Shown here: positions 1 to 46,444 of the stretch, piece by piece
How the letters are laid out: every line of letters starts with the position of its first letter
Position numbering within the stretch: position 1 is the first letter of the stretch
IMG/VR virus record: IMGVR_UViG_3300044780_000040
DNA from: a virus
Strand: one strand, 5' to 3'
Length of the DNA stretch: 46,444 nucleotides
Notes under the pieces: generated by a model
Database searches by the model: none
Told to the model about the DNA's origin: nothing
The model's input: the letters and a program-made list of their open reading frames with translations, nothing else
Made by a program: the position numbers and the translations under genes

Positions 1-127
1 GATCATTTTACTCTACAATGGGAGCTACGAAACCCACTATGTCGCTCATGAACATCGAATCGCACAACTCATCCTCACTCCAATCTGGCCCTGCGCAATT
101 GGAGAACTTGACATCCTTCCGCCCCCG
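1..127. repeat. Terminal overlap: 1-127 is identical to 46318-46444, so the contig closes into a 46317-bp circle
   Basis: Direct comparison of both ends (gatcattttactctacaatggg...cttccgcccccg). A dUTPase ORF reads through the junction in frame. Confidence 0.95.
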
Positions 128-169
128 ATCGGGCGAGGAGATCGCGGCTTCGGCTCTACCGGACTCTGA
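2..169 (+). CDS. dut: dUTPase, 3' end (same gene as 45992..46444 read through the circular junction; 2-127 duplicates 46319-46444)
   Basis: The frame continues ...ILLYNGSYETHYVAHEHRIAQLILTPIWPCAIGELDILPPPIGRGDRGFGSTGL*. RGxxGFGSTG is dUTPase motif 5. TGA lies at 167-169. Confidence 0.85.
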   Translation: MILLYNGSYETHYVAHEHRIAQLILTPIWPCAIGELDILPPPIGRGDRGFGSTGL

Positions 170-929
170 CTTTCGACTCCCGAACATCAGAAAGATGTTC
201 ATTCCAGATCCGGGCAAAGTGATCGTTGACGCTGACCTTTCTGGCGCCGACGCCCAGGTCGTCGCTTGGGAGGCGAATGATGAAAAATTAAAGAAAGCAT
301 TCAGAGAGGGAAAGTCTGTCCACCTCATGAATGGAGAAGACCTTTTAGGAACAGAATTCACTCAAGCCGAAGGCCACCATAAATCCTTCGGAACACCAAA
401 AGGCAAAATGTATGAGGCCCTTAAAAGGTTCGTTCACGCTACCAACTACTTGGGAACTGCGCGGACCCTTCATCTTAACCCAAGCATCGGGTGGCCGCTC
501 AGCCTCTGCGAGCTTCGTCAAAAGCGATGGCTCGATGATCTCCATCCCGGAATCCGCGAATGGCATCGCCGGACCGAGCGTGAGATTTACAGCTCGCGGT
601 CTGTCAGAAATCAATTCGGTTATCGAATCGTATATTTCGACCGAATTGATTCCCTCCTTAGCCAAGCTGTCGCTTGGAGACCTCAGAGCACTGTCGCCGA
701 AGTATGTTTTAGAGGTGCGCTACAGCTTCGTGCGAACGTTCCCTGGGTCGAGCTTCTGCTGCAAGTACACGATTCGATTGTGTTCCAAATCCCAATCCAC
801 AGGTGGGGAGAAGCTAATACTCTCGATACCCTTAGACGCCATCTTGAGGTTCCTGTTCCCTACCCAGATCCCCTTGTGATTCAATGGGGAATAGCTGGTT
901 CGGACAAATCGTGGGGAGACTGCAAATAA
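18..929 (+). CDS. Family A DNA polymerase, C-terminal piece (fingers/palm, motifs A, B, C)
   Basis: RLPNIRKMFIPDPGKVIVDADLSGADAQVVA matches motif A (cf. Pol I IRxAF...DYSQIELR). KRFVHATNYLGT matches motif B and LLQVHDSIVF matches motif C. The frame is open from base 3 and the first ATG is at 18. Conserved sequence begins near 170 and another ATG is at 195, so the start is uncertain. Confidence 0.85.
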   Translation: MGATKPTMSLMNIESHNSSSLQSGPAQLENLTSFRPRSGEEIAASALPDSDFRLPNIRKMFIPDPGKVIVDADLSGADAQVVAWEANDEKLKKAFREGKSVHLMNGEDLLGTEFTQAEGHHKSFGTPKGKMYEALKRFVHATNYLGTARTLHLNPSIGWPLSLCELRQKRWLDDLHPGIREWHRRTEREIYSSRSVRNQFGYRIVYFDRIDSLLSQAVAWRPQSTVAEVCFRGALQLRANVPWVELLLQVHDSIVFQIPIHRWGEANTLDTLRRHLEVPVPYPDPLVIQWGIAGSDKSWGDCK

Positions 930-947
930 TGCAGCGGGAGCCCTTCG

Positions 948-2207
948 ATGGCCCGACATTTCGCGAACTGGCTCAAAGCCTATATGAACTACACCAGAGA
1001 TTCAGAATCTCCCACCGGCTTTCACTTCTGGACCGGAGTTTCTGTCTTAGCTGGCGCTCTACGCCGCCGCGTCTGGATAGATATGAAGAAGTTTCAATGG
1101 ACCCCAAACTTCTATATCATTCTAGTCGGCCCGCCGGGCGTCGCCGCAAAATCTACCTCCATTTCGATGGGGACTGACCTTCTGGGTAAAGTGCCCGGAA
1201 TCCGTTTCGGGCCAGAAAGCATGACCTGGCAAAAACTAGCGAAAGGACTCGCAGATGCAATCGAATTCGTCGAATACACGAACCCGCTCGGGGGCAAAAG
1301 TAGAATCGCTATGTCCTGCCTTACTATCAACGTCAGTGAATTGGGCACCTTTATGCAAGCTGACAACGACCAACTCATGTCCTTTCTCATTCGTATGTGG
1401 GACGGCCAACGAGATAAATTCCGCCATGAGACGCTTACAGGCGGAACAGTTGAGATCGATAACCCTTGGCTTAATATTATCGGCGCAACTACTCCAAGTT
1501 GGCTTAAAGCTAACTTTCCCGAATCGATGGTCTCCGGAGGACTCACTTCCAGAATAGTCTTCGTATTCGGGAACAAAAAGCGCGGCCTGATCCCTTATCC
1601 GGATGAGGTAATTCCGGACGCCGAATATGACAAAATACAGAAAGAACTCATATCCGATCTTGCAGAGATCAGTAAGCTCGCTGGCCCTTATACGCTCAGT
1701 CCCTTCGCTCGCGAGTGGGGGCGCGCCTGGTACGTCGACCACAATAACCCTGACCTTCGACCCCCACATCTCGCCTCAGAGCGTTTTGAAGGTTATCTCG
1801 CACGGAAACAAACACACTTGCATAAGTTCGCCATTATCCTCGCGGCAGCTAAGCGTAACTCCCTTGTTATCGAAGAGGACGATCTTAAAGAATCAGACCA
1901 AATCATCTCCGACAACGAAAAAGACATGATCCAGGTCTTCGAATCTATTGGCGTCACGGACCAAAAGAATCACGTCAACGAAATCGTCTCAATTGTCCGA
2001 TTCAGCGGATTCATGACGTCAAAAGGTTTGTGGGCGCGAAGCATGAACCACATGACCCTCAAAGACTTCGAAGAAGCGGTCCGCGCTGCCATTCACGGCA
2101 GACTTCTCGAACTAACGACTATAAACGGTATCCAGGGGGTAGTAGTGCCGTCGGTCCATCCGGGTCAGAAGGGCCAGAGTCCCCCGAAGCCACAAGGATC
2201 GACATGA
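948..2207 (+). CDS. P-loop NTPase, DUF3987-like (candidate replicative helicase or primase-associated ATPase)
   Basis: 419-aa ORF with GGAG 8 nt upstream of the ATG. FHFWTGVSVLAGALRRRVWI...PNFYIILVGPPGVAAKSTS resembles the DUF3987 Walker A region, although the Walker A is deviant (GPPGVAAKS). No other helicase or primase was recognised in the genome. Confidence 0.5.
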   Translation: MARHFANWLKAYMNYTRDSESPTGFHFWTGVSVLAGALRRRVWIDMKKFQWTPNFYIILVGPPGVAAKSTSISMGTDLLGKVPGIRFGPESMTWQKLAKGLADAIEFVEYTNPLGGKSRIAMSCLTINVSELGTFMQADNDQLMSFLIRMWDGQRDKFRHETLTGGTVEIDNPWLNIIGATTPSWLKANFPESMVSGGLTSRIVFVFGNKKRGLIPYPDEVIPDAEYDKIQKELISDLAEISKLAGPYTLSPFAREWGRAWYVDHNNPDLRPPHLASERFEGYLARKQTHLHKFAIILAAAKRNSLVIEEDDLKESDQIISDNEKDMIQVFESIGVTDQKNHVNEIVSIVRFSGFMTSKGLWARSMNHMTLKDFEEAVRAAIHGRLLELTTINGIQGVVVPSVHPGQKGQSPPKPQGST

Positions 2208-2274
2208 CAATGACGGCTAAGCTCACGCCCACGAGCGTACCGCAAAAGACACCAAGCCAGAACTCTTCCATGAA

Positions 2275-2307
2275 AATAGGCCCCTTATCGCCTCGATAAT
2301 GTCCCCA
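2275..2307 (-). promoter_or_regulatory. Copy d of a 33-nt palindromic motif (minus strand TGGGGACATTATCGAGGCGATAAGGGGCCTATT)
   Basis: Shares TGG.G.CATTATC-N5-GAT.A-N4-CC.ATT with the copies at 17788-17820, 30079-30111 and 36733-36765. It lies between plus-strand genes. Confidence 0.6.
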
Positions 2308-2325
2308 AAATGGAGGTCTCTCCGC

Positions 2326-2523
2326 ATGTTTAGAGAACCCATCATCACCATAAATGGCCAAGTACTCAACGACGGCCAATCAATGACCGTTCGCGTCGCG
2401 ATCACCAATTTTCTGATCGAACTTCGTGACGCTGAGAATTTTAGAAAACTAGGCCCAATCGCCCCTCGTTACTTGCTACGCTTGGAGGAAATCATTCGAA
2501 TGATCGGAGAGACCGATGGCTGA
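2326..2523 (+). CDS. Hypothetical protein (65 aa)
   Basis: ATG at 2326 is preceded by GGAGG (ggaggtctctccgcATG). The upstream part of the 74-aa track ORF overlaps motif copy d. Confidence 0.55.
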   Translation: MFREPIITINGQVLNDGQSMTVRVAITNFLIELRDAENFRKLGPIAPRYLLRLEEIIRMIGETDG

Positions 2524-2824
2524 CGAATCCGACGGCTGCCAACTCGAATCCTATATGTCTTACTGCAAGCTCTGCGGCACATGGCTCCATTGCTCTGAGA
2601 TCCAGAAAGGTGAACTCATTCGCCGCCCTATTGCCGACATCATTGAACCGGCTTCGCTCCCACCTGATTCGGTGCGAGACCCTCCGGATAATACTTCTGA
2701 AGATTTAGAGAAAGCGGAATATCGCTCTTCGCCAGAGGCAGCCCCGCCTCCTGCTTCGCCTTCACCTTCAGACGTTGTTGGACGGATTCTTTCAGTGCTT
2801 GGCTGGTCAAAGCCTTCATCCTAG
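2516..2824 (+). CDS. Hypothetical Cys-containing protein; its 3' half runs antisense to the end of the 1995-aa gene
   Basis: The ATG overlaps the previous stop (gATGGCTGA) and GGAGAG lies upstream. The N-terminus CQLESYMSYCKLCGTWLHC looks protein-like, while the C-terminal 60 aa are low complexity. Confidence 0.35.
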   Translation: MADESDGCQLESYMSYCKLCGTWLHCSEIQKGELIRRPIADIIEPASLPPDSVRDPPDNTSEDLEKAEYRSSPEAAPPPASPSPSDVVGRILSVLGWSKPSS

Positions 2825-5800
2825 CCTCGGGAGGCAACTCTTGATTGAAGCTCCGAATCGAACTCACAACCCGCGCCCGATCCTCGGGATTCTGACTCTT
2901 TACAGCATCTCCGAATTGTCTGAGCAAGATCCCCCGCCTCAGATCCCAATAGGTGCTGGCTTCTTGTTGGGCCTGAATGCTCTCCCATCGAGCGGTCAGA
3001 CGTCGTGGCTGATAACCTGCCGCGCGAGCGAGAATCTCTGCCATCTGCATTGTGTCGTGCGGGTCGAATCGCACAACCGTATTCCCGGCTTTGTTCACCT
3101 CCTCCCCGCGGGTCGCATAGCGGTATGCATGAGACATATTGCTCATAAACCGCGGCATAATTTGCTCCCATCGTTTCAACTCACTGAGATTCTGCGTGCT
3201 TGTGAGGAAATTGTACAAAGCGAAGAGATTCCCGAATCCTGCCCCGGCGGCTCTTTGCAACTGCTGGAATTCCGCCCCTTTCGGGTCTTTGACGGGTTGA
3301 AGAGGAGCAAATGGATCGAACCCCGTCACATCGCCCATGGAGATACTCTTGCTTCGATCCAGCGTTGGGAAGAATTTCGGAAGACCCACAAGACTCCCCA
3401 TCCCATTCATGACATGTGGAATCCCGAACCCATGAACACTCATCCCATGAAGCAACAGATCCGGACTAATATTTCCATGCGTGACATCTATCGCAAACTT
3501 GCGCGCTTCATCTTCGACATCCCAATCTTTTCCGAACAATTTCCACCCGAGCGCCTTGATGATCGAATTCACATTTTCAGTCCCCGGCAGTCCCATAAGA
3601 CCACCGAGCGCTCCCATGATTAACAGACTCCGGGCGCCCATCGCCTTATTATTCCACATATTGAATAGACTATTCTGTACGAACGACTTAAAAATGAACA
3701 AGGCACCTTTCCGTCCCCACATGAACTTCGGTCTCGAATAAGGAGCATAGACAAATTGAGTCTTTTCCACGGAGTCTTTAGCAGCGGTGAACGCGGCTGC
3801 CTCTTGGTGGCTCCAACCAGAATCTCTCAGGCGCTGGTATTGGAGCGGGTTGTCTCGAACAGTCTGCTGGACATATTTACCATTCGGGTCTCGCATCGCG
3901 AGGTCCCAAGCGGCTCTGAATGCGACACGCCGATTATACTGCTCGGTCATCTCGAACATCCAACTGGATGCCTCAGAGAACTTCTGCCAGAATTCCTCAC
4001 CTCTGTTTCCGAAGGCGCGGAGCAGATTTCGATCCTCGCTAACGGCTGCAAGTGTGTGAGCTTGCGTCTCACTGATAACGCCTTCTTTGACCGCCTCCGC
4101 CAGAGCCCGGAACTTCGAACCAGCGGGTCCGGGCGGCGCGTTCTTTGCGAGCTCCTGGATCGTTCCCTTCTTGTAGAAGTTGTTCAATTCGAGCCCCGCT
4201 CTGGAGATCGCAGCTACGCTTCTGAGATCCCCGAATTTACTTGCCAGATGCGGATAGGTCATAATTGGCGTCTGCGAAAGGTTTAATGTCGCTGAAGCCG
4301 GATTAAAACCGAGGAACCAATGGAACATCAATCCCCTCAGAGCCGCGAAATCCGGCTTCGGATCGACGAGCATATCGAGATGCTCAGTCATATAATTCGC
4401 GATCTTATCGCGCTTGACTGCGTCGTTCAGGTCAATAGATCCCTTCTTGACGTCCTTGATCTGATCCCTCAGAGCATCAACCCACTTGACCCGAGTGATG
4501 TGATTCGCGCCATGGAAGAAGAAGTGGGCGTACGCCCTTTGGAAATCGGTGCTATAGCCCGGAGTGACATCCTTCGCCTTGAACTGGTGACGGAAGCTTT
4601 GCGACGGCGCATAATCGAACCTGAGTTGATCGAGCATCCCTCTCTGTGTTCGACTCAACGACAATTTATCCGCGACCAAGTCGATGAAGCCCGGCGGCAT
4701 CCCCAAGAGTGGTGTCGCATCTTTTGGGACCTCTCCAGTTCTGACCCGATCGCCTGGGAGGAGGTCACTCGACTTCTCGAGTGCCGCCGCGATCTTCTTT
4801 TGCTGACGCAAAGAATCCGTCTGCTCGAAATGTCTCACATTTCCTGCATGATCGTAGACGGTTATCGTATACTTTCCAAAACGAGTGAGAGGAAAGAATG
4901 GCCTTTTCAACATATTGTCGATGCGTGTATTTGCGCTCTCGATCGCTTGAAGTTGAGCCACCGGATCTTTTATTCTGGCAGCGTCTTGCATCAAGAGATT
5001 ACGGTATTTCTCCAAGAAGCCATCAAAATCTGCTACGAGCCCCTCGAAGACCCTGAGACTTTGACCACTAAGTTTATGCTTCTCGGCGAGCTTTTGGAAC
5101 TCCGTTGCAGTCGGCCTTCGAATAATCCCATCATCAGTTAGCTTGAACATCCCATTCGCATAATCTTCGATGAACTTATTGAGACCGAAAAGCTGTTTGG
5201 GGTCTTTGACAAGTTTCCACTGCTTGAGGCGAGTATGAGCATCCCCCATAATGTTATTCTTCTCCAAATTCATAAGAGCGACAACTTCCTTATAGATTTG
5301 AAGGCCACGGATATGTTTATTCATATCAGCGATCTGCGGAAGACTAGTCATCCATTCCCAGAATCTATTCATCCGATCCGCGTGCGCCGCCATAGCATTG
5401 CCAGGCCCCTTAAGCTCTGGTGGAAGACTATCAATGATGTCCCTACCTCCGACAGTGAGCGCGGTGGGTGGTACAGAGCGCACCTCTGGGGTCCCATCCC
5501 TGTTCATGGCCTCAGCGTTGAGTCTCTTCCCATCCAATTCATGCTTGTCCTTGATGTCAGAAATGAACTCTGGAGTGTCTTTCATGAGCGAATCGAGCCA
5601 CTTCTGCATTACCGGGACCGCCTCCGCATTCCCCAACTTTCGACCGAGGAAGCGCTCGATTATATTTCGAATAGTCTGCCCCAATGACTTATAAAACTTA
5701 TCGACTCTCGACAATGGCTTATCCGACGTGGTCGCCCACTTTGCCACCTGTTCAGCGAACCATTCTTTGAAATGCAAAAGATATTCCCGAGATCCAGTCT

Positions 5801-8627
5801 GGAGATCCGAGAGCGGAATGTCGTTCTGCCTTTTCCCTCCCTCCCAATCTGGAAGATTCCGCGCCCCGGTCATTTCAGAGATCGCATTATCCCTCAATCT
5901 TCTCACGTCTCCGACCGTTTTTTGTGAAAGATTCACAGATTCCCGAAACTTCCTAAACTCATCAAAGATGAGCGTTCGAGTCGAATGGTCTAGATTCGCG
6001 AACTTATCCCAATAGATCAGATGTCCAATTTCATGCGCCGCGGTGGCATATAGATCTTCCGGAGTCCTGAGTCTATTGAGATTAATATTCACCACATATT
6101 CTCCATTGCGCAGTTCAGCTTTTCCGCGCCACCTCGCTTTATTCGGCTCCATCACAATATTCATCTTCCTGCTCAATTTGAGATCCTTAGCGATCTGAAC
6201 AGAAATCTTTGCGATCTTTTTCGCCGGCTCAATCAGCGCCTCAGGCGTCCCGATCGTCACAATATCATTGATGCGAACTTTTCCCTTTCCACTCGGCTCC
6301 GTTTCATAGAGTGGGAGGCCCATCCTGACTTTCGATCCAAAGGCTGGATTCAACTTCACGAAATAATTATCCTTCAATCTATTCGGATCGACTCCCATCT
6401 CTTGATGCAGACGCTCTCTCTGAACCCTGATCTGTGCCGGAATAGATGAATAATAATCCTCCGGCCGGACATCGAATCGAGTAGACTGGACATCCGCTCC
6501 GAGTTTATCTGCCCATTTCTTGAAAAGCCTCGAAACCTGTTTATCATAAAACTCCCTCGAACCCTGAAGCTGCTTCGCGGTCCCCAGCCGCAGACCGACC
6601 TGATCCCCTGTCGTCCAAGAGACACCATCATATCCCTCATCCGCCGCGAGTCTCAGAACCCGTTTAACCGCAAGCTCAGACCAATTCGACTTAAAGGGCA
6701 AATCCGGCGCCTTCCCCATCTGCTGGACAGCCTCATTGAATACATTCGAAGCATCCCTCCACCCTTGCCTCAACTCTTGAAGATAAGGATCTTCATGCGC
6801 CACGAGCCCTTGAGCTTCCACATACTGGCGCGCATTCTCATATTTGAACCTCGCCCGATCAACATTTCTTTGCGCATCTTCAACTGAGATCTCCGGTGCC
6901 TCTTTCGCACGATAGCCAGCTCTTCTCCCCATCTGGTGAATATCGCTCTGAATCTCCTCAACATGGAGCAACCTCTCACCATTCCGTCCCGTGCGGTCCG
7001 TTGCTCGAACGTGGGCTAAGACATTCGGATCTTGCCAATGGCTTCCAGTGAACACCGTCGGATCTTCTTGAAGGAAAAAGTTCCTCGCCTGTTTTCGCAT
7101 CCCTTCGCGTGAAAATTCTCCAGCCTGCTCCCACGGACCGAATTCTCTTGCATAATTATAATCCCAAGTGTCTTTCGCCCTCTCTTCAACTTTGAAGGGA
7201 TCGGGCTCATTCTTAATCGGAACCTTGAGCAAAAGCTCTCTATAATTCGAACGTTCGCCCGGAAGCACCTGATTTGCATATTCAGGATCGAAATCCAGCG
7301 GCGAAGTTCTCTCCTCCAGAATCAAACCATTCGACTCAATATGCGCAATCAAATCAGCTTTGTTGACCTTCCCCTCGACACTCGAAAGATATTGCGGAAG
7401 ATTTAGATCCAAAAGCTCCTCTTCCTTCACTCCGGGCGAGTTCTTTAACGTACCGATGACCTGCTCGACTGTTGCATTCTCTGGCACCTTTTCATGCACC
7501 GCCTTGAGCGTTGGAGAATAAAAAATCCGATCCTCTCTCGGATAAAGAACATCCTCCATCGCCGCCACTTCAGCGGGCGGAGTTTCTCCCAAACGAATAG
7601 CACCCGGTTCCGCACTCACATTCGGAACCTGGCTCTGAAAAGCCCTCTGAATCTCTTCCGGCGTCGCGGGCCTCGCACTCGGAAGCGCCTTCGCTCCAAT
7701 TCTTACAGAGCCCGCCGCAGCTTGATGTGCTCCCCACGCTCCCGCACCAACGCCGAGCCCGATAAAATAATCTTTCGCGAGATCTTCCCATCCAGGAACC
7801 TCGCCATGCGTGAGCGTCGTGACGGCGCCCTGCGCAGTTCCAAGACTCGGCAAAACAATTCCCATCTGTGTGAGTGCTTCGGCGACCGGATACTTCAATA
7901 ATTGAGCAACCTGCTCCGCTCCCTCTTGCTGCACCCGACCGAAAAGCGACGCCCCCGGAATAATTCCCATCGCCGTACCGAACGCCGTTGCAATCCCAGA
8001 ATCCACAATCGATCGAGTGAGCGCTTGATCTTCATTCAAACCTTTCGCTCTCGCCGCTTGATAACTTGGAACAATCGTGCCCAGCCCCGCTTCGCCTGCC
8101 ATCCCCGCGACAGCACCCGCTCCTCCGAACACCGAACCAGCGAGCATTGCCGCAGCCCCTGGCACCATTCCACCCATTCCGTGAGCAATATTCGCTCCGT
8201 ACCACTTCGGATCATTCCAGCCGTCAGTGATCTTTTCTCCCAGAAGCTTATTGATCTCATCTTGTGTTTCCGGATGTAGTAATTTTTCTTGATTCATTTC
8301 CTCCAATGTTTTTCCACCCCAATCCTTCGGTAAAATCGCCTGAGCGCCCCCAATATCTGCCAGAGTGCGATCGACGAGCCCCCTCTTGAAACTCGATACA
8401 ATCGCATCCCAGAAGCCGGGGGCCTCACTATTCGGTTTCGTAATTGGATCTTCAGTCGGACGGGGCTTTTCCACCGGAGCAGCAGGATTATCGAATGTCA
8501 GACCCTCCGGCAGCACCGCCTTCGGTGGCTCCGGCGTATCGAATGTCAATCCCTCTGGAAGCTCCGGATCAGTCTGCGGAGGCGTAAAGGTTAACCCTTC
8601 CGGCAACTCATTGGGCATTGGGAACAT
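2640..8627 (-). CDS. Giant polyvalent virion/ejection-type protein (1995 aa) with a zincin HExxH motif
   Basis: Uninterrupted ORF. It has a 3x LPEGLTF N-terminal repeat and a Gly/Ala-rich hydrophobic segment. HEIGH is encoded at 6021-6035 and FPLTRFGKY (PLxRFG-type signature) at 4875-4892. It is the last gene of the structural operon, after three low-complexity proteins. Confidence 0.7.
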   Translation of the reverse strand: MFPMPNELPEGLTFTPPQTDPELPEGLTFDTPEPPKAVLPEGLTFDNPAAPVEKPRPTEDPITKPNSEAPGFWDAIVSSFKRGLVDRTLADIGGAQAILPKDWGGKTLEEMNQEKLLHPETQDEINKLLGEKITDGWNDPKWYGANIAHGMGGMVPGAAAMLAGSVFGGAGAVAGMAGEAGLGTIVPSYQAARAKGLNEDQALTRSIVDSGIATAFGTAMGIIPGASLFGRVQQEGAEQVAQLLKYPVAEALTQMGIVLPSLGTAQGAVTTLTHGEVPGWEDLAKDYFIGLGVGAGAWGAHQAAAGSVRIGAKALPSARPATPEEIQRAFQSQVPNVSAEPGAIRLGETPPAEVAAMEDVLYPREDRIFYSPTLKAVHEKVPENATVEQVIGTLKNSPGVKEEELLDLNLPQYLSSVEGKVNKADLIAHIESNGLILEERTSPLDFDPEYANQVLPGERSNYRELLLKVPIKNEPDPFKVEERAKDTWDYNYAREFGPWEQAGEFSREGMRKQARNFFLQEDPTVFTGSHWQDPNVLAHVRATDRTGRNGERLLHVEEIQSDIHQMGRRAGYRAKEAPEISVEDAQRNVDRARFKYENARQYVEAQGLVAHEDPYLQELRQGWRDASNVFNEAVQQMGKAPDLPFKSNWSELAVKRVLRLAADEGYDGVSWTTGDQVGLRLGTAKQLQGSREFYDKQVSRLFKKWADKLGADVQSTRFDVRPEDYYSSIPAQIRVQRERLHQEMGVDPNRLKDNYFVKLNPAFGSKVRMGLPLYETEPSGKGKVRINDIVTIGTPEALIEPAKKIAKISVQIAKDLKLSRKMNIVMEPNKARWRGKAELRNGEYVVNINLNRLRTPEDLYATAAHEIGHLIYWDKFANLDHSTRTLIFDEFRKFRESVNLSQKTVGDVRRLRDNAISEMTGARNLPDWEGGKRQNDIPLSDLQTGSREYLLHFKEWFAEQVAKWATTSDKPLSRVDKFYKSLGQTIRNIIERFLGRKLGNAEAVPVMQKWLDSLMKDTPEFISDIKDKHELDGKRLNAEAMNRDGTPEVRSVPPTALTVGGRDIIDSLPPELKGPGNAMAAHADRMNRFWEWMTSLPQIADMNKHIRGLQIYKEVVALMNLEKNNIMGDAHTRLKQWKLVKDPKQLFGLNKFIEDYANGMFKLTDDGIIRRPTATEFQKLAEKHKLSGQSLRVFEGLVADFDGFLEKYRNLLMQDAARIKDPVAQLQAIESANTRIDNMLKRPFFPLTRFGKYTITVYDHAGNVRHFEQTDSLRQQKKIAAALEKSSDLLPGDRVRTGEVPKDATPLLGMPPGFIDLVADKLSLSRTQRGMLDQLRFDYAPSQSFRHQFKAKDVTPGYSTDFQRAYAHFFFHGANHITRVKWVDALRDQIKDVKKGSIDLNDAVKRDKIANYMTEHLDMLVDPKPDFAALRGLMFHWFLGFNPASATLNLSQTPIMTYPHLASKFGDLRSVAAISRAGLELNNFYKKGTIQELAKNAPPGPAGSKFRALAEAVKEGVISETQAHTLAAVSEDRNLLRAFGNRGEEFWQKFSEASSWMFEMTEQYNRRVAFRAAWDLAMRDPNGKYVQQTVRDNPLQYQRLRDSGWSHQEAAAFTAAKDSVEKTQFVYAPYSRPKFMWGRKGALFIFKSFVQNSLFNMWNNKAMGARSLLIMGALGGLMGLPGTENVNSIIKALGWKLFGKDWDVEDEARKFAIDVTHGNISPDLLLHGMSVHGFGIPHVMNGMGSLVGLPKFFPTLDRSKSISMGDVTGFDPFAPLQPVKDPKGAEFQQLQRAAGAGFGNLFALYNFLTSTQNLSELKRWEQIMPRFMSNMSHAYRYATRGEEVNKAGNTVVRFDPHDTMQMAEILARAAGYQPRRLTARWESIQAQQEASTYWDLRRGILLRQFGDAVKSQNPEDRARVVSSIRSFNQELPPEARMKALTSQALKESVQQRLKVKAKQEAGLPLAKSDIPLSLNLQKYYPEGLAPNQVGAKPVQ

Positions 8628-9378
8628 ATCCCCTATCTGGATAATAATATCCTTTCAATTTTCCCGTCGCTTGATCATAGACCGGCTTCGGAGCACTCGG
8701 AGCCGTGGGCGCCGCTGGCGCCGCAGAGGATGGGAGTCCAGTCTCCTCATCCGGCTCAGCCAAGTTGGTCTCGAACAATTTTCTCGCCGCGCCGAGTGCT
8801 TGCGGATTCGCCAGAAGATCCCCCTTTGTCTTCACATTCGGGAACTGTTTCTGTAATGCTTCAAGAATCGGATCTCCAACTTGGCCCATCGAAGAAGCGA
8901 GCGGATCAATCGGTTTTGCGAGCCACGTATTGAACGCCCTCTGTGTCGCAATCCTTCCACTCAAACCTTTCCCCACAGCAGTTTGAGCTGCGCGCTGAGC
9001 GAGCGCCTTTGTATAATCTCCATAATAACCTGTTTCTGTCTCTTTTCGACCTTGTTCTCTCTTTTTGAGCTCCATCTCTTCTTCTTGTTTGCTCAGACGT
9101 TCTTGCTCAGCAACATTTCTTTGCGAAGCCTCCGCCCCCTGACCAACAGCATTGGCGAATTGTCCGATCGCCGACTGTCCAGGAGCCCGCGGCTGAAGCA
9201 TCGCAAGACCAAACTGCAACATGGCAGCATTATTTTCTGGTCTAGAAGTCCACATATCCCACGCTTGACGGAGCTTAGAAGGCCCGCCAGCCTGCTTTGA
9301 CTCATCACTCGAAGCCTGATCACCTTGAGCCGCGGCCGTCGGATCGAATGGTGTATTGTCGTCAGCATACATTCTCAT
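8608..9378 (-). CDS. Hypothetical internal-virion-type protein (256 aa, Ala/Gln/Pro-rich, central coiled coil)
   Basis: ORF in the operon with overlapping neighbours. The functional label comes from composition and position only. Confidence 0.55.
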   Translation of the reverse strand: MRMYADDNTPFDPTAAAQGDQASSDESKQAGGPSKLRQAWDMWTSRPENNAAMLQFGLAMLQPRAPGQSAIGQFANAVGQGAEASQRNVAEQERLSKQEEEMELKKREQGRKETETGYYGDYTKALAQRAAQTAVGKGLSGRIATQRAFNTWLAKPIDPLASSMGQVGDPILEALQKQFPNVKTKGDLLANPQALGAARKLFETNLAEPDEETGLPSSAAPAAPTAPSAPKPVYDQATGKLKGYYYPDRGYVPNAQ

Positions 9379-10157
9379 GCGATCCTCCCCCTATTTAAAA
9401 ATGAAGCAAGACTTGCGATCTGGTTCGTTGGCCTCTGCCCAGCGAGCGCCAGAAGCTGTTGAATCCCCGGAGCATTAATACTTGTAGGACTCCGCACACT
9501 CGGCGTCCCGACCGGATTGACCGGCGGCGGCGCGAGCGCCTTGACCCCCGCAAGACTTTTTTGAAAATCCGACATCGCTTCGCCGAAATCGCCCTTTTTC
9601 TTATTCTGCGAACTCGTGTCTTCAGGTTTCTCTTCTGCGGCTCTTGGACCCTCCGCTGCTGCAACTTCCACCGGCTTCTTCACCGCGTCGAGATCTGCTC
9701 CAGCAGGTCTTGAAACCGGAAGCGGCGCGGGCCAATTCTGTCTGACTCCCGCAGGCATCACGGATTTCGGAATCGAAGTATCCGCAACCGCATCTCCCGG
9801 TTTCCATGGAACATCAGTCAGATTACCATACCTCGGATCTCCAACAATATCCTCTGGAGCAGGCGGCCTTGCCATCGGTGAATCTTGAGGCACAACAGGT
9901 TTTCCTCCCCATCCCATTGTCGGCGTCGCGGGCGGTGCTCCCGGAACATAGCTCGATGCAGATCCCGGTATTGTGGGCGGGGGCGCAATTCCCCTCTCAA
10001 TCAGTTTATCAATCGCAGACTGAGGATCAAGCGTATGTTGCTTTACGAAATCTTGAAGCTCACTCGGCTTAAGATTCGAAGCCCAATCTATGAGCGGATC
10101 TTGAGGACCAAGGTTCCACGGAGTGAAAGACATGGGATCGAAATCGTCGGCAGCCAT
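9375..10157 (-). CDS. Hypothetical Pro-rich virion protein (260 aa)
   Basis: ORF with a 4-nt overlap with the downstream gene. Function was not recognised. Confidence 0.55.
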   Translation of the reverse strand: MAADDFDPMSFTPWNLGPQDPLIDWASNLKPSELQDFVKQHTLDPQSAIDKLIERGIAPPPTIPGSASSYVPGAPPATPTMGWGGKPVVPQDSPMARPPAPEDIVGDPRYGNLTDVPWKPGDAVADTSIPKSVMPAGVRQNWPAPLPVSRPAGADLDAVKKPVEVAAAEGPRAAEEKPEDTSSQNKKKGDFGEAMSDFQKSLAGVKALAPPPVNPVGTPSVRSPTSINAPGIQQLLALAGQRPTNQIASLASFLNRGRIA

Positions 10158-10167
10158 TTTTTCCTCC

Positions 10168-11160
10168 TCACATCATAAAGAAGGGGAGCAGCTTGCCGAG
10201 CCCGCCCATCAGGCCGCCCGCAGCGCTCGCACCTCCAATTATTTGGCTAAAGGGATTCGCTTCTGTATTACTCGTCCCGACTGCTTGAGTCGAACCTCCC
10301 GGCAGCCCCGCCGCTCCCTGCGTCAACATTTGCGCCTTTAAGAGGGGGAGCATTTGCGCGAACATCGTAGCCTGATTCTGTGCATCCAGAACATTCTGCG
10401 CTTGCTGCTGCCTCACATCTCCGACTCCACTCGCTACCATGCCCGGAATAGTCTGCGCCATCGCCTGAGACGGCGATTGACCAATCGCTTGAAGCGTCGC
10501 ATTCAGGCCCTGACCGAGCGCCGTATTCATTATGTTCGCACCGGCCTGCCCTGCCGCCCTTTGTGCCCCCTGAGTGGAGAGGCCTTCCGCAATTCCCTGG
10601 CGACTACCCCCAAAATTAGCTCCCGCCCCCGCGGCGCCAGTAGCCTGCTGCCCTGGAATGACCGACTCCCTCAACTGATTATAGATTGGGTCCGTCGCCG
10701 CCTTGATCGCGTTCTGAACATAAGGATTCGATCCGGGATCGAGGAACGCTCCGCTCGACAAATATCGATTGGTGCCTCCAGCCGTACCTACAATATCCGC
10801 CATCGACGGACTTGCTCCAGCGCCGTCGGGTCCGCCCGCCGACATCCTTTCACCTTGAACCGTGCTGGGTCCTCCGCCTCCAGTTTCAGCCATACCGGGC
10901 ATAACGGCAGGTCGGAGCGTCCCCGACATCGTTCCCCCGGTCTGAGTTCCCGGTCCTCCGATCCCAGTTGTACCCAGAATCGCATTCTGTCCCGCAATTT
11001 GACTCGGATCGAAGGGCGCAACACCGGACGCCCCCGGCAGAGTCGGATTCGACGCCGCGAATTGTTGATACTGCGGATAGGCCAGACTAACCAAGCCCTG
11101 CTGTTCTGGAGTAAGTTGTTGCGTCGTCGTTTTGACGTCAGATTGAGTTGAACCACCCAT
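10168..11160 (-). CDS. Hypothetical Gly/Ala/Gln-rich internal-virion-type protein (330 aa)
   Basis: Long ORF with a low-complexity G/A/Q composition and a hydrophobic C-terminus (GGLMGGLGKLLPFFMM). It lies adjacent to the tail-fibre genes. Confidence 0.55.
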   Translation of the reverse strand: MGGSTQSDVKTTTQQLTPEQQGLVSLAYPQYQQFAASNPTLPGASGVAPFDPSQIAGQNAILGTTGIGGPGTQTGGTMSGTLRPAVMPGMAETGGGGPSTVQGERMSAGGPDGAGASPSMADIVGTAGGTNRYLSSGAFLDPGSNPYVQNAIKAATDPIYNQLRESVIPGQQATGAAGAGANFGGSRQGIAEGLSTQGAQRAAGQAGANIMNTALGQGLNATLQAIGQSPSQAMAQTIPGMVASGVGDVRQQQAQNVLDAQNQATMFAQMLPLLKAQMLTQGAAGLPGGSTQAVGTSNTEANPFSQIIGGASAAGGLMGGLGKLLPFFMM

Positions 11161-11645
11161 TAGTGCTCACTCCTCTTTCCGACCGGCTTATAGATGAAGA
11201 CAGCGTGGCGGAGCGCACCTTTTTGCCTCCTCTGAAGCATCCGCTCAATTCCCGGTCGAACCCGAGCGGTCATCATTCCACATCCCGCATCCGCCGCAAT
11301 GAATTCGAAAACTTCCTCCAATTCATCGAAGAAATCGAGCAGACCGATTCCGGCCGCCCCAATAATTTCGAATACCTTTTGTGCGGGAAAGCAAAGAATC
11401 TGCGTGAGCACTATCGCCCTTATATTTCCATCCGTGCAGCCCCAGACTTGAAGATCTCCAGCCTTTGCCCTCTGATACGTCCACTCAGGAGTATAGAAAT
11501 CATAATATCCCGGACAATTTGCAAGCAGCGACGCTACATCTGCCCAATAGAAATCGATCTGCGCCTCACTGAAGAGGAAAACTTTCCGATCTCCTTTTCC
11601 TTCAGCTTCTTGCAACATTACAACCTCGCATTGAATTTCATCCAC
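11160..11645 (-). CDS. Hypothetical protein (161 aa)
   Basis: ORF whose stop abuts the next start (11160). Globular-looking composition. No family was recognised with confidence. Confidence 0.6.
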   Translation of the reverse strand: MDEIQCEVVMLQEAEGKGDRKVFLFSEAQIDFYWADVASLLANCPGYYDFYTPEWTYQRAKAGDLQVWGCTDGNIRAIVLTQILCFPAQKVFEIIGAAGIGLLDFFDELEEVFEFIAADAGCGMMTARVRPGIERMLQRRQKGALRHAVFIYKPVGKRSEH

Positions 11646-12985
11646 GCATTTGTATTCCCTGCTTGCAGATACGCTGGCCCCAATGTCATTGCAGAACTAG
11701 TCACATCTATACGAATACTATCCGCACTACCATAAGAAAATGCGAAAGCCGTAGGAGTATAAATAGCCGAAGGCGCAACAATACCAAAATCTGCTGCGGC
11801 AGAAACCGAACAAGTCGGCGCAACCCGCATTCGAGTCGGAAACATGAACGGATGAAGCGAAAGCGTCGCATTATAGACCTCACCTGCAGCGAACGGTCCG
11901 CCAGCAATGTTTGGTCGGAATATGTTAAAATATCTTCGACAACGGAGCAATGTATCAATATAATCAGGCACCTGGAAGGGAGGAGCAGAACTTCCTTCAT
12001 ATAATCCGACATCGAATAATTCAAAAACATTTCCGACCGTCGCCATAAAATTAACTTGATTAGCCGAAGCAAGCAGGTTTCCAGCACCCCAGACATTCGG
12101 TGCCGTTTGATAACTCGAACCACATATAAATATCCAGAACAAATCGATCCCACGTCCAGTATCAGTCAACCAAGTCCCGGTCTGATCAAGTGGAAGAGTG
12201 ACAGACTTAACGACATCCGTATTCGCCTCCCCCGCCGCAATTGTATATTCGCAAATATAATGTCGATCTTGCGCACCATTCATCACTGCCAGACAGTAAG
12301 TGCCAGCCGGCCCCTTGCATCCGAATTGAATAGTTATTGTCTTAGCAGCTGAAGTCCCAGCTCTAAGATCCAACGCTTGTATACCTTCGATCATATGAGC
12401 GAGAGCATAAAAATCGGTCGCCCCTACTGTTGGATCTGCCGTCGCAACAGTCAATCTGGCTCGAGAAGGGGAATCTCCCGGAGTATAACTAGTTACCTGC
12501 GCTGCATTCACCACTGCTGTAGTATTGGAAAAAGTAGTGAAAAAATGATCTACAGGGTAATAACCCGACGTCGTTCCTACATTCGGTCCATTCTCTTGCG
12601 AGACCACCATCGCGCCGTTCATGACATAATTCTTCGGCGGAGGACCAATATTCGCCCAAATCTGAGAGATCTGCGCCGCGCTCAGACTCTGCTTCGTATT
12701 CCAAAGTAGATCCCCCCGTGAGGGGACCCACAGACTACCATTATAGCTATACAGCCCCTCTCCAAATCCGGGATTCCAACTCGTCCCATCCGCATAAATG
12801 ACGGTGCCTCTGCGAGGCTTCGGTGGCGCAGAGAAGAGAATCGTCTCTGGCTCAGTTAATTGGAAACTCGAAGCGACCTGTGCAAATTCATCTTCAGTAT
12901 ATTGTGCGAGATCCAAAACACTATCAGCGAGTTCTTCAAGCGAACCCGTATTAATTCCTTTCGCTTTTTTGGCCTTGAATGGCAT
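11618..12985 (-). CDS. Tail fibre / receptor-binding protein
   Basis: The N-terminal segment RGTVIYADGTSWNPGFGEGLYSYNGSLWVP is a pattern I recall from phage tail-fibre N-termini. The remainder is Ser/Thr/Gly/Ala-rich and looks beta-rich. Confidence 0.6.
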   Translation of the reverse strand: MPFKAKKAKGINTGSLEELADSVLDLAQYTEDEFAQVASSFQLTEPETILFSAPPKPRRGTVIYADGTSWNPGFGEGLYSYNGSLWVPSRGDLLWNTKQSLSAAQISQIWANIGPPPKNYVMNGAMVVSQENGPNVGTTSGYYPVDHFFTTFSNTTAVVNAAQVTSYTPGDSPSRARLTVATADPTVGATDFYALAHMIEGIQALDLRAGTSAAKTITIQFGCKGPAGTYCLAVMNGAQDRHYICEYTIAAGEANTDVVKSVTLPLDQTGTWLTDTGRGIDLFWIFICGSSYQTAPNVWGAGNLLASANQVNFMATVGNVFELFDVGLYEGSSAPPFQVPDYIDTLLRCRRYFNIFRPNIAGGPFAAGEVYNATLSLHPFMFPTRMRVAPTCSVSAAADFGIVAPSAIYTPTAFAFSYGSADSIRIDVTSSAMTLGPAYLQAGNTNAWMKFNARL

Positions 12986-14556
12986 TAGAACTTTCCAAGT
13001 GTCACCAAATCGAGCTTATATCCGTCAAGCTTCCATCCATTCTTTCCACTGATTTCAATGCAGAGCGTAGCACCCTCGGCACTAATATCGCAATATTTAC
13101 TCACACTCGGATCGAATGTCTGCGGCAAACTCCACCGCACCGGGCCACCCGGAATATCTTGTCCTCCCAACCGAATCTGAACCGCACTCCCCGACATTTT
13201 AGGCCAGACCCGATGGCACATCTTGCGCGTCTCGAAGTCCACAATCCATTCTCCAGACCTACGATTCCGTCCAACCATACTGAGTCCGACCCTCTGAATC
13301 AGACCAGTGAATTGAACTCCATCCCTTGTAAGACCGAGATCGAGTTGTTCAAATTTCGTCGCCGTCGGCTTGCAGAGCACAATTTTTCTTCTATTCGTAA
13401 TATCCCACGTTGTCGAATCACTGACCCACGAATTCGAATCCGAATCCCAGACTCCTGGATCAGACGTCTGAACCGTGCCAATCGCCGCCGCCTGAAAATC
13501 TACATCACACTCCGTCACCGCGAGCGTTTCATAATTCACAATTAGGGCTCGAGAAGGCAACTGATTTCCCAGACTTGGATAACAGAACCAACCTTCTCTT
13601 CGAACAGGATTGATAAAGACGAAACTGGATGCATAATAGCCAATATCGAGCGCATTGAAAAGGTAACGCTTTGTTTTCTTATCCAGAAGGGGCTTCGCAG
13701 AGTTCCCATCATGTAAATATATATTGTCTTGGGCGACGAAGAAGTGTCTCTGTCCATCTCCTGTGAGTGCAACACAACGCGGAGCCAGAAGACCCGTATT
13801 CTCCAAAAACGGATCTTCGTCGAAGATATATTGACCTCCCACATTCCGGAACCGCCAACAAGAATTTTCCTTATAGACGTAGAACCTCCCCTGAAGGCTG
13901 AGCCCGTCAACAATTTGGCCCGAATCCACATCAGACAGAGAAATTTGTCCCGCATTCTTCGTCGTGTCAGTAATATCCCAAGAGGGCGGTACAGAACCCG
14001 GATCTGCTGGATGGCTCCACCGAACATCATACGGCTTCAAGACTCCCGAATCAGTCAAATTGAGCGCCATCATATAAGGTCCAAATGCGCGAATAACTGC
14101 ACACCTGAGCGTCGCGGGCCAATTCGTCAAATTGGCCATCTTTGTCGCCGAAGAATACGCCCCCCAGAACTGCGGAACATCGACTCCATTATTGATTACA
14201 GGAATACCACCAATATTTGTCCCTTGCCATTGCGACGCACTCGAAGCATTATAGACCCCTCCGTCAGTCGTCCTTGTGATGTCGGTGTGCGTTGTGCCAT
14301 TGTAGGCATAGATTTTATTCAGACCAGCATAGAGCCACCAAGGCTGCCCCGGTGCAGAAACAAATTGCGCAAAATACGGCGCGACACCCGGACTTCCGAA
14401 AATTTGCGTATATCCAAGAAGCTGGACAATGCTGTCGTCTTCAAACCGGACGTTTTCAGCGAGTGTCCAGGCTTCCGGCGGAAGCTCGTGGGGCGGGGAA
14501 TCTCTAACGACTCCCACGCTTGCCACGTCGTTTATGTCGATCTGTATTTCTGGCAT
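12985..14556 (-). CDS. Virion structural protein (523 aa; putative tail/nozzle component)
   Basis: Large ORF between the two fibre genes with a Trp/Gly/Asp-rich, beta-type composition. The family was not identified. Confidence 0.5.
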   Translation of the reverse strand: MPEIQIDINDVASVGVVRDSPPHELPPEAWTLAENVRFEDDSIVQLLGYTQIFGSPGVAPYFAQFVSAPGQPWWLYAGLNKIYAYNGTTHTDITRTTDGGVYNASSASQWQGTNIGGIPVINNGVDVPQFWGAYSSATKMANLTNWPATLRCAVIRAFGPYMMALNLTDSGVLKPYDVRWSHPADPGSVPPSWDITDTTKNAGQISLSDVDSGQIVDGLSLQGRFYVYKENSCWRFRNVGGQYIFDEDPFLENTGLLAPRCVALTGDGQRHFFVAQDNIYLHDGNSAKPLLDKKTKRYLFNALDIGYYASSFVFINPVRREGWFCYPSLGNQLPSRALIVNYETLAVTECDVDFQAAAIGTVQTSDPGVWDSDSNSWVSDSTTWDITNRRKIVLCKPTATKFEQLDLGLTRDGVQFTGLIQRVGLSMVGRNRRSGEWIVDFETRKMCHRVWPKMSGSAVQIRLGGQDIPGGPVRWSLPQTFDPSVSKYCDISAEGATLCIEISGKNGWKLDGYKLDLVTLGKF

Positions 14557-14597
14557 CAGCTTTCGTCTTCGCCCTCGGTTTCGACTTCTTTTTGACG

Positions 14598-14906
14598 TCA
14601 GGTCGCCTTGTGTGTGCTCGTGCCGCCTGACGCCCCAGCGGTATGTGCCGACTTTGCTTCCTTCGCCTTTGCAGCTTCCGGATCGACCTTCTTCTCTTCA
14701 GCGTCGATCGCGTCTTCGAGGGCTTTCAGATTCCCTTTTGTCGATTCGAGAAGCTTTTTGTAATTATCCTTCTCTTCATCCGTCGGCTTCGGCTTCTCCG
14801 GGGGAGCGCTGGGGTCCGGCTCGGGGGTCATCTTTTCAGTGGCCCCTGTAAGAGCCTTCAAGTCTCCCTGGAGCCGCGCAGCTAGATCTTCAATTTGTTT
14901 GCTCAT
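14598..14906 (-). CDS. Hypothetical coiled-coil, Lys/Glu-rich protein (102 aa)
   Basis: ORF with a 4-nt overlap with the upstream gene. Confidence 0.5.
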   Translation of the reverse strand: MSKQIEDLAARLQGDLKALTGATEKMTPEPDPSAPPEKPKPTDEEKDNYKKLLESTKGNLKALEDAIDAEEKKVDPEAAKAKEAKSAHTAGASGGTSTHKAT

Positions 14907-15127
14907 CTCAGATCACCTTCTATCTGTTTACGAACTTCCTCACAAGTTTCAATCACCGTTACGAATTTGCCATCTGCCAGATTTATTAGGCACTTGGCTT
15001 TCTCAGTGAAGTGCTTTGATCCCTCCTCTTTTGATTGCCTCAAACTTGTAATTTCCTCCACATTAACGACGACTTGGCCTCCATCAACCAAATGCAGAAT
15101 GATTAGAATAACAAAAACATTCATCAC
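14903..15127 (-). CDS. Hypothetical small protein (74 aa)
   Basis: ORF with 4-nt overlaps on both sides. Confidence 0.5.
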   Translation of the reverse strand: MMNVFVILIILHLVDGGQVVVNVEEITSLRQSKEEGSKHFTEKAKCLINLADGKFVTVIETCEEVRKQIEGDLR

Positions 15128-16134
15128 TCTGTTACCAAAAGCCTCGCCACCATGATTGACGGTTGGAGATTTGAATGCGAACCGCCGCCACCAGTACTCG
15201 CCGTTTGGTCTGCACCATTCGCTGTACTGACCCGAACACCAGTCACCGCAGCGGCAGTAGTACCGCCCAGAGTAGAGGTACTAGAATAGAAATAGTTCGG
15301 CGTCGAACCTGTTCCGGGGCCAACCGCCGGACCTGTATAGTTGAAGCTATGCGAATGCCCTGGATCGATAATCGGCGCTCCATGAAAATGCGCCGGAATC
15401 TGCGCATTCGTAAGCGTAACAGCATCGACGCCGCCTGTAGCGCCGAGCGTACTTCCATTAATCAAACCACTCGGCAAGCGTCCAGCCGCAGTGCCACCAA
15501 TATTATCTAAAGTCTGTAAAGCGTAACCTCGAATATCCGGTGCATTCGCACCAAGAGCCACCGCATATTCTGGATAATTTGCCGCTGCGAGCGCGCGGCC
15601 GTCCGGCCATTCAAAACCAGCGGGCGCAACCGCTGCACCGCCCGGACCCCAATACGCCAAGATCGTTCCAATCGGGAAACTATGAGACCTCGGAATATAC
15701 CACGTCGAGCCATCCCAAATAGCATACTGCATTCTACTCGGAACCGCGCGCCGTGCCTTTGCAACGGTGTAACCTCCAGAATTAACATTCCCGCTTGGCG
15801 GAACAACAAAAATCGGATTAGCATCGAGCGTTGTCTTTATAAAGCAGACCTTCCATCCTTGGTCCGCCGCGGTCAGGGTCGGCAGCGTTAATGTCACCGC
15901 TCCCGCCGCAGTCGAGCAATATATAATGCTTTCTCCATCGGAGCGTTGAATAGTATAGTTCGCAGTTTTAGAAATCGTTGAAGGAAGTTGAAACGCTCGA
16001 CTCGCCCCGGTGAATGTATTCTGCAAAACCTGCTTAATTAACCGAATATGATCATCACCCTGAGACTTTGGATCTGTTCCCGGAGGGTTTGTCGGCTGAA
16101 GATCCGCTATATACGTTGCAGTCTCGACTGTCAT
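15124..16134 (-). CDS. Tail fibre protein with a phage-tail-collar-type domain
   Basis: The N-terminus YIADLQPTNPPGTDPKSQGDDHIRLIKQVLQNTF is typical of fibre N-termini. PIGTILAYWGP...PAGFEWPDGRAL...YPEYAVALG...APDIRGY matches the tail-collar pattern (G.I..F....P.GW..CDG..L....Y..L......PDLRG). Confidence 0.7.
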   Translation of the reverse strand: MTVETATYIADLQPTNPPGTDPKSQGDDHIRLIKQVLQNTFTGASRAFQLPSTISKTANYTIQRSDGESIIYCSTAAGAVTLTLPTLTAADQGWKVCFIKTTLDANPIFVVPPSGNVNSGGYTVAKARRAVPSRMQYAIWDGSTWYIPRSHSFPIGTILAYWGPGGAAVAPAGFEWPDGRALAAANYPEYAVALGANAPDIRGYALQTLDNIGGTAAGRLPSGLINGSTLGATGGVDAVTLTNAQIPAHFHGAPIIDPGHSHSFNYTGPAVGPGTGSTPNYFYSSTSTLGGTTAAAVTGVRVSTANGADQTASTGGGGSHSNLQPSIMVARLLVTE

Positions 16135-16868
16135 AACCGGCTCCCCATCGAACGCCTCTTCCCAGCCTCACTCCGATTAATCGTGGCGCGAAACAAATTA
16201 TCCTCCGCCCCTTGAAGAATCGTACTTGCCGTCTGAACTCCATCCTTATTTCCCAGATCCGCGCAAATCTTCAGCGCCGCGTGGCCAATCAGAACCCACG
16301 GCGCGAACTTTAACCATTTGTTTTCCATTCCAAGAGTCTGAGCAGCGTCCTGAGCCCAATAACGCCACGAAATATTATAAACTCCATCAGGAGTAGGATA
16401 AAGAAGGACAAAGCTATCCCCGAGATAATAATCAATAGGCACTCCGGGTCCCACCGAACTCCCCGTATCGTAACGCGCACCTGCGGGATTATAGTAGACG
16501 TAAGGCCATTCACCGAAATAACGGACTTGGGAATCCTGAAAACTCTGCTTCTTAAGAAACACGGTCCGCGAGCGTGAATCCCCCGGAACCTGCGGCGGGC
16601 TTGCCCCTGAAGATTGGAGATAGATGAATAGATTCCCATCTTTCTCCTCCGTGTCTTCAATATAATCGCTCGGAATACTATACTGCGCAACATTATAAGA
16701 CGTAACGATGGCGGTCGGATTCTCTTTTCTGAGAAACCACGGATACGTGCGGCTCGGTTTTTCACGCTCATTCTGCGCGTATTGGAGCGCCCGAGTGATC
16801 TCGGCAACCTTATCCGACCGCCATCCGGCGATCTGCTGAACTTCAGCGATGGCCTGATCGAGTATCAT
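16131..16868 (-). CDS. Putative head-tail adaptor / structural protein (245 aa)
   Basis: The call rests on position between the head genes and the fibres and on an ATGA overlap with the upstream small gene. The family was not firmly recognised. Confidence 0.4.
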
Positions 16869-17026
16869 CTCTGCTTCCTTTTTCCCTTTTTCACTCTTTT
16901 AGGAAGTTTTCCACCTTTATCCGCCTGAATATAATCCTTCCCGACGGACTTAGGAATTCCAAGAGTCGAGTGGCCACTCATAGCCGCGCCCATCGCTCGA
17001 CGCTGGGCTTCACTTTTCGGGGGCAT
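16865..17026 (-). CDS. Small basic protein, DUF3008-like (53 aa; below the ORF-track cutoff)
   Basis: My translation is [59 protein letters not shown] lies upstream, and the KS.AQ.RAMGAA start resembles DUF3008. The stop overlaps the next ATG (ATGA). Confidence 0.6.
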
Positions 17027-17028
17027 TT

Positions 17029-17244
17029 TCAACCTCCCTTTAATCGTGGCACCGGAACATCAGCCCCAATGAACTGAAGCAGGAGCAGAATAATAATCAA
17101 GACTCCCACCACAATGATCGCCACTCGCGCCACCCGATTAAACGGCTCGGGGAGCGGGACCACATCGATCAGATAGAGGAGTAACCAGACGATTACTCCA
17201 ATAATGATCATATATATCACAAGATATATGAGCCCCGCGATCAT
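17029..17244 (-). CDS. Small membrane protein with two predicted TM helices (71 aa; holin-like candidate)
   Basis: [30 protein letters not shown]...[23 protein letters not shown]. The internal ATG at 17244 follows the TAA of the upstream gene by 1 nt. Confidence 0.55.
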
Positions 17245-17245
17245 T

Positions 17246-17452
17246 TTACATCCCCGGCTTCTTGATTGGTCCGAGCGCGGCAGAGAGTGCTGCCGGGGGC
17301 TCTTGACTCCCCGCTCCATACATCCCAGCCATGTTCGGATTCATTTCTTGTCCACCCCGATCATCTCGAGATGGCCGCTTTTCCCTTCTTTCTTCCGGAT
17401 CTCTCGGCTTGCGCTTGCTGACCGACCGCGCTTTCTTGAATCCCTTTGCCAT
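17246..17452 (-). CDS. Small basic protein (68 aa)
   Basis: MAKGFKKARSVSKRKPRDPEERREKRPSRDD... The ATG overlaps the upstream TGA (TGATG). Confidence 0.5.
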   Translation of the reverse strand: MAKGFKKARSVSKRKPRDPEERREKRPSRDDRGGQEMNPNMAGMYGAGSQEPPAALSAALGPIKKPGM

Positions 17453-17604
17453 CACTGACTCCTTCGAGCTGGTTTTTTCCCTTTTGGCGGTCCCCCTCTC
17501 TGACTAAGCCCCGGCGGAGCATTTCGCGCCGCCATCCTTTGCTCTTTTGTTCGAACCTTAGAGCCCTTTACAGGAGGGCGATCTCCTCTTCCTTTTCTTG
17601 CCAT
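17452..17604 (-). CDS. Small, very basic protein (50 aa; below the ORF-track cutoff)
   Basis: My translation is MARKGRGDRPPVKGSKVRTKEQRMAARNAPPGLSQRGGPPKGKKPARRSQ. It starts 5 nt after the upstream stop. Confidence 0.45.
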   Translation of the reverse strand: MARKGRGDRPPVKGSKVRTKEQRMAARNAPPGLSQRGGPPKGKKPARRSQ

Positions 17605-17608
17605 CGCG

Positions 17609-17770
17609 CTACCCCTTCACTCTTTTCAGGTGGGGATTTCTTTTCTTCGCAGCAGCGCTCGCTCTTCGCGTCCCCGCTGCGAGCATCGCACCGGCGCGCT
17701 CTTCTGAAACTCCCTGCTTCCGAGCGATGCTTTTTTGTACATTCTTGAAACCCGGATGTTTCTTCGCCAT
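17609..17770 (-). CDS. Small basic protein (53 aa; below the ORF-track cutoff)
   Basis: My translation is MAKKHPGFKNVQKSIARKQGVSEERAGAMLAAGTRRASAAAKKRNPHLKRVKG. TGGAGG lies 5 nt upstream of the ATG. Confidence 0.55.
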   Translation of the reverse strand: MAKKHPGFKNVQKSIARKQGVSEERAGAMLAAGTRRASAAAKKRNPHLKRVKG

Positions 17771-17787
17771 TGACGCCTCCAAAGGTT

Positions 17788-17820
17788 AATGGGGACATCA
17801 TCGACCTGATAATGTCCCCA
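17788..17820 (-). promoter_or_regulatory. Copy a of the 33-nt palindromic motif (minus strand TGGGGACATTATCAGGTCGATGATGTCCCCATT); it can also fold as an 8-bp-stem hairpin
   Basis: GGGGACAT (17791-17798) pairs with ATGTCCCC (17812-17819). The motif lies between the stop at 17828 and the ATG at 17770. Confidence 0.6.
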
Positions 17821-17827
17821 ATTACAC

Positions 17828-18223
17828 CTAACCTCCACCTCCCGGCTGCGGCTTCCCTCCAGATCCAGGGAAATATCCCCATCCATAGACCGGATGCCAA
17901 CCCCACCCTCCTTGAGGCGGCGGCGGCTTCGGAGTCGTCGGATCAGTCGGAATATCCGGCGGAGACTCTGGCGGAATAATCGGACCTCCACCCGCGACCG
18001 GCGGATAACCCGGCTTATCAGGAAGATCCATTCCGGGCGGTCCCCAAATCGGGAACGCCGGAACACCCGGAGGAGTGTCAGGCTGCGCCGGAGGAAGTAC
18101 CGGCCCGCCATCGACCATAAGACCAGCAATCCACGCATTCCCTACAATCGTGACCGGCTGCGGTGGGTCCTTCTTATTTTTCGGATAACTGACTCCACTG
18201 ATTACAACAGGAACATACGCCAT
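17828..18223 (-). CDS. Hypothetical Pro/Gly/Trp-rich protein (131 aa)
   Basis: The ATG at 18223 is preceded by AAAGGAGAGG. The sequence is PP-rich and ends GGWGWHPVYGWGYFPGSGGKPQPGGGG. Confidence 0.55.
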   Translation of the reverse strand: MAYVPVVISGVSYPKNKKDPPQPVTIVGNAWIAGLMVDGGPVLPPAQPDTPPGVPAFPIWGPPGMDLPDKPGYPPVAGGGPIIPPESPPDIPTDPTTPKPPPPQGGWGWHPVYGWGYFPGSGGKPQPGGGG

Positions 18224-18251
18224 TTCGCCTCTCCTTTCTTCGCCGAGCACA

Positions 18252-18602
18252 TTATGCGCTCGGGAACACTGCCCACAATTGCGTCTTCGGATTCCACATC
18301 ACCTCTCCCTTCTTGCCGATGGGAACGGTGCCATATGTGGTCGTATTTGTGGGATCTTTAATCGTGAGGACTCCGGTCGAAGTCCCCAAATTAATGATCT
18401 CGTGTCGATGAACGACCTGATTATTCGTCGGAGTATAGAGCAGAACATTCCGCGCCGTGGTCCCCGGATCGACCGTGAACAGATAGGGACCTCCTTGAGC
18501 GATCGTCAGATCCGCCGAGATCGTGCTATATTGCGACGTCATTTTTTGAGGGCCGTCGAGCATAAGAGCGCGTGCCCTCGAGTCGTCCAGATTGGAACGC
18601 AT
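18252..18602 (-). CDS. Hypothetical head-associated protein (116 aa)
   Basis: GGGAGG lies 5 nt upstream of the ATG. The gene is immediately downstream of the capsid gene. Confidence 0.6.
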   Translation of the reverse strand: MRSNLDDSRARALMLDGPQKMTSQYSTISADLTIAQGGPYLFTVDPGTTARNVLLYTPTNNQVVHRHEIINLGTSTGVLTIKDPTNTTTYGTVPIGKKGEVMWNPKTQLWAVFPSA

Positions 18603-18614
18603 ATGCGCCTCCCT

Positions 18615-19856
18615 TCAAGTTGCACTAATGTTGCCGACGTAGGCTTGCGAAAGCCCACCGCCGTCAACCATCAGTGAACAATCGGACTGAATGAATCCGC
18701 GGCGCACATCTTCGTCCGGGAGTTGCACGTCGTCCTTAATCTTCGCGTCCGGCCGCCCCTTCATCGTTGTATACTTGATGCAAGAGAAATCAAGCAAGAA
18801 CAACGCCTTCCGATACAGCGGATGTTGAGACAGCAGAGGATGAGACTTCAAGAGAATCCTGCCCATCGGCAGAATGAACTCTTGGAAATCAACACCGAAG
18901 AGCTTGACAGGATTGCCAAGCTCAATCTTGATACCCGTCGCGGCCTGAATAATCTTACCCAGCTCGACTCGAGCCGTGTTGCCGCAGAAGCCGAGCCTAG
19001 TGTCTCCGCCCCCCAGATCGAAATTGAACGCCGGCGCGACCGCATCCGCGAACGTCTGCGCAGTCGTCGCAACAGAGAACACCGTAGTGTTCGTCGCTGG
19101 AATGAAAGTGCGCAGTCCGCCCATGAAGCGCTTCGGCTTCCCGTTATCGCCGACCACTTCAACCCCCGCCGGATTGAACAACATCGACATCTCAATGTCG
19201 CGCGCGTGGTCGAACATCTTGCGCTTCTTATCATTCGACCAGGCATTCCCCGTTCTGGCGAACGTTTCCGCCGCCGTCCCAGTCAGCTCATAAGAATCCT
19301 TGAAGATCTGAATATAATTCTTGAACTTCACCGGATTGCGACTCACTGCTCGGGGAGCGCCCGTGCCTTCAGCGTAAGACGATCCGACCAGGGTCAGACC
19401 GCCGCCATTCGAAATCGAGCCCGGAGTAGATCCGCCAGCACCCCTTCTGCACGTGAACTGCGTATCAGAGATAACTGTATCGACCTCCAAGTACTCGTTC
19501 GCGAACGTCACCGCGTCTGCCGCTGGCTCAACCAGAAGAATATCACCCGGCTTCAGATTGGTGGCGGTGCCATAGAGTGCGGACATCGTCGTCGCAGTGG
19601 GATCAACACTGCTGACAGTCACCAATGTGTCGGTCGAAGCGACCGCACCGCTCACAATGAGGCGGACTAGATTCTGACTCTCCGCCCACCATGCGAATTC
19701 AGGATCATTGACACTATATTTTCCCGCTTTACTCGTAAGAGCAAAGATGGGTGCATTGCCATTCGGTGAGATGAACAAGATTCGTTCGCGGAAGTTCTTG
19801 GGACGCTCGTCCGTGCCCCAGTCGCCTGTTCCGCGCAGGCCAGCGATACCAGACAT
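18615..19856 (-). CDS. Major capsid protein (HK97-fold type)
   Basis: 413 aa with AAGGAG 7 nt upstream. The N-terminus RPKNFRERILFISPNGNAPIFALTSK...NDPEFAWWAE resembles podovirus capsid families. The gene follows the portal and scaffold genes. Confidence 0.8.
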   Translation of the reverse strand: MSGIAGLRGTGDWGTDERPKNFRERILFISPNGNAPIFALTSKAGKYSVNDPEFAWWAESQNLVRLIVSGAVASTDTLVTVSSVDPTATTMSALYGTATNLKPGDILLVEPAADAVTFANEYLEVDTVISDTQFTCRRGAGGSTPGSISNGGGLTLVGSSYAEGTGAPRAVSRNPVKFKNYIQIFKDSYELTGTAAETFARTGNAWSNDKKRKMFDHARDIEMSMLFNPAGVEVVGDNGKPKRFMGGLRTFIPATNTTVFSVATTAQTFADAVAPAFNFDLGGGDTRLGFCGNTARVELGKIIQAATGIKIELGNPVKLFGVDFQEFILPMGRILLKSHPLLSQHPLYRKALFLLDFSCIKYTTMKGRPDAKIKDDVQLPDEDVRRGFIQSDCSLMVDGGGLSQAYVGNISAT

Positions 19857-19868
19857 CTAGTATCTCCT

Positions 19869-20867
19869 TCAATTATCGTAATCATCATCCTCCATTCCAG
19901 CATACGGATCATGTTGCTGGCTAGAGACTGGGGCCTTCCCTCCGGGACGAGCAGGAGCGAACGGCTGTGGGCGCTTCGCACCCCCATTCAATTGACTCTG
20001 ACCGGGAAAGACTCCCACCTCCGCACTAACCGCCCGACCGACAAACGCGATCGCATCCTTGCGTGAAGCTTGAGGATTCGCAGCCCTGAACGCTCTCGCC
20101 CACCTATCGACCACTGCCCCATGCTTATCCGCAGAAAGATGAGGATTGGCCTGATAGAATTCGTTGAGCGCCTCAGCTGCTTTGGCGGCGCGCTGAGCCT
20201 GAACACTAACGCCACTATTCACCATTTCCGGGACAAAGTTCTTGATCAGATTCGAGGCCGCCTGAAGCGCCCCGACATAAACTCTGCCCATCAATTTGGG
20301 AATCATACTGACGGCGTCAGTCTCCAGCGCATCCTTCTCCTCTTGAGTGAGCGAAAAGAGATTCTGACTCGCCCACTCGCCAAGCTCTTTCTCATTAGCC
20401 TTGAAGCCTTGAAGAGCCATATCCAATTGCGACTGAGGAGAAGAAGGCGCCTCTTTCGCAACGGGTGCCGGAGGTTTTTGAGCGTCCTTAACCTGATCCT
20501 GCGGCTTCACTTCAGTCGAAGCTGGAGCGGCAGCTTTAGGCTCGGTGGCTTTTGGACCTCCGGCTTGAGGACTGACAGAAGCACCAGGCTCGTCACCCGT
20601 TGCTTGGTCAGCCATTCCGAGATCGACGGCATCCATATCATCATCGAAGCCATCGAACGAATCATGAGATTCGCTTCGCGAATCTGAAGAAGAATCTCCT
20701 GCACCGGAACCGGGCGTCTCGGGAGGCGACGATCCGCTGTCTGGAGCATCAGACGTTCCCGGTGCAGGAGAACCCGACGACGAAGGGGGCGCGCCGCCGG
20801 AAGGTGAACTTGAATTTTCATCCAAGAGGAAGCGGGGAAACCTTGCGCTTTCAAGCCAGTGTGTCAT
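19869..20867 (-). CDS. Scaffolding protein (putative)
   Basis: The gene lies between portal and capsid. It has an acidic Ser/Pro/Asp-rich low-complexity N-terminal half and a helical C-terminal half. Confidence 0.55.
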   Translation of the reverse strand: MTHWLESARFPRFLLDENSSSPSGGAPPSSSGSPAPGTSDAPDSGSSPPETPGSGAGDSSSDSRSESHDSFDGFDDDMDAVDLGMADQATGDEPGASVSPQAGGPKATEPKAAAPASTEVKPQDQVKDAQKPPAPVAKEAPSSPQSQLDMALQGFKANEKELGEWASQNLFSLTQEEKDALETDAVSMIPKLMGRVYVGALQAASNLIKNFVPEMVNSGVSVQAQRAAKAAEALNEFYQANPHLSADKHGAVVDRWARAFRAANPQASRKDAIAFVGRAVSAEVGVFPGQSQLNGGAKRPQPFAPARPGGKAPVSSQQHDPYAGMEDDDYDN

Positions 20868-21238
20868 TCATCTTCTCCCGGAGCATCAAGTCCGAGCCGG
20901 AGCCGAAGCGCCTTATCGGACGAAAGGATACCCTCACAAATGCTGAGGGCGAGTCGTAATCCCATAATGGCGCCTTTTGCGCTCTCAGACCTCAAAATCT
21001 GACTAATCCCATCAACCTCAACTGAAGCAGGTTGAAGAAACTCATTCTGCTTACTTTGAAGGTGATGTTGAAGAATCTTCTCATAAACATGCCAGCCTTC
21101 AGTATTCATAAGATTCCGAATCGCATTTCCGGTTCGGATCTCTGCTTTTTCTTCATTCGTCAACTCGCGGTGGCGCCTCACGCCATCACGGATAGCTTGG
21201 TCTGCCAAGAGCTTCACTCCTTGCACCAGATTCTGCAT
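20864..21238 (-). CDS. Hypothetical protein (124 aa)
   Basis: The stop overlaps the scaffold ATG (ATGA). The 5' end overlaps the portal 3' end by 53 nt, so the start is uncertain. Confidence 0.5.
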   Translation of the reverse strand: MQNLVQGVKLLADQAIRDGVRRHRELTNEEKAEIRTGNAIRNLMNTEGWHVYEKILQHHLQSKQNEFLQPASVEVDGISQILRSESAKGAIMGLRLALSICEGILSSDKALRLRLGLDAPGEDE

Positions 21239-23174
21239 TCTCCCCCGCTAGCTCCGCTCCCGCGCTCGGTAGAGTAGCAACATTCGGATTGAAAGAAACC
21301 TGCGGACCACCGGGTCGGAGTGGTATAACATTGCCCGCCTGTGCCTGCGCAGCGAGCATTTGATCAGGTACAACTTGAATCTTGAACTGATTGATATTCC
21401 GAATCCCAGCCAACTGCGAAATATGTGTGAAAACTTTGCCAATATCGAACTGCATCAATAATTGAGGGAAATTTCTCATCTGCCCCATAATGTTCTGCCA
21501 AAGAGTCGCCATCGCCATTCGATCGACCGGCAGCGCCCCATCGACTGGAACGAAATCGTAATCTCCCATAATGCTTCCCGGATCGACCTGCATAAACCTC
21601 GGACCGGCCATCTGCGCGAGATCACCCACAATCTTGAACTTCTTGTCCATATCATAAAATTGCTGACTATCCGCAACCATTCGCGCGGCGAGCGTCGAGA
21701 TCCCCATCGCACTTATATATTCGGTGATGGTCTTCAATCGATTGACTCCAAATCCCGTACTAGTGCGAACTTCTGTCGCTGTTGTCCGGGATTTGGAGAT
21801 CCCTCCGAACATTTGTTCATTAATTCCAGTAATTCTCTCTCCAATCGTCTGCATTGCCTCCAGGTCAGACATATGGGCTCTTGTAATGTCTGCAACTGGT
21901 ACTTGGTAGAAGAATTTGGTGATGTCTGTTCCATATGCTTCAGGACGGAGTCTGTAAATGAAACCAGGTCCGCCATCCTCCGTGTCATCGATAACAATTT
22001 TGCTCGGATCAACAACGAATTGGTTATTGAGGGCTGCGCGAACATTGTAAAAATGGGAATTAATGAGCCAATCCATAGTTCGTTGTATTGGATCAATAAT
22101 TTCAGGGATTCCTCTAGAATATAATCCGTATCCTTCGATTTCTGTCTCGATGATTGAGAATGGAAACTTTCCATGTGCGTTCCCCAATGGTTCTGCCCCG
22201 AGCAAGACCGCATAATCGGAGCTGATTGTGAAGACCCACTTCTCTGGAAAATCTGAACTTCCAATCTTCCACTCACTCTGAATAAGATCAACATACACTT
22301 CAAAAATATCAATACTTGTAGGATGCTTCAGATCTTCATTCGCCGCGCCCAACGTTTGCTGATACACTCGATCGGGGCGAAGAAGTGCCGAAGAACCTTC
22401 TTGAATCTGCGCAGTGTGAGGGGGTCGGGCGGGTAATCTTCCGACTCCATCCTTAGTATACCAGCCGGCAAACTGTCTCTTTTTGATTTCATTCCATCCG
22501 ATTGTTTTCCGGACATAACAGAATTCTCCCTCTTGGAATCTGTACATCGGATAGTGCGGATCATGGCCGAAATCGAACGGACTGACATTATACACCCTCG
22601 TCCCTTGATACCCAGCAGAGCGGAACGTTTGCTGCACCTTCTTTTCAGAACCCGGAATCGGAAGGCCATCCGGACCGAAAATCATCATCTGCTCTACACT
22701 CGAATACTGAACCTGCTCATTCGCCCAATAATTTCCCAGAATACCACAACCATACTTTCCACTATCATACAACCAAATATAATACGGGACCAGATGTTGA
22801 CCTGTTTCGACCTGATACGAGGTTAAAGCCTCCAATGCACTCACTTGCTGCTCTGTCTCGCCATGTCTGCCACTGAATTGATGCACCGGAGATCGTGAAA
22901 AGAAAACAGACGTCATATAAGTATGGGCGGTCATGAGAGTGGCGTAAGAATACGGAATCTGCATCGTAGTGTAGGTGGTCTGGCCCTTCAATTCCCGCGC
23001 CGAGCGGCGAAGAGCATCTTCATCTTGCTCTTTAAGATAAGCGAGAGCTTTATCTTCCGCCATCTCCCATTGCTTGATTCGATCCGACCGCTTTTGCATC
23101 GAATACTTAACCCTCGCCTCAAGCCTTTGCAAGAGGAAGTTCTCAGTCTGCCTATCAAAGCTTCGCGTTACCAT
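21186..23174 (-). CDS. Portal protein (podovirus head-to-tail connector type)
   Basis: 662 aa, located downstream of TerL. The N-terminal region RLEARVKYSMQKRSDRIKQWEMAEDKALAY...TTMQIPYSYATLMTAHTYM resembles T7-type connector families. Confidence 0.8.
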   Translation of the reverse strand: MVTRSFDRQTENFLLQRLEARVKYSMQKRSDRIKQWEMAEDKALAYLKEQDEDALRRSARELKGQTTYTTMQIPYSYATLMTAHTYMTSVFFSRSPVHQFSGRHGETEQQVSALEALTSYQVETGQHLVPYYIWLYDSGKYGCGILGNYWANEQVQYSSVEQMMIFGPDGLPIPGSEKKVQQTFRSAGYQGTRVYNVSPFDFGHDPHYPMYRFQEGEFCYVRKTIGWNEIKKRQFAGWYTKDGVGRLPARPPHTAQIQEGSSALLRPDRVYQQTLGAANEDLKHPTSIDIFEVYVDLIQSEWKIGSSDFPEKWVFTISSDYAVLLGAEPLGNAHGKFPFSIIETEIEGYGLYSRGIPEIIDPIQRTMDWLINSHFYNVRAALNNQFVVDPSKIVIDDTEDGGPGFIYRLRPEAYGTDITKFFYQVPVADITRAHMSDLEAMQTIGERITGINEQMFGGISKSRTTATEVRTSTGFGVNRLKTITEYISAMGISTLAARMVADSQQFYDMDKKFKIVGDLAQMAGPRFMQVDPGSIMGDYDFVPVDGALPVDRMAMATLWQNIMGQMRNFPQLLMQFDIGKVFTHISQLAGIRNINQFKIQVVPDQMLAAQAQAGNVIPLRPGGPQVSFNPNVATLPSAGAELAGENAESGARSEALGRPSYP

Positions 23175-23175
23175 T

Positions 23176-23526
23176 TCAACTTCCTCCGAAGCCCAACAAT
23201 TTCAGAATATCCAAATTATGCGATCTCTCAATATCATTTATCCCTAATTGCTTTGCGAGTGGACTATTCTGATCTCCGGGCTCGAGCTGGTTTGCATAAT
23301 ATTCTCCTGGAGGGAGGTATCGAGGTCGAAGACTACTCGCCAGCGGCGTCGGATCGAGGAGCCTTGCCGAATCCAGCAGCGGTGCGCCCTCATTTCTTCT
23401 ATCTTCCAGATTATACTCTCTTCCCTGCTCGGGGTCGAACGCCCCACCAGCCGCAATCTTTGCATTAAGAAGTGCTTTGACACGGCGTTCGTACTCCCCT
23501 TGATCCATCTCAATCTCCCATTTCAA
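23176..23526 (-). CDS. Hypothetical protein (116 aa from TTG, or 110 aa from the ATG at 23508)
   Basis: ORF between TerL and portal. GGGAGA precedes the ATG at 23508. Confidence 0.5.
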   Translation of the reverse strand: MKWEIEMDQGEYERRVKALLNAKIAAGGAFDPEQGREYNLEDRRNEGAPLLDSARLLDPTPLASSLRPRYLPPGEYYANQLEPGDQNSPLAKQLGINDIERSHNLDILKLLGFGGS

Positions 23527-23699
23527 TCTCCGCGTTTTGTCTTCGCATTTCGCGGGCCGGGATCTCCAGCATAGTTTGGATGCTCGAATTCCGCATTCCG
23601 GTCATCCCCGGCAGCTTCAGCCTCTCCCTCTCTCGGATCGGTCCACTTTTTCACCGACTGCTTCCTTTCATAATAAGATTCGAGATCTTTATCCGTCAT
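23523..23699 (-). CDS. Hypothetical small acidic protein (58 aa; below the ORF-track cutoff)
   Basis: My translation is MTDKDLESYYERKQSVKKWTDPREGEAEAAGDDRNAEFEHPNYAGDPGPRNAKTKRGD. Its ATG overlaps the TerL stop (ATGA). Confidence 0.4.
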   Translation of the reverse strand: MTDKDLESYYERKQSVKKWTDPREGEAEAAGDDRNAEFEHPNYAGDPGPRNAKTKRGD

Positions 23700-25222
23700 G
23701 GTGCATTTCTCCTCGCTCTCAATTGGACAATATTATCATTGTCCTCTTCAGTCTCCGCATAAGCATTCGTCAACCCTAAGACTCCCATCGCAGCGAAGTC
23801 GAGAATATCATCAAATTCGACCGCGGGATATTTTGTCCACTGTTCAATAAAAGCTGTGTGACTTCGCCGAATAAAAAGCCTTCCATTTGAAGCCAAACCA
23901 TGCAGGGCGCTCTGAATCCGAATCGGCTTAGCTTTAATGTCATTGAATGCCTCGATCGTTGTCCATTCTTGCCTCTTCATCATTTCTTGTTCGAGAATCC
24001 ACTTGAGCGTCGCCTGATATGCGACCGACTCCACAATCGCCTTATAAGGCCTCCAGCGGTAACGCATTTCGAAGAACTTCGTCACAACCCATGAGGGCGG
24101 CGCGGCCTGCAACGCTTCATATTCTAATAGATAATAATTCCCCCCATGCCGCCTCAGCGCCCCCACGACTTGATAATCTTTCTTCGCAATCTGCTTCTGC
24201 TCAAGACGTTTAACTGGCGGAGGCGCGGGATCGATCGCCAGCACCGTTGTTCCCATCTCAGGGGGCTCATCATAGAAACGAAGCCATTCCTCTTTAAAAA
24301 CTGCGGTCTCACGCGAAATGATTCGGACCTCTTTCTCCTTACTGAAGATCGAGAGCCGATTGAGCGCAATGGCTGCCCGCTTTTCAGCGCGGCGAGTTTC
24401 CGTTGGATGGCGAGCTTCCCACGAACTTTGCTGTTGAGAGACATCGAGGCCCATCGTCTCTTTCGTCCAGCAAGGATAGCGGACTGAGAAAAACTCAGGA
24501 TCTTTTTCCGCAATATGAACAACATCATCGACGGCCTGCGGGGTGTTGAGCATGACGAGCTTTGCATTCGGATTCTCACTCGCTGGAGCCAGAGACCCTT
24601 TAAGACTTCCCATCACAAGATCAATTATCTTTTCTCTTTGCTCGAGTGTGGAGCCATTTTCATCCGTCAGTATATCATCGAGTACAATAAGGTCAGGACG
24701 ATAGTCGTCAAAATTAATGCCACGAATGTTGCCAGTAATACCAGCGCCGAGGACCCAGATAGGATTGACATCAACGCCGTGAAATATCTCAAGTTCTGTA
24801 TCCGTCCATTTTGCGCCGGGGCGCAGACCAAAAGTTGTTGCGAAAGGATCTTGCTTCTCTTGGCCTCCAGCTCCCATCTTCTTTTCAATCCGACTGCGAA
24901 GCCATCGAATAGATCGAACAGCGTGGGGCTCACTTGCTCCGACATACAATATCGTTTTGCTCAAATTAAATGCGACCCGCTTTCCAGTAAACATTCTGAG
25001 CAGTGTAGTTTTCGCCGAATCTCTAAAGCACACCAAATTAACATAGCGCTTCGCGCTATCATTCAAATGAGACCAAATATCCGAATGGAATGGGGCCGGG
25101 GCCTGGCGGGCGGCCTTCGGGAAAAAGGTCTGCACGAACAATTGATCATCGACGGCACAGAGACCGACCAATTCATCTACCGAGACTTTATTCTTCTCTT
25201 TCTCTTCTCTTTCTTTTTCCAT
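23696..25222 (-). CDS. terL: Terminase large subunit
   Basis: 508 aa. There is a Walker-A-like segment (VCFRDSAKTTLL) and a Walker B (PDLIVLDDILTDE). The C-terminal half is nuclease-like (TVLAIDPAPP...). Confidence 0.85.
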   Translation of the reverse strand: MEKEREEKEKNKVSVDELVGLCAVDDQLFVQTFFPKAARQAPAPFHSDIWSHLNDSAKRYVNLVCFRDSAKTTLLRMFTGKRVAFNLSKTILYVGASEPHAVRSIRWLRSRIEKKMGAGGQEKQDPFATTFGLRPGAKWTDTELEIFHGVDVNPIWVLGAGITGNIRGINFDDYRPDLIVLDDILTDENGSTLEQREKIIDLVMGSLKGSLAPASENPNAKLVMLNTPQAVDDVVHIAEKDPEFFSVRYPCWTKETMGLDVSQQQSSWEARHPTETRRAEKRAAIALNRLSIFSKEKEVRIISRETAVFKEEWLRFYDEPPEMGTTVLAIDPAPPPVKRLEQKQIAKKDYQVVGALRRHGGNYYLLEYEALQAAPPSWVVTKFFEMRYRWRPYKAIVESVAYQATLKWILEQEMMKRQEWTTIEAFNDIKAKPIRIQSALHGLASNGRLFIRRSHTAFIEQWTKYPAVEFDDILDFAAMGVLGLTNAYAETEEDNDNIVQLRARRNAP

Positions 25223-27444
25223 CAGAAGGCACTCAAGAAATTGTTGATCCGAATACGAAGCAATTCTAATTGCGCCGGGGTCAGTCCGCCTCCAAACCCC
25301 GCCGCCTTCACTTGCCTATTCGAGAAGCTTGTTCCAACACCCTGACCACAGAACCCGAATCCAGTGAGTGTCAGGCCAGTTGCAGCTTGAGCGACCGTAG
25401 CCTGCGTACCATTCACATTATAGCTAATGTTATTGATGTCTTTTCGAGTAACGCCAGCGAAACCAATTCCTCCATTCGTTCCAAGAGAGATTGTCGTTGT
25501 GGGCGCTTCTCTGTTCAGACGAGTGGCCAATTGTGTCGAATTAATATTCGCGACTCCGATTCTAAAATTCGTCGCATCACCAAATCCGAATGCAGTCCCT
25601 GCATCTCCCAGATTTCCAGTAACTCCGAAGACCGAAGCCGAATTCTGATTATAACGTAAAATACTCCCTCCCCCTAAATTAAGCGAGGGCGTCTGCTGAA
25701 ATTGCGGATTCAGAACCATCGAAAGATAACTGGTCGTCCCATTTCCAGCAATATAATTATCAGTCACAAAAGTGATCGATCCACTATTCGTTTCAGTGAG
25801 ATCCCATCCAGAGCGCAGAATATTAATTCGCGCCGCTTGACGATCATGACACTTTGGCAAATAGAGTGCATCCAGAAGATCCGCGATCCCATCAGATCTC
25901 AAACCACGAATCAGAGTATCATAAAGCGCGGCGCGGGCTGAACTGGGCGCTACAGTCATTCTATTAAGTGCCAACTCTGTCTGGGATAAATATTGCCGCG
26001 GGCTCGCTGGAATTCGGATAACTTTATTCTTATTATCATCGAATGCATAAAGCTTATTTCCCGGTCCGGGACCAGGATTCGAGCCACTCGGAACATTAAG
26101 TGTGCCATCACCACTATTATTCGTAATCGCCATCCTGTAAGACGACAAACCATTCTTGACCGCCATAGGAGCGTCGAGTGCAGAACCATCAGAAACAGAA
26201 AACCAATCTGCTTCCGCAGACCAGACCCCGCCCGAATCTCGATCTCTATAGGATAATGTTGGACTTCCTCGAACAAAGCTGCCACTGGCCTTCGGCCAGA
26301 ATACTCTCATCCCTCCACTCGGCAATTGAGCAATCGCATAGCCGTCATAACGATGATTATAAGGTCCAGAAGTGCCGAACGAACCCAAAAGCGTCGCCGA
26401 ACTGAATACATTCGGCGCCCCACCAACTGAAACAATATGATAGAAATTGAACGGGCCTCCAATTACCGACGCGGCTCTCATGAATATAACATGGCGATTG
26501 CCGTTTGTGTCGTCAGCCCATAGAGGAATTTGACCATCCAGCCCACCACCGTTCACGATTCGATAACTCGTCTGACAGGTGGCGAGACTTATCGGATAAG
26601 CACCCACAAGCGTCGTAACCGTGCCGTCCCAATTCTTAATCGAGCCGTCAGTCACATTGTAGCGGAATGCAAAGACATCAAATCTTGAAGTGTCGCCCGT
26701 ATTCGCTTGAGTACACAGAAATTGAATCTCATTCCCAACAAGAATATGGTTTCCTTGATAGACCCTCGAATTGAGCCAATTCAGAATCTTAACTTCTGCT
26801 GCCCATGAAATCACACCTCCAGAAATCGTACCAATTCGAATATAAAGGTCGAACCAAGTATTTACGGAGTCATATGATCGAAGAAACAAATAAACCTTAT
26901 TCTGTGAGGGAACAAACGTCGGATGAGGATAAGTATAATAACCAACGAGATCTGAAGTCGATTGCCCTATCCAAGCAGTAATGTCATTCGGATTTTTGCT
27001 CCGACTATAAGGCATAAGCTGGCTGTGCGGTCCATAAAAACACCACCAATAACCATCTTGATCTTTGAATAAAGCAGGCTGCCCATGAGTATCATTGAAC
27101 ATACAAACATTGCCAATCGGATAAGAATCCGACCAGGAGCTTGTAGCGTGATCGTAAGAGGCAACGTGGACCTCTTGCATTTGGCCGTTCCAGACGCTAT
27201 AAGCCTGAATAGTCTTATTCACTGAGGAGTCATAGACCGCACTGGGATCAGTCGCCAATGGCTCAAATCCCCACGCTCCTCCATATGAGGTAAAGTAATC
27301 CGTTACTGCACCGCCAGAGGGACCACCCCCCGCACCTCCTCCAGACTCCCCTCCAGACGTCCGTCTGCGACGCCGGGGCTGGATAACCTCATATTTGCCA
27401 GAATGTAAATCCATTCCACTCGGAGGCATTCTTTTTCCCTTCAA
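25222..27444 (-). CDS. BNR_4/sialidase-like beta-propeller protein with a LamG/concanavalin-like C-terminal domain (putative glycan-binding or depolymerase protein)
   Basis: 740 aa. MFNDTHGQPALFKDQDGYWWCFYGPHSQLMPYSRSKNPNDITAW fits the BNR_4 pattern H..P....D..G......H......Y.RS.....I..W. The N-terminus is Arg/Gly-rich. The stop overlaps the TerL ATG (TGATG). Confidence 0.4.
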   Translation of the reverse strand: MKGKRMPPSGMDLHSGKYEVIQPRRRRRTSGGESGGGAGGGPSGGAVTDYFTSYGGAWGFEPLATDPSAVYDSSVNKTIQAYSVWNGQMQEVHVASYDHATSSWSDSYPIGNVCMFNDTHGQPALFKDQDGYWWCFYGPHSQLMPYSRSKNPNDITAWIGQSTSDLVGYYTYPHPTFVPSQNKVYLFLRSYDSVNTWFDLYIRIGTISGGVISWAAEVKILNWLNSRVYQGNHILVGNEIQFLCTQANTGDTSRFDVFAFRYNVTDGSIKNWDGTVTTLVGAYPISLATCQTSYRIVNGGGLDGQIPLWADDTNGNRHVIFMRAASVIGGPFNFYHIVSVGGAPNVFSSATLLGSFGTSGPYNHRYDGYAIAQLPSGGMRVFWPKASGSFVRGSPTLSYRDRDSGGVWSAEADWFSVSDGSALDAPMAVKNGLSSYRMAITNNSGDGTLNVPSGSNPGPGPGNKLYAFDDNKNKVIRIPASPRQYLSQTELALNRMTVAPSSARAALYDTLIRGLRSDGIADLLDALYLPKCHDRQAARINILRSGWDLTETNSGSITFVTDNYIAGNGTTSYLSMVLNPQFQQTPSLNLGGGSILRYNQNSASVFGVTGNLGDAGTAFGFGDATNFRIGVANINSTQLATRLNREAPTTTISLGTNGGIGFAGVTRKDINNISYNVNGTQATVAQAATGLTLTGFGFCGQGVGTSFSNRQVKAAGFGGGLTPAQLELLRIRINNFLSAF

Positions 27445-27986
27445 TGAACAATTAGTACATTGAACGCCTCCGGATCAATCTGCCCAATATGATCGATCAA
27501 GTGACGGGGGCGCGGAGTCTGCACTTCCGGATCATGCGAATGACAAACAGCGAGGGGAACCAATCTTGCATCGACACATAGAGCTTTCTGCAAAACTGGA
27601 ATATAAAGCTTCTCCAATTGCAGAAAGGCATCTGAATTGAATCGAATCTTAATTTCTCCCACAAGAATATGATTCTGATCATAAGAATCAATTAAGAAGT
27701 CTGGTTGGCACCAGAAGTTCTGCCCACTCCGATCGACATAGGAAAACCACGGAGATCGAATCAGGAAGCTTTGGGGGAGCCAATTTAAAACCTTCTCTTG
27801 AAATCTCAGACCTTGAAGCTTTGAGCCTCTCGGCTTGTAATGCACCTTGCTCACGAATGGCGGGCTGTGATCTCTATATGCGCTCAGAATCGGCAAATCT
27901 GGCAAGTGTCGAATATAATGAGGGAGAGGAGAAGCCTCGTTCTGCTTTGACCATGCATTCCTGTATGGCGTGGGCGGATGGACCAT
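27441..27986 (-). CDS. PD-(D/E)xK-like nuclease (putative)
   Basis: WCQPDFLIDSYDQNHILVGEIKIRF contains PD...E-x-K spaced 14 aa apart. The ATG overlaps the TerS stop (TGATG). Confidence 0.4.
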   Translation of the reverse strand: MVHPPTPYRNAWSKQNEASPLPHYIRHLPDLPILSAYRDHSPPFVSKVHYKPRGSKLQGLRFQEKVLNWLPQSFLIRSPWFSYVDRSGQNFWCQPDFLIDSYDQNHILVGEIKIRFNSDAFLQLEKLYIPVLQKALCVDARLVPLAVCHSHDPEVQTPRPRHLIDHIGQIDPEAFNVLIVH

Positions 27987-28621
27987 CAATCCTCTCCCTC
28001 ACTCTCTTCTCCAATTTCAGACTCCTGTCCCGCAACAGGAGACTTCGATTGAAGAGGAGCTGGATTCTTTTTCAGTTCCAATGTCTTCAGATGGGCGCGG
28101 GCGCGAGCGAGACCTTCCGCACTCACGGTCTGCGTCGCATTATTGTTCGTCAAATTGACATTCACTGACGGACTCCCACTTCGTGGGGGTTCGGGACCAT
28201 AACCGAGACGGTCGAGGGAACTTTTTGCAATATCATTCAGAAGGGGAAGGGGAATTGCATCTCTCTTTTTCTCTAATGCGGTGAGCGTATGGTCGAGGGC
28301 GGCTTCGGCGACTTTGACCAATTTGTCGGTCAATTTGTCTTTCAAAGTTTCTTCGAAGGCTTCGCGGCGCTGGCGATAGCGAGCTTTGAAGAGATCAGAA
28401 TTATAGATGGTCGAGACGGTGCCGTAGGATCTTCCGAGCCGCAGGGCACAATCTTTTATTGTTGTTCCAGGATGGCTTAATAGATCATCGATTATTCCAT
28501 CGTACCAAGCCATCGCGGTCGTGGGCCGCCAAAGCCGGCCAAAATCTCCGAACACATTGGTGATCGGCTTCACAGAATCAAGGTCAGCGGTGAAATCTTC
28601 AGGGAGCGGATTTTGTGTCAT
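27986..28621 (-). CDS. Terminase small subunit (putative; N-terminal HTH followed by a coiled coil)
   Basis: This is the first gene of the minus-strand operon. TIKDCALRLGRSYGTVSTIYNSDLF looks like an HTH, followed by a helical region and an acidic tail. Confidence 0.45.
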   Translation of the reverse strand: MTQNPLPEDFTADLDSVKPITNVFGDFGRLWRPTTAMAWYDGIIDDLLSHPGTTIKDCALRLGRSYGTVSTIYNSDLFKARYRQRREAFEETLKDKLTDKLVKVAEAALDHTLTALEKKRDAIPLPLLNDIAKSSLDRLGYGPEPPRSGSPSVNVNLTNNNATQTVSAEGLARARAHLKTLELKKNPAPLQSKSPVAGQESEIGEESEGED

Positions 28622-28754
28622 ACGGGAATGATCACTCCAATTGGCGGGGGTGGGGGTGGAAGGCGAAAATGGGGCTATTTAACTCTCAATTCTATTCGCG
28701 CACCGGAAATGGCGTTCTCGGGGGGCGAGGCGGCCTGAGAGGGGGCCGCCCCCC

Positions 28755-28842
28755 TTCGGGATTCTAGAATTCGGGCCACCCGAATTTCAGGCCAGCCGAA
28801 TTACGGACTTCCCGAATACATGAGCCCCTCAAGTAATTCGGT
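28755..28842. promoter_or_regulatory. Array of six CCGAA(T)/(A)TTCGG boxes in the divergent intergenic region
   Basis: TTCGGG at 28755 and 28770. (C/G)CCGAAT at 28779, 28795 and 28811, with 16-bp spacing. ATTCGG at 28836. AATTCGG-gccac-CCGAATT (28768-28786) is a perfect inverted repeat. Confidence 0.55.
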
Positions 28843-29039
28843 CAGCTTATGGGGTTTGGTATTCTGCTCAGCTGACTGGCTCAGCCAATGCCTGGGCTCT
28901 GACCTTGTAACAATTCGTGATCAAAGATTTTCATTCACGACTCGACTCCGCAGATGCGCGGAGTGATTATGTCTTTGGCGGTTCGCCGCCGGGCTCTTTG
29001 ACATTGTGAACTCTCACCCCCGAACTAAAAGGAACAGTC

Positions 29040-29678
29040 ATGTCTGATACAACCACGAATACCGAAAAGAAGCGCGAAGCCATTGCATCCCGCGAATGGA
29101 TCGATGAAAACGGCAAGGCCCTCAATTCCGGCGAGGAAAAACAGGCCGTCGGCTTCCGCTACATTCACCTCCCGAGCGCCAAAAAGGCCGACCCGAATTA
29201 CAATCCGGAGTCGAGCGGCCAACCGCCCGCAGGCACCTTCTTTGACTACGTTTGCGGCGAAGCCGGTCAACCCGGAACCATGCTGGCCATTTTTGGCGGT
29301 CTGACTCTCGCAGGGAACGTTGTCAACTCCGCAGTCAACGGCCCAAAGGGCGACCCCACGATCAACCCCATTTCACTCGTCGAAGCGCGATTCAAGGAGA
29401 TCGACGACGGCGTTTGGGCCGATCGCGCGGGTGGAGTCGGTGGAGTTCGATACGACAAGGACAAGCTTGCGGCCGCAATCGCCGCAGCCAAGGGCGAAAA
29501 AGACGTCTCGCCCTACTTGGCGAAGATGGATAATAAGGTCGATCCAAAGACCGGCGCAGTCGTTGCCAGCGATACGAAGGGAGCAATCTCTTACGGCGCC
29601 TTCGCGCTGCGGAATCCCGCGGTTAAGGGCGAATACGACAAACTGACCGGAGGCGGAGTGCAGCTCACTTCCCTCTGA
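29040..29678 (+). CDS. Hypothetical protein (212 aa), first plus-strand gene
   Basis: AAAGGAA lies upstream of the ATG. The composition looks globular. No family was recognised. Confidence 0.7.
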   Translation: MSDTTTNTEKKREAIASREWIDENGKALNSGEEKQAVGFRYIHLPSAKKADPNYNPESSGQPPAGTFFDYVCGEAGQPGTMLAIFGGLTLAGNVVNSAVNGPKGDPTINPISLVEARFKEIDDGVWADRAGGVGGVRYDKDKLAAAIAAAKGEKDVSPYLAKMDNKVDPKTGAVVASDTKGAISYGAFALRNPAVKGEYDKLTGGGVQLTSL

Positions 29679-29723
29679 TCCCCCCAGATGGCGCCGCGCA
29701 AATGCGGCGCCAAGGAGGCCCAA

Positions 29724-29849
29724 ATGTACCACGACGACCCATCGCGCGGCGGGTGGCCGAGCGTACTGTTGCAAATCGGCATCTTCGTTGCACTTCTGCT
29801 GCTCTTTTCGGACGAACTCCCAAATTTCCTCGGGAGATTCGCCCAATAG
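29724..29849 (+). CDS. Small membrane peptide (41 aa; below the ORF-track cutoff)
   Basis: AAGGAGG lies 5 nt upstream. My translation is MYHDDPSRGGWPSVLLQIGIFVALLLLFSDELPNFLGRFAQ, with one TM segment. The stop abuts the terminator. Confidence 0.5.
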   Translation: MYHDDPSRGGWPSVLLQIGIFVALLLLFSDELPNFLGRFAQ

Positions 29850-29872
29850 CGCCCTCCGGGGCGCTTTTTTTT
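29848..29872 (+). terminator. Rho-independent terminator
   Basis: agcgccc-tccg-gggcgct stem-loop followed by T8. Confidence 0.85.
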
Positions 29873-29959
29873 GTCCAGATTCGCGCTCACACCGACAGGT
29901 TCGCGCTCCAGACACCGACAGGCGCACTTCGCGAGTTCAGATCCCCCGCCAGCTCAGCT

Positions 29960-30014
29960 GGCCCTCGAGTGACCCTCAAACCACCCTCACAGGACCCTGA
30001 CATGACCCTTACTG
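29960..30014 (+). repeat. Five 11-bp-phased iterons with core (G/C)(G/A)CCCT
   Basis: ggccctcgagt / gaccctcaaac / caccctcacag / gaccctgacat / gacccttactg, starting at 29960, 29971, 29982, 29993 and 30004. Confidence 0.8.
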
Positions 30015-30078
30015 CCTTCATGGTTGAGTCACCGACTGATGCACTTATTCGCATCCCTCTAGACCTCGAGACCACCAA

Positions 30079-30111
30079 AATAGGCACATTATCAGCCTGA
30101 TAATGGCACCA
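30079..30111 (-). promoter_or_regulatory. Copy b of the 33-nt palindromic motif (minus strand TGGTGCCATTATCAGGCTGATAATGTGCCTATT)
   Basis: Contains the 9-bp perfect palindrome cattatcag-c-ctgataatg (30087-30105). It lies in non-coding DNA between the iteron arrays. Confidence 0.6.
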
Positions 30112-30140
30112 TTTTACATCCATCCCCTCCCTCCTTCTTA

Positions 30141-30207
30141 CTCTTATATACTTTTTTATTTTTTTTTTTTTAATATATAGAATAGAATATATATAGATGA
30201 ATATCAG
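30141..30207. other. AT-rich tract (candidate DNA-unwinding element)
   Basis: ctcttatatacttttttatttttttttttttaatatatagaatagaatatatatagatgaatat, including a T13 run. It is preceded by the polypyrimidine stretch catcccctccctccttctta. Confidence 0.6.
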
Positions 30208-30244
30208 AGACCCCCCGGCTGACTCCCCCTAAGATGAGGCAGTC

Positions 30245-30299
30245 AGGGTTAAGTTAAGGTCTTGTGAGGGTCTTGGCAGGGTCTTTTTAGGGTCCCACG
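30245..30299 (-). repeat. Five 11-bp-phased iterons, the reverse complement of the left array (AGGGTC core)
   Basis: agggtt at 30245, aaggtc at 30256, and agggtc at 30267, 30278 and 30289. Confidence 0.8.
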
Positions 30300-30320
30300 A
30301 CTAAACGCAACGAGTTAGGG

Positions 30321-30377
30321 ATGCATGTGCATGCATGTTGCAATGCACCAATGCAAATCTGCATACCTGCCATGCAT
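30321..30377. promoter_or_regulatory. Cluster of seven TGCA / ATGCA(T) cores upstream of the first early gene
   Basis: atgcatgtgcatgcatgttgcaatgcaccaatgcaaatctgcatacctgccatgcat. Confidence 0.4.
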
Positions 30378-30463
30378 TTGCCCCCCTTGTAAAATGGCCC
30401 ATTTTGGCGCACACTTTTCCCACGGGCGATCTGCGTCCGAATTCAGCTCCATGGGGACCTCAA

Positions 30464-30670
30464 ATGCTAATCCAGACTAAAGCGGATCTCTTCAAAGGTC
30501 TATTTCCATCCCTCGACTCCTGCACCATCTCGAACATCGGGAAACACTTCGCAGACCTGGTCGACTCGATCGACCCCGACACCCTCTTCGACCTAAACGA
30601 CGACAACCACATCGTTTTAATCTTCAGCGACGGCTCCAGCGTTGTGGTCGCCGGCCCGGAGTGCCACTAA
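30464..30670 (+). CDS. Hypothetical protein (68 aa)
   Basis: GGGGA lies upstream of the ATG at 30464. The upstream part of the track ORF lies in the TGCA-rich non-coding DNA. Confidence 0.55.
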   Translation: MLIQTKADLFKGLFPSLDSCTISNIGKHFADLVDSIDPDTLFDLNDDNHIVLIFSDGSSVVVAGPECH

Positions 30671-31125
30671 TGCCTCTCGACATCAAAACACTCCGCCGAA
30701 ATCCGGGCGATCAAATGTTCACCCATTTCGACCCCGCGACCGGCGCCCAAACCTGCTTCGCCGTCACTCTGATCCGCGAGCACACCTCGCGGCTCGGAGA
30801 TCAATACATCTTCTCCGCTCCAATCGAGCCGCGAATGGCAAAAATGATTCTCATGAATCGGGGAATCGAGCGCCCCCGACTCAAGCGAGCAATCAGGACC
30901 ACCTACTACGACCCCCTCTTATACCTCGAGATGCCCGACGGCTCCCACTTGCTGGCCGACGGCTCCCACACATACGTCGCCATGTTTTACAAAGGGATCA
31001 CTTGGGCGAAGAGCTTCGTGGTCCCCCCTTCAATCTGGAATCAATTCACCATCTCCGGACTCCCCGCATGGGAATCGGAAGAACACCTCCTTCAATCCTT
31101 CAGTGGAGATCCCGCCAATGACTAA
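30670..31125 (+). CDS. Hypothetical protein; possible ParB/Srx-fold
   Basis: TAATG overlap with the upstream gene. PLLYLEMPDGSHLLADGSHTYVAMFYKG weakly resembles the ParB-like DG.HR segment. Confidence 0.5.
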   Translation: MPLDIKTLRRNPGDQMFTHFDPATGAQTCFAVTLIREHTSRLGDQYIFSAPIEPRMAKMILMNRGIERPRLKRAIRTTYYDPLLYLEMPDGSHLLADGSHTYVAMFYKGITWAKSFVVPPSIWNQFTISGLPAWESEEHLLQSFSGDPAND

Positions 31126-31780
31126 GAACGCCATCGCGAACCGAATCGGATCGCTTCAAGCTCCCCAACTGGACTACATCCTGCTTGACGGCTCATCTTC
31201 CATGATGACCAAATGGTGGGATTCTCTCGGCGCCCTGCAGGGCATGGTCGACGTCATGAAGGCCCAGAACATCAACTCCCACGGAATCATCCAGGTCTTC
31301 GATACCCACGACCTGAACTACGTTGCTCGCAACTCGACTCTAGACACTTGGCAATCCTTCCGTGACGACCCCATCGGCGCCCACTGGGGCGGTACGCCCC
31401 TCTACGACGCCATTAACCTTATGGGCCGCCAACTTCGCGACCTCGATCCCAAGAACGCCTCGATCGTCATCGTTACTGATGGCGAAGAAACCTCGAGCAA
31501 ATACACCACCCACGTTCAGGCAAAAGCCATCTTGGACTGGTGCAGAGCAAAAGGCTGGGCCGTCACCTTTATCGGCGCCGACTTCGACAACAACCAGCAA
31601 GCGAAACTTTTAGGCGCCAACGAATCCAATTCGATCGGGGTGCGAAAGGCCAAACTGCTTGAAGCCGGCAAAGCCTTCGGCCAGAAACGCGCCCGCCACG
31701 CCCTCTTTGGCGAAGACATCAATTTCACCGAAGACGAGCGAAAGAAATTCGGTGGCTTTTTGGAGCACAAAAAAGACTAG
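31118..31780 (+). CDS. von Willebrand factor type A (vWA) domain protein
   Basis: MIDAS motif DGSSS in YILLDGSSSM, then GGTPLYDAI and IVIVTDGEET. GGAG lies 9 nt upstream of the ATG at 31118. Confidence 0.75.
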   Translation: MTKNAIANRIGSLQAPQLDYILLDGSSSMMTKWWDSLGALQGMVDVMKAQNINSHGIIQVFDTHDLNYVARNSTLDTWQSFRDDPIGAHWGGTPLYDAINLMGRQLRDLDPKNASIVIVTDGEETSSKYTTHVQAKAILDWCRAKGWAVTFIGADFDNNQQAKLLGANESNSIGVRKAKLLEAGKAFGQKRARHALFGEDINFTEDERKKFGGFLEHKKD

Positions 31781-31835
31781 CGAAATCGCGGCGTTAGCCG
31801 CGATCTAAGGGATTGGCATTCCCTTACTGAAGAGC

Positions 31836-32093
31836 TTGCCAGAGGAATTGATGGGGATCAAAATGGATAATAAAGAACGAACACAGGCCGCCAACGCCCT
31901 CATACAATGGTTTAACTCCCAAGACATCAGCCAAGCTGACGCCGAAATCGTAATGCTCAAAGTGACCGCGAAGATCCTGAACCGCCGCTTTGACCGAACG
32001 AACCCCGCGAGCGTCACCGCGGCCTTAGACGAACATCAGCGAATCCTCGCCCACGAGACCATTGAAGCCATCTACAATGAGAAGAGAAAATGA
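31836..32093 (+). CDS. Hypothetical protein (start uncertain: TTG 31836, ATG 31851 or ATG 31863)
   Basis: ORF whose stop overlaps the next ATG (ATGA). Confidence 0.5.
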   Translation: MPEELMGIKMDNKERTQAANALIQWFNSQDISQADAEIVMLKVTAKILNRRFDRTNPASVTAALDEHQRILAHETIEAIYNEKRK

Positions 32094-32716
32094 CCGACGA
32101 ACTTCCGAAACAAGAACTTCTCATCAAACTGCTCAAGATGACCACGAGCAATAATGATGGCGAAGTCCTAGTCGCCGCCCGCAAAGCCAACGCTTTGCTT
32201 CAGAGCGCCGGCTGGGACTGGGAGAAACTGATCACCGGCAAAATTGTCATTGTTGAAGATCCCTTCAGCAAAATCGACACGCCCGACAACTTTGCCCGCA
32301 ATCCCCCGCGCGCTTATCAGCCCCCTCAACCTCCCAAGCCATCCGCGCCTCCTCCGCCGCGCCAAACTCAAAGCACCAATCCCCCGTGGGCTCAAGGTCC
32401 ATCTCGCGGCTCCCCGCCGCCGAACGTTAAGGCTCCGCCTCCACCTCCGCCCCCCAAGGCGGCGAAGGTCCCCTATTCCGACAAGCCGAACAAATTCACA
32501 TCATGGTGCTTCTGCTGTGGGGACACAGTCCCCTCCGACATGGGATTCATCATAAATCCCTCAAAATACAACTCCCGTGCCCCGAACAAGTTCGTTACCA
32601 TCTGCACCTCTTGCAATAAAGCGAATGTACCTATCGGGCGCTCTGGCGCCCCCCGACAAAAGCCCCTCTCCGCCGCTCCCGGCGGAGTCAAGACTCCATC
32701 TCTCAACGATCTCTAA
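32090..32716 (+). CDS. DUF2786-like N-terminal domain, Pro-rich linker and C-terminal Zn-ribbon; ends TPSLNDL
   Basis: LLIKLLKMTTSNNDGEVLVAARKANALLQSAGWDW fits the DUF2786 pattern. WCFCCGD...ICTSCN looks like a zinc ribbon. Confidence 0.6.
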   Translation: MTDELPKQELLIKLLKMTTSNNDGEVLVAARKANALLQSAGWDWEKLITGKIVIVEDPFSKIDTPDNFARNPPRAYQPPQPPKPSAPPPPRQTQSTNPPWAQGPSRGSPPPNVKAPPPPPPPKAAKVPYSDKPNKFTSWCFCCGDTVPSDMGFIINPSKYNSRAPNKFVTICTSCNKANVPIGRSGAPRQKPLSAAPGGVKTPSLNDL

Positions 32717-32731
32717 AAGGGATAAGAACTC

Positions 32732-33139
32732 ATGCAAAATCCCCAACAAAAACCAACAATGTCCGACAGATCAGAAATGATCCACGACTCTTACGTCATG
32801 CATATTCATAACCAGAAATGCTCCAGTTGCGGCCATTTAGAGCGCTTCAATCACTTCTATGAAGTCTGGATACACCCATCCAAGACCCGACTCACCGGCA
32901 TGAAGGATCTCCGGCCCGCCAACTCACTGAAGCCGAAGTTCTCCGTCACATACATCGACCTGCCTCCCCGCCCGATCCCGGTCTGCACCGAATGCGTGAA
33001 GCTGATCGAGCGAGAAGACCACATGATCATCACTGCGAACCCGGCTCAGTGGGCCGAGACCCTCAAGCGCAAATACGCCCCGGCGCCTTCGACTCCCGAC
33101 AAACCCGTAAAGACCACTCCAACCCTGGACCAATTGTGA
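32732..33139 (+). CDS. Hypothetical Zn-ribbon protein; ends TPTLDQL
   Basis: CSSCGH...VCTECV forms a CxxC pair. Confidence 0.6.
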   Translation: MQNPQQKPTMSDRSEMIHDSYVMHIHNQKCSSCGHLERFNHFYEVWIHPSKTRLTGMKDLRPANSLKPKFSVTYIDLPPRPIPVCTECVKLIEREDHMIITANPAQWAETLKRKYAPAPSTPDKPVKTTPTLDQL

Positions 33140-33396
33140 TGGCAAACGAATTTAGCGTCTACCAATTCTTCAAACCCATCACCCCTCAAGACGAGGGCCT
33201 CTACGAACGGGTACGGTCATTCGTCTCTTCGAAAGAAGCCGTCGAGGCCTTCGTCCACTTCACGACTTCGGTCGGCGCCCGCATGGGCTTCGTCGAGCGC
33301 GTCATCATCACCGACGGCGGCGACTCGACAGTCGCCGAATGGACCTACGGCAAAGGCATAACATTCCCGCTGGAGGCCCAAGATGCTCCCGACTAG
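33139..33396 (+). CDS. Hypothetical protein (85 aa)
   Basis: The ATG overlaps the upstream TGA (TGATG). The sequence begins MANEFSVYQFF... Confidence 0.55.
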   Translation: MANEFSVYQFFKPITPQDEGLYERVRSFVSSKEAVEAFVHFTTSVGARMGFVERVIITDGGDSTVAEWTYGKGITFPLEAQDAPD

Positions 33397-33610
33397 ATCC
33401 CAGAAGATCCTTATGCTCCTCGAACACGACGAGGACGACATCCGCACAATGGCCGAGATGCGTGCAAAACGCCTCGCTCGACTGATCGAACTCGAAGCTC
33501 CCGACTTCATAATCGCAAACGAGCTTCTCATGACGATGGAGGCTATTGAAGCCATCTTCCGGAAACACGACTTTGACCCCTTCGAAGACGAGCGGGTTTT
33601 CCATGACTGA
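33383..33610 (+). CDS. Hypothetical acidic protein (75 aa)
   Basis: GGAGG lies 6 nt upstream of the ATG. Confidence 0.55.
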   Translation: MLPTRSQKILMLLEHDEDDIRTMAEMRAKRLARLIELEAPDFIIANELLMTMEAIEAIFRKHDFDPFEDERVFHD

Positions 33611-33830
33611 ATATCGCACATTCTTCTGCCTCATCCGAGAGAATCCTTTCAGGGTCTACTTTCTCGGATGGGGCTTCGAGCGCCCTCGGCGCGATGAATC
33701 TCGCAAGCCGCGCTCTTTCGACTCCGAGATCGCCGCCCGCGAGATTAAAAAACACTTGCGGGGCGAACCTGTCTTAATCGAGAGACGAAGCAAAGTGCTC
33801 AAGCGAATGAAAGAAGATTACGATGTCTAG
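33603..33830 (+). CDS. Hypothetical basic protein (75 aa)
   Basis: ATGACTGA overlap with the upstream stop. Confidence 0.5.
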   Translation: MTEYRTFFCLIRENPFRVYFLGWGFERPRRDESRKPRSFDSEIAAREIKKHLRGEPVLIERRSKVLKRMKEDYDV

Positions 33831-34122
33831 AACTTACGTTCTCCCCCCACACCCACACCTTCATGAATTGGAGATTCGCGCCCACGAGAACGTAATCTAT
33901 TTCCACACGAACGGCCGTTGCTTTGGCCTCGACTACGAGATGGCCAAACAGCTTCGCGACGGCCTCACCGCAGTCCTGAGCGGCGCCTTCGACCGCGCCG
34001 TCAGCCAGACCTTCTTACAACTTCAAGAGGAGAGAGAAGCCCGAAACAAAACCATTCAGACTCAGACTACGAATCCAAATCCTTCTTCCCGAAACACCAA
34101 ACCGACACTGGACCAGTTATGA
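33823..34122 (+). CDS. Hypothetical protein; ends KPTLDQL
   Basis: 99-aa ORF overlapping its neighbours by a few nt. Confidence 0.55.
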   Translation: MSRTYVLPPHPHLHELEIRAHENVIYFHTNGRCFGLDYEMAKQLRDGLTAVLSGAFDRAVSQTFLQLQEEREARNKTIQTQTTNPNPSSRNTKPTLDQL

Positions 34123-34325
34123 GACGGCTTGACAAACGAATTCGTGAATTGCGCAGTGAGATCCAAATCATCACCCAAAAAGAAATATGTTTGGAGGCAG
34201 AAAGAACCGCTCTCATAGAGCTGTATAAGGAACATAATGACAAGAAAACGCAGACACCAACTAGTGATCGAGGTGGAATGCCTCGACCCACAAGGCCAGC
34301 GTCAGGCCCAAGATCGAGTTCATAA
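34119..34325 (+). CDS. Hypothetical coiled-coil protein (68 aa); its tail overlaps the next ORF
   Basis: ATGA overlap with the upstream stop. MRRLDKRIRELRSEIQIITQKEICLEAERTALIELYKEH is followed by a low-complexity tail. Confidence 0.4.
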   Translation: MRRLDKRIRELRSEIQIITQKEICLEAERTALIELYKEHNDKKTQTPTSDRGGMPRPTRPASGPRSSS

Positions 34326-34464
34326 CTGGTTCGAGACCTTCGGCCACACTGCTTGCTCCCACGGTTTTGTCTTTAAGACTGTGGGAGTAATGACTGGGAA
34401 GCAGATCGCCTCCCACATCCGAGTATCCCGCAACCACGAAGAGGAAGATGAGGCACCAGAATGA
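34237..34464 (+). CDS. Hypothetical protein (75 aa)
   Basis: AAGGAA lies upstream of the ATG. Globular-looking composition. Confidence 0.5.
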   Translation: MTRKRRHQLVIEVECLDPQGQRQAQDRVHNWFETFGHTACSHGFVFKTVGVMTGKQIASHIRVSRNHEEEDEAPE

Positions 34465-34805
34465 GCGCAATGGACCACTTTATGTCGATCGACCGTCAAC
34501 TTCAGGGAATGCGCGAGCATTTCGAATCCGAAAGGAAATCCCTGATGGACCAACTATTCGTCGCCAGAGCCGAAGCCCAACTGGCGAACGAACAACTCCA
34601 GCGCGCCGTTGAAGCCCGCGCCCACGCCGAGCGAATGACAGTCCGCCTCTTGACCCAATTCGCAACAGTGGCCTTGGTTTTCGACGAAGCCCGCCATGTC
34701 GCCGAAGACACCGGCCTACTTCAACCGAATGTGAAACCTGAAGTAGCCAAAGCGGTCGAACAAGGTCTACTCGAAAAGCTCGGCGAACTGTCCGGCGAAA
34801 GGTAA
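34461..34805 (+). CDS. Hypothetical coiled-coil protein (114 aa)
   Basis: ATGA overlap with the upstream stop. Confidence 0.55.
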   Translation: MSAMDHFMSIDRQLQGMREHFESERKSLMDQLFVARAEAQLANEQLQRAVEARAHAERMTVRLLTQFATVALVFDEARHVAEDTGLLQPNVKPEVAKAVEQGLLEKLGELSGER

Positions 34806-34808
34806 AAA

Positions 34809-35282
34809 ATGTCCGACATCCTCTACAAGCCGCGCGTTTACTTCGCCTCTGCCTTCGACCGGCACGGGGTCGGAAGAATGCTGAGCGAAGACCCCCAATG
34901 GGCTTTCGTTCATTGGACCTCGACCTGGATCACCAAGACCTATCTCGAGGCCGTCTCTACGCCTGAAGAATTCGCTGACCACTGGACTCTAGACTTCAAA
35001 GAGATCCGGGACTCCGACATTCTAATGCTCTATGGTCGCGAAGCAATGCCCCGACTTAAAGGCGCGCTTGTAGAGTGTGGGGTCGCAATCGCGAGCGGCC
35101 TCAAAGTCCTCGCAATCGGTCTGGACGTTTCAGTGCATACTTGGGCTCACCATCCCGCAGTGCATCGAGTAAACACCCTCGCCCAGGCCAGAAATCATTT
35201 ATATTCCTTCACCATATCTGCGAGACCCCGCAGACCAGAAGAGAAGAAACCCAATGCCAAAACCAATGAAACTGACAATTGA
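34809..35282 (+). CDS. Nucleoside 2-deoxyribosyltransferase-like protein
   Basis: RVYFASAF...DFKEIRDSDILMLYGREAMPRLKGALVECGVAIASGLKVLAIG fits YLAG...D..I..sD.l.......G...E.G.A.a.Gk.V, with a candidate catalytic Glu. Confidence 0.45.
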   Translation: MSDILYKPRVYFASAFDRHGVGRMLSEDPQWAFVHWTSTWITKTYLEAVSTPEEFADHWTLDFKEIRDSDILMLYGREAMPRLKGALVECGVAIASGLKVLAIGLDVSVHTWAHHPAVHRVNTLAQARNHLYSFTISARPRRPEEKKPNAKTNETDN

Positions 35283-35472
35283 AATTGAAGAGAAGCTCTT
35301 CGGCCCCGTCTTTGCGAAGATCGACCGGATGGACGGAGTCATCTCTATCCATCTCCACGGCCGGGGCGCCTTGACCACCACGGCGAAGTCACCAGTTAAG
35401 CGAGCCCCGTGGGGCTCGAAGACCAAGGGCGGAAGACCCATTAAGACTCCGAAGCGCGCGGTGAAGAAATGA
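35254..35472 (+). CDS. Hypothetical basic protein (72 aa)
   Basis: ORF with a 29-nt overlap with the upstream gene. The start is uncertain. Confidence 0.45.
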   Translation: MPKPMKLTIEIEEKLFGPVFAKIDRMDGVISIHLHGRGALTTTAKSPVKRAPWGSKTKGGRPIKTPKRAVKK

Positions 35473-35840
35473 CCTATTATCGCGTGCTTCGCACGTATCG
35501 CTTCATCGACAAAGACCCCGTTTGTGACAGAGTCAAGACGGTGGTCCAAGATGAAGGTTTGGAGAAGCGACTCCAAGTCGTCGCCGACTTGGCTGGCCTG
35601 AACATCAATACTGTTCGCGCTTTGCTATTCGGAGGGACCAAATCCCCCCAAAACCGAACTATCATGGCGATCATGACTTCGCTCGGCTACGAACACTCTT
35701 TCGCCAAATCCCGCAAACTGAACGTGGACGAAGAACTCGAATTCGCCCGCGCCTATAATAAAAAAGAGAAAGCTCGAATCCAAGGGCTAAAGAGCTCAAA
35801 ATCCCGCAAAAAGAAACAACGAAGAAAGGAGAAGCTTTAA
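35469..35840 (+). CDS. Putative DNA-binding (HTH) protein with a Lys/Arg-rich tail
   Basis: ATGA overlap with the upstream stop. VADLAGLNINTVRALLFGGTKSPQNRT looks like an HTH. The C-terminus is KSSKSRKKKQRRKEKL. Confidence 0.4.
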   Translation: MTYYRVLRTYRFIDKDPVCDRVKTVVQDEGLEKRLQVVADLAGLNINTVRALLFGGTKSPQNRTIMAIMTSLGYEHSFAKSRKLNVDEELEFARAYNKKEKARIQGLKSSKSRKKKQRRKEKL

Positions 35841-36043
35841 TGTTTGTCGGCTTAACTGGCCACCAACTCGACGCGATGATCCACGCCGCCATCGCTGAAT
35901 CCAAGAAGTACACCGATCAGGCAGACGCGCGAAGTGCGAACTACCCGATCCATATGACCGCGGCGTTTATAATGGGCTCTATCGCTGTCATGCTTTTAGA
36001 AGCCAGAAAGGTACGCGACGATGAAACTGAAGCTGACGATTAA
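35840..36043 (+). CDS. Hypothetical small membrane protein (67 aa)
   Basis: TAATG overlap with the upstream stop. HMTAAFIMGSIAVMLL is a hydrophobic segment. Confidence 0.5.
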   Translation: MFVGLTGHQLDAMIHAAIAESKKYTDQADARSANYPIHMTAAFIMGSIAVMLLEARKVRDDETEADD

Positions 36044-36206
36044 CATCGACGATCCCTCTGAGGAAGATCCTCAAGAGATCATGAACCGCTACACCGCAAT
36101 CATAGACGAAGCCCTCGACAACGCCCTCAAAGAGGAAGCTGTCGACTACCTATTGACTTGCGAAGAAGTTTCCGACGAACCAACGTCGCCCGCAAAACCC
36201 GAATAG
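36021..36206 (+). CDS. Hypothetical acidic protein (61 aa)
   Basis: ORF ending 8 nt before a terminator hairpin. Confidence 0.4.
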   Translation: MKLKLTINIDDPSEEDPQEIMNRYTAIIDEALDNALKEEAVDYLLTCEEVSDEPTSPAKPE

Positions 36207-36213
36207 CACCTTT

Positions 36214-36245
36214 CTGGGAGGAGAGCCCCTCCTCCCAGCCTTTTC
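36214..36245 (+). terminator. Rho-independent terminator
   Basis: Perfect 10-bp stem ctgggaggag / ctcctcccag with a 5-nt loop, followed by ccTTTTct. Confidence 0.7.
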
Positions 36246-36260
36246 TATCTGGAGAGTAAG

Positions 36261-36686
36261 ATGACCCGCTCGAAGCATATGCCTCTTAGCTCCTTCGGTG
36301 CAGAACTGCAAGAAGTAATGCGTCAAGGCGCGAATAAAGAAATCCGTATCACCTTCGACACCGAAGCACTAGCGACCAGATTCTTGCACCGGATCAACAC
36401 CCTTCGCGTCGCAATGAAGCGCGAAAAGCATCCCGACTGGGAACAGCTATACCGCTGTAGCGCCCGAAAAGACGAGCAAGATCCCAAAATTCTCATAGTC
36501 GCCCCCCGCGACTCCGAATTCCTACCAGCACTCAAATCCGCCGGGATCGCAGTCGTTGAACCAGAAATCAGTGAATACAAAGTTCCAACCCCTGCTCCCG
36601 ATTCGGGTGGGGTCGAAGACTTTCTTGGAGAGCTTCGTGACGTCACAACTGTACCGAAAAAGACCCCCGGTCTCGACAAGCTCTGA
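36261..36686 (+). CDS. Hypothetical protein (141 aa); ends TPGLDKL
   Basis: GGAGAG lies upstream of the ATG. This is the first gene after the terminator. Confidence 0.6.
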   Translation: MTRSKHMPLSSFGAELQEVMRQGANKEIRITFDTEALATRFLHRINTLRVAMKREKHPDWEQLYRCSARKDEQDPKILIVAPRDSEFLPALKSAGIAVVEPEISEYKVPTPAPDSGGVEDFLGELRDVTTVPKKTPGLDKL

Positions 36687-36732
36687 AATACTTATCGAGA
36701 CCTCGAATTTTCATGTTGATCGTGGCTTAATT

Positions 36733-36765
36733 TGGGGCCATTATCAGTGCGATAACAGGCCCATT
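36733..36765 (+). promoter_or_regulatory. Copy c of the 33-nt palindromic motif (TGGGGCCATTATCAGTGCGATAACAGGCCCATT), 19 nt upstream of the RHH-like gene
   Basis: Intergenic between 36686 and 36785. TTGATC lies 17 nt upstream of CATTAT, so a sigma70-type promoter could overlap the motif. Confidence 0.6.
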
Positions 36766-36784
36766 CTATCTCGAGTTCACTAAA

Positions 36785-36991
36785 ATGAGCCGCCAGAAGA
36801 CCCCCGAACCTTACGTTCAACAGAAGGTATCTTTTCCCGCAACCCTCTTAGCTCGCTTCTCACGTTTCCATTGGGACCCGGTCTTGAATAAGATGGAGTA
36901 CGGTGCAATTTCGCGCGTTATGACCGACTTGTTGACCGACTACGTAAACAGACGTGAGAATCCAGAACCCGAAAAGGAGAAGACCACTTGA
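36785..36991 (+). CDS. Putative ribbon-helix-helix (Arc/CopG-like) DNA-binding protein
   Basis: 68 aa. QQKVSFPATLLARFSRF is a beta-strand-like segment, followed by two predicted helices. Confidence 0.35.
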   Translation: MSRQKTPEPYVQQKVSFPATLLARFSRFHWDPVLNKMEYGAISRVMTDLLTDYVNRRENPEPEKEKTT

Positions 36992-37221
36992 CCCAGATTA
37001 TGGACTCTTACGAGCACCTTAATTCTTGGGACCCGGTTAAGCTCTTCGAGCGCCGGTCCGCTTTGATCGGCGCCGCTCCGAATGGCGATTTTAAGCAATT
37101 GAGCGATGAAGCTTTGCAAGAATTAGTGGCAATCGCCCGAGTCTTGCGAAAGAAAACCTCCCCCGCAGCCCGCGTCTCTGGCGGAAAGAAAGCCATAACG
37201 CCAACCCTGGACGTTCTGTGA
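36988..37221 (+). CDS. Hypothetical protein (77 aa, TTG start); ends TPTLDVL
   Basis: AGGAG lies 8 nt upstream of the TTG. Confidence 0.5.
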   Translation: MTQIMDSYEHLNSWDPVKLFERRSALIGAAPNGDFKQLSDEALQELVAIARVLRKKTSPAARVSGGKKAITPTLDVL

Positions 37222-37865
37222 TGTTTCTAGACCTTCCAACATTCGTATTCCTGAATGGACCCACCGACGCAGGGAAATCGACTCTAGCATCTCTTATAGT
37301 CGATTTAGACCAACACACGATGGTCGAATCTCTCGCCGAACCAATCCGTCAAATGATATATGGGACCTTCTTTCCAGAAGAGGGTCCCATCGATTATTCT
37401 TTCGACCTTCGTGACTCAAAGACGAAAAGAGAAAACCTATTCACCCTCGCAAAACTGAACTTCGAATCAAGACCCGACGACGAAATCCCTCCCGCCGACA
37501 TCCGCGACACCATGATCGACTTCGCCGACGACTTCATGAGAGCCAAATTCGGCACAGAAATCTTCGGCCGGCTTCTCTTGAAGCGTTGCCTCGAACAACA
37601 ACAGTTCTACAAACACTTCATCATTGACGACGTTGGTTTCACCGACGAGGTGAAGTTCATAGTCAACTTCGTAGGCCCCGACAACTGCCATCTGATCCGA
37701 ATCCACAGAGCTGGCTTCGAATTCCGCGGAGACAACCGAAACTACATCTCTCTCCCAGGGGTCCAGACCCTAGACCTCAATAATAATGGGGACCCCGACG
37801 AGATGTTAGACACGCTCGCCGCCGAATTTCGCGCCGCCGAACCTCCCACATTGGACACCCTCTAA
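37221..37865 (+). CDS. P-loop (deoxy)nucleotide kinase-like protein; ends PPTLDTL
   Basis: Walker A in FVFLNGPTDAGKSTLA. Its size and architecture resemble phage dNMP kinases. The ATG overlaps the upstream TGA. Confidence 0.5.
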   Translation: MFLDLPTFVFLNGPTDAGKSTLASLIVDLDQHTMVESLAEPIRQMIYGTFFPEEGPIDYSFDLRDSKTKRENLFTLAKLNFESRPDDEIPPADIRDTMIDFADDFMRAKFGTEIFGRLLLKRCLEQQQFYKHFIIDDVGFTDEVKFIVNFVGPDNCHLIRIHRAGFEFRGDNRNYISLPGVQTLDLNNNGDPDEMLDTLAAEFRAAEPPTLDTL

Positions 37866-38113
37866 TGTCTCTAATCGAACTAATCGTAATGCGTCTTTCA
37901 GACATGCACCGCATGCACCCCGAGCAGATCACCTCACACTGCTCTAAATGCGGACATGAAGTCGGGATCTATCCCTCCGGCCAGCGTGTCTTGAAAGAAC
38001 ACCCCTCCACCCGAATAATCTGCCAAATCTGCCGAGGCGACCGCCCCGACATCGCAATCCTCGCCCCCGGCGCAGAGCACGAAATCCTCGAATCCAAGGA
38101 TCGAAAAGAATGA
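37865..38113 (+). CDS. Hypothetical Zn-ribbon protein (82 aa)
   Basis: CSKCGH...ICQICR. TAATG overlap with the upstream stop. Confidence 0.55.
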   Translation: MSLIELIVMRLSDMHRMHPEQITSHCSKCGHEVGIYPSGQRVLKEHPSTRIICQICRGDRPDIAILAPGAEHEILESKDRKE

Positions 38114-39159
38114 CCCCGCAAGCCGTCCTCCCGCAACACATCGACTCAACAATGATAAACAGCTTCAGAAGCTGTCACCAGAAATTCAAAAACGAGTTCA
38201 TCTTCGGCCTTCGACCCCCCGAGCCTTCGATCGATCTCCATGCGGGAGCCTGCTTTTCCGCAACCCTCGAAAGACTATACAGGGAGATCTATCACAATGG
38301 CCTTGACACTTCTGCTGCCCTTGCACGAGCATACGCGACTTTCACCCATGAATGGGGAGACTTTGTCATCCGAAAGGAAAAACATCCAAAGACTCCTGAG
38401 AATATGTGGGCCGCCATCGAAGACTATGTGCGGGTCTATCCTCCTAAATCTGATCGTGTTCAACCGTATTACTCCGGAGACGCGCCGTCACTTGAATTCT
38501 CTTTCGCGATCCCTCTGGAATTCCCAAATTTTCCACGGCACCCTGTTAGCGGAGATCCCTTTATCTACACTGGTCGATTCGATCTCTTTGGAAAGAGAGA
38601 TGAGCGGCCTGTCGTCCGAGATGAAAAGACTGCTCAACGTCTGGAGTCTAATTGGGCGGAGAAATGGGACCTCCGGTCTCAGTTCCTGGGCTATTGCTGG
38701 GCCTTGCAGCATAACGGAATACCTTGCAACACTGTCGTGGTTCGCGGAGTCATCGTTACCCTCACGACCATACGTCAGGTTGAGGCGGTCAAAATCTACC
38801 CTCAACACCTTATTGAGACCTGGTTTGAACAATTACGAAGAGATCTCATAAACATAACCGAATGTTGGAATGAAGGTTATTGGGACTACAATTTCGGTGA
38901 CTCCTGCACCCAATATTCACACTGCCCCTTCATGACCCTCTGCTCCAGCCCTCATCCCGAAAACTGGTACGAATCTTATGAGGTGAAGAGATGGAATCCC
39001 CTCAACCGAAATCCGAGCAGACAAGACCCATCATCCATTGCTGCGAATTTTGCCTCTACTGGGAATATACCACCCCAGTACCGATCACTGCTTTCTGCCA
39101 CCACGAATTCTGGAGTTGCGAGCAAGACAGCAGGTTCCGATGCCACTATTTTGCCCTGA
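38110..39159 (+). CDS. PD-(D/E)xK exonuclease, Cas4/RecB-family-like
   Basis: GRFDLFG...VVRDEKT gives the D and D/E-x-K motifs, and QFLGY gives QxxxY. The Cys set (SCHQ... and CTQYSHCPFMTLC) suggests an Fe-S cluster. The last 55 aa or so are low complexity and overlap the next ORFs. Confidence 0.7.
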   Translation: MTPQAVLPQHIDSTMINSFRSCHQKFKNEFIFGLRPPEPSIDLHAGACFSATLERLYREIYHNGLDTSAALARAYATFTHEWGDFVIRKEKHPKTPENMWAAIEDYVRVYPPKSDRVQPYYSGDAPSLEFSFAIPLEFPNFPRHPVSGDPFIYTGRFDLFGKRDERPVVRDEKTAQRLESNWAEKWDLRSQFLGYCWALQHNGIPCNTVVVRGVIVTLTTIRQVEAVKIYPQHLIETWFEQLRRDLINITECWNEGYWDYNFGDSCTQYSHCPFMTLCSSPHPENWYESYEVKRWNPLNRNPSRQDPSSIAANFASTGNIPPQYRSLLSATTNSGVASKTAGSDATILP

Positions 39160-39281
39160 GAGAACCCAAATGGAAAGATGCCCCTTCTGCTCAAGCACAA
39201 ATCTCGACGTCGGCTACGGACTCGCCGGAGGCGGAGGCCCCGGCGTCTACACCTACTGCCTCGACTGCGGACACATTCTAG
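38991..39281 (+). CDS. Hypothetical Cys/His-rich protein (96 aa), overlapping its neighbours
   Basis: GAGG lies upstream of the ATG. HCCEFCLYWEY...FCHHEFWSCEQDSRFRCHYF is Cys/His-rich, and the tail is low complexity. Confidence 0.3.
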   Translation: MESPQPKSEQTRPIIHCCEFCLYWEYTTPVPITAFCHHEFWSCEQDSRFRCHYFALREPKWKDAPSAQAQISTSATDSPEAEAPASTPTASTADTF

Positions 39282-39364
39282 CGAAGGTGAAAGATCATGG
39301 AATGGATTCTGATCCTGAACCTCCTGAGCGGACCAGTGACCCTGAGCCGTCCGTTCCCAAATGA
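39170..39364 (+). CDS. Hypothetical Zn-ribbon protein (64 aa)
   Basis: MERCPFCSSTNLDVGYGLAGGGGPGVYTYCLDCGHIL contains CPFC...CLDC. Confidence 0.4.
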   Translation: MERCPFCSSTNLDVGYGLAGGGGPGVYTYCLDCGHILAKVKDHGMDSDPEPPERTSDPEPSVPK

Positions 39365-39466
39365 AGAAGAGTGTCTCGGCGCGGGAGAGAAAGCTCTCCC
39401 CGCCTGCTCAATCGGAATCGGACCTTTCGGGTCGGTTTCCGAGACCTGTATTCCGAGGAGATATTT

Positions 39467-39700
39467 ATGTGTCCCACAACCAAAAAAGATCCTAATCGCT
39501 CCGCGACGGATCTCCCCTCCATGTCCGTTCGGATCGATTTGCAGAACAAAGAATTCGACGCCGTAGACAAACTCTGCGCTCGCTGGAGAATCTTACAAAA
39601 GGTCGCTGTCGTTGATGACGACTACCCCGAAATGCGCCATTATTACGAATCTGCTATGAAAGACCTGATCGATGCCATCAGAGCAAACGGGCGAATCTGA
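39467..39700 (+). CDS. Hypothetical protein (77 aa)
   Basis: GAGGAGA lies 5 nt upstream of the ATG at 39467. Confidence 0.55.
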   Translation: MCPTTKKDPNRSATDLPSMSVRIDLQNKEFDAVDKLCARWRILQKVAVVDDDYPEMRHYYESAMKDLIDAIRANGRI

Positions 39701-39986
39701 ACTAAAGTGCGAAATCTGTGGCCAGCCCGCAATCGGTGTAGCGAGCACCCTCATGCCCTACAGTTGCGCCTATTGCATTGAATGTGCTCGCCGTTTTGCT
39801 CAACCAAAAATCGTTTTTGTTTGCCTTTTTGAAGATTTCGCTCAAGGGTCCCTTTTGCGGGACGAGGTAATGGATCTGGAGACATACGAAAATGGACGCT
39901 ACATCACCTTCAGAGTATGGGCAAAAACCCATTCAACCACCAGCGACCCTTCTGTTCGGCCCCGCGGGGAGCGGCAAGACGACTAG
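39672..39986 (+). CDS. Hypothetical Cys-rich protein (104 aa)
   Basis: KCEICGQ...YSCAYCIEC. The 3' end overlaps the next gene by 95 nt. Confidence 0.45.
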   Translation: MPSEQTGESELKCEICGQPAIGVASTLMPYSCAYCIECARRFAQPKIVFVCLFEDFAQGSLLRDEVMDLETYENGRYITFRVWAKTHSTTSDPSVRPRGERQDD

Positions 39987-40809
39987 CCTTTCGACCTTCG
40001 CGAAACAAGGGATCGAAGTCTTCGTCATCATAACCGAGCCCACGGGGCTCGACTCCCTTCTCGATGCGTGGGCCAGAGAGAAACTCGACATCAACCTCTT
40101 GCACTGGTGCGTAGTTCCTCCCGCCGCCCCCGGCTGGACCGCTTTGAAAGAAATGGCAATCCGAATCCAAGCCATGAGCTATCAAGCTCTTTCAGAATTA
40201 AAGTCCGGAATCGGCAAAGATCAAATGAAGCAATATATGAAGCTTCTCACAAATCTAGAGAATTTCCATGACGAACGCACGCAGAAAGATTATGGCGATG
40301 TTACAAGCTGGGGAGACGATCGCGTTCTGGTCTTTGATTCTCTTTCTGGCATTAGCCTTATTGCACTCCAGCAGACCGTCGGATTCAAGCCCTCCCCCCA
40401 TCAAGGCGAATGGGGGATCGCCATGTCCGCAATCGAACAACTCCTTCTAAAAGTCTCCAGCGATTGCCAATGCTTCTTTGTCTTGACCGCCCATGTGGAG
40501 AAAGAACCCGATGAAATCACGGGCATGGCGAAGGTTCAAGTATCTACTCTGGGCAAGAAGCTTGCCCCCAAAATTCCCCGCTTCTTTAGTGAAGTCGTTA
40601 GATCCAGAAAAGACTCCACAGGCAAATTCTTGTGGTCTACCCTCGACGCGGAGTCTGATCTCAAGAATCGTGCGCTTCCCGCGGGATCTTCTCTGGATGC
40701 TGACTTCGCCCCGATCATAAAAGCTTACCACAAACGAAAAGAGATGCTAGAAGCTTCCGGCGCCGCAGCGGGAGCGGAGGCTAACACCAACCCTGCGGTG
40801 AGGGTCTAG
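39892..40809 (+). CDS. RecA-fold ATPase, AAA_24/Sak4-like recombination protein
   Basis: Walker A in LLFGPAGSGKTTS and Walker B in VLVFDSLSGISL. The size and the downstream ssDNA-binding-type gene fit a Sak4 module. Confidence 0.6.
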   Translation: MDATSPSEYGQKPIQPPATLLFGPAGSGKTTSLSTFAKQGIEVFVIITEPTGLDSLLDAWAREKLDINLLHWCVVPPAAPGWTALKEMAIRIQAMSYQALSELKSGIGKDQMKQYMKLLTNLENFHDERTQKDYGDVTSWGDDRVLVFDSLSGISLIALQQTVGFKPSPHQGEWGIAMSAIEQLLLKVSSDCQCFFVLTAHVEKEPDEITGMAKVQVSTLGKKLAPKIPRFFSEVVRSRKDSTGKFLWSTLDAESDLKNRALPAGSSLDADFAPIIKAYHKRKEMLEASGAAAGAEANTNPAVRV

Positions 40810-40811
40810 AC

Positions 40812-41288
40812 ATGCCATTCGATGCAGAAAAGTTCTTACATCAAACTATCGAAGAACCCATGTCTACAGTCATGATTCCTTGCCCCGAAGGGGAGTTCAA
40901 GGCATTCGTAGACGACGGAGACAAAGCCGTCACCTTTCGCGAAGGGGGAACTGACCGCAACGGAGAGAAACTTTCTCCGCAGTGCGTCGTCTTATTCGCG
41001 ATTATGGGGGACCAACTTCCGAACCAAATTCTGAAACGAGACAAGGTGCTCGTTCCGATGAACTGCTGGCTGGATCTCACTGAAGACGGAGCTTCCCTCG
41101 ATCTGAACGAGGGAAAGAACGTCAGTCTGGGCCGTCTGCGAAAGGCGCTCGATCAGAATGAGGGCAAGTGGAATCCCCTCATGATGAAGGGCAAAGGCCC
41201 CGTCATGATCAAGGTATCCCAGCGCTCGGACAAAACCGATCCTACAATCAAATATGCTGAGGTCAACCGAGTAAGCAAGATTACCTGA
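40812..41288 (+). CDS. Putative ssDNA-binding protein (DUF669-like)
   Basis: 158 aa, immediately after the Sak4-like gene. The PCPEGEFKAFV...VVLFAI pattern resembles DUF669. This is a low-certainty family call. Confidence 0.35.
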   Translation: MPFDAEKFLHQTIEEPMSTVMIPCPEGEFKAFVDDGDKAVTFREGGTDRNGEKLSPQCVVLFAIMGDQLPNQILKRDKVLVPMNCWLDLTEDGASLDLNEGKNVSLGRLRKALDQNEGKWNPLMMKGKGPVMIKVSQRSDKTDPTIKYAEVNRVSKIT

Positions 41289-41291
41289 GAT

Positions 41292-41322
41292 CCACCTCTC
41301 TAAGTGAGCATCTGAGAGGTGG
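41292..41322 (+). terminator. Stem-loop (9-bp stem ccacctctc / gagaggtgg) without a U tract
   Basis: Starts 4 nt after the stop at 41288. No T run follows, so it may be a stabiliser rather than a terminator. Confidence 0.3.
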
Positions 41323-41388
41323 CTAGTCGCCGGGGAGTCGTCTGCCCCCATCAGCCTCCCTGGCGGCGCCTTAAAGGACTCCAGACTT

Positions 41389-41679
41389 ATGTCGAATGAT
41401 CCACTTTTAGAACTAGAACTAGTGGAGATGAAAGTGTCAGCATTTCCGAGCGGCGTTGTAATCTTCTTCCGCATTATGACCCCCGACGCCCAATTGGCGA
41501 GGGGCGTCCATCTTGAAGGTCGCTCTGTACTCATTGGCGCCTCAGACTACCACCACAACGACTACGTTGTAGTCGACGAAAAAGGCGCCTTTCTGGCCTG
41601 CTACCCCCGCGAATTCGTCGCCGCCATAATGCCTCTAAAAACAGAGGGAGAGCCAGATGCATCTTATAAATCGCGCTGA
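41389..41679 (+). CDS. Hypothetical protein (96 aa)
   Basis: AAAGGA lies upstream of the ATG. Confidence 0.5.
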   Translation: MSNDPLLELELVEMKVSAFPSGVVIFFRIMTPDAQLARGVHLEGRSVLIGASDYHHNDYVVVDEKGAFLACYPREFVAAIMPLKTEGEPDASYKSR

Positions 41680-43027
41680 TCTCTTGATTGAAAAGCGCCA
41701 GCGAAAAGAGATCCCAAAACCCTCTCTTGAAGAACTAAAGGAATCCATTCTTGAAAACACTCTACTCCACGCCCCAGTGGTTCAAGAGAAGAACGGCAAA
41801 TACATTTTGGTTGTCGGCGAGCGCCGGACTCGCGCGCTCGACCTTATCGCTGCAGATGGCTTGGTCTTTGTATACAACAAAACCGACATCCTTCCCGGCA
41901 CAATCCCTGTCGTTTTGCTCGACGAGGCCATTTCTGACATCAAGCGTCAGGAAATCGAACTCGCAGAAAACACAGATCGTTTGGATATTCCGTGGCAAGA
42001 TCGTGTTGAGGCTCTTGCCTTTATCCATGAACAGAAAAAGAATCTTAATCCATATCAGTCCGTCGTTGAGACTGCGCGTGAGATTATTGAAGAAGAAGCG
42101 GCAGCCCTCGCCGGCCCGCAGGGCGGCCTCGCGCTTTCAACCGTCAGCAAGGCCGTTCGCCAAGCCGAGATCATCAATAAACACCTGGACAAGCCCGAGA
42201 TCCAAAAGGCCCGCAACGCCACTGAAGCCTTCAATCTCATCGTGGCGAATGAACAGCGCGCATTCGAAGCTGAATTGATCCGCCGAGGCCAAAAGAAAAT
42301 CATCACCATTGAGGTACGACATGGATCACTCCTCGACATCATGCCCCGACTCGACCCCGGGCAATTTGATACTATTCTGGCGGACCCCCCTTATGGAATC
42401 GACGTTGATAGCGCCGGTTTTCGATCCCGAACTGTCCATCACCACAACTATGCCGACACCCCAGACGCTGCAAGAAACCTCATCTCTTGCATCTTGTCCG
42501 AAGGATTTCGAGTTTGCAAATCAAGAGCAAACATATTCATATTCTGTGACATCGACCTTTTCGGATGGATCAAAGAAGCTTCAGCGCGTGCGGGGTGGGA
42601 CCCTTTTAGAACTCCGATCACTTGGCAGAAAAGTGATAGTGAAGGGATGGCTCCGTGGGGACGGGAGGGTTTTCGCCGCACCACTGAGTGGATCTTTTTC
42701 GCTCGAAAGGGGCAGAAAGGTCTTATACATTCTCCCATCGACCTTTTACGATATAATAGAGTCCCTCGAGATGAACGCGAATATGGACCTGAAAAACCGA
42801 CTGACCTTCTTAAAGCTCTGCTTTCTTGCTCCACTCTTCCTGGGGATTCTATTCTGGACCCTTGCTGCGGCAGCGGCTCTACTCTCATTGCTGCGCGCTC
42901 ACTGAATATGCGCGCCCTCGGCATAGAACCTGATGAGAAAGCGTACAACCTTGCTCTGGTAAAATCACAAACTCTAAGTCCGGAGCCTGCCTCTTCTCCC
43001 GCACAAAGTTCGCTGGAGGTTCTATGA
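41657..43027 (+). CDS. ParB-like N-terminal domain fused to a beta-class N6A/N4C DNA methyltransferase
   Basis: ILVVGERRTRAL carries the ParB GERR box. ILADPPYGI (motif IV) precedes DPCCGSGSTLIAA (motif I), the order found in beta-class enzymes such as CcrM/HinfI-type. Confidence 0.85.
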   Translation: MHLINRADLLIEKRQRKEIPKPSLEELKESILENTLLHAPVVQEKNGKYILVVGERRTRALDLIAADGLVFVYNKTDILPGTIPVVLLDEAISDIKRQEIELAENTDRLDIPWQDRVEALAFIHEQKKNLNPYQSVVETAREIIEEEAAALAGPQGGLALSTVSKAVRQAEIINKHLDKPEIQKARNATEAFNLIVANEQRAFEAELIRRGQKKIITIEVRHGSLLDIMPRLDPGQFDTILADPPYGIDVDSAGFRSRTVHHHNYADTPDAARNLISCILSEGFRVCKSRANIFIFCDIDLFGWIKEASARAGWDPFRTPITWQKSDSEGMAPWGREGFRRTTEWIFFARKGQKGLIHSPIDLLRYNRVPRDEREYGPEKPTDLLKALLSCSTLPGDSILDPCCGSGSTLIAARSLNMRALGIEPDEKAYNLALVKSQTLSPEPASSPAQSSLEVL

Positions 43028-43053
43028 CCGGGGGCGCAAAAAGGTAGAATACA

Positions 43054-43248
43054 ATGACCGAAGGCGCAACAAATCGCCATTGCATCAACTGCAAACTAAT
43101 CCGAACAACAGACAAAGCTCTCTTGATCGACGACGGAAAAGATAAGATTTGGTTCCCGAAATCTCAATGCGAAATATACGAACGCGCCGACGGAACACAT
43201 GATCTATTCGCTGAAGAATGGATTCTCAAAGCAAAGGGTCTCATATGA
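43054..43248 (+). CDS. Hypothetical small protein (64 aa)
   Basis: AAAGG lies upstream. KALLIDDGKDKIWFPKSQCE is a pattern common in small phage proteins. Confidence 0.55.
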   Translation: MTEGATNRHCINCKLIRTTDKALLIDDGKDKIWFPKSQCEIYERADGTHDLFAEEWILKAKGLI

Positions 43249-43451
43249 TCATCGATGACTTCAAAGCACTCCACCAAAGATGCAAAGAAATCTCGCCGCG
43301 AATGTTCGATACCGAATCCATGTCGCCACGAATCACTCCGCATCCATGCGGAGATCCTCGAATCGGAATAGACGAGAACGGTAAAATCGTCCCAATTCCA
43401 CCTCAAGCCAGACAGAAATCGAAGGAGTCATCTCGTGACCCAAAAGTCTAG
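43245..43451 (+). CDS. Hypothetical protein (68 aa)
   Basis: ATGA overlap with the upstream stop. Confidence 0.5.
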   Translation: MIIDDFKALHQRCKEISPRMFDTESMSPRITPHPCGDPRIGIDENGKIVPIPPQARQKSKESSRDPKV

Positions 43452-43767
43452 CGCCAAACTCGCCGCCGCCCTTCGCGAAATCGGCCTCGAAACTCTAGCT
43501 CAGGATGCCGAAAAAGACTTCTACCACGACTTCAGCTCCCCCTACCCATTGCCAGAAATGGTGCTGGTCCGAGAGCTTCAGATTGAATCCACAAAATGCG
43601 GCTCAGACCAGAACGATAAACGAATCAAAATCATGGCCCTTCGCCGTCGTGTCATAGATGGCGAATTCGATGCAACCATAGAGGAGAGTGACGCATGGGC
43701 AGCGAGTCCCGAAGGTCAAGAGGCTTTTTCTCGGCTCGTCCGAGGAAAGACGGACCCAAAAACCTAG
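43435..43767 (+). CDS. Hypothetical protein (110 aa, GTG start)
   Basis: AAGGAG lies 7 nt upstream of the GTG. Confidence 0.55.
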   Translation: MTQKSSAKLAAALREIGLETLAQDAEKDFYHDFSSPYPLPEMVLVRELQIESTKCGSDQNDKRIKIMALRRRVIDGEFDATIEESDAWAASPEGQEAFSRLVRGKTDPKT

Positions 43768-43976
43768 GCCCCACGGGCGAATTTCCCGACGGCTCTCTCG
43801 GCCCTCATGATCAGGGAGCCTTACAGATCGGTATCGCCAGAGACAAAAATGGCAACGTTGTCGTCAACTTCAACACTGAAGTCTGTTGGATCGCGATGCC
43901 TCCAGAGCAAGCCATCGAATTCGCGAAAAACATTATGCGCCACGCGGGGGCCAAGAAGATCGAGGTAGAATTCTGA
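43695..43976 (+). CDS. Hypothetical protein (93 aa; start uncertain)
   Basis: ORF with a 73-nt overlap with the upstream gene. The C-terminal two thirds look globular. Confidence 0.45.
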   Translation: MGSESRRSRGFFSARPRKDGPKNLGPTGEFPDGSLGPHDQGALQIGIARDKNGNVVVNFNTEVCWIAMPPEQAIEFAKNIMRHAGAKKIEVEF

Positions 43977-44004
43977 ATAAAGATCCGAAAGGAAGTGATA
44001 TAAA

Positions 44005-44169
44005 ATGCAACTCGTAAAACCAAACGGTGACGTCACGGGCGTCAGGTTCGATGCACACGACGTTGTGAACCTCACAGGCACAGCTTGCAACTTCATGCTT
44101 GGTTACAGTCGAGCTCAAGTCCTCGCTTATTGTAAAGACCGAGGATGGAAAGTGTATTTAACATCATGA
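44005..44169 (+). CDS. Hypothetical small protein (54 aa; below the ORF-track cutoff)
   Basis: AGGAAG lies upstream. My translation is MQLVKPNGDVTGVRFDAHDVVNLTGTACNFMLGYSRAQVLAYCKDRGWKVYLTS. The stop overlaps the ATG at 44166 (ATGA). Confidence 0.45.
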   Translation: MQLVKPNGDVTGVRFDAHDVVNLTGTACNFMLGYSRAQVLAYCKDRGWKVYLTS

Positions 44170-45974
44170 ACGACTATCGCCCCACGACTCCCTCTGCAAT
44201 CGACGACTTATGGTACGGCACCTCAGGCCCTCGAGACGCCCGCATAGTCGTCGTCGCCGAGTCGTGGGGCGCGGCCGAAGCCGCAATGAAAAGACCCCTC
44301 GTCGGAGAATCAGGAAAAGAATTCAACCGAATGTTGAGTGAAGCTGGGCTTTCCCGCGAGTCCATCTTCTGCACGAACTGTTTCGCAGCCCAACCGCCAA
44401 GCAATGAAGTTTGGCGATTTTTCCATGCAAAAGATAGCGGGGAATCGAAATGTCGCGGTCTCCAACCGACTCAATGGGCGACACACGAGCTAGGTCGCTT
44501 ATACCGACAACTCGAAGAAATCCGACCGACCCTTGTCATTGCCGCTGGGAACTATGCCCTCTGGGCATTGACGGACGGCTTAGTATCATTCTCATCCGAG
44601 CCGACGGGGTCCGGTGCAACAGTCCTTGTACCTTCAGGGATCATGTCTTGGCGCGGCTCAATGCTGGAAGCCTCGGGGCTCGCGGCCTTGCCAAATATAA
44701 AAATCCTCCCAATCATCCACCCCGCGGCGATCCTTCGGGCGTGGTATCTGAGAGCGGTGACGATTCATGACCTTAGCTACAGAGTTCCACTTGCGCTTAA
44801 TTCTGACTGGCGCCCATATCCGGGTCCAGAGATCATTCATCGACCATCATTTGCCGACGCCGAAAGAGTGCTGGGAAATTGGATCATACACGCAGCCGCT
44901 GGTTCTCTGCTCCGTCTGTCGAACGACATTGAAACATATCGTGGACTTATCACCTGCCTCTCGTTCGCGGATGGCCCATACGACACTGGATCGACAGCTC
45001 TCGTCATCCCGCTTGTGCGCCCCTCTGGTTCAGGCGGTGCTTTCGAAAATTATTGGACCCCAGAACAAGAACTCCGAATAACTAAGCTTCTCCGAATTTT
45101 ATGGACATATCCGAATGTGCGAATCGAAGGCCAAAACTACAACTACGACACCCAATACATCGAACGAGACTACGGAGTCCGACCCAATCTCGATTTCGAT
45201 ACCATGCTCGCTCATCATCTACTTTGGCCGGGAACCCCAAAAGGGCTCGACTACCTTTCTTCCCTGTACAATAAGTATTACTGGTATTGGAAGGACGACA
45301 ATAAAGAATGGGACAGCAAAGTCGGTGGGTGGGACAGCCATCTCCGGTATAACGCTGAGGACTCCCTTCGGACTTTTGAGTGCGCCACCAGCCTCCGTGC
45401 CCAAATCTCTACTCAGAACTTTGAAGAACTATGGGCCTGGGAAAAAGCCAAAAATGAGATGGCTCTCGAAATGATGCGAAGGGGAATCCTAATCGATCGT
45501 TCTAAACGCGCCGAAATGGGCTTCCATTTGGCATTTGAGAAGGAGAAGATCAATGTCTGGCTGAAAAAAATCATCCCGCAAGAATTCTTAACCCTATCTG
45601 AATTTTCCCCCAAAACTTCAAAAAAATTTTGGTGGGAATCGGGGAAACAACAGAAGGATTTGTTTTACCGGATTCTCGGCTTCCCGCGGAAATTGAGCCG
45701 AAAAACCGGAAACGAAACCCTCGATGCAGAAGCTATCGAACGCTTAAAGAAAGATGTCCCTTGGGCGGCCCGCCTTTGGTCTGCAATAGAGACCCAGCGG
45801 TCAATTGGCGTCTTTCACAACACGTTCATTAGCGCGGAACTCGAGCCCAATGGTCGTATGAAGTGCAGCTTCAATACGGCGGGGACGGAAACATTCCGCT
45901 GGTCCTCTTCCGCAAACGCCTTTTGGCGAGGGACCAATTTGCAGAACATCCCGAAAGGAGAAGAACCAGACTAG
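44166..45974 (+). CDS. Family A DNA polymerase, N-terminal piece: UDG-family-4-like domain, 3'-5' exonuclease, thumb and first fingers element
   Basis: UDG-like: VVVAESWGAAEA...PLVGESGKEF...CTNCFAAQPP...IIHPAAILR. Exo I NDIET, Exo II NYNYD, Exo III YNAED. It ends ...TFRWSSSANAFWRGTNLQNIPKGEEPD*. The track start is 44145, but the ATG at 44166 is coupled to the upstream stop. Confidence 0.85.
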   Translation: MNDYRPTTPSAIDDLWYGTSGPRDARIVVVAESWGAAEAAMKRPLVGESGKEFNRMLSEAGLSRESIFCTNCFAAQPPSNEVWRFFHAKDSGESKCRGLQPTQWATHELGRLYRQLEEIRPTLVIAAGNYALWALTDGLVSFSSEPTGSGATVLVPSGIMSWRGSMLEASGLAALPNIKILPIIHPAAILRAWYLRAVTIHDLSYRVPLALNSDWRPYPGPEIIHRPSFADAERVLGNWIIHAAAGSLLRLSNDIETYRGLITCLSFADGPYDTGSTALVIPLVRPSGSGGAFENYWTPEQELRITKLLRILWTYPNVRIEGQNYNYDTQYIERDYGVRPNLDFDTMLAHHLLWPGTPKGLDYLSSLYNKYYWYWKDDNKEWDSKVGGWDSHLRYNAEDSLRTFECATSLRAQISTQNFEELWAWEKAKNEMALEMMRRGILIDRSKRAEMGFHLAFEKEKINVWLKKIIPQEFLTLSEFSPKTSKKFWWESGKQQKDLFYRILGFPRKLSRKTGNETLDAEAIERLKKDVPWAARLWSAIETQRSIGVFHNTFISAELEPNGRMKCSFNTAGTETFRWSSSANAFWRGTNLQNIPKGEEPD

Positions 45975-45991
45975 AATCAAAGGAGGCGTCC

Positions 45992-46444
45992 TTGACATTC
46001 AGCGACAAAGTTCGAGAAAAACTCGGCCCCACGCCCGAATTACGCGTGTTTAAAAAAGACTCTCGGGCAAGACTACCGATAAGAGCGACAGAAAGCTCTG
46101 TTGGACTCGACGTTTTTGCCTTTCTGCTAACTGAATCCGGAAGGCCAACGACTCGAGCGATTCACCAAAAGAGCGTCACACCAGTCCCAACTGGACTGGT
46201 AATCCAACCTCCCAGCGGGTACTACATTCAATGCATGAGTCGATCCGGCCTTGCAAAGAATGGTGTATTCGTCGCCAACGCTCCCGGAATAGTTGATCCA
46301 GACTATTCAGGGGAGCTGATCATTTTACTCTACAATGGGAGCTACGAAACCCACTATGTCGCTCATGAACATCGAATCGCACAACTCATCCTCACTCCAA
46401 TCTGGCCCTGCGCAATTGGAGAACTTGACATCCTTCCGCCCCCG
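45992..46444 (+). CDS. dut: dUTPase (runs off the window end; continues at 128-169 through the circular junction; 164 aa in total)
   Basis: AGGAGG lies 5 nt upstream of the TTG at 45992. Motifs seen: GLDVFA, SRSGLA, GIVDPDYSGELIILL and (after wrap) RGDRGFGSTG. The gene is not in the ORF track because there is no stop inside the window. Confidence 0.85.
   Translation, partial: MTFSDKVREKLGPTPELRVFKKDSRARLPIRATESSVGLDVFAFLLTESGRPTTRAIHQKSVTPVPTGLVIQPPSGYYIQCMSRSGLAKNGVFVANAPGIVDPDYSGELIILLYNGSYETHYVAHEHRIAQLILTPIWPCAIGELDILPPP
46318..46444. repeat. Second copy of the 127-bp terminal overlap
   Basis: Identical to 1-127. Confidence 0.95.

Follow-up and report, generated by a model that had tools for sequence, protein, structure and literature searches.

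Mirrored, 11-bp-phased repeats around an AT-rich core: a conserved candidate replication origin at the start of the early arm of podophage genomes

The early arm of an uncultured soil podophage genome begins at a compact element in which two inverted arrays of short repeats, each strictly phased, face each other across an AT-rich core. Related phages keep this layout with repeats of other sequence, which are again mirrored within each genome. Such clade-wide, mirrored and co-varying repeats indicate that the element is a conserved composite binding platform, used by one or more phage-specific proteins that bind DNA and oligomerise. Among the functions that a platform of this type might serve, we tentatively place first a replication origin of the SaPI/P4 kind, opened by a self-loading initiator-helicase, on the grounds of SaPI-like anatomy, P4-like iterons and a winged helix predicted in a DUF3987 protein of the phage. 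The general kind of element, short iterons around an unwinding element, is already known; new are its podophage setting, the strict mirror phasing, the extra conserved modules, the separation from the candidate initiator gene and the clade-wide spread in uncultured soil podophages. To our knowledge, hardly any origins or packaging signals have been mapped in uncultured soil phages, and none of the literature searched on this phage group (the tf, Kuura/Tiera and CRP-810 papers) describes the element.

Results

The analysed stretch of 46,444 bases (henceforth termed the window) is a complete podophage genome, given as a rotation of the circularly assembled metagenome contig JGI Ga0456090_0000002, the end of whose record falls at window position 31638. 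The genome consists of two divergent arms. One, read on the minus strand between 28621 and 2640, contains the structural and packaging genes, among them those for an SU10-like major capsid protein (18615-19856), the portal (21186-23174) and, at 23696-25222, a T7-like large terminase (phrog_38, E=1e-58), whose T7 RNaseH-like domain scores below the Pfam cut-off. The other, on the plus strand, contains the early and replication genes; it begins at about 30464, crosses the end of the window and finishes at 2207. Among its products are a PD-(D/E)XK nuclease, a Sak4-like ATPase, a ParB-N/methylase fusion, a split PolA and a DUF3987 P-loop protein. The arms are separated by a 418-bp promoter region and two small plus-strand genes (29040-29678 and 29688-29849); a strong terminator and the element follow in that order.

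As judged from the major capsid protein, the closest cultured relatives of this phage are distant: identity amounts to 42% with Vibrio phage VS-ABTNL-3, 39% with Microcystis phage Mel-JY34 and about 26-30% with Caulobacter phage Kuura, a Desulfofustis phage and LUZ24-like Pseudomonas phages. Neither megablast nor blastn found a phage record with nucleotide similarity. Across 28601-30700, ten contigs are 100% identical, so that this region offers no microdiversity to exploit. The gene directly upstream of the element (29040-29678, plus strand) is strongly conserved and encodes a protein of 212 aa; its confident AF2 model (pLDDT 84) has no fold match in PDB or BFVD, and a profile search against PDB sequences gave no match either, for which reasons the protein was dropped as a candidate initiator or terminase. 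Contigs that carry its nearest relatives (77% identity) end short of the element, as do the TerL-anchored IMG/VR loci.

On its left, the element, which is untranscribed, is bordered by an intrinsic terminator at 29848-29872 (plus strand), a GC hairpin (stem 29848-29865) with a T8 tail that closes the small upstream plus-strand genes. Its right border is the early promoter region (30367-30415, plus strand), which is overlapped by an operator-like palindrome, AAAATGGCCCATTTT, at 30391-30405 and precedes the first early ORF, starting at 30464. The TTGACA...GGCCCCAAAAT motif of this promoter is conserved in three related loci (L005, L007 and L108).

Within these borders, the left array (29960-30014, plus strand) comprises five 11-bp units with the core (G/C)(G/A)CCCT, which reads GGCCCT at 29960, GACCCT at 29971, CACCCT at 29982 and GACCCT again at 29993 and 30004. 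The right array (30240-30294, minus strand) is its reverse complement and likewise counts five 11-bp units, with plus-strand cores of AGGGTT at 30245, AAGGTC at 30256 and AGGGTC at 30267, 30278 and 30289. Reading the sequence confirmed every core in both arrays as placed by the first-pass annotation, a model's commentary on the bare sequence, and the exact 11-bp spacing that it had claimed is borne out by reading as well as by TRF, which delimits period-11 arrays at 29971-30009 and 30258-30294. At a lag of 11, self-identity reaches 0.71 in the left array and 0.65 in the right. Taken together, the two arms form a 56-nt inverted repeat (29962-30017 versus 30237-30292) with 73% complementarity. 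The spaced pair RACCCT-N5-RACCCT has three matches in the window, all of them within the element, against 0.01 expected; this excess, along with shuffle and lag tests, led us to reject a chance origin of the arrays. Single GACCCT hexamers are not enriched elsewhere (30 found genome-wide versus 21 expected, six of them inside the element), and the array repeats are absent from the remainder of the genome, including the late promoter region.

The arrays are separated by a spacer of 235 bp that holds several further modules. A perfect 8-1-8 palindrome, ATTATCAG-C-CTGATAAT, lies at 30088-30104 and is flanked by GGCAC on either side. The first-pass annotation had called it a palindromic operator copy: the palindrome is real, yet it is the only one of its sequence in the genome and hence not a member of an operator family. 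It is followed on the plus strand by the pyrimidine run TCCCCTCCCTCCTTCTT at 30123-30139, which had been drawn as 30121-30140 and is interrupted there by an A at 30122. The 67-bp AT-rich core (30141-30207), with T13 at 30159-30171 and TATATA/TAGAAT flanks, has the extent and composition claimed for it and is a candidate unwinding element: no 60-bp duplex in the 46-kb genome is less stable than that at 30144-30203, with a z-score of 5.6 compared with 3.2 for the runner-up. Directly behind the core, a C-box (GACCCCCCGGC / CCCCCCGG; 30209-30220, plus strand) was recognised by reading the sequence. The C-box is absent from the first-pass annotation, as are two sets of plus-strand direct repeats near the left array, namely ACACCGACAGG at 29889 and 29912 (29889-29929 in all), found by a repeat search, and the 17-mer CACCGACWGRYGCACTT, whose copies (the first at 29913, the second at 30030-30046) bracket the array. 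Analogous paired repeats of 16-22 bp occupy the same place in the related loci L005, L007, L020 and L025.

Several simple explanations of the region were considered and set aside. Two ORFs do overlap it, one of 78 aa on the minus strand (29887-30123), which is contained in the source annotations, and one on the plus strand (29702-30100, 132 aa). More than 80 related loci contain no homologue of either, so that the original statement of no credible ORF stands and the element is rejected as a coding region. A structured RNA or tRNA was likewise rejected, with no Rfam match and no tRNA found. A consensus scan revealed no sigma-70-like promoter between the arrays. Involvement of host DnaA or IHF was discarded for lack of enriched sites: the one DnaA box with a single mismatch, at 30045, is at chance level for the genome, and a search for the IHF consensus yielded nothing above chance. 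An attP or telomere-resolution site was dismissed because the annotated proteins include no integrase or protelomerase.

To place the element in a wider context, we scanned metagenomes for loci anchored on the VWA-domain early protein (31103-31780), which yielded 80 related loci, all from soil-type metagenomes. Where the upstream sequence sufficed, a homopolymer of 8-27 nt, made of T or rarely of A, lies between terminator and early promoter. It is embedded in TATATA-like sequence, with short C-rich repeats on its left and their reverse complement on its right. We then aligned the left flank locally to the reverse-complemented right flank and scored the result against dinucleotide shuffles, in a set of loci that included soil metagenome contigs as well as Vibrio, Microcystis, Caulobacter and Desulfofustis phages. 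The flanks are related as inverted repeats in 19 of the 21 related loci (z 3 to 22), and direct similarity of left and right flanks was not significant in the same type of alignment. Conservation in related genomes, which the first-pass annotation had proposed as a check, is thus found for the layout; the repeat sequence itself varies by lineage.

The variation follows a clear pattern. Repeats read GACCCT, GGGCCCT, CCTCAAT, GTACCC or GAGTC according to lineage, and each is mirrored within its own genome. The period is 11, 13 or 14 bp by lineage and equal on both sides within a genome: a lag of 11 nt gives the best self-similarity on both flanks in six lineages (the window, L007, L014, L020, L024 and L108), as does a lag of 13 nt in L029 and L042, and a lag of 11 is best in 4% of random genome pieces. 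L014 and L108 also carry 5+5 units. Palindrome and C-box are common to lineages whose repeats differ; the former is kept 40-80 bp before the homopolymer in related lineages, and a CCCCGG(C) box follows 40-135 bp after it in many relatives. The cultured phages show the same design with their own parts, such as 7-bp AATTTTT arrays around CCCCCC..T8..CCCCCC in Vibrio phage VS-ABTNL-3, 41-nt inverted arms around T9 in Mel-JY34, an A17 core in the Desulfofustis phage and a T13 core in Kuura. In every relative, the element is located directly upstream of the early promoter. The arms of the relatives are 50-115 bp long and match at 65-75% of positions, and on reading the alignments these matches are mostly gathered at the periodic cores. 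This concentration suggests protein sites rather than a selected hairpin, and we consider a hairpin or cruciform unlikely.

As a candidate for the iteron-binding initiator-helicase, we propose the DUF3987 P-loop protein of the early arm (419 aa; 948-2207, plus strand), based on its predicted structure. The family of this candidate helicase has more than 3,700 database relatives. In the AlphaFold model, the ATPase core is poorly defined and a helical region is confident, as is a C-terminal winged helix at residues ~339-400 with the order H-S-H-H-S-S (pLDDT 84-93). This C-terminal domain superposes on small winged-helix DNA binders with Foldseek probabilities of 0.9-1.0. The top whole-chain Foldseek matches are weak and nearly all MCM subunits, and no Foldseek match of either kind attains E<=0.001. 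At the sequence level, similarity to P4 alpha is marginal (BLASTP E=0.019), a profile search against PDB sequences gave no match, no homology to solved Rep structures was detectable, and no primase domain was recognisable. Reading an alignment of 32 homologues shows the winged-helix segment to be one of its more variable parts, and the predicted recognition helix to be rather acidic.

Discussion

Replication origins of SaPIs (Staphylococcus aureus pathogenicity islands) contain 6-12 penta- or hexanucleotide iterons around an AT-rich centre, half of them on each side and in opposite directions, and are recognised by the C-terminal winged helix of Rep, a self-loading helicase for which one hexamer per side has been proposed (PMC9371898). 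The element described here resembles this arrangement in its ten hexanucleotide cores, divided into 5+5 inverted copies, and in its AT-rich centre with oppositely oriented iterons on both sides, and the phage also encodes a P-loop protein for which a C-terminal winged helix is predicted; the number and size of its cores fall within the SaPI/P4-type range of 6-12 short (5-8 bp) iterons. It differs in that the SaPI origin lies directly downstream of rep (PMC9371898), whereas the candidate initiator gene (948-2207) is some 17 kb away from the element (29960-30294) along the early arm. A further difference, which counts against an origin, is that the 235-bp centre holds palindrome, pyrimidine run and C-box besides the 67-bp AT core, i.e., conserved modules beyond the needs of the simple SaPI model.

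P4 alpha is an SF3-type P-loop primase-helicase with a C-terminal DNA-binding domain. The P4 origin (record NC_001609) provides a second parallel, with 8-bp type-1 iterons spaced by 10-11 bp in short arrays of both orientations. Unlike the element, however, P4 arrays are arranged as 3+1+2 without mirror symmetry, and P4 replication needs a second cis region (crr); the DUF3987 protein, for its part, departs from P4 alpha in its missing primase domain and only marginal similarity. Classical plasmid and lambda iteron origins are more remote, since they employ direct iterons of 17-22 bp at a spacing of about two turns and combine Rep or O with host DnaA, in contrast to the 11-bp units in inverted arrays and the chance-level DnaA and IHF sites found here. 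Inverted initiator sites next to an AT-rich unwinding region, with two helicases loaded head to head, are also characteristic of HSV oriS, the SV40 and papillomavirus core origins and archaeal ORB/DUE origins. The likeness to these systems and to their initiators (HSV UL9, SV40 T antigen, papillomavirus E1 and archaeal Orc1/MCM) is one of logic only, as hosts and proteins are unrelated and site numbers differ.

If the element is an origin of the SaPI/P4 kind, its 6-bp cores would be occupied by a protein of the phage, one copy per helical turn along a single face of the DNA, with five copies to a side and the two sets placed in opposite orientation around the AT/T13 core. The binder would most likely be the DUF3987 ATPase, acting through its C-terminal winged helix. 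Two initiator-helicase assemblies could then melt the core and start two divergent forks, which PolA would extend, and the conserved palindrome and the 17-mer repeats may bind accessory factors. We regard the origin proposal of the first-pass annotation as partly supported: the architecture and the clade-wide conservation speak for it, but the GC-skew inflection, whose absence had been named as grounds for refuting it, does not materialise. Cumulative skew does not change direction at the element: in both arms the plus strand is rich in C, which makes the skew uniformly negative and, as an origin locator, uninformative, and a bidirectional origin in mid-circle is therefore not visible in composition. 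Uniform skew would be compatible with an origin at this position only if the genome ends adjoin the element or if the skew has another cause; in the Vibrio relative, it simply follows transcription. An origin is hence our best hypothesis, short of established fact. Another idea, that the repeats are primase sites, started from the right-array core GGGTC, which equals the recognition sequence of T7 gp4; it was dropped because relatives keep 6-9-bp cores of other sequence and no T7-type primase was found.

The mapped genome ends of related phages, which have a terminal repeat in this region, argue against an origin and lead to the main competing explanation, a site at the concatemer junction where terminase recognises the DNA or the terminal repeat has its boundary. 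We consider this somewhat doubtful overall. A packaging or boundary function fits the position of the element equally well. On this view, an oligomeric small terminase would occupy the phased repeats on both sides and place the T7-like large terminase so that it nicks opposite strands; the genome ends, together with a short direct terminal repeat, would then form within or beside the central region. A suitable protein might be the product of the first late gene (211 aa; 27986-28621, minus strand), a small-terminase candidate with the HTH-like segment TIKDCALRLGRSYGTVSTIYNS that is homologous to the first late gene product of Mel-JY34, to Vibrio PVS_06 and to part of the annotated small terminase of Kuura. 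Among the roughly 10 pairs compared, its HTH segment is nearly alike in L024, L007 and L037. The repeats of these three differ, which might count against this binder, but all cores share a C-tract. T7-like large terminases such as the present one usually go with short exact terminal repeats, and LUZ24, with the same two-arm layout, has a 184-bp repeat in its divergent late/early region. In phage T7 itself, a CCTAAAG array with a period of 13 bp, the period also seen in two of our relatives, is located directly inside the 160-bp terminal repeat and upstream of the early promoters; its copies are all direct, without mirror symmetry and without an AT-rich homopolymer core. The conservation of the palindrome across lineages with different repeats parallels the lambdoid phages, in which cosN is conserved and cosB variable, and the constant junction of the element with the start of the early arm places it in the DNA expected to enter the cell first.

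Mapped ends from two phages bear on this question more directly. Phage tf has a 186-bp terminal repeat in the divergent region, with a left end of 5'-CCCCGG (PMC3517423), and this end resembles the conserved CCCCCCGG box. For Kuura, a terminal repeat of 606 bp has been mapped with PhageTerm (PMC9959647). One end of the Kuura repeat is flanked by inverted copies of the motif AACTGCCC and precedes the T13 of the equivalent element by 57 bp; the other lies 9 bp after a T-run (T7), which a CCCCCGGC box follows. Given the unequal distances of the boundaries from the two T-runs, the module does not define the cut position. Moreover, non-coding DNA amounts to less than 1 kb, so that proximity of ends to the element is weak evidence, and the combination of extreme AT-richness with strict mirror symmetry is more typical of origins than of known pac or cos sites. 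Contig ends of independent assemblies (30118, 30207, 30247, 30431, 30613 and 30779) do not converge on a common end and were, given these inconsistent positions, rejected as a guide to genome ends.

Origin and packaging functions are not mutually exclusive. A dual-purpose hub at the concatemer junction, which couples initiation physically to end formation, appears improbable to us on present evidence, but has the appeal of explaining the skew: with an origin beside a genome end, one fork would copy nearly the whole genome and leave a uniform strand bias. In such a hub, the mirror arrays would direct two helicase hexamers onto the AT core, and the same complex, or the palindrome and C-box modules, would set the terminal-repeat boundary cut by terminase. 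We give a little less credence still to a nucleoprotein complex that regulates or organises the early operon, or to a plasmid-type centromere, in which an oligomerising protein would coat both arrays and loop or wrap the DNA, thereby switching early transcription or segregating the genome in the way of ParR on parC of plasmid R1. Dam and Gerdes reportedly described parC in 1994 as two sets of five 11-bp repeats, and by analogy the strikingly equal count and period (2 x 5 x 11 bp), with protein reportedly bound once per helical turn, would suit a centromere. However, parC consists of ten direct repeats that flank the par promoter next to parM and parR, none of which applies to the inverted arrays here; Pfam and PHROG searches found no ParM, ParA, TubZ or RHH protein among the neighbours, and no integrase or plasmid-maintenance gene was found. 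Regulation would agree with the invariable position upstream of the early promoter and with the operator-like palindrome that overlaps it, but there is no promoter-like site between the arrays, the core does not read as a conserved -35/-10 pair, and the confinement of the repeats to the element, with none at the late promoter, is likewise unfavourable. Least probable, in our view, is a T5-like signal that pauses DNA ejection at the inner edge of a terminal repeat with pre-early genes. The T5 injection stop region is rich in repeats and palindromes, small genes in early orientation with their own terminator (29040-29849) lie just upstream of our element, and in Kuura such a gene sits within the terminal repeat that ends beside it; against this, there is no sign that the upstream genes of the present genome lie in a terminal repeat, and the podophage pauses studied so far, those of T7, are not sequence-specific.

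Whichever function applies, mirror-phased repeats, a homopolymeric AT core, palindrome and C-box together make a sharply defined, easily recognised cis-site that shows where the early arm starts in a large group of phages. As an origin, it would extend self-loading helicase origins of the SaPI/P4 type to lytic-type podophages with PolA replisomes and supply a sequence rule for locating origins in metagenomic phage genomes; as a terminase site, it would reveal where the genomes of the whole clade end and how they are oriented. In either case, the lineage-specific repeats with their mirrored co-variation constitute a natural specificity code that can be tested in vitro, and the three cultured relatives Kuura, VS-ABTNL-3 and Mel-JY34 permit experiments.

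Sequence conservation and variation around the element

Ten contigs drawn from different JGI and Logan samples (L090-L099) are 100% identical to the window across the 2.1 kb that surround the element (window 28601-30700); the phage population is clonal across samples. Among related loci, the homopolymer of the AT-rich core differs in orientation: L107 carries A12 on the early-sense strand (3724-3735) at the place occupied by a T-run in other lineages, and shares the downstream flank TAAGACCTCTATATATA with L059 (about 3201), so that the homopolymer strand can flip while the remainder of the element keeps its orientation.

The early promoter region lies at 30387-30415 and reads TTGTAA / aatggcccattttggcg / CACACT, the counterpart of the motif TTGACA-AnnGGCCCCAAAAT...-CAtCnT that is kept in three related loci (L005, L007 and L108). 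Its spacer holds a perfect palindrome, AAAATGGCCCATTTT (30391-30405). Since the -10-like hexamer is dissimilar to TATAAT, the promoter sequence suggests the use of an unusual host sigma or of a phage factor.

Strand composition

Along the whole length of the window, plus-strand GC skew is negative on both divergent arms, at -0.136 over the late genes (2640-28621) and -0.119 over the early genes (30464-46444). The early arm therefore has a C-rich and A-rich coding strand, a composition likewise found in the early genes of six related loci. In contrast to this uniformly negative skew, the Vibrio relative, phage VS-ABTNL-3, displays an ordinary, transcription-linked skew.

The upstream protein and terminase-related features of relatives

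Directly upstream of the element, the window encodes a 212-aa protein (29040-29678) that is strongly conserved: over 100 clusters share at least 60% identity with it. AlphaFold models the protein with confidence (pLDDT 84), and searches of PDB and BFVD returned no fold match beyond weak BFVD matches. These include a 177-aa viral protein, equal in length to PVS_50, which adjoins the element of the Vibrio phage.

In Caulobacter phage Kuura, the annotated 'small terminase' (L088 750-2045) comprises 431 aa and looks like a fusion of homologues of two window proteins, the 211-aa HTH protein and the 182-aa endonuclease-I-like protein. The 184-bp terminal repeat of LUZ24 (L087) has GGGGAAT(AT)|CCC at both boundaries (181-190 and 45432-45446), a near-palindromic sequence that could be the terminase cut signal. 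Some twelve GGGTAT/ATACCC motifs, pointing either way, are scattered over the repeat and its flanks.

Other genes of the window

The last late gene (2640-8627, minus strand) encodes a 1995-aa protein without a Pfam match; giant genes (1358-1894 aa) occupy a similar position in relatives, where GenBank labels vary between structural protein and methylase. An ORF at 41657-43027 fuses a ParB N-terminal domain to an N6/N4 DNA methyltransferase, with no accompanying partition ATPase. DNA polymerase A is divided across the window ends into two ORFs (44145-45974 and 18-929) about 490 nt apart, the first combining an N-terminal uracil-DNA-glycosylase-like domain with an exonuclease domain; the polymerase of VS-ABTNL-3 is likewise split, with an intervening ORF.

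Follow-up and report, generated by a model that had tools for sequence, protein, structure and literature searches.

The question raised by this locus is why several otherwise dissimilar early proteins of one phage end in nearly the same peptide. The window, i.e. the whole stretch of 46,444 nucleotides analysed here, is a complete phage genome (46 kb). An earlier note on this DNA had listed six plus-strand open reading frames (ORFs) with a near-identical terminal heptapeptide, and an ORF and six-frame check recovered all six with their tails in place (Table 1), each ending in P[TSG]L[DN]xL directly before the stop. This 6-mer pattern matches seven times across all six reading frames. Six of the matches lie immediately 5' of the stop of long plus-strand ORFs, and the seventh (27373) is off-frame within a minus-strand gene. 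Given the composition of the proteome, the chance of the pattern is 8.5e-6 per C-terminus, with 0.0005 occurrences expected in the 62 genes counted for the C-terminus statistics, and the probability of at least six such endings is 2e-23, for a pattern that was picked post hoc, after the data had been inspected. A motif-free statistic agrees: when C-terminal 6-mers are grouped at four or more identities out of six, the largest group has five members, compared to a maximum of three in 2000 shuffled proteomes, a null that the earlier note had suggested. Without their tails, the proteins (hereafter clients) have no detectable pairwise similarity (blastp, all E > 0.6), as had been claimed. A loose core of the motif is enriched in the last eight residues on the early side only, with 14.2% observed compared to 3.2% expected; for late genes, the ratio is 1.2x. 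In all, six to eight unrelated early proteins end in a common short peptide, and the tail is confined to early accessory proteins.

Table 1. Tail-bearing genes, the VWA gene and the core replication genes of the window.
Feature	Length	Coordinates	Strand	Tail (position)	Remarks
First early gene	212 aa	29040..29678	+	VQLTSL (degenerate)	
VWA (von Willebrand A) protein		31103..31780	+		intact MIDAS D29, S31, S33, T98, D126; near-C-terminal FGG[YF]L conserved
Client 1	208 aa	32090..32716	+	TPSLNDL (32693-32713)	Pro-rich linker, CxCC...CxxC zinc ribbon
Client 2	135 aa	32732..33139	+	TPTLDQL (33116-33136)	CxxC...CxxC zinc-ribbon protein
Client 3	99 aa	33823..34122	+	KPTLDQL (34099-34119)	
Client 4	141 aa	36261..36686	+	TPGLDKL (36663-36683)	
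Client 5	77 aa	36988..37221	+	TPTLDVL (37198-37218)	small helical domain, ~20 disordered residues
Client 6	215 aa	37218..37865	+	PPTLDTL (37842-37862)	deoxynucleoside monophosphate (dNMP) kinase
PD-(D/E)XK nuclease		38110..39159	+	never tail-bearing	core module; anchor used to find relatives
AAA_24 (Sak4-like) ATPase		39892..40809	+	never tail-bearing	Pfam AAA_24; candidate receptor
158-aa core protein	158 aa	40812..41288	+		C-terminus ...RVSKIT conserved; candidate receptor
ParB_N + N6/N4 DNA methyltransferase	456 aa	41657..43027	+	SSLEVL (degenerate)	Pfam matches
Split family-A DNA polymerase, N-terminal part		44145..45974	+	none	UDG-like domain, 3'-5' exonuclease, polymerase start
Split family-A DNA polymerase, C-terminal part		18..929	+	none	ends ...SWGDCK in all relatives
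DUF3987 helicase-like protein		948..2207	+	none	core module; candidate receptor

The earlier note had counted a nucleotide-kinase-like enzyme and zinc-ribbon proteins among the clients, in agreement with a phrog_139 match of client 6 (E=2.5e-27) and with two CxxC...CxxC proteins. The N-terminal domain of client 1 has a weak DUF2786-like match of only E=0.075, and no family match was found for client 3. In the AlphaFold2 model of client 5, helices extend up to residue 57, and residues 58–77 have no secondary structure and a pLDDT mostly below 50; for this 77-aa client, the tail is thus predicted to sit on a disordered segment. A Pro/Lys/Thr/Ser-rich linker had been described for every tail. This applies to five of the six clients but not to the dNMP kinase, whose tail is preceded by ...LAAEFRAAE; over all six linkers, P+K+T+S amount to 38% compared to 24% in the proteome.

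Conservation at orthologue C-termini, a further suggested check, was observed over ~60 related metagenomic loci. The tail of client 5, whose gene lies just upstream of the nuclease gene in most relatives, is kept in 34 of 34 homologues at the loci and in 11 from databases. All nine matches to client 2 carry their lineage's tail, with D(-2) and P(-5) invariant in nine distinct DNA tails. A client 1 homologue follows the VWA gene in 11 of the 11 more distant VWA-bearing loci compared, and ten of these homologues have the lineage tail (the best match in L049 ends KRKAKRLF). Orthologues of client 3 end in PSLDDL, PDVEDL, PTLEDI or PSLEDI, and those of client 6 in PRPSDL, PATEDL, QEEML or PEKEML, or they have no tail. 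The two degenerate endings in Table 1, which had been considered weaker versions of the motif, are indeed its relatives. Orthologues of the first early gene have full tails, namely VTLDMI (L028), VSLDQI (L030), KATDL (L012), SIDDLLG (L055) and PLDVL (L048), and the ParB-methylase, with orthologues ending in SADDL, SAEDL, SAADL, SVQEL or EENLA, is a full client in other lineages. Individual proteins can acquire the motif or lose it. For instance, in the client 4 family the tail occurs only in the window and in L016 (SNLDDL), and most orthologues end in ...TTVPKK, just short of it, so this 141-aa protein has gained its tail recently; the kinase and the methylase occur with or without the tail. 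Clients in relatives include the dNMP kinase, the ParB-methylase, a UvrD-like helicase and a pyrimidine-dimer glycosylase, and the L067/L103 phage has new clients with DNA-repair functions.

When comparing tails within and between genomes, we find that unrelated families of one genome share 3.18 of 6 tail residues, compared to 1.75 of 6 when one family is followed across genomes, a result not attained in any of 2000 permutations. The tails of one genome evolve in concert. Lineage variants include PSLDxI, PTPDEL, TIDDLLx, TLEDLGL and xDLA; L071 has TLEELGL, SLEDLGL and SLDDLEL, and a Vibrio phage has ALLDDILGGI. In many lineages, one to seven variable residues follow the conserved core (e.g. 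TLEDLGLGEDF, LDDLNSIF, NIEDLFSND), and some tails contain no acidic residue (PNLNQI). The close L012 lineage (PTPDEL, PTAEDL, RASDL) has kept a single hydrophobic residue and lost the aliphatic residue at position 2.

We propose that the tail works as a docking peptide, a short linear motif that holds one or two acidic residues besides one or two aliphatic ones as anchors, with [TS]-[LI]-[DE]-[DE]-L as the family-wide core; the version of the window is P-[TSG]-L-[DN]-x-L-COOH. Hanging from a disordered, basic, Pro-rich linker, it would tether a variable group of accessory early proteins to one common receptor: zinc-ribbon proteins, the dNMP kinase and the ParB-methylase here, and in relatives the UvrD-type helicase and the pyrimidine-dimer glycosylase. 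Proteins would join or leave this set by gaining or losing the tail, and each lineage would have its own dialect because receptor and tails co-evolve. The earlier note had already suggested docking on one hub, and both the concerted evolution, which is what such a motif predicts, and the disordered segment fit this suggestion. However, concerted evolution could equally reflect adaptation to differing host proteins. We infer both the docking on a single receptor and the place of that receptor from the sequences. That the tail docks on a shared receptor seems probable to us. A receptor within the phage replication module is a tentative placement to which we give somewhat less than an even chance, and the two taken together come close to an even chance. 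The module comprises the PD-(D/E)XK nuclease, the AAA_24/Sak4-like ATPase, the 158-aa gp2.5/DUF669-like protein, the split UDG-PolA and the DUF3987 helicase, and the tail might serve as a replisome or ssDNA recruitment tag.

The proteins of this module never carry the tail in the tail-bearing phages compared; the N-terminal polymerase part, for instance, has a conserved ending ...NLQNIPKGEE in relatives. The PDDEXK/AAA_24 module, including the AAA_24 ATPase, is present in all tail-bearing phages that are sequenced as far as its position (Kuura, VS-ABTNL-3, L071, L073, L067/L103), a co-occurrence that is confounded by shared ancestry, as all these phages belong to one supergroup. The 158-aa protein itself lacks an acidic tail and may be an ssDNA-binding protein of the gp2.5 type; a weak DUF669 match was seen in two of 16 homologues. 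We found no covariation of tail dialect with the VWA MIDAS loops or the nuclease residues, the candidates compared; the latter track phylogeny and not the end residue of the tail (L019 test).

Could the similarity arise at the nucleic-acid level, whether from the context of the stop codon, from an element for coupling or termination, or because 3' ends were exchanged by gene conversion? A DNA consensus CCN-ACN-CTG-GAC-NNN-YTN-TRA is visible. However, tail codons differ among the six copies, with Leu and Pro codons varying at first and third positions, up to four to six codons are used for invariant residues across orthologues, and the downstream contexts differ (overlapping ATGA, 15-nt spacers, 100-nt gaps). 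Furthermore, the amino acids of the dialects differ between genomes and are uniform inside each. The codon data effectively refute such a signal, which we regard as highly improbable. Since P(-5) is unchanged in all 24 distinct DNA tails of orthologues, which use all four Pro codons, and tail entropy (0–1.3 bits) is below linker entropy (1.9–2.8 bits), purifying selection acts on the peptide and not on DNA, as had been suggested. At the peptide level, the tail might instead be a degron or chaperone tag by which a host protease, adaptor or PDZ-type C-terminus reader removes or handles early proteins on schedule. The confinement to early proteins agrees with this, the window version formally fits [DE]-x-hydrophobic-COOH, which is the class III PDZ pattern, and several dialects end in -LA or -LLA and are thus vaguely ssrA-like. 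Yet in many lineages variable residues follow the core, so that the conserved determinant is neither the free carboxylate nor the final residues, and the clients include enzymes needed all through infection (methylase, kinase, helicase). Neither PDZ nor protease families were found in the phage, the tails match no cytoplasmic bacterial degron class such as LAA-COOH, and we consider a degron improbable.

Two other receptors than the replication module have to be weighed. In the phage VWA protein, the MIDAS metal would bind the invariant acidic residue of the tail and an adjacent pocket the aliphatic residue, as for integrin LDV/LDT-type ligands. Its gene is embedded among the client genes and forms a conserved pair with client 1, which also occurs in phage L067 with other structural genes and with tails on new clients. 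The MIDAS residues do not vary among 54 homologues, conservation among aligned database homologues (56–78%) is far above that of the clients, and the model (pLDDT 81) best matches ligand-binding I-domain folds in the PDB (CMG2/ANTXR2, integrin alpha-I domains, factor B). However, a VWA HMM match is absent from the complete genomes of tail-bearing Kuura, VS-ABTNL-3, Mel-JY34 and MW202489; tail-bearing L071, a contig missed by VWA pattern scans, shows none over the first 14 kb of the early region, and the gene is absent from tail-bearing L073 as well. Conversely, a VWA of 30% identity occurs in phiPsa374, which has no tails. The MIDAS-loop sequence does not follow the tail dialect, and tails such as PNLNQI offer no acidic residue. 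Because of the tail-bearing relatives without VWA, including the cultured Caulobacter phage Kuura, we demoted it as a general receptor and regard it as a doubtful candidate. The host beta sliding clamp (DnaN) is unlikely too, if less so: divergent clamp-binding motifs would load the clients on it, and DNA modification, repair and regulation would thereby be tied to replication, in the manner of gp45 in T4 and MuC/Mor in Mu. The clients resemble a clamp tool-belt (methylase, helicase, glycosylase, kinase, DNA-binding zinc ribbons), and clamp families were not detected among the genes of the phage. In some lineages the tails terminate in [DE]-L-F or L-G-L (LDELFA, NIEDLFSND, NIDDLFSE, TLEDLGL, and QVLDLFK in Mel-JY34), matching the C-terminal half of clamp-binding motifs, and Mor functions with only DLF of the consensus. 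Nevertheless, the Vibrio phage tails are non-canonical although this host group has canonical motifs, and concerted, lineage-specific drift from QLxLF is unexpected since the beta pocket is highly conserved. Moreover, the phage polymerase is never tail-bearing.

Canonical clamp-binding motifs read Q-phi-x-[LM]-[FL] or Q-phi-x-[LM]-x-[FL] (PMC11139829) and also serve phage regulators for coupling to replication (PMC11139829, PMC12867686). Like these motifs (QL[SD]LF / QLxLxL; MuC/Mor of phage Mu), our tails are terminal short linear motifs that lie in disordered sequence; in both, an acidic residue precedes Leu and the end is hydrophobic. The likeness to clamp peptides that the earlier note had seen does not hold further. 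Gln at position 1 is absent from essentially all tails, the window version also lacks [LM] at position 4 and so fails two of four defining positions, the upstream aliphatic residue of the family-wide core sits one position too far from the L-F pair, and the L012 lineage retains one hydrophobic residue. MIDAS ligands of VWA and I-domains (integrin LDV/LDT/IDS; the Asp of anthrax PA with CMG2) share an aliphatic residue followed by Asp or Glu, and a MIDAS-competent VWA is encoded among the clients; the missing VWA gene in several tail-bearing relatives and the lack of covariation set the present tails apart, and we know of no intracellular phage VWA hub. For several phage proteins with a common interchangeable tail, T4 gp43, gp33 and gp55 are the closest precedent, as their acidic-hydrophobic C-terminal tail, behind a divergent flexible linker, docks on one hub, gp45 (PMC2988020). 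In contrast to T4, no gp45/PCNA/beta-like gene is detectable here, the polymerase has no tail, the sequence differs, the clients are more numerous (six to eight) and mostly accessory, and close relatives differ by a concerted drift of the motif. T7 gp2.5 and gp4 have acidic C-terminal tails. As in these, in bacterial SSB (DDDIPF) and in HK620, an acidic-hydrophobic C-terminal peptide would be read by replication or recombination proteins. In the known ssDNA-binding systems, the SSB has the tail and its partners have the pocket, and our proposal would reverse this polarity: the putative ssDNA-binding protein has no tail, and many accessory proteins have one. The tails described here also lack the Pro-Phe end. 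Sak4 of HK620 is experimentally known to require the last six residues of its SSB (PMC5928155), and the module described here contains a Sak4/AAA_24 ATPase of the type that depends on such a tail.

The C-terminal peptide that the earlier note described on six early proteins was found in all six ORFs when the sequence was checked. A six-frame translation of the window contains seven copies of the pattern P[TSG]L[DN]xL; six of them close a long plus-strand ORF, directly before its stop, and the seventh is off-frame, within a minus-strand gene. From composition, 0.0005 such C-termini are expected among the 62 genes (P ~2e-23, a post hoc value as the pattern was chosen from the same data). Using a statistic that does not depend on the motif, we observed that the largest group of C-terminal 6-mers (at least 4/6 identities) has five members, compared to a maximum of three in 2000 shuffles of the proteome. 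None of the 27 late proteins of the window contains the motif. The tail-bearing proteins, here called clients, are indeed unrelated, as eight proteins compared without their tails show no pairwise similarity (all E > 0.6). The view that selection acts on the peptide also held: codons for Pro, Leu and Thr vary among the copies and the sequence after the stop is different in every case. When searched against Pfam and PHROGs, the six clients matched no families except for the dNMP kinase (phrog_139) and a sub-threshold DUF2786 match. PDB sequence searches returned nothing useful for the VWA protein, for the 212-aa and 208-aa proteins or for the profile of the 158-aa family. A host search with a scan of genome contigs gave no match, and the NCBI-labelled copies are metagenome records without taxonomy.

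The window was compared to some 60 related loci, which come from metagenomes in IMG/VR and JGI and were retrieved with the nuclease and later the VWA protein as anchors (43–78% identity in the anchor proteins). The tails are present at the C-termini of orthologues: for the 77-aa protein, this applies to 34/34 locus homologues and 11/11 database homologues, and the tail is retained also in the 208-, 135-, 99- and 212-aa families. In the 77-aa family, the entropy is 0–1.3 bits at positions -6 to 0 (except -1) compared to 1.9–2.8 bits over the 17 positions before. Pro(-5) is invariant among 24 distinct DNA sequences that use all four codons, Leu(-3) is encoded by six codons, and D is found at -2 in 23 of the 24 distinct tails; the variants LNDL, LGDI and LNQI shift or lose the acid. 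The AlphaFold2 model of the 77-aa protein has helices up to residue 57, and residues 58–77 have no secondary structure, with pLDDT mostly <50. The tail thus resembles other short linear motifs in being short, located in a disordered region, conserved on a divergent background, and independently gained and lost on unrelated proteins. Judged from the alignments and the model, the constrained tail behind a divergent, disordered linker has the properties of a flexibly tethered short linear motif.

The set of clients differs between lineages. For instance, the 141-aa family stops at ...TTVPKK in most relatives and is extended only in the window (TPGLDKL) and in the related locus L016 (SNLDDL), and the dNMP kinase and the ParB-methylase have the tail in some lineages and lack it in others. 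In the phage represented by the loci L067 and L103, the tail is found on a UvrD-like helicase (NLEDFQQ), a Pyr_excise glycosylase (TFEELFK) and several small proteins (LDELFA, NIEDLFSND, LEDLLG, TLTDLGL). The client set is dominated by DNA-transaction proteins and small zinc-ribbon proteins. Among the compared relatives, the tail never occurs on the core replisome proteins, namely both polymerase parts, the DUF3987 helicase, the AAA_24 ATPase, the 158-aa protein and the nuclease. Among named phages, Vibrio phage VS-ABTNL-3 has the tails ALLDDILGGI and ALLDVVFGQNGE, and Caulobacter phage Kuura (L101, OQ067476.1) carries the motif on two unrelated proteins; as Kuura is cultured, the prediction is directly testable. 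Similar endings in Microcystis phage Mel-JY34 and in MW202489, both without VWA, belong mostly to one paralogous family and one small family, and a loose core regex is not enriched; these are thus not counted as independent evidence.

Each genome has its own version of the tail, or dialect, that is common to its unrelated clients. We compared the tails of 21 genomes: two tails from one genome but different families have 3.18 of 6 residues in common, and two from one family but different genomes 1.75 of 6. In a permutation test for concerted evolution 0 of 2000 permutations reached the observed value. Since the codons differ within a genome, this likeness is not due to gene conversion. Such concert would be expected if one genome-specific reader served all the tails of a genome. 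In the family as a whole, the core is [TS]-[LI]-[DE]-[DE]-L, and in several lineages 1–7 further variable residues follow the core; thus, what is conserved is not the free carboxylate. Of the earlier proposal of a short linear docking motif for a common hub, the motif part stands, as the tail is conserved, disordered and evolves in concert, and the hub remains putative.

Tail dialects of the window and of related loci
Genome or locus	Dialect
Window	P[TSG]L[DN]xL
L004, L028, L030, L043	P[TS]L[DEN]xI
L012	PT[PA][DE]xL
L057	P.[IL]EDL
L061	PT[LV]DML
L058	LE[DE]LI
L055	[ST]IDDLLx
L049	ATIDDLLA
L053, L060, L064	..DLA
L056, L059	T[TS]LEDLGL + 1-4 residues
L069	T[IV]DDLSF
L070	LDDLxxxF

The two ends of the window are identical over 127 nt, and the window is thus a complete genome of ~46.3 kb that is circularly permuted or terminally overlapping. 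The early and replication genes encode, among others, a PD-(D/E)XK nuclease, an AAA_24 ATPase, a ParB_N-methyltransferase and a DUF3987 helicase-like protein. They also encode a 158-aa protein with weak DUF669 matches among its homologues, and a family-A polymerase that is divided between two ORFs and has a UDG-like domain at its N-terminus. Mel-JY34 is the closest cultured phage, with a polymerase that is just 35% identical and the same genome plan. The polymerase is also split in L028 and L007, with a 165-aa ORF within the gap of L007, and it is a single ORF in Mel-JY34 and MW202489.

Coordinates of features in the window and in two cultured phages
Genome	Position (nt)	Strand	Feature	Observation or reading
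Window	1-127, 46318-46444		Identical ends	
Window	2640-28621	-	Late genes	Large terminase, portal, major head protein, tail fibres, 1995-aa protein
Window	2640-8627	-	1995-aa late protein	No Pfam match; giant ORF (1894 aa) at same place in Mel-JY34; probably an internal virion or ejection protein
Window	25222-27444	-	740-aa protein adjoining large terminase	BNR (sialidase-like) repeat domain (PF15892, E=2.7e-8)
Window	27441-27989	-	182-aa protein	D...E-x-K pattern (DFLID...VGEIK) suggests a PD-(D/E)XK-type endonuclease; among only three proteins common to the window and the first 20 kb of L067; its Mel-JY34 neighbour annotated endonuclease I
Window	29040 onward, across junction to 2207	+	Early and replication genes	
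Window	29040-29678	+	First early gene, 212 aa	Degenerate tail VQLTSL
Window	29679-29730		GC-rich hairpin (GGCGCCGCGCAAATGCGGCGCC)	Immediately 3' of first early gene; looks like a terminator
Window	30120-30300		AT-rich island with poly-T run (CTTTTTTATTTTTTTTTTTTTAATATATAGAATAGAATATATATAG)	Within a 52% GC genome; followed by three direct GGGTCTT repeats; separates first early gene from remaining early genes; poly-T tract of similar kind at start of L071 contig; possible origin or early promoter/operator region
Window	31103-31780	+	VWA protein	Own conserved near-C-terminal motif FGG[YF]L
Window	32090-32716	+	208-aa client	DUF2786-like/zinc-ribbon protein; conserved gene pair with the VWA gene in L049-L070
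Window	32732-33139	+	135-aa client	
Window	33823-34122	+	99-aa client	
Window	36261-36686	+	141-aa client	
Window	36988-37221	+	77-aa client	
Window	37218-37865	+	dNMP kinase, 215-aa client	
Window	41657-43027	+	ParB-methylase	Degenerate tail SSLEVL
Window	44145-45974	+	Polymerase, first ORF	UDG-like N-terminal domain
Window	18-929 (= 46335 onward)	+	Polymerase, second ORF	Gap of ~360 nt to first ORF
Kuura	33048-33374	-	gp36, tail-bearing protein	Ends NIDDLFSE
Kuura	39440-40105	-	gp51, tail-bearing protein	Ends SIDDLLSTL
Pseudomonas phage phiPsa374 (L063)	32373-34658		Four small proteins ending W..SS..C (WSSSYGTC, WDSSSMYC, WSYSSQDC, WNASSQSC)	Resemble a set of paralogues with conserved C-termini, unrelated to the tail motif

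The first candidate for the receptor of the tails, since demoted, was the phage VWA protein. Its conservation far exceeds that of the clients (491 homologues; 53 aligned, 56–78% identical), the MIDAS residues D29, S31, S33, T98 and D126 are invariant in the aligned homologues, and its model (pLDDT 81) resembles the ligand-binding I-domains of CMG2, integrin alpha-I and factor B. Furthermore, its gene has client genes on either side and, together with the gene of the 208-aa client, makes up a conserved pair that is also present in L067, whose structural genes differ (it has P22-like portal and Terminase_3 genes). However, the VWA family is absent from the complete genomes of Kuura, VS-ABTNL-3, Mel-JY34 and MW202489, and Kuura and VS-ABTNL-3 nevertheless have tails. 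A helicase-anchored scan for a natural pair with and without VWA yielded 30 loci, mostly from unrelated tail-less phages, of which two were informative: L073 bears tails without VWA, and L071 (IMGVR_UViG_3300050821_004051) has the tails TLEELGL, SLEDLGL and SLDDLEL yet lacks a VWA gene within the first 14 kb of the early region. Conversely, phiPsa374 has a distant VWA and no tails, and we saw no relation between the MIDAS-loop sequence and the dialect. Thus, the VWA protein has an intact MIDAS in VWA-bearing loci (aligned members), but it does not accompany the tails throughout, and the complete tail-bearing genomes without it, phiPsa374 and the MIDAS loops make it unlikely to be the receptor of the tails in general. 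A role as conserved client partner or adaptor within one subclade is possible.

It is possible that the clients dock on the host sliding clamp via their tails. Like the gp45-binding tails of T4, the tail is acidic and hydrophobic and stands behind a divergent linker. The ends of some dialects are [DE]-L-F or L-G-L, and the client list resembles a clamp tool-belt. The binding motif of the bacterial beta clamp is Q-phi-x-[LM]-[FL], with Gln at position 1, an aliphatic residue at position 2, and [L/M] at position 4 before an [F/L] at position 5 or 6 (PMC11139829). The likeness to clamp-binding peptides that the earlier note had pointed out is unsupported at the sequence level, as Gln1 and [LM]4 are both missing in the window. 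The position equivalent to Gln1 is T, S or G in the window, and Gln is absent from essentially all ~100 tails. With T-L-D-x-L mapped onto the motif, Leu(-3) of the window falls on the aliphatic position 2, the residues found at position 4 are D, Q, Q, K, V and T, and the final L fits; the close L012 lineage has P, A, S or T at -3 and thus still fewer of the defining features. Other lineages have L-F, L-x-F or L-G-L with one extra residue in front. No canonical clamp-binding motif was found at the termini of the early proteins of the window, and no sliding-clamp family in any window protein of at least 200 aa. The sequence QAKLL inside the VWA protein was rejected as a clamp motif, as it is not kept in distant homologues. 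In addition, the polymerase has no tail, and the beta pocket is so conserved that a concerted drift from QLxLF is not easily explained. A PDZ class III ligand or an ssrA-like degron, which would be read through the last three residues and the free carboxylate, fits formally in the window ([DN]-x-L-COOH) but fails in related lineages.

The replication module is present in every tail-bearing phage whose sequenced region reaches that far (in L067, it was seen once more of the contig was read). [quoted passage not shown] From the presence of the module and the Sak4 precedent, we infer that the tail is a replisome-recruitment tag whose putative reader is a protein of this module. The nuclease was rejected as the receptor: I-ending and L-ending genomes are perfectly separated at four columns of its alignment, yet these reflect phylogeny, since L019 has an L-ending tail in the I-ending clade and keeps the I-clade residues. 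The covariation of the nuclease with the dialect, the one covariation test run on the module, was thus negative.

We tentatively propose, as a possibility somewhat short of an even chance, that the tails and a phage-encoded non-clamp receptor (the AAA_24 ATPase, the gp2.5/DUF669-like protein, the DUF3987 helicase or UDG-PolA) form a private, co-evolving addressing code, which the MIDAS VWA protein might join in one subclade, and that this podophage supergroup tags accessory enzymes for the replisome, with dialects insulating relatives. A large, mostly uncultured supergroup of soil and freshwater podophages would then recruit any acquired accessory enzyme to the replisome via a tag of 5–7 residues, and the dialect of each lineage would insulate co-infecting relatives from each other.

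The observation of the shared tail is solid, and its interpretation as a docking peptide for a putative hub is well supported. In the papers searched for the motif, for phage short linear motifs and for VWA, we found no earlier account of the motif, nor of any comparable tail that proteins of such phages share. The signal is unusually clean, with hundreds of related metagenomic phage sequences, concerted dialects, and clients that enter and leave the set by gain and loss of the tail. For many early proteins that belong to no family, the tail provides a functional handle, marking them as partners of one hub, and it predicts a receptor that could be found with a single peptide pull-down.

Shared terminal docking peptides organise replisome tool-belts, such as those of the beta clamp, PCNA, T4 gp45 and the SSB tails. 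The tail behaves like such a replisome docking system yet matches none of the known motifs. T4 encodes its own clamp and has a tailed polymerase, whereas here no clamp family was found in window proteins of at least 200 aa and both polymerase parts are tail-less in all relatives. Nonetheless, both systems place a hydrophobic and acidic C-terminal peptide behind a divergent, flexible linker on several phage proteins and, by analogy, the T4 clamp-tail system is the closest known system in logic.

Follow-up and report, generated by a model that had tools for sequence, protein, structure and literature searches.

A conserved intergenic stem-loop element at four module boundaries in a clade of uncultured podovirus-like phages

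Introduction

Why would a phage keep one palindromic 33-nt sequence at four separate intergenic places, and does this sequence act as DNA, as RNA or as both? The question arises from the 46,444-nt DNA stretch of IMG/VR virus record IMGVR_UViG_3300044780_000040 (hereafter the window, meaning the whole stretch at its full length). The original prediction, made from the letters of this stretch, had listed four copies (a to d) of a dyad-symmetric motif and proposed that they form an operator set, a phage-specific promoter or a binding site for a ParB-domain protein.

The window is a complete circular phage genome. Nucleotides 1-127 recur unchanged at 46318-46444. This end repeat comes from assembly overlap, the genome being circular or terminally redundant, and 46,317 bp is thus the true length. 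The genes specify a portal, a terminase, tail proteins and an SU10-type capsid protein, together with a 1995-aa virion protein (2640-8627, minus strand) that combines a PLxRFG ('tail-700') domain (residues 1243-1580) with a lysozyme-like segment (residues ~535-675) and is probably an ejected internal protein. The replication arm on the other strand specifies a PD-(D/E)XK nuclease, an AAA ATPase, a ParB_N-methylase fusion, a family A polymerase and a DUF3987 protein. The polymerase is split over two ORFs (window 44145-45974 and 18-929), of which the first holds a UDG, a 3'-5' exonuclease and the N-terminal polymerase part and the second the C-terminal polymerase part; in the related loci L213 and L216-L218, a dUTPase/dCTP-deaminase-like or HNH gene sits between the two.

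Late genes run leftward from ~28.6 kb to 2.6 kb, and early followed by replication genes run rightward from ~30.3 kb, across the end of the window and on to 2.2 kb. With this layout, the four copies fall on four module boundaries. No RNA polymerase, sigma factor or known regulator or appropriator was detected among the phage proteins, and signals for the host RNA polymerase are therefore to be expected. Lysogeny genes were likewise absent from this phage, and Pfam, PHROGs and NCBIfam searches with the conserved small proteins returned no DNA-binding, RNA-binding, sigma or antiterminator domains.

Results

A rare motif with four intergenic copies

All four 33-nt copies were recovered at the predicted positions and on the predicted strands, and each of them is indeed intergenic. 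A whole-genome search with the pattern TGGKGNCATTATCN5GATRA, allowing up to three mismatches, yielded eight strand-hits at four sites only (expected 0.24; 0 in 100 shuffles), each site being matched on both strands because the copies are palindromic. With a position weight matrix derived from 26 copies, the four sites scored 38.8-47.5, compared to 6.3 for the next-best site of the genome and a maximum of 16.9 across 100 shuffled genomes, and the motif constitutes the top repeat family within the window. The palindromic character, by contrast, was borne out in full for copy a alone (perfect, with 13-bp arms), while copies b, c and d are imperfect and fold as RNA at -8.9 to -13.2 kcal/mol. The 'WGHYQxDxxPI' peptide shared by translations across the copies is a trivial consequence of the DNA repeat itself.

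Scans of the window for Rfam families and tRNAs were negative, and generic promoter and terminator consensus scans did not discriminate. Likeness to sigma54, ECF-sigma, DnaA-box, IHF and Fur-box sites was assessed by eye and discarded, as key positions were not conserved or the spacing was wrong.

Distribution among relatives

Thousands of relatives of the capsid protein are found in metagenomes, most of them from soil. The motif is conserved at the same four places in a sub-clade with at least 77% capsid identity, made up of uncultured ~47-kb podovirus-like phages. For instance, relative R1 (contig 3300031946_000009; loci L126, L038 and L118) carries one copy each of the a-, b-, c- and d-type, and further copies occur in R3 (L039 and L210), in L213-L218, in L119-L123 and in many short contigs. 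Megablast against GenBank phages gave no match: deposited phages include no close relative, and the motif is absent from them. In 596 Gb of bacterial and archaeal genomes, the strict pattern had a single match; the contig concerned has no relation to the phage and the match is thus a chance one, which means that the motif is not a host repeat. Another 36 single exact-motif matches elsewhere in IMG/VR, none of them related to this phage by tblastn, were set aside as chance hits. A generic hairpin scan of motif-less relatives for a common hairpin family was too noisy to conclude.

Small-ORF insertions or deletions lie directly beside copies c, d and a in different relatives. Besides, locus L041 holds a fifth copy (TGGGGATATTATCGTGGCGATAAAGGACCCAAA, 2529-2561) within the head/packaging module; neither side of it has a T-tail. 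Taken together, the motif is a real, conserved regulatory element and a useful annotation, yet the kind of system is not new: the palindrome family looks like a fairly ordinary type of phage control element.

Stem positions covary

Base pairing was evaluated over 26 distinct copies, with 500 shuffles and slid alignments as controls. Standard pairs occupied 84% of the stem cells, and stem covariation exceeded 500 of 500 shuffles as well as all slid controls. The pair 6-26, which is not conserved, is C-G in 11 copies and A-U in nine, and pair 7-25 alternates between C-G, G-C, U-G and U-A. Compensation can even be specific to a copy within one genome, as in R3, where copy a reads GGGGAG...CTCCCC and copy d GGGGAT...GTCCCC. 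A dimeric protein reading half-sites would give no reason for complementarity at positions that it does not recognise, and these patterns hence indicate that a hairpin, be it of RNA or of extruded DNA, is under selection.

Copies a and d resemble terminators of the late operon

Copy a (17788-17820, minus strand) forms a perfect hairpin with a 13-bp stem and a 5-nt loop between the capsid/decoration genes and the next late genes. As had been noted, it lies 17 nt before the ATG of the next late gene; more precisely, it sits between a stop codon at 17828 and an ATG at 17770, 7 nt past the upstream stop and oriented with the late operon. Its RNA fold reaches -21.5 kcal/mol (z -5.6). The 14 distinct syntenic homologues carry compensatory changes and fold at about -12 to -22 kcal/mol, 13 of them at -16 or stronger. 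The sense strand is favoured: in 11 of the 14 it folds more stably than the antisense strand, and its mismatches are G·U in 11 cases versus A·C in two. On the 3' side, ATTT, TTTT or CTTT is followed by a Shine-Dalgarno sequence and an ATG 16-25 nt on; the tail averages 3.9 T in 8 nt versus 2.6 on the other strand, in short tracts of 3-5 T. In relatives with 46-71% capsid identity, site a is occupied by strong GC hairpins of unrelated sequence with T-runs, and a post-capsid terminator thus appears to be a feature of the wider family. At this site in L046 (7837-7867; 66% capsid identity) lies the hairpin TGGGGCGAAATAG-TGT-AGCTATCTCGCCCCA, a possible evolutionary intermediate in which the outer TGGGGCG/CGCCCCA stem is retained and the inner stem differs.

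Copy d (2275-2307, minus strand), an imperfect hairpin with a TATTTT tail, marks the end of the late operon and adjoins the stop of the convergent DUF3987 primase/helicase-like gene. Its proposed location at the distal end of the replication arm was confirmed: it is flanked by the DUF3987 stop at 2207 on one side and by a 65-aa ORF at 2327 and the end of the giant virion gene at 2640 on the other. The d-type copies of R1, R3, L211 and L213 occupy the same junction, where the giant gene and DUF3987 converge. In R1 and L213 they are at both stops or overlap them, and in R3 and L211 they lie ~200 nt beyond the stop of the giant gene; d copies away from this stop are 194-333 nt past it. All four share the orientation of the late operon and have TTTT on their 3' side. 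With 4.5 T on the sense versus 1.5 on the antisense strand, this is the strongest directional T-tail of the four sites. The b- and d-type folds are weak (-5 to -13 kcal/mol). A promoter or operator would have no obvious role here, since the junction is convergent. As sense-strand hairpins with directional T-tails, copies a and d thus have the look of intrinsic terminators that serve the late operon.

Two further ORFs border copy d. The 65-aa ORF (2327-2523, plus strand), preceded by a GGAGG Shine-Dalgarno sequence, is inserted beside the copy and missing from R1, and a possible 50-aa hydrophobic ORF (MEEFWLGVFCGTLVGVSLAVIVMS...; 2119-2271, minus strand) starts 3 nt past the copy and overlaps the 3' end of the DUF3987 gene. 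R2 shows a different gene order at this junction.

Copy c overlaps a putative sigma70-type promoter

Copy c (36733-36765, plus strand) lies, as stated earlier, 19 nt before the RHH-like gene, between the stop of g141 at 36686 and the ATG at 36785. Its left arm includes the hexamer CATTAT (36739-36744), a putative sigma70-type -10 element, which is separated by 17 nt from a -35 box, TTGATC (36716-36721, plus strand). Scoring as -35-like any TTGNNN with at least 4 of 6 matches to TTGACA, we found such a hexamer 17-18 nt 5' of the left-arm hexamer in 9 of 11 c-type copies, versus 0 of 26 copies of the a-, b- and d-type on either strand. The -35 variants (TTGACC, TTGATC, TTGATG, TTGTGA and TTGCCC) are embedded in intergenic DNA that has otherwise diverged, and the left-arm hexamers read CATTAT, CATAAT, GATAAT, TATTAT, CATGAT or CATGGT. 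L122 has TTGACA 18 nt from a right-arm CATAAT, and L214 TTGCGA at 19 nt. The proposed promoter function therefore survives at copy c, as a putative promoter of ordinary sigma70 type, and falls away at the other three sites, which lack a -35. By its elements, the promoter overlapped by copy c would drive the RHH-like/PD-(D/E)XK/replication operon. Transcription from it would be expected to begin in the loop or the right arm, so that the copy-c hairpin would be missing from its transcripts.

The c-type hairpins are of intermediate strength (-13 to -17 kcal/mol) and have neither a directional T-tail nor a sense G·U bias (G·U:A·C, 1:5). They are always found 25-55 nt past the g141 stop, and what follows is variable: the RHH-like gene begins 14-45 nt or 200-1240 nt away, with zero to two ORFs inserted. 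The suggestion that the RHH-like gene is autoregulated through the adjoining copy is weakened on these grounds, as it is the g141 3' end and the promoter that the motif accompanies rather than the RHH-like gene itself, from which it lies 14-1240 nt away in relatives. A strong canonical terminator (CTGGGAGGAG...CTCCTCCCAG followed by CCTTTTCT; 36214-36248, plus strand) lies 22 nt before the g141 start, so that g141 is bracketed by this terminator and copy c in the window genome; the terminator is not conserved in L213.

Two clade-restricted proteins next to copy c

Both genes flanking copy c encode proteins that might act on the motif. The 141-aa product of g141 (36261-36686, plus strand), directly upstream of copy c, has 38 homologues only, all within the motif clade, and belongs to no Pfam or PHROG family; a fold search with its AF2 model (pLDDT 71) gave no match. 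The 68-aa RHH-like protein (36785-36991, plus strand) is the product of the first conserved gene of the operon downstream of the copy-c promoter. It is present in all relatives at 57-85% identity (45 homologues, clade-restricted) and consists of a nearly invariant N-terminal QQKVSxPATL followed by two predicted helices. The RHH assignment found no support in Pfam (E<=5, 24 members) or in a PDB sequence search, an hhalign comparison with Arc returned a probability of 0.1%, and Foldseek retrieved nothing with a poor model (pLDDT 62). A resemblance to RHH proteins in secondary structure is possible, and the 68-aa protein is a candidate DNA binder. L216, which has the most divergent motif core, is also the only genome with a change (S16N) at a predicted DNA-facing strand position of this protein, a single observation.

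Copy b lies beside an AT-rich, putative control region

Copy b (30079-30111, minus strand) is a weak, near-symmetric palindrome with A/T flanks on both sides and of ambiguous orientation. It had been placed in an ori-like region, and it does lie in non-coding DNA (29679-30334) beside an AT-rich block. Its position is conserved in R1, L120 and L213-L216, and its neighbours in all relatives are a block of very high AT content, a polypurine/polypyrimidine tract and short repeats that resemble iterons. Most b-type copies fold at only -8 to -10 kcal/mol, and there is no T-tail asymmetry. In L213, copy b sits between the AT-rich block and the first late gene, the block being directly upstream of that gene. 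In the window, a 212-aa protein gene and its terminator separate the AT-rich control block from the first late gene. The L213 homologue of the 212-aa gene lies across copy b and the AT-rich block, and the cassette has thus moved. With low confidence, copy b might be an insulating or promoter-proximal hairpin.

The 212-aa gene itself (29040-29678, plus strand) is conserved, runs against the late operon and is followed by a strong canonical terminator (29848-29875). The control region (29880-29935 and 30140-30300) further contains two copies of ACACCGACAGG, a run of 13 T in the very AT-rich block and three to four copies of AGGGTCTT; relatives have different short iterons here (L118, 3720-3810; L120, 1-60 and 340-400).

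About 45 nt before the first late gene, we noticed a solitary half-motif (TTAAATAGCCCCATTTT in late sense; 28666-28682, minus strand) that has no inverted partner. It is conserved in the window, L214, L213 and L216, and the GNCCCC-ATTT part is thus kept as sequence where a hairpin is impossible. The segment 28666-28770, in which this half-motif (AAAATGGGGCTATTTAA on the plus strand) is accompanied by a GCGCGA box, likewise conserved, and by a hairpin of very high GC content (GGGGGGCG...CGCCCCCC), could be a late promoter/leader or a packaging signal.

Sequence is conserved beyond pairing and shared between sites

Pairing does not account for all of the conservation. Copies b and d keep their sequence despite poor pairing, the left arm matches the consensus at 290 of 312 positions versus 252 of 312 for the right arm, and in L216 the core TTATC...GATAA is replaced by TGATG...CATCA in both b and c. 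Along with the half-motif, these features indicate sequence-specific recognition beyond the hairpin. Furthermore, stems at different sites are more alike within a genome (74.6% identity) than between genomes (66.3%; p~0.0008), and this cross-site identity within genomes is at least equal to that of the same site across genomes (71.4%). Loop sequences are sometimes common to sites as well, such as GGTCT in an a-type (L136) and a d-type (L123) copy. The copies thus evolve in concert, by gene conversion between sites, through a sequence-specific factor, or both.

Discussion

We favour, at a probability of roughly 0.5, the reading that the four copies are clade-specific palindromic stem-loop cassettes at transcription-module boundaries and act mainly via a hairpin in the transcript. 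Copy c would then separate the early from the replication genes and copy a the head from the tail genes, while copy d would mark the end of the late and of the replication genes and copy b the border between the control region and the late operon. Copies a and d might serve as intrinsic (factor-independent) terminators or attenuators and provide 3'-end hairpins for the leftward late operon. At copy c, a hairpin following g141 would be merged with a host-type sigma70 promoter, with the -35 just upstream and the -10 supplied by the left arm; new transcripts would begin inside the hairpin and so would not be terminated there. Copy b, in turn, may be an insulating hairpin, or a promoter-proximal one, next to the AT-rich control region. 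Shared descent and inter-site copying (concerted evolution) could maintain the common sequence, and a common factor acting in trans may add to this. From sequence features we infer termination, the activity of the promoter and what copy b does.

The strongest rival reading treats the copies as protein binding sites in double-stranded DNA. In such an operator set, a dimeric or tetrameric phage regulator, either the 68-aa RHH-like protein or g141, would bind the four palindromes, repress the replication promoter at copy c, act on the control region at copy b, and at copies a and d form a roadblock (stoperator-like) or modulate termination; this reading is compatible with terminators at these two sites. 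Several observations fit such a regulator: conserved arms around a free 5-nt spacer, sequence that persists in the poorly paired copies b and d, a left arm conserved better than the right, and the solitary conserved half-site. Moreover, the palindrome of copy c is centred at about -3 of the sigma70-type promoter, L216 combines a variant core common to b and c with S16N in its RHH-like protein, the copies evolve in concert within genomes, and both candidate protein families are confined to the clade of the motif. Covariation at non-conserved positions and copy-specific compensation are, however, unexpected for half-site recognition, the sense-strand G·U bias at a and the directional T-tails at a and d point to RNA, and copy d lies between two convergent stop codons. 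No candidate showed a DNA-binding domain in Pfam, PHROGs, NCBIfam or fold searches, and gene conversion explains the concerted evolution equally well. Thus, what stands of the predicted operator is the extra sequence conservation, the overlap with the promoter core at copy c and the concerted copies, against the covariation, the G·U bias, the T-tails and the position of copy d, and as a full account of the element we regard it as clearly less likely than the transcript hairpin. A combination in which one small clade-specific regulator (the 68-aa protein or g141) shuts promoter c as a DNA site and, with the site as RNA or DNA, also modulates late-operon termination or read-through at a, b and d strikes us as rather doubtful.

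The promoter option of the original prediction can also be spelled out for all sites, as four -35-less middle or late promoters served by the host RNA polymerase together with a phage appropriator or sigma-like factor; these would comprise a -10-like hexamer (CATTAT or GATAAT) and then GNCCCC-A, with the solitary half-motif as a fifth member. In keeping with this, -10-like hexamers are present in both arms, at a and c the motif ends 14-25 nt before a Shine-Dalgarno sequence and ATG, the first late gene is preceded by the half-motif TAAATAGCCCCATTTT, and L122 pairs its TTGACA with the right-arm hexamer. On the other hand, several a-types have G or C in place of the essential A at the second position of this right-arm hexamer (GGTGAT, GGTAAT, GCCGAT), copy d faces the 3' end of a convergent gene with no downstream ORF in relatives, the -35 is missing at a, b and d, and neither a sigma factor nor an RNA polymerase or known appropriator was found among the phage proteins. 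All of this makes phage-specific promoters at four sites quite unlikely. Far less probable still are a hairpin promoter for a virion RNA polymerase (N4- or crAss-like), a host REP/USS-like repeat and a ParB/parS-type site, which are largely refuted by the evidence already in hand. They would be in line with the hairpin potential, the 1995-aa virion protein and the presence of a ParB_N domain. Yet the giant protein contains the PLxRFG domain and the lysozyme-like segment and matches no solved RNA polymerase, the 13-bp stem and 5-nt loop differ from the 5-7 bp stem and 3-nt loop of N4-type promoters, a host repeat is contradicted by the one chance match in 596 Gb, and parS has no supporting evidence. 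A ParB reads a palindrome of ~16 bp through a DNA-binding HTH, and this phage has only a ParB_N domain, fused to an N6/N4 methylase, which gives no ground for assigning a specificity.

If stem-loop cassettes with a transcript hairpin are what the copies represent, they provide a first transcription map (four modules, their boundaries and one promoter) for an abundant clade of uncultured soil phages whose early proteins are nearly all unannotatable. One hairpin sequence would double as terminator and promoter core. There are signs that it was copied from site to site and that genes were inserted next to the copies, so that the cassettes may be joints for module exchange. Should a cognate binding protein exist, it would form a compact new regulator-site pair with the motif. 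And if one protein did act at both levels, the timing of the entire lytic programme, in a podovirus dependent on host RNA polymerase, would rest with one protein and its site, amounting to a 'stoperator-terminator' hybrid in a lytic phage.

Parts of this arrangement are familiar from other systems. With operators of RHH proteins of the Arc/Mnt/CopG type, the element shares its dyad, core boxes (TTATC and GATAA) whose centres are 10 bp apart, the overlap, at copy c, with the core of a promoter, and the gene for a small basic protein just downstream; it differs in that the 68-aa protein has no RHH support and three of the four sites are not at promoters. Cluster A mycobacteriophages, which are temperate and have a known repressor, contain ~20-35 dispersed stoperators, each an asymmetric site of 13-14 bp. 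Like these sites, the motif is short, conserved and located in small intergenic gaps including gene ends, where a bound copy could block elongation; unlike these, it comprises four symmetric, hairpin-forming sites of 31-33 bp in a phage in which no repressor or lysogeny genes were found. T7-like podoviruses have an intrinsic terminator (T-phi) after the major capsid gene. Copy a similarly places a strong hairpin right after the capsid module, which would allow for high capsid and lower downstream expression, and a syntenic hairpin recurs across the wider family. Its T-run is short (3-5 T), though, and, in contrast to ordinary terminators, the same sequence is reused at three other sites.

The closest analogue would be found in T4-like phages, in the promoter-terminator cassettes termed PeSLs (promoter-early stem-loops). 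In these conserved repeats between genes, a polyG/polyC stem-loop that terminates transcription is joined to a sigma70-like promoter and a Shine-Dalgarno sequence with ATG, and they recombine with each other and flank insertions or deletions (PMC2839356, PMC4122927). The present cassette, as known from sequence alone, belongs to a podovirus-like phage unrelated to T4-like phages, is found in four copies at module boundaries rather than in dozens in hyperplastic regions, has a recognisable -35 only at copy c, and carries its -10 inside the left arm of the hairpin instead of downstream of the stem-loop. Copy c unites all parts of a PeSL, copy a has the stem-loop plus Shine-Dalgarno sequence and ATG with no -35, and copies b and d correspond to the stem-loop only. 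As with PeSLs, it is a repeated intergenic stem-loop that would terminate or attenuate upstream transcription, is combined at copy c with a sigma70-like promoter and a Shine-Dalgarno sequence/start codon, sits beside insertion and deletion spots and appears to recombine between sites.

What the first reader, a model, noticed from the sequence alone, without database searches (positions are those of the whole stretch)
44166..46444. Family A DNA polymerase split between NLQNIP and motif A, with a complete dUTPase gene in the gap
The ORF at 44166-45974 ends ...GTNLQNIPKGEEPD*. The next polymerase sequence (...RLPNIRKMFIPDPGKVIVDADLSGADAQVVA, then motifs B and C) is in a different frame at 18-929 after the circular junction. 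In E. coli Pol I these elements are contiguous (NLQNIP-x9-IRQAF...DYSQIELR). The 0.5-kb gap holds a full dUTPase gene with its own AGGAGG and TTG start. I see no intein-like or homing-endonuclease-like features. The enzyme would have to assemble from two polypeptides, with the fingers broken at a catalytically important place. Its expression would also be tied to a uracil-excluding enzyme.
Basis: partly seen in the sequence, partly recalled or inferred. Interest (0 to 1): 0.75.

Follow-up and report, generated by a model that had tools for sequence, protein, structure and literature searches.

The report
Split phage DNA polymerase, dUTPase inside
This complete phage genome encodes its replicative DNA polymerase as two separate genes, broken in a variable loop just before the catalytic motif A, with an intact dUTPase gene in the break; the same break, holding different cargo genes, occurs in over a hundred related protein clusters from uncultured phages and in one cultured Vibrio phage, so it is an inherited two-piece enzyme and not an assembly error.

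Summary
The window is a circular 46,317-bp phage contig with a 127-nt terminal overlap. polA is cut into an N piece (44166-45974: UDG-like domain, 3'-5' exonuclease, polymerase up to NLQNIPKGEEPD*) and a C piece (ORF 18-929; homology from 171: motifs A, B, C). Pfam DNA_pol_A positions 27-133 and 140-352 abut. The gap holds a five-motif dUTPase (TTG 45992, stop 167-169). Two details were wrong. Both pieces are in the same frame, separated by 8 stops. The break lies in a variable palm loop (Taq 586-593), not the fingers.

The split is not an artefact. The best 120 database clusters for each half are all stand-alone pieces. 54 of 68 distinct related loci are split at the same spot. Gaps run from 112 nt (no ORF) to 2.8 kb and hold dUTPase, HNH endonucleases, a ribonucleotide reductase and others. 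No intron or intein signal was found, and the C piece has dN/dS of 0.0-0.17.

Best reading: a "genes-in-pieces" two-subunit polymerase, probably seeded by homing endonucleases. This is a new variant of a known kind; PolB gp43A/B, NrdA of Aeh1 and PolA exo/pol fissions are known. The C piece's start codon in this window is unresolved.

The parts
44166..45974 (+). polA N piece, 602 aa (alternative start ATG 44145 gives 609 aa). It carries a family-4 UDG-like domain, a 3'-5' exonuclease, the thumb and the first palm segment, and ends NLQNIPKGEEPD then TAG.
   Evidence: Pfam gives UDG 56.5 bits, DNA_pol_A_exo1 29.4 bits and DNA_pol_A positions 27-133. ATG 44166 overlaps the stop of the upstream ORF (ATGA) and gives the 602-aa length called for relatives. 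The best 120 database relatives are all stand-alone proteins, nearly all of 535-626 aa and a few shorter, none of polymerase full length.
44247..44738 (+). UDG-like domain core. Motif AESWG stands in place of GE[AG]PG (44247-44270) and HPAAILR is at 44712-44738.
   Evidence: Aligned to the Thermus thermophilus family-4 UDG 1UI0, E 4e-10. Coordinates.
44916..45365 (+). 3'-5' exonuclease motifs: Exo I DIE (44916-44939), Exo II NYNYD (45129-45158), Exo III YNAED (45342-45365).
   Evidence: Pfam PF01612. Motifs read from the translation.
45936..45974 (+). NLQNIP (45936-45953), acidic tail KGEEPD (45954-45971) and stop TAG (45972-45974). This is the 5' edge of the break.
   Evidence: The same type of tail, x-G-[DETN]-E-x-[DE]*, occurs in 42 split loci.
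45981..45994 (+). Ribosome-binding site AGGAGG (45981-45986), a 5-nt spacer and the TTG start (45992-45994) of the dUTPase.
   Evidence: This is the strongest SD duplex among the 17 starts tested (-11.6 kcal/mol).
45992..46444 (+). dUTPase gene, first part. It continues across the circular junction; bases 46318-46444 are the same DNA as 1-127.
   Evidence: PF00692, 61.2 bits, profile 3-129/129. phrog_135 dUTPase, 6e-32. All five motifs are present.
1..169 (+). dUTPase gene, last part (1-127 duplicate the window end). It encodes motif IV RIAQL and motif V RGDRGFGSTGL, with stop TGA at 167-169.
1..127 (.). Terminal direct repeat of the contig (identical to 46318-46444). It marks a circular or circularly permuted assembly; the real unit is 46,317 bp.
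18..929 (+). polA C piece, longest ORF. Polymerase homology begins at F171/L177 (LPNIRK 177-194). The true start is unresolved: candidates are ATG 39, ATG 48 (best conserved among relatives), ATG 18, TTG 99 and TTG 108. ATG 195, the gene-caller's choice, would drop the conserved LPNIRK.
   Evidence: Pfam DNA_pol_A, 49 bits, positions 140-352. Across relatives the LPNIRK codons differ almost only by synonymous changes.
219..266 (+). Motif A strand VIVDADLSGADAQVVA. The catalytic Asp is at 234-236 (equivalent to Taq D610).
   Evidence: Klentaq alignment. Coordinates.
423..455 (+). Motif B / O-helix KRFVHATNYLG. His stands at the position of Taq K663 and Tyr at the position of F667.
753..788 (+). 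Motif C LLLQVHDSIVFQ. The catalytic Asp is equivalent to Taq D785.
948..2207 (+). DUF3987-type primase gene immediately downstream. It is the conserved syntenic neighbour of polA in both split and contiguous relatives.
   Evidence: phrog_14296 DNA primase, 1.5e-75. Synteny shown.

Best explanation
This is a "genes-in-pieces" family A replicative polymerase.

**What is shown.**
- The phage's UDG-exo-PolA gene is cut in the variable palm loop between NLQNIP and the motif A strand.
- The same cut is inherited across a large clade.
- Both halves and the dUTPase are under purifying selection.
- Neither an intron nor an intein is detectable.

**What is inferred.**
- *Assembly.* The two products are translated separately and assemble non-covalently into one enzyme, completing the palm across the subunit interface. 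The N piece (about 68 kDa) carries the UDG-like domain, the proofreading exonuclease, the thumb and the first part of the palm. The C piece (about 29-34 kDa) carries the motif A strand, the fingers with motif B, and motif C.
- *The gap gene.* The dUTPase is an ordinary, independently translated cistron (AGGAGG-N5-TTG) in the same operon. It lowers dUTP during replication and is cargo, not part of a splicing device.
- *Origin.* The break was most likely created, and spread, by homing-endonuclease gene insertion at the conserved NLQNIP-coding DNA. The gap then became a landing site for accessory genes.
- *C-piece start in this window.* Translation most likely starts at an ATG lying in the +1 frame inside the dUTPase gene (ATG 39 or 48). 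That gives a 131- or 122-nt out-of-frame overlap and a dispensable Ser/Pro-rich leader.
For: **Anatomy.** Pfam DNA_pol_A positions 27-133 and 140-352 abut. The joined halves align colinearly with Klentaq, with the break at Taq 586-593. Contiguous relatives have a 7-17-residue variable linker at exactly this place.

**The split is real and inherited.**
- The best 120 clusters for the C piece (55-100% identity) are 242-321 aa, apart from one 172-aa fragment. The best 120 for the N piece (48-94% identity) are nearly all 535-626 aa. None is full length.
- Of 68 distinct loci, 54 are split and 12 are contiguous.
- One relative occurs in at least 24 contigs.
- An independent contig is 99% identical over the junction.

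**Separate translation.** L207 has a 112-nt gap with no ORF and GGCGGAGG-N5-GTG in front of the C piece. 86 of 120 called C pieces start upstream of LPN[IV]RK, mostly within 3-23 codons.

**Selection.** The C piece has omega of 0.0-0.17 and the dUTPase 0.11-0.21. The catalytic Asp of motifs A and C and the Exo I-III motifs are present.

**No splicing device.** Rfam found nothing in the window or in 11 split loci. The gap is filled by the ORF, with an 18-nt and a 7-nt flank. Pfam shows no Hint/intein domain. Eight stops lie in the polymerase frame.

**Operon.** No promoter-like or terminator-like site lies between the genes. The GC content of the dUTPase equals that of the genome.

**Mobile origin.**
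- HNH endonuclease genes sit in the same gap in L008 (1e-22) and L020 (2e-50).
- The L008 cassette is flanked by a 19-nt duplication of the dUTPase end.
- The split/contiguous state changes at least 3 times in all 100 bootstrap trees.

**C-piece start.** All 16 relatives with an abutting dUTPase(-like) ORF and no nearby start carry an ATG in the polymerase frame within the dUTPase H-Y-V-A-H-E-H codons. Only 2 of 7 others do.
Against: - No biochemical or proteomic evidence exists for assembly or activity of this enzyme. It is inferred by analogy with phage 25 gp43A/B and Aeh1 NrdA (PMC2988022).
- In this window no candidate start of the C piece has a Shine-Dalgarno sequence at normal spacing, unlike neighbouring genes. 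The position where relatives have ATG/TTG 8 codons before LPN is TCG here, even though GAGGAG lies 9 nt upstream.
- The start-codon association rests on related, non-independent lineages.
- The test of openness of the overlapping frame did not discriminate.
- dS is saturated in most pairs.
- The neighbour-joining tree is deep and crude, so one ancient split followed by re-fusions is not excluded.
- The structure prediction of the joined halves failed (pLDDT 33), so the interface was not modelled.
Confidence: 0.8

Rival explanations
1. Recoding fusion. Ribosomes translating the dUTPase shift +1 at its last codons (CUC UGA C here, CUU UAG G/A in most relatives) and continue into LPNIRK. The product would be a dUTPase-PolC fusion that is the real second subunit.
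For: The polymerase frame is +1 relative to the dUTPase frame in all 17 window-type relatives compared. The dUTPase stop lies 1-3 codons before LPNIRK. 10 of 15 abutting dUTPases end GGA CTT TAG, which resembles the prfB CUU-U slip site. The window has no canonical start for the C piece. Sister lineages keep a catalytically crippled dUTPase-like ORF under purifying selection.
Against: The conserved CTT TAG is fully explained by the overlapping D-F-R codons of the C piece, which are conserved even where no dUTPase abuts. The window has CUC, which cannot re-pair after a +1 slip. No Shine-Dalgarno stimulator lies at the prfB spacing. Most of the clade has ordinary starts for the C piece, and one member has an ORF-free gap. 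In the motif V-less type the dUTPase-like ORF ends after LPNIRK, so there is no stop-stimulated site.
Confidence: 0.07
2. RNA splicing. The 0.5-kb gap is a group I or group II intron that carries the dUTPase ORF, and a contiguous polA mRNA is restored.
For: Phage PolA genes are classic intron hosts, for example SPO1 and Bastille (references in PMC2988022). The authors of the OM43 phage paper raised this idea for their split DNAP (PMC10580990). The N tail and C head would join into a natural-length linker.
Against: Rfam found no intron family in the window or in 11 split loci. Only 18 nt and 7 nt of the gap lie outside the dUTPase ORF, which leaves no room for a ribozyme core. Gaps of 112 and 181 nt exist. 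Most relatives have an SD plus start codon for the C piece.
Confidence: 0.03
3. A decaying or non-functional polymerase gene. polA was broken by an insertion and the phage relies on a host or other polymerase.
For: The gene is interrupted, and the window's C piece lacks a clear ribosome-binding site.
Against: Both halves are kept intact and full length in more than 100 clusters down to about 50% identity. The C piece has omega of 0.0-0.17. Catalytic residues are retained. No other polymerase gene was found among the large ORFs scanned.
Confidence: 0.03
4. Protein trans-splicing. Split-intein halves on the two pieces ligate them, as in the "fractured genes" of Dassa et al. 2009.
For: The locus layout (gene part, intervening gene, gene part) is that of fractured genes (PMC2677866). 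The pre-LPN leader of the C piece contains ...ESHN|SSS, which superficially resembles the HN|S end of a C-intein.
Against: The N piece ends 6 residues after NLQNIP, so there is no N-intein. No Hint domain was found in Pfam. Leaders differ in length and sequence among relatives and are often only 3-8 residues.
Confidence: 0.01
5. Assembly or sequencing artefact: a chimeric join or an indel at the contig ends.
For: The feature spans the ends of the contig.
Against: The 127-nt overlap closes the circle cleanly inside the dUTPase ORF. An independent contig covers the dUTPase 3' end and the start of the C piece continuously at 99% identity. Many relatives carry the whole arrangement in the middle of 40-49-kb contigs.
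Confidence: 0.01

Closest known systems
Split PolB DNA polymerase gp43A/gp43B of Aeromonas phages 25 and 44RR (Petrov, Ratnayaka and Karam 2010, as reviewed in PMC2988022)
   Same: The catalytic subunit of a replicative phage polymerase is encoded by two adjacent co-oriented genes. The genes are separated either by a bare intercistronic spacer (44RR; compare L207 here) or by a homing-endonuclease gene (phage 25; compare L008 and L020 here). The pieces co-purify and are active.
   Different: That enzyme belongs to family B, not family A, so the break position is not comparable. No metabolic gene such as a dUTPase occupies the gap. No wide spectrum of cargo has been reported at one site.
"Genes-in-pieces" NrdA of Aeromonas phage Aeh1, split by the HNH gene mobE (Friedrich et al. 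2007; PMC3045599)
   Same: An essential enzyme is split inside a conserved catalytic region by a free-standing HNH endonuclease gene, and function is retained through non-covalent assembly.
   Different: It is a different enzyme. In the window the endonuclease is absent and a dUTPase occupies the gap. Here the split is ancient and widespread, not confined to one phage.
PolA exo/pol gene fission: LUZ24-like phages (DNA polymerase part I/II, PMC3890496) and T7-like cyanophages S-SBP1/S-TIP37 (PMC10201439, PMC12695635)
   Same: Family A phage polymerases are encoded as two genes. In LUZ24-like phages about 2 kb with roughly ten small ORFs lies between the parts.
   Different: Those breaks fall at the domain boundary between the exonuclease and the polymerase. 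Here the break lies inside the polymerase domain, between NLQNIP and motif A, so the palm itself is built from two chains.
UDG-PolA fusions (N4-like cluster 17, SPO1 and other unclassified members; Czernecki et al. 2023, PMC10201439)
   Same: A family-4 UDG-like domain is fused to the N terminus of an exo+pol family A polymerase. The contiguous relatives (Microcystis phage Mel-JY34, 810 aa) have this architecture.
   Different: The described UDG-PolAs are single polypeptides. That paper reports only the exo/pol fission as a split. Whether this clade belongs to one of its 19 clusters was not tested.
OM43 phages MEP401/MEP402 (PMC10580990)
   Same: [quoted passage not shown]
   Different: The position of that split and any relationship to this clade were not examined here. 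No dUTPase is reported in that gap.
"Fractured genes" with split inteins and free-standing homing endonucleases (Dassa et al. 2009, PMC2677866)
   Same: The gene order is the same. Their model has the invading element supplying the stop of the upstream piece and the initiator of the downstream piece, with overlapping coding. That fits the C-piece start lying inside the gap gene here.
   Different: No intein halves are present, so the pieces cannot be ligated.

Membership tests
Family A DNA polymerase (Pfam PF00476) | Sequence match to the DNA_pol_A profile across the polymerase domain | tested here: met
   The C piece scores 49 bits (cut-off 34.3) over positions 140-352. The N piece scores 24.8 bits over positions 27-133, below the cut-off on its own as expected for a fragment. 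Joined, the halves align with Klentaq 495-824, E 1e-10.
Family A DNA polymerase (Pfam PF00476) | Catalytic carboxylates of motif A (Taq D610) and motif C (Taq D785), and motif B on the O-helix | tested here: met
   DADLSGAD (D at 234-236) and QVHDS are present. Motif B is present but has His at the K663 position and Tyr at the F667 position. The His is shared by the five clade sequences aligned, four of which also have Tyr.
Family A DNA polymerase (Pfam PF00476) | Single polypeptide that carries the whole polymerase domain | tested here: not met
   A stop follows NLQNIPKGEEPD, and 8 stops lie in frame before the C piece.
Trimeric dUTPase (Pfam PF00692) | Profile match and the five conserved motifs, including the motif III Asp and motif V RGxxGFGSTG | tested here: met
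   61.2 bits (cut-off 22), profile 3-129/129. Motifs GLDV, SRSG, GIVDPDYSGE, RIAQL and RGDRGFGSTG are present. End-to-end alignment with solved dUTPases, E 3.5e-19. Enzyme activity was not tested.
Family-4 uracil-DNA glycosylase (Pfam PF03167) | Domain match plus catalytic motif A GE[AG]PG and motif B HP[SA] | tested here: inconclusive
   The domain match is 56.5 bits (cut-off 24.3). Aligned to 1UI0, motif A reads AESWG (Glu kept, Gly and Pro lost) and HPA is kept. No N-terminal Cys pair is visible in the sequence. Activity cannot be judged.
Group I / group II intron | Ribozyme core detectable by covariance models, with room for it outside the ORF | tested here: not met
   Rfam gave 0 hits at gathering score in the window and in 11 split loci. 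Only 18 nt and 7 nt of the gap are non-coding. The more permissive E-value mode was not run.
Intein / split intein ("fractured gene") | Hint-domain halves at the C terminus of the N piece and the N terminus of the C piece | tested here: not met
   Pfam gave no Hint or intein family at E<=0.01. The N piece ends 6 residues after NLQNIP. Leaders of the C piece vary in length and are mostly 3-23 residues in relatives.
Genes-in-pieces created by a free-standing homing endonuclease | A homing-endonuclease gene in the gap | tested here: not met
   In the window the only gap ORF is the dUTPase. In relatives the same gap holds HNH endonuclease genes: L008 phrog_99 at 1e-22 and L020 phrog_374 at 2e-50. 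The window therefore works like a genes-in-pieces locus, but it no longer carries, or never carried, the endonuclease.
Genes-in-pieces created by a free-standing homing endonuclease | Two pieces that reassemble into an active enzyme | not testable with these tools
   The only support is indirect: conservation and purifying selection. The single-chain AlphaFold run without an alignment failed.
Genes-in-pieces created by a free-standing homing endonuclease | Same insertion point in phylogenetically separate lineages (homing signature) | tested here: met
   In 42 loci the N pieces stop 4-7 residues after NLQNIP. At least 3 changes of state occur in all 100 bootstrap NJ trees. Caveat: the trees are deep and crude.

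The most novel reading that the evidence does not exclude
The NLQNIP/motif A loop of this polymerase clade may be a long-lived "cargo bay" inside an essential gene, seeded by homing endonucleases. In the window's lineage the resident dUTPase may have become integrated with the polymerase itself. Two observations point that way. First, the C piece appears to be translated from an ATG embedded in the +1 frame of the dUTPase gene, or made as a frameshift fusion. Second, sister lineages keep a dUTPase-like protein that has lost the motif III Asp and all of motif V yet still evolves under purifying selection. Together these suggest that the dUTPase(-like) protein is a structural or assembly subunit of the two-piece polymerase, analogous to the element-derived interaction domains that assemble the split NrdA of phage Aeh1.
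Probability: 0.12. Interest if true: 0.8.

Novelty: new variant of a known kind. Interest (0 to 1): 0.55.

Why it matters
- **Enzymology.** A replicative family A polymerase tolerates, over long evolutionary time, a chain break inside the palm directly before the catalytic motif A strand. That is a natural design for split or conditionally assembled PolA enzymes. It also raises a testable structural question: how is the active site completed across two chains?
- **Genome biology.** One loop-coding site in an essential gene acts as a recurrent insertion point. Its cargo ranges from nothing to a dUTPase, HNH endonucleases, a ribonucleotide reductase, an HTH regulator and a phosphatase-like ORF. 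This makes it a clear system for studying how homing endonucleases create "safe harbours" for accessory genes.
- **Annotation.** Sources name the N pieces "uracil-DNA glycosylase", and gene callers truncate the C pieces at MFIPDPGK. Surveys that use polA as a viral marker gene may miscount or misclassify this clade.

Tried and rejected
- **Intron.** Rfam at gathering score on the window and on 11 split loci gave nothing. Rejected.
- **tRNA or tmRNA in the window.** None found.
- **Intein.** No Hint domain. The HN|SSS string in the overlapping leader is not conserved. Rejected.
- **Read-through of one stop.** Rejected, because 8 stops lie in frame.
- **Openness of the polymerase frame inside the dUTPase, as evidence for overlapping translation.** Dropped. 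The frame is open for a median of 54 codons when abutting and 18 otherwise, but non-abutting dUTPases within the clade are also open (16-146 codons).
- **HNH/AP2 assignment of gap ORFs.** I first made it from memory and Pfam did not support it. PHROGs confirmed HNH. The AP2 part remains unconfirmed.
- **AlphaFold2 on the joined N+C sequence without an alignment.** pLDDT 33, unusable.
- **Mixed alignment of the joined sequence with N and C homologues as AlphaFold input.** MAFFT misplaced the N pieces (20-27% apparent identity), so I abandoned it.
- **dUTPase search with a single protein in IMG/VR.** Only 3 loci. Repeated with an alignment.
- **Literature.** No paper in the held library describes a PolA split at NLQNIP/motif A or a dUTPase inside polA. 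The library is incomplete, so this is absence of evidence only.

Full report
**1. What is in the window**

The window is a circularly closed phage contig. Bases 1-127 repeat 46318-46444, so the unit is 46,317 bp. It encodes a large terminase, a portal/adaptor, a major head protein and tail-fibre proteins. It also encodes a 1,995-aa DarB-like protein and a replication module. That module holds an exonuclease, a Sak4-like annealing protein, a ParB-methyltransferase, polA and a DUF3987-type primase.

The finding's ORF 44166-45974 (alternative start 44145) ends ...GTNLQNIPKGEEPD then TAG. Pfam finds three domains in it: a family-4 UDG-like domain, a 3'-5' exonuclease and DNA_pol_A profile positions 27-133.

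Eighteen bases after the stop, AGGAGG-N5-TTG (45981-45994) opens a 164-codon ORF that crosses the contig junction and stops at TGA 167-169. This ORF is a complete trimeric-type dUTPase. It scores 61.2 bits on PF00692 over profile positions 3-129 of 129, has all five motifs, and aligns end to end with solved dUTPases.

The ORF 18-929 matches DNA_pol_A positions 140-352. It carries LPNIRK (177-194), motif A (219-266), motif B (423-455) and motif C (753-788).
- The two polymerase pieces are in the same frame, with eight stops between them.
- The break is not in the fingers. Joined, the two halves align colinearly with Klentaq, and the break maps to the palm loop V586-R593 that precedes the motif A strand.

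**2. Real or artefact**

An independent JGI contig (L238) is 99% identical across the dUTPase 3' end and the beginning of the C piece.

I searched the 5.8-billion-protein collection with each half.
- For the C piece, the best 120 clusters (55-100% identity) are 242-321 aa, apart from one 172-aa fragment.
- For the N piece, the best 120 clusters (48-94% identity) are nearly all 535-626 aa, with a few shorter.
- No full-length polymerase appears in either list.

One relative's C piece is recorded in 53 blocks of the collection, and at least 24 contigs carrying it were read.

I scored 68 distinct related loci from IMG/VR, JGI metagenomes and GenBank phages. Of these, 42 are split with both edges visible, 12 more are split, 12 are contiguous and 2 are undetermined. 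The N pieces always stop 4-7 residues after NLQNIP, with an acidic tail of the form x-G-[DETN]-E-x-[DE].

[quoted passage not shown] MDCQLPNIKK). Its gap gene is an unrelated 184-aa protein of unknown function. Microcystis phage Mel-JY34 and a Manatee Spring genome carry contiguous 810-aa and 779-aa versions. In those a 10-17-residue variable linker sits at this exact place.

**3. What fills the gap elsewhere**

Gap length ranges from 112 nt to 2,775 nt.
- L207 has no ORF at all, only a spacer with GGCGGAGG-N5-GTG in front of the C piece.
- The window, L005 and several others hold a dUTPase only.
- L008 holds a small ORF, a dUTPase and an HNH endonuclease.
- L020 holds an HTH_3 regulator and an HNH endonuclease.
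- L010 holds a ribonucleotide reductase (Ribonuc_red_lgC, 1.7e-106) and further ORFs.
- L012 and L013 hold a dUTPase and a weak Trans_reg_C protein.
- L195 holds an ORF with an HCxxGxxR phosphatase-like signature, which I read from the sequence.

The HNH cassette of L008 is bracketed by a 19-nt direct repeat, which is the last 19 nt of the dUTPase gene. The ten closest relatives of the window's dUTPase in IMG/VR (39% identity or more) all lie inside a split polA. More distant ones lie elsewhere.

**4. Splicing and recoding alternatives**

Rfam finds no intron, or any other family, in the window or in 11 split loci. The gap has only 18 nt and 7 nt outside the dUTPase ORF. Pfam shows no Hint domain, and the N piece ends six residues after NLQNIP, so inteins are excluded. 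Eight in-frame stops exclude read-through.

Both halves are under purifying selection. The C piece has omega of 0.0-0.17, although dS is mostly saturated. The Exo I-III motifs and the motif A and C carboxylates are intact.

No promoter-like or terminator-like site separates the three genes, and the GC content of the dUTPase equals that of the genome.

The best-supported model is therefore a two-subunit polymerase with an independently translated dUTPase in the same operon.

**5. The unresolved step: where the C piece starts in this window**

Most of the clade has an ATG, GTG or TTG upstream of LPN[IV]RK, mostly within 3-23 codons and often with an SD.

In the window and its closest relatives the dUTPase stop lies 1-3 codons before LPNIRK. 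Gene callers then pick the downstream ATG 195 (MFIPDPGK). However, across these relatives the LPNIRK codons differ almost only by synonymous changes (CTC/CTT/CTA, CCG/CCA/CCC, AAC/AAT, AGA/CGC/CGG). These codons are therefore translated.

None of the in-frame candidates (ATG 18, 39, 48; TTG 99, 108) has an SD at normal spacing. The codon that is ATG or TTG eight codons before LPN in several relatives is TCG here. That start is created by the G-Y/F-G codons of motif V.

One pattern stands out. There are 16 relatives in which the dUTPase(-like) ORF abuts polC and no nearby start exists. All 16 carry an ATG in the polymerase frame inside the dUTPase H-Y-V-A-H-E-H codons, often with GGAGG or GGGAG 13 nt upstream. 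Only 2 of 7 other relatives do. The Fisher test gives 6e-4, but the lineages are not independent.

In the window these codons are ATG 39 and ATG 48. I take them as the likeliest starts. They imply a 131- or 122-nt out-of-frame overlap with the dUTPase and a Ser/Pro-rich leader of 46 or 43 residues. This fits the model of Dassa et al. (PMC2677866), in which the inserted element supplies the initiator of the downstream piece.

A +1 frameshift fusion remains possible but is less likely. The window ends CUC UGA C, and 10 of 15 relatives end CUU UAG. The conserved CTT TAG is explained by the overlapping D-F-R codons of the C piece.

**6. Origin**

In neighbour-joining trees of 59 dereplicated C pieces, the split/contiguous state needs at least three changes in all 100 bootstrap replicates. 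Three features together are the signature expected of homing-endonuclease-mediated insertion:
- the identical break position in separate lineages;
- HNH genes in some gaps;
- the target-site-like duplication in L008.

Later loss or replacement of the endonuclease and accretion of cargo would follow. A single ancient split with re-fusions is not excluded by these crude trees.

**7. Comparison with what is known**

Split phage enzymes of this kind are established (PMC2988022):
- PolB gp43A/43B of Aeromonas phages 25 and 44RR;
- NrdA of Aeh1, split by mobE;
- T4 topoisomerase.

Family A splits have been described only at the exonuclease/polymerase domain boundary. Examples are LUZ24-like part I/II (PMC3890496) and T7-like cyanophages. 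[quoted passage not shown]

OM43 phages have a DNAP split by a small ORF at a position I did not examine (PMC10580990). UDG-PolA fusions are known as single chains (PMC10201439).

I found no description of a split between NLQNIP and motif A, nor of a dUTPase inside polA. The library is incomplete, and the Vibrio phage record already shows the two genes without comment.

**8. Verdict**

This is a new variant of a known kind. It is well supported as real and widespread, and of moderate interest.

Noticed in passing
L006/L007/L070, L068, L069, L077, L160, L161, L167, L177 (gap ORFs; e.g. L006:3556-4059): In a sister lineage the gap ORF is a dUTPase derivative. It has lost the motif III Asp (PAMLAAEVD and similar) and all of motif V, and it runs 49 nt into the C piece in another frame. 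It stays open and shows omega of 0.05-0.33 in all but one pair (0.52). A catalytically dead dUTPase appears to be retained as a protein, with no explanation so far.
   Followed up: partly
L008:3533-3551 and 3975-3993: A 442-bp HNH endonuclease cassette sits directly after the dUTPase. It is flanked by a 19-nt direct repeat (TGGATCAACAGG[G/T]CTCTAA) equal to the dUTPase 3' end. The HNH ORF therefore ends in the captured dUTPase tail ...GGSTGL*, and it also supplies GGAAGGAG-N7-GTG for the C piece.
   Followed up: yes
window 423-455 (motif B): The O-helix lysine that is conserved in Pol I enzymes (Taq K663) is a histidine in the window and in Mel-JY34, the Manatee Spring genome, Kuura and the Vibrio phage (FVHATNY / FVHGTNY). 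The residue at Taq F667 is Tyr in all but the Vibrio phage, as in T7-type enzymes.
   Followed up: no
window 44247-44270: The N-terminal UDG-like domain reads AESWG where family-4 UDGs and the contiguous relative Mel-JY34 have GE[AG]PG. HPA is kept. Whether this domain can still excise uracil is unclear. It is relevant because a dUTPase sits in the same operon.
   Followed up: partly
window 159-176: Relative to close relatives (GGA CTT TAG G..) the window carries a 6-nt tandem duplication (GACTCT GACTTT). This moves the dUTPase stop two codons upstream and gives the C piece D-S-D-F-R instead of D-F-R.
   Followed up: no
L207:676-789; L208:522-704: These are minimal versions of the split. L207 has a 112-nt gap with no ORF. 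L208 has a 181-nt gap holding only a short ORF of about 55 codons. Each has its own SD and GTG for the C piece. They are comparable to the untranslated intercistronic spacer that splits gp43 in Aeromonas phage 44RR.
   Followed up: partly
L010:1253-3001: In one relative the same polA gap is 2.8 kb. It contains a 582-aa ribonucleotide reductase (Ribonuc_red_lgC, 1.7e-106) and several small ORFs.
   Followed up: partly
window 2640-8627 (- strand): A 1,995-aa ORF matches DarB-like antirestriction and giant virion-protein PHROGs (phrog_10089, 2.8e-45) and has a weak endolysin-like stretch. A homologous giant ORF follows the primase in relatives.
   Followed up: no
window 41657-43027: A ParB_N-like domain is fused to an N6/N4 DNA methyltransferase, a few small ORFs upstream of polA. 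It is syntenic in both split and contiguous relatives.
   Followed up: no
database names of P0121-P0240 and P0001-P0120: Public sources name the N pieces "uracil-DNA glycosylase". They truncate about 30% of C pieces at MFIPDPGK, probably because gene callers limit same-strand overlaps. This is a systematic mis-annotation of the clade.
   Followed up: partly
L004 (Caulobacter phage Kuura) 3007-6411: A more distant relative is interrupted at a different place. Two small ORFs lie between an upstream 369-aa gene that matches the N part and a 560-aa DNA polymerase gene. This suggests a second, independent way of breaking this polymerase.
   Followed up: no
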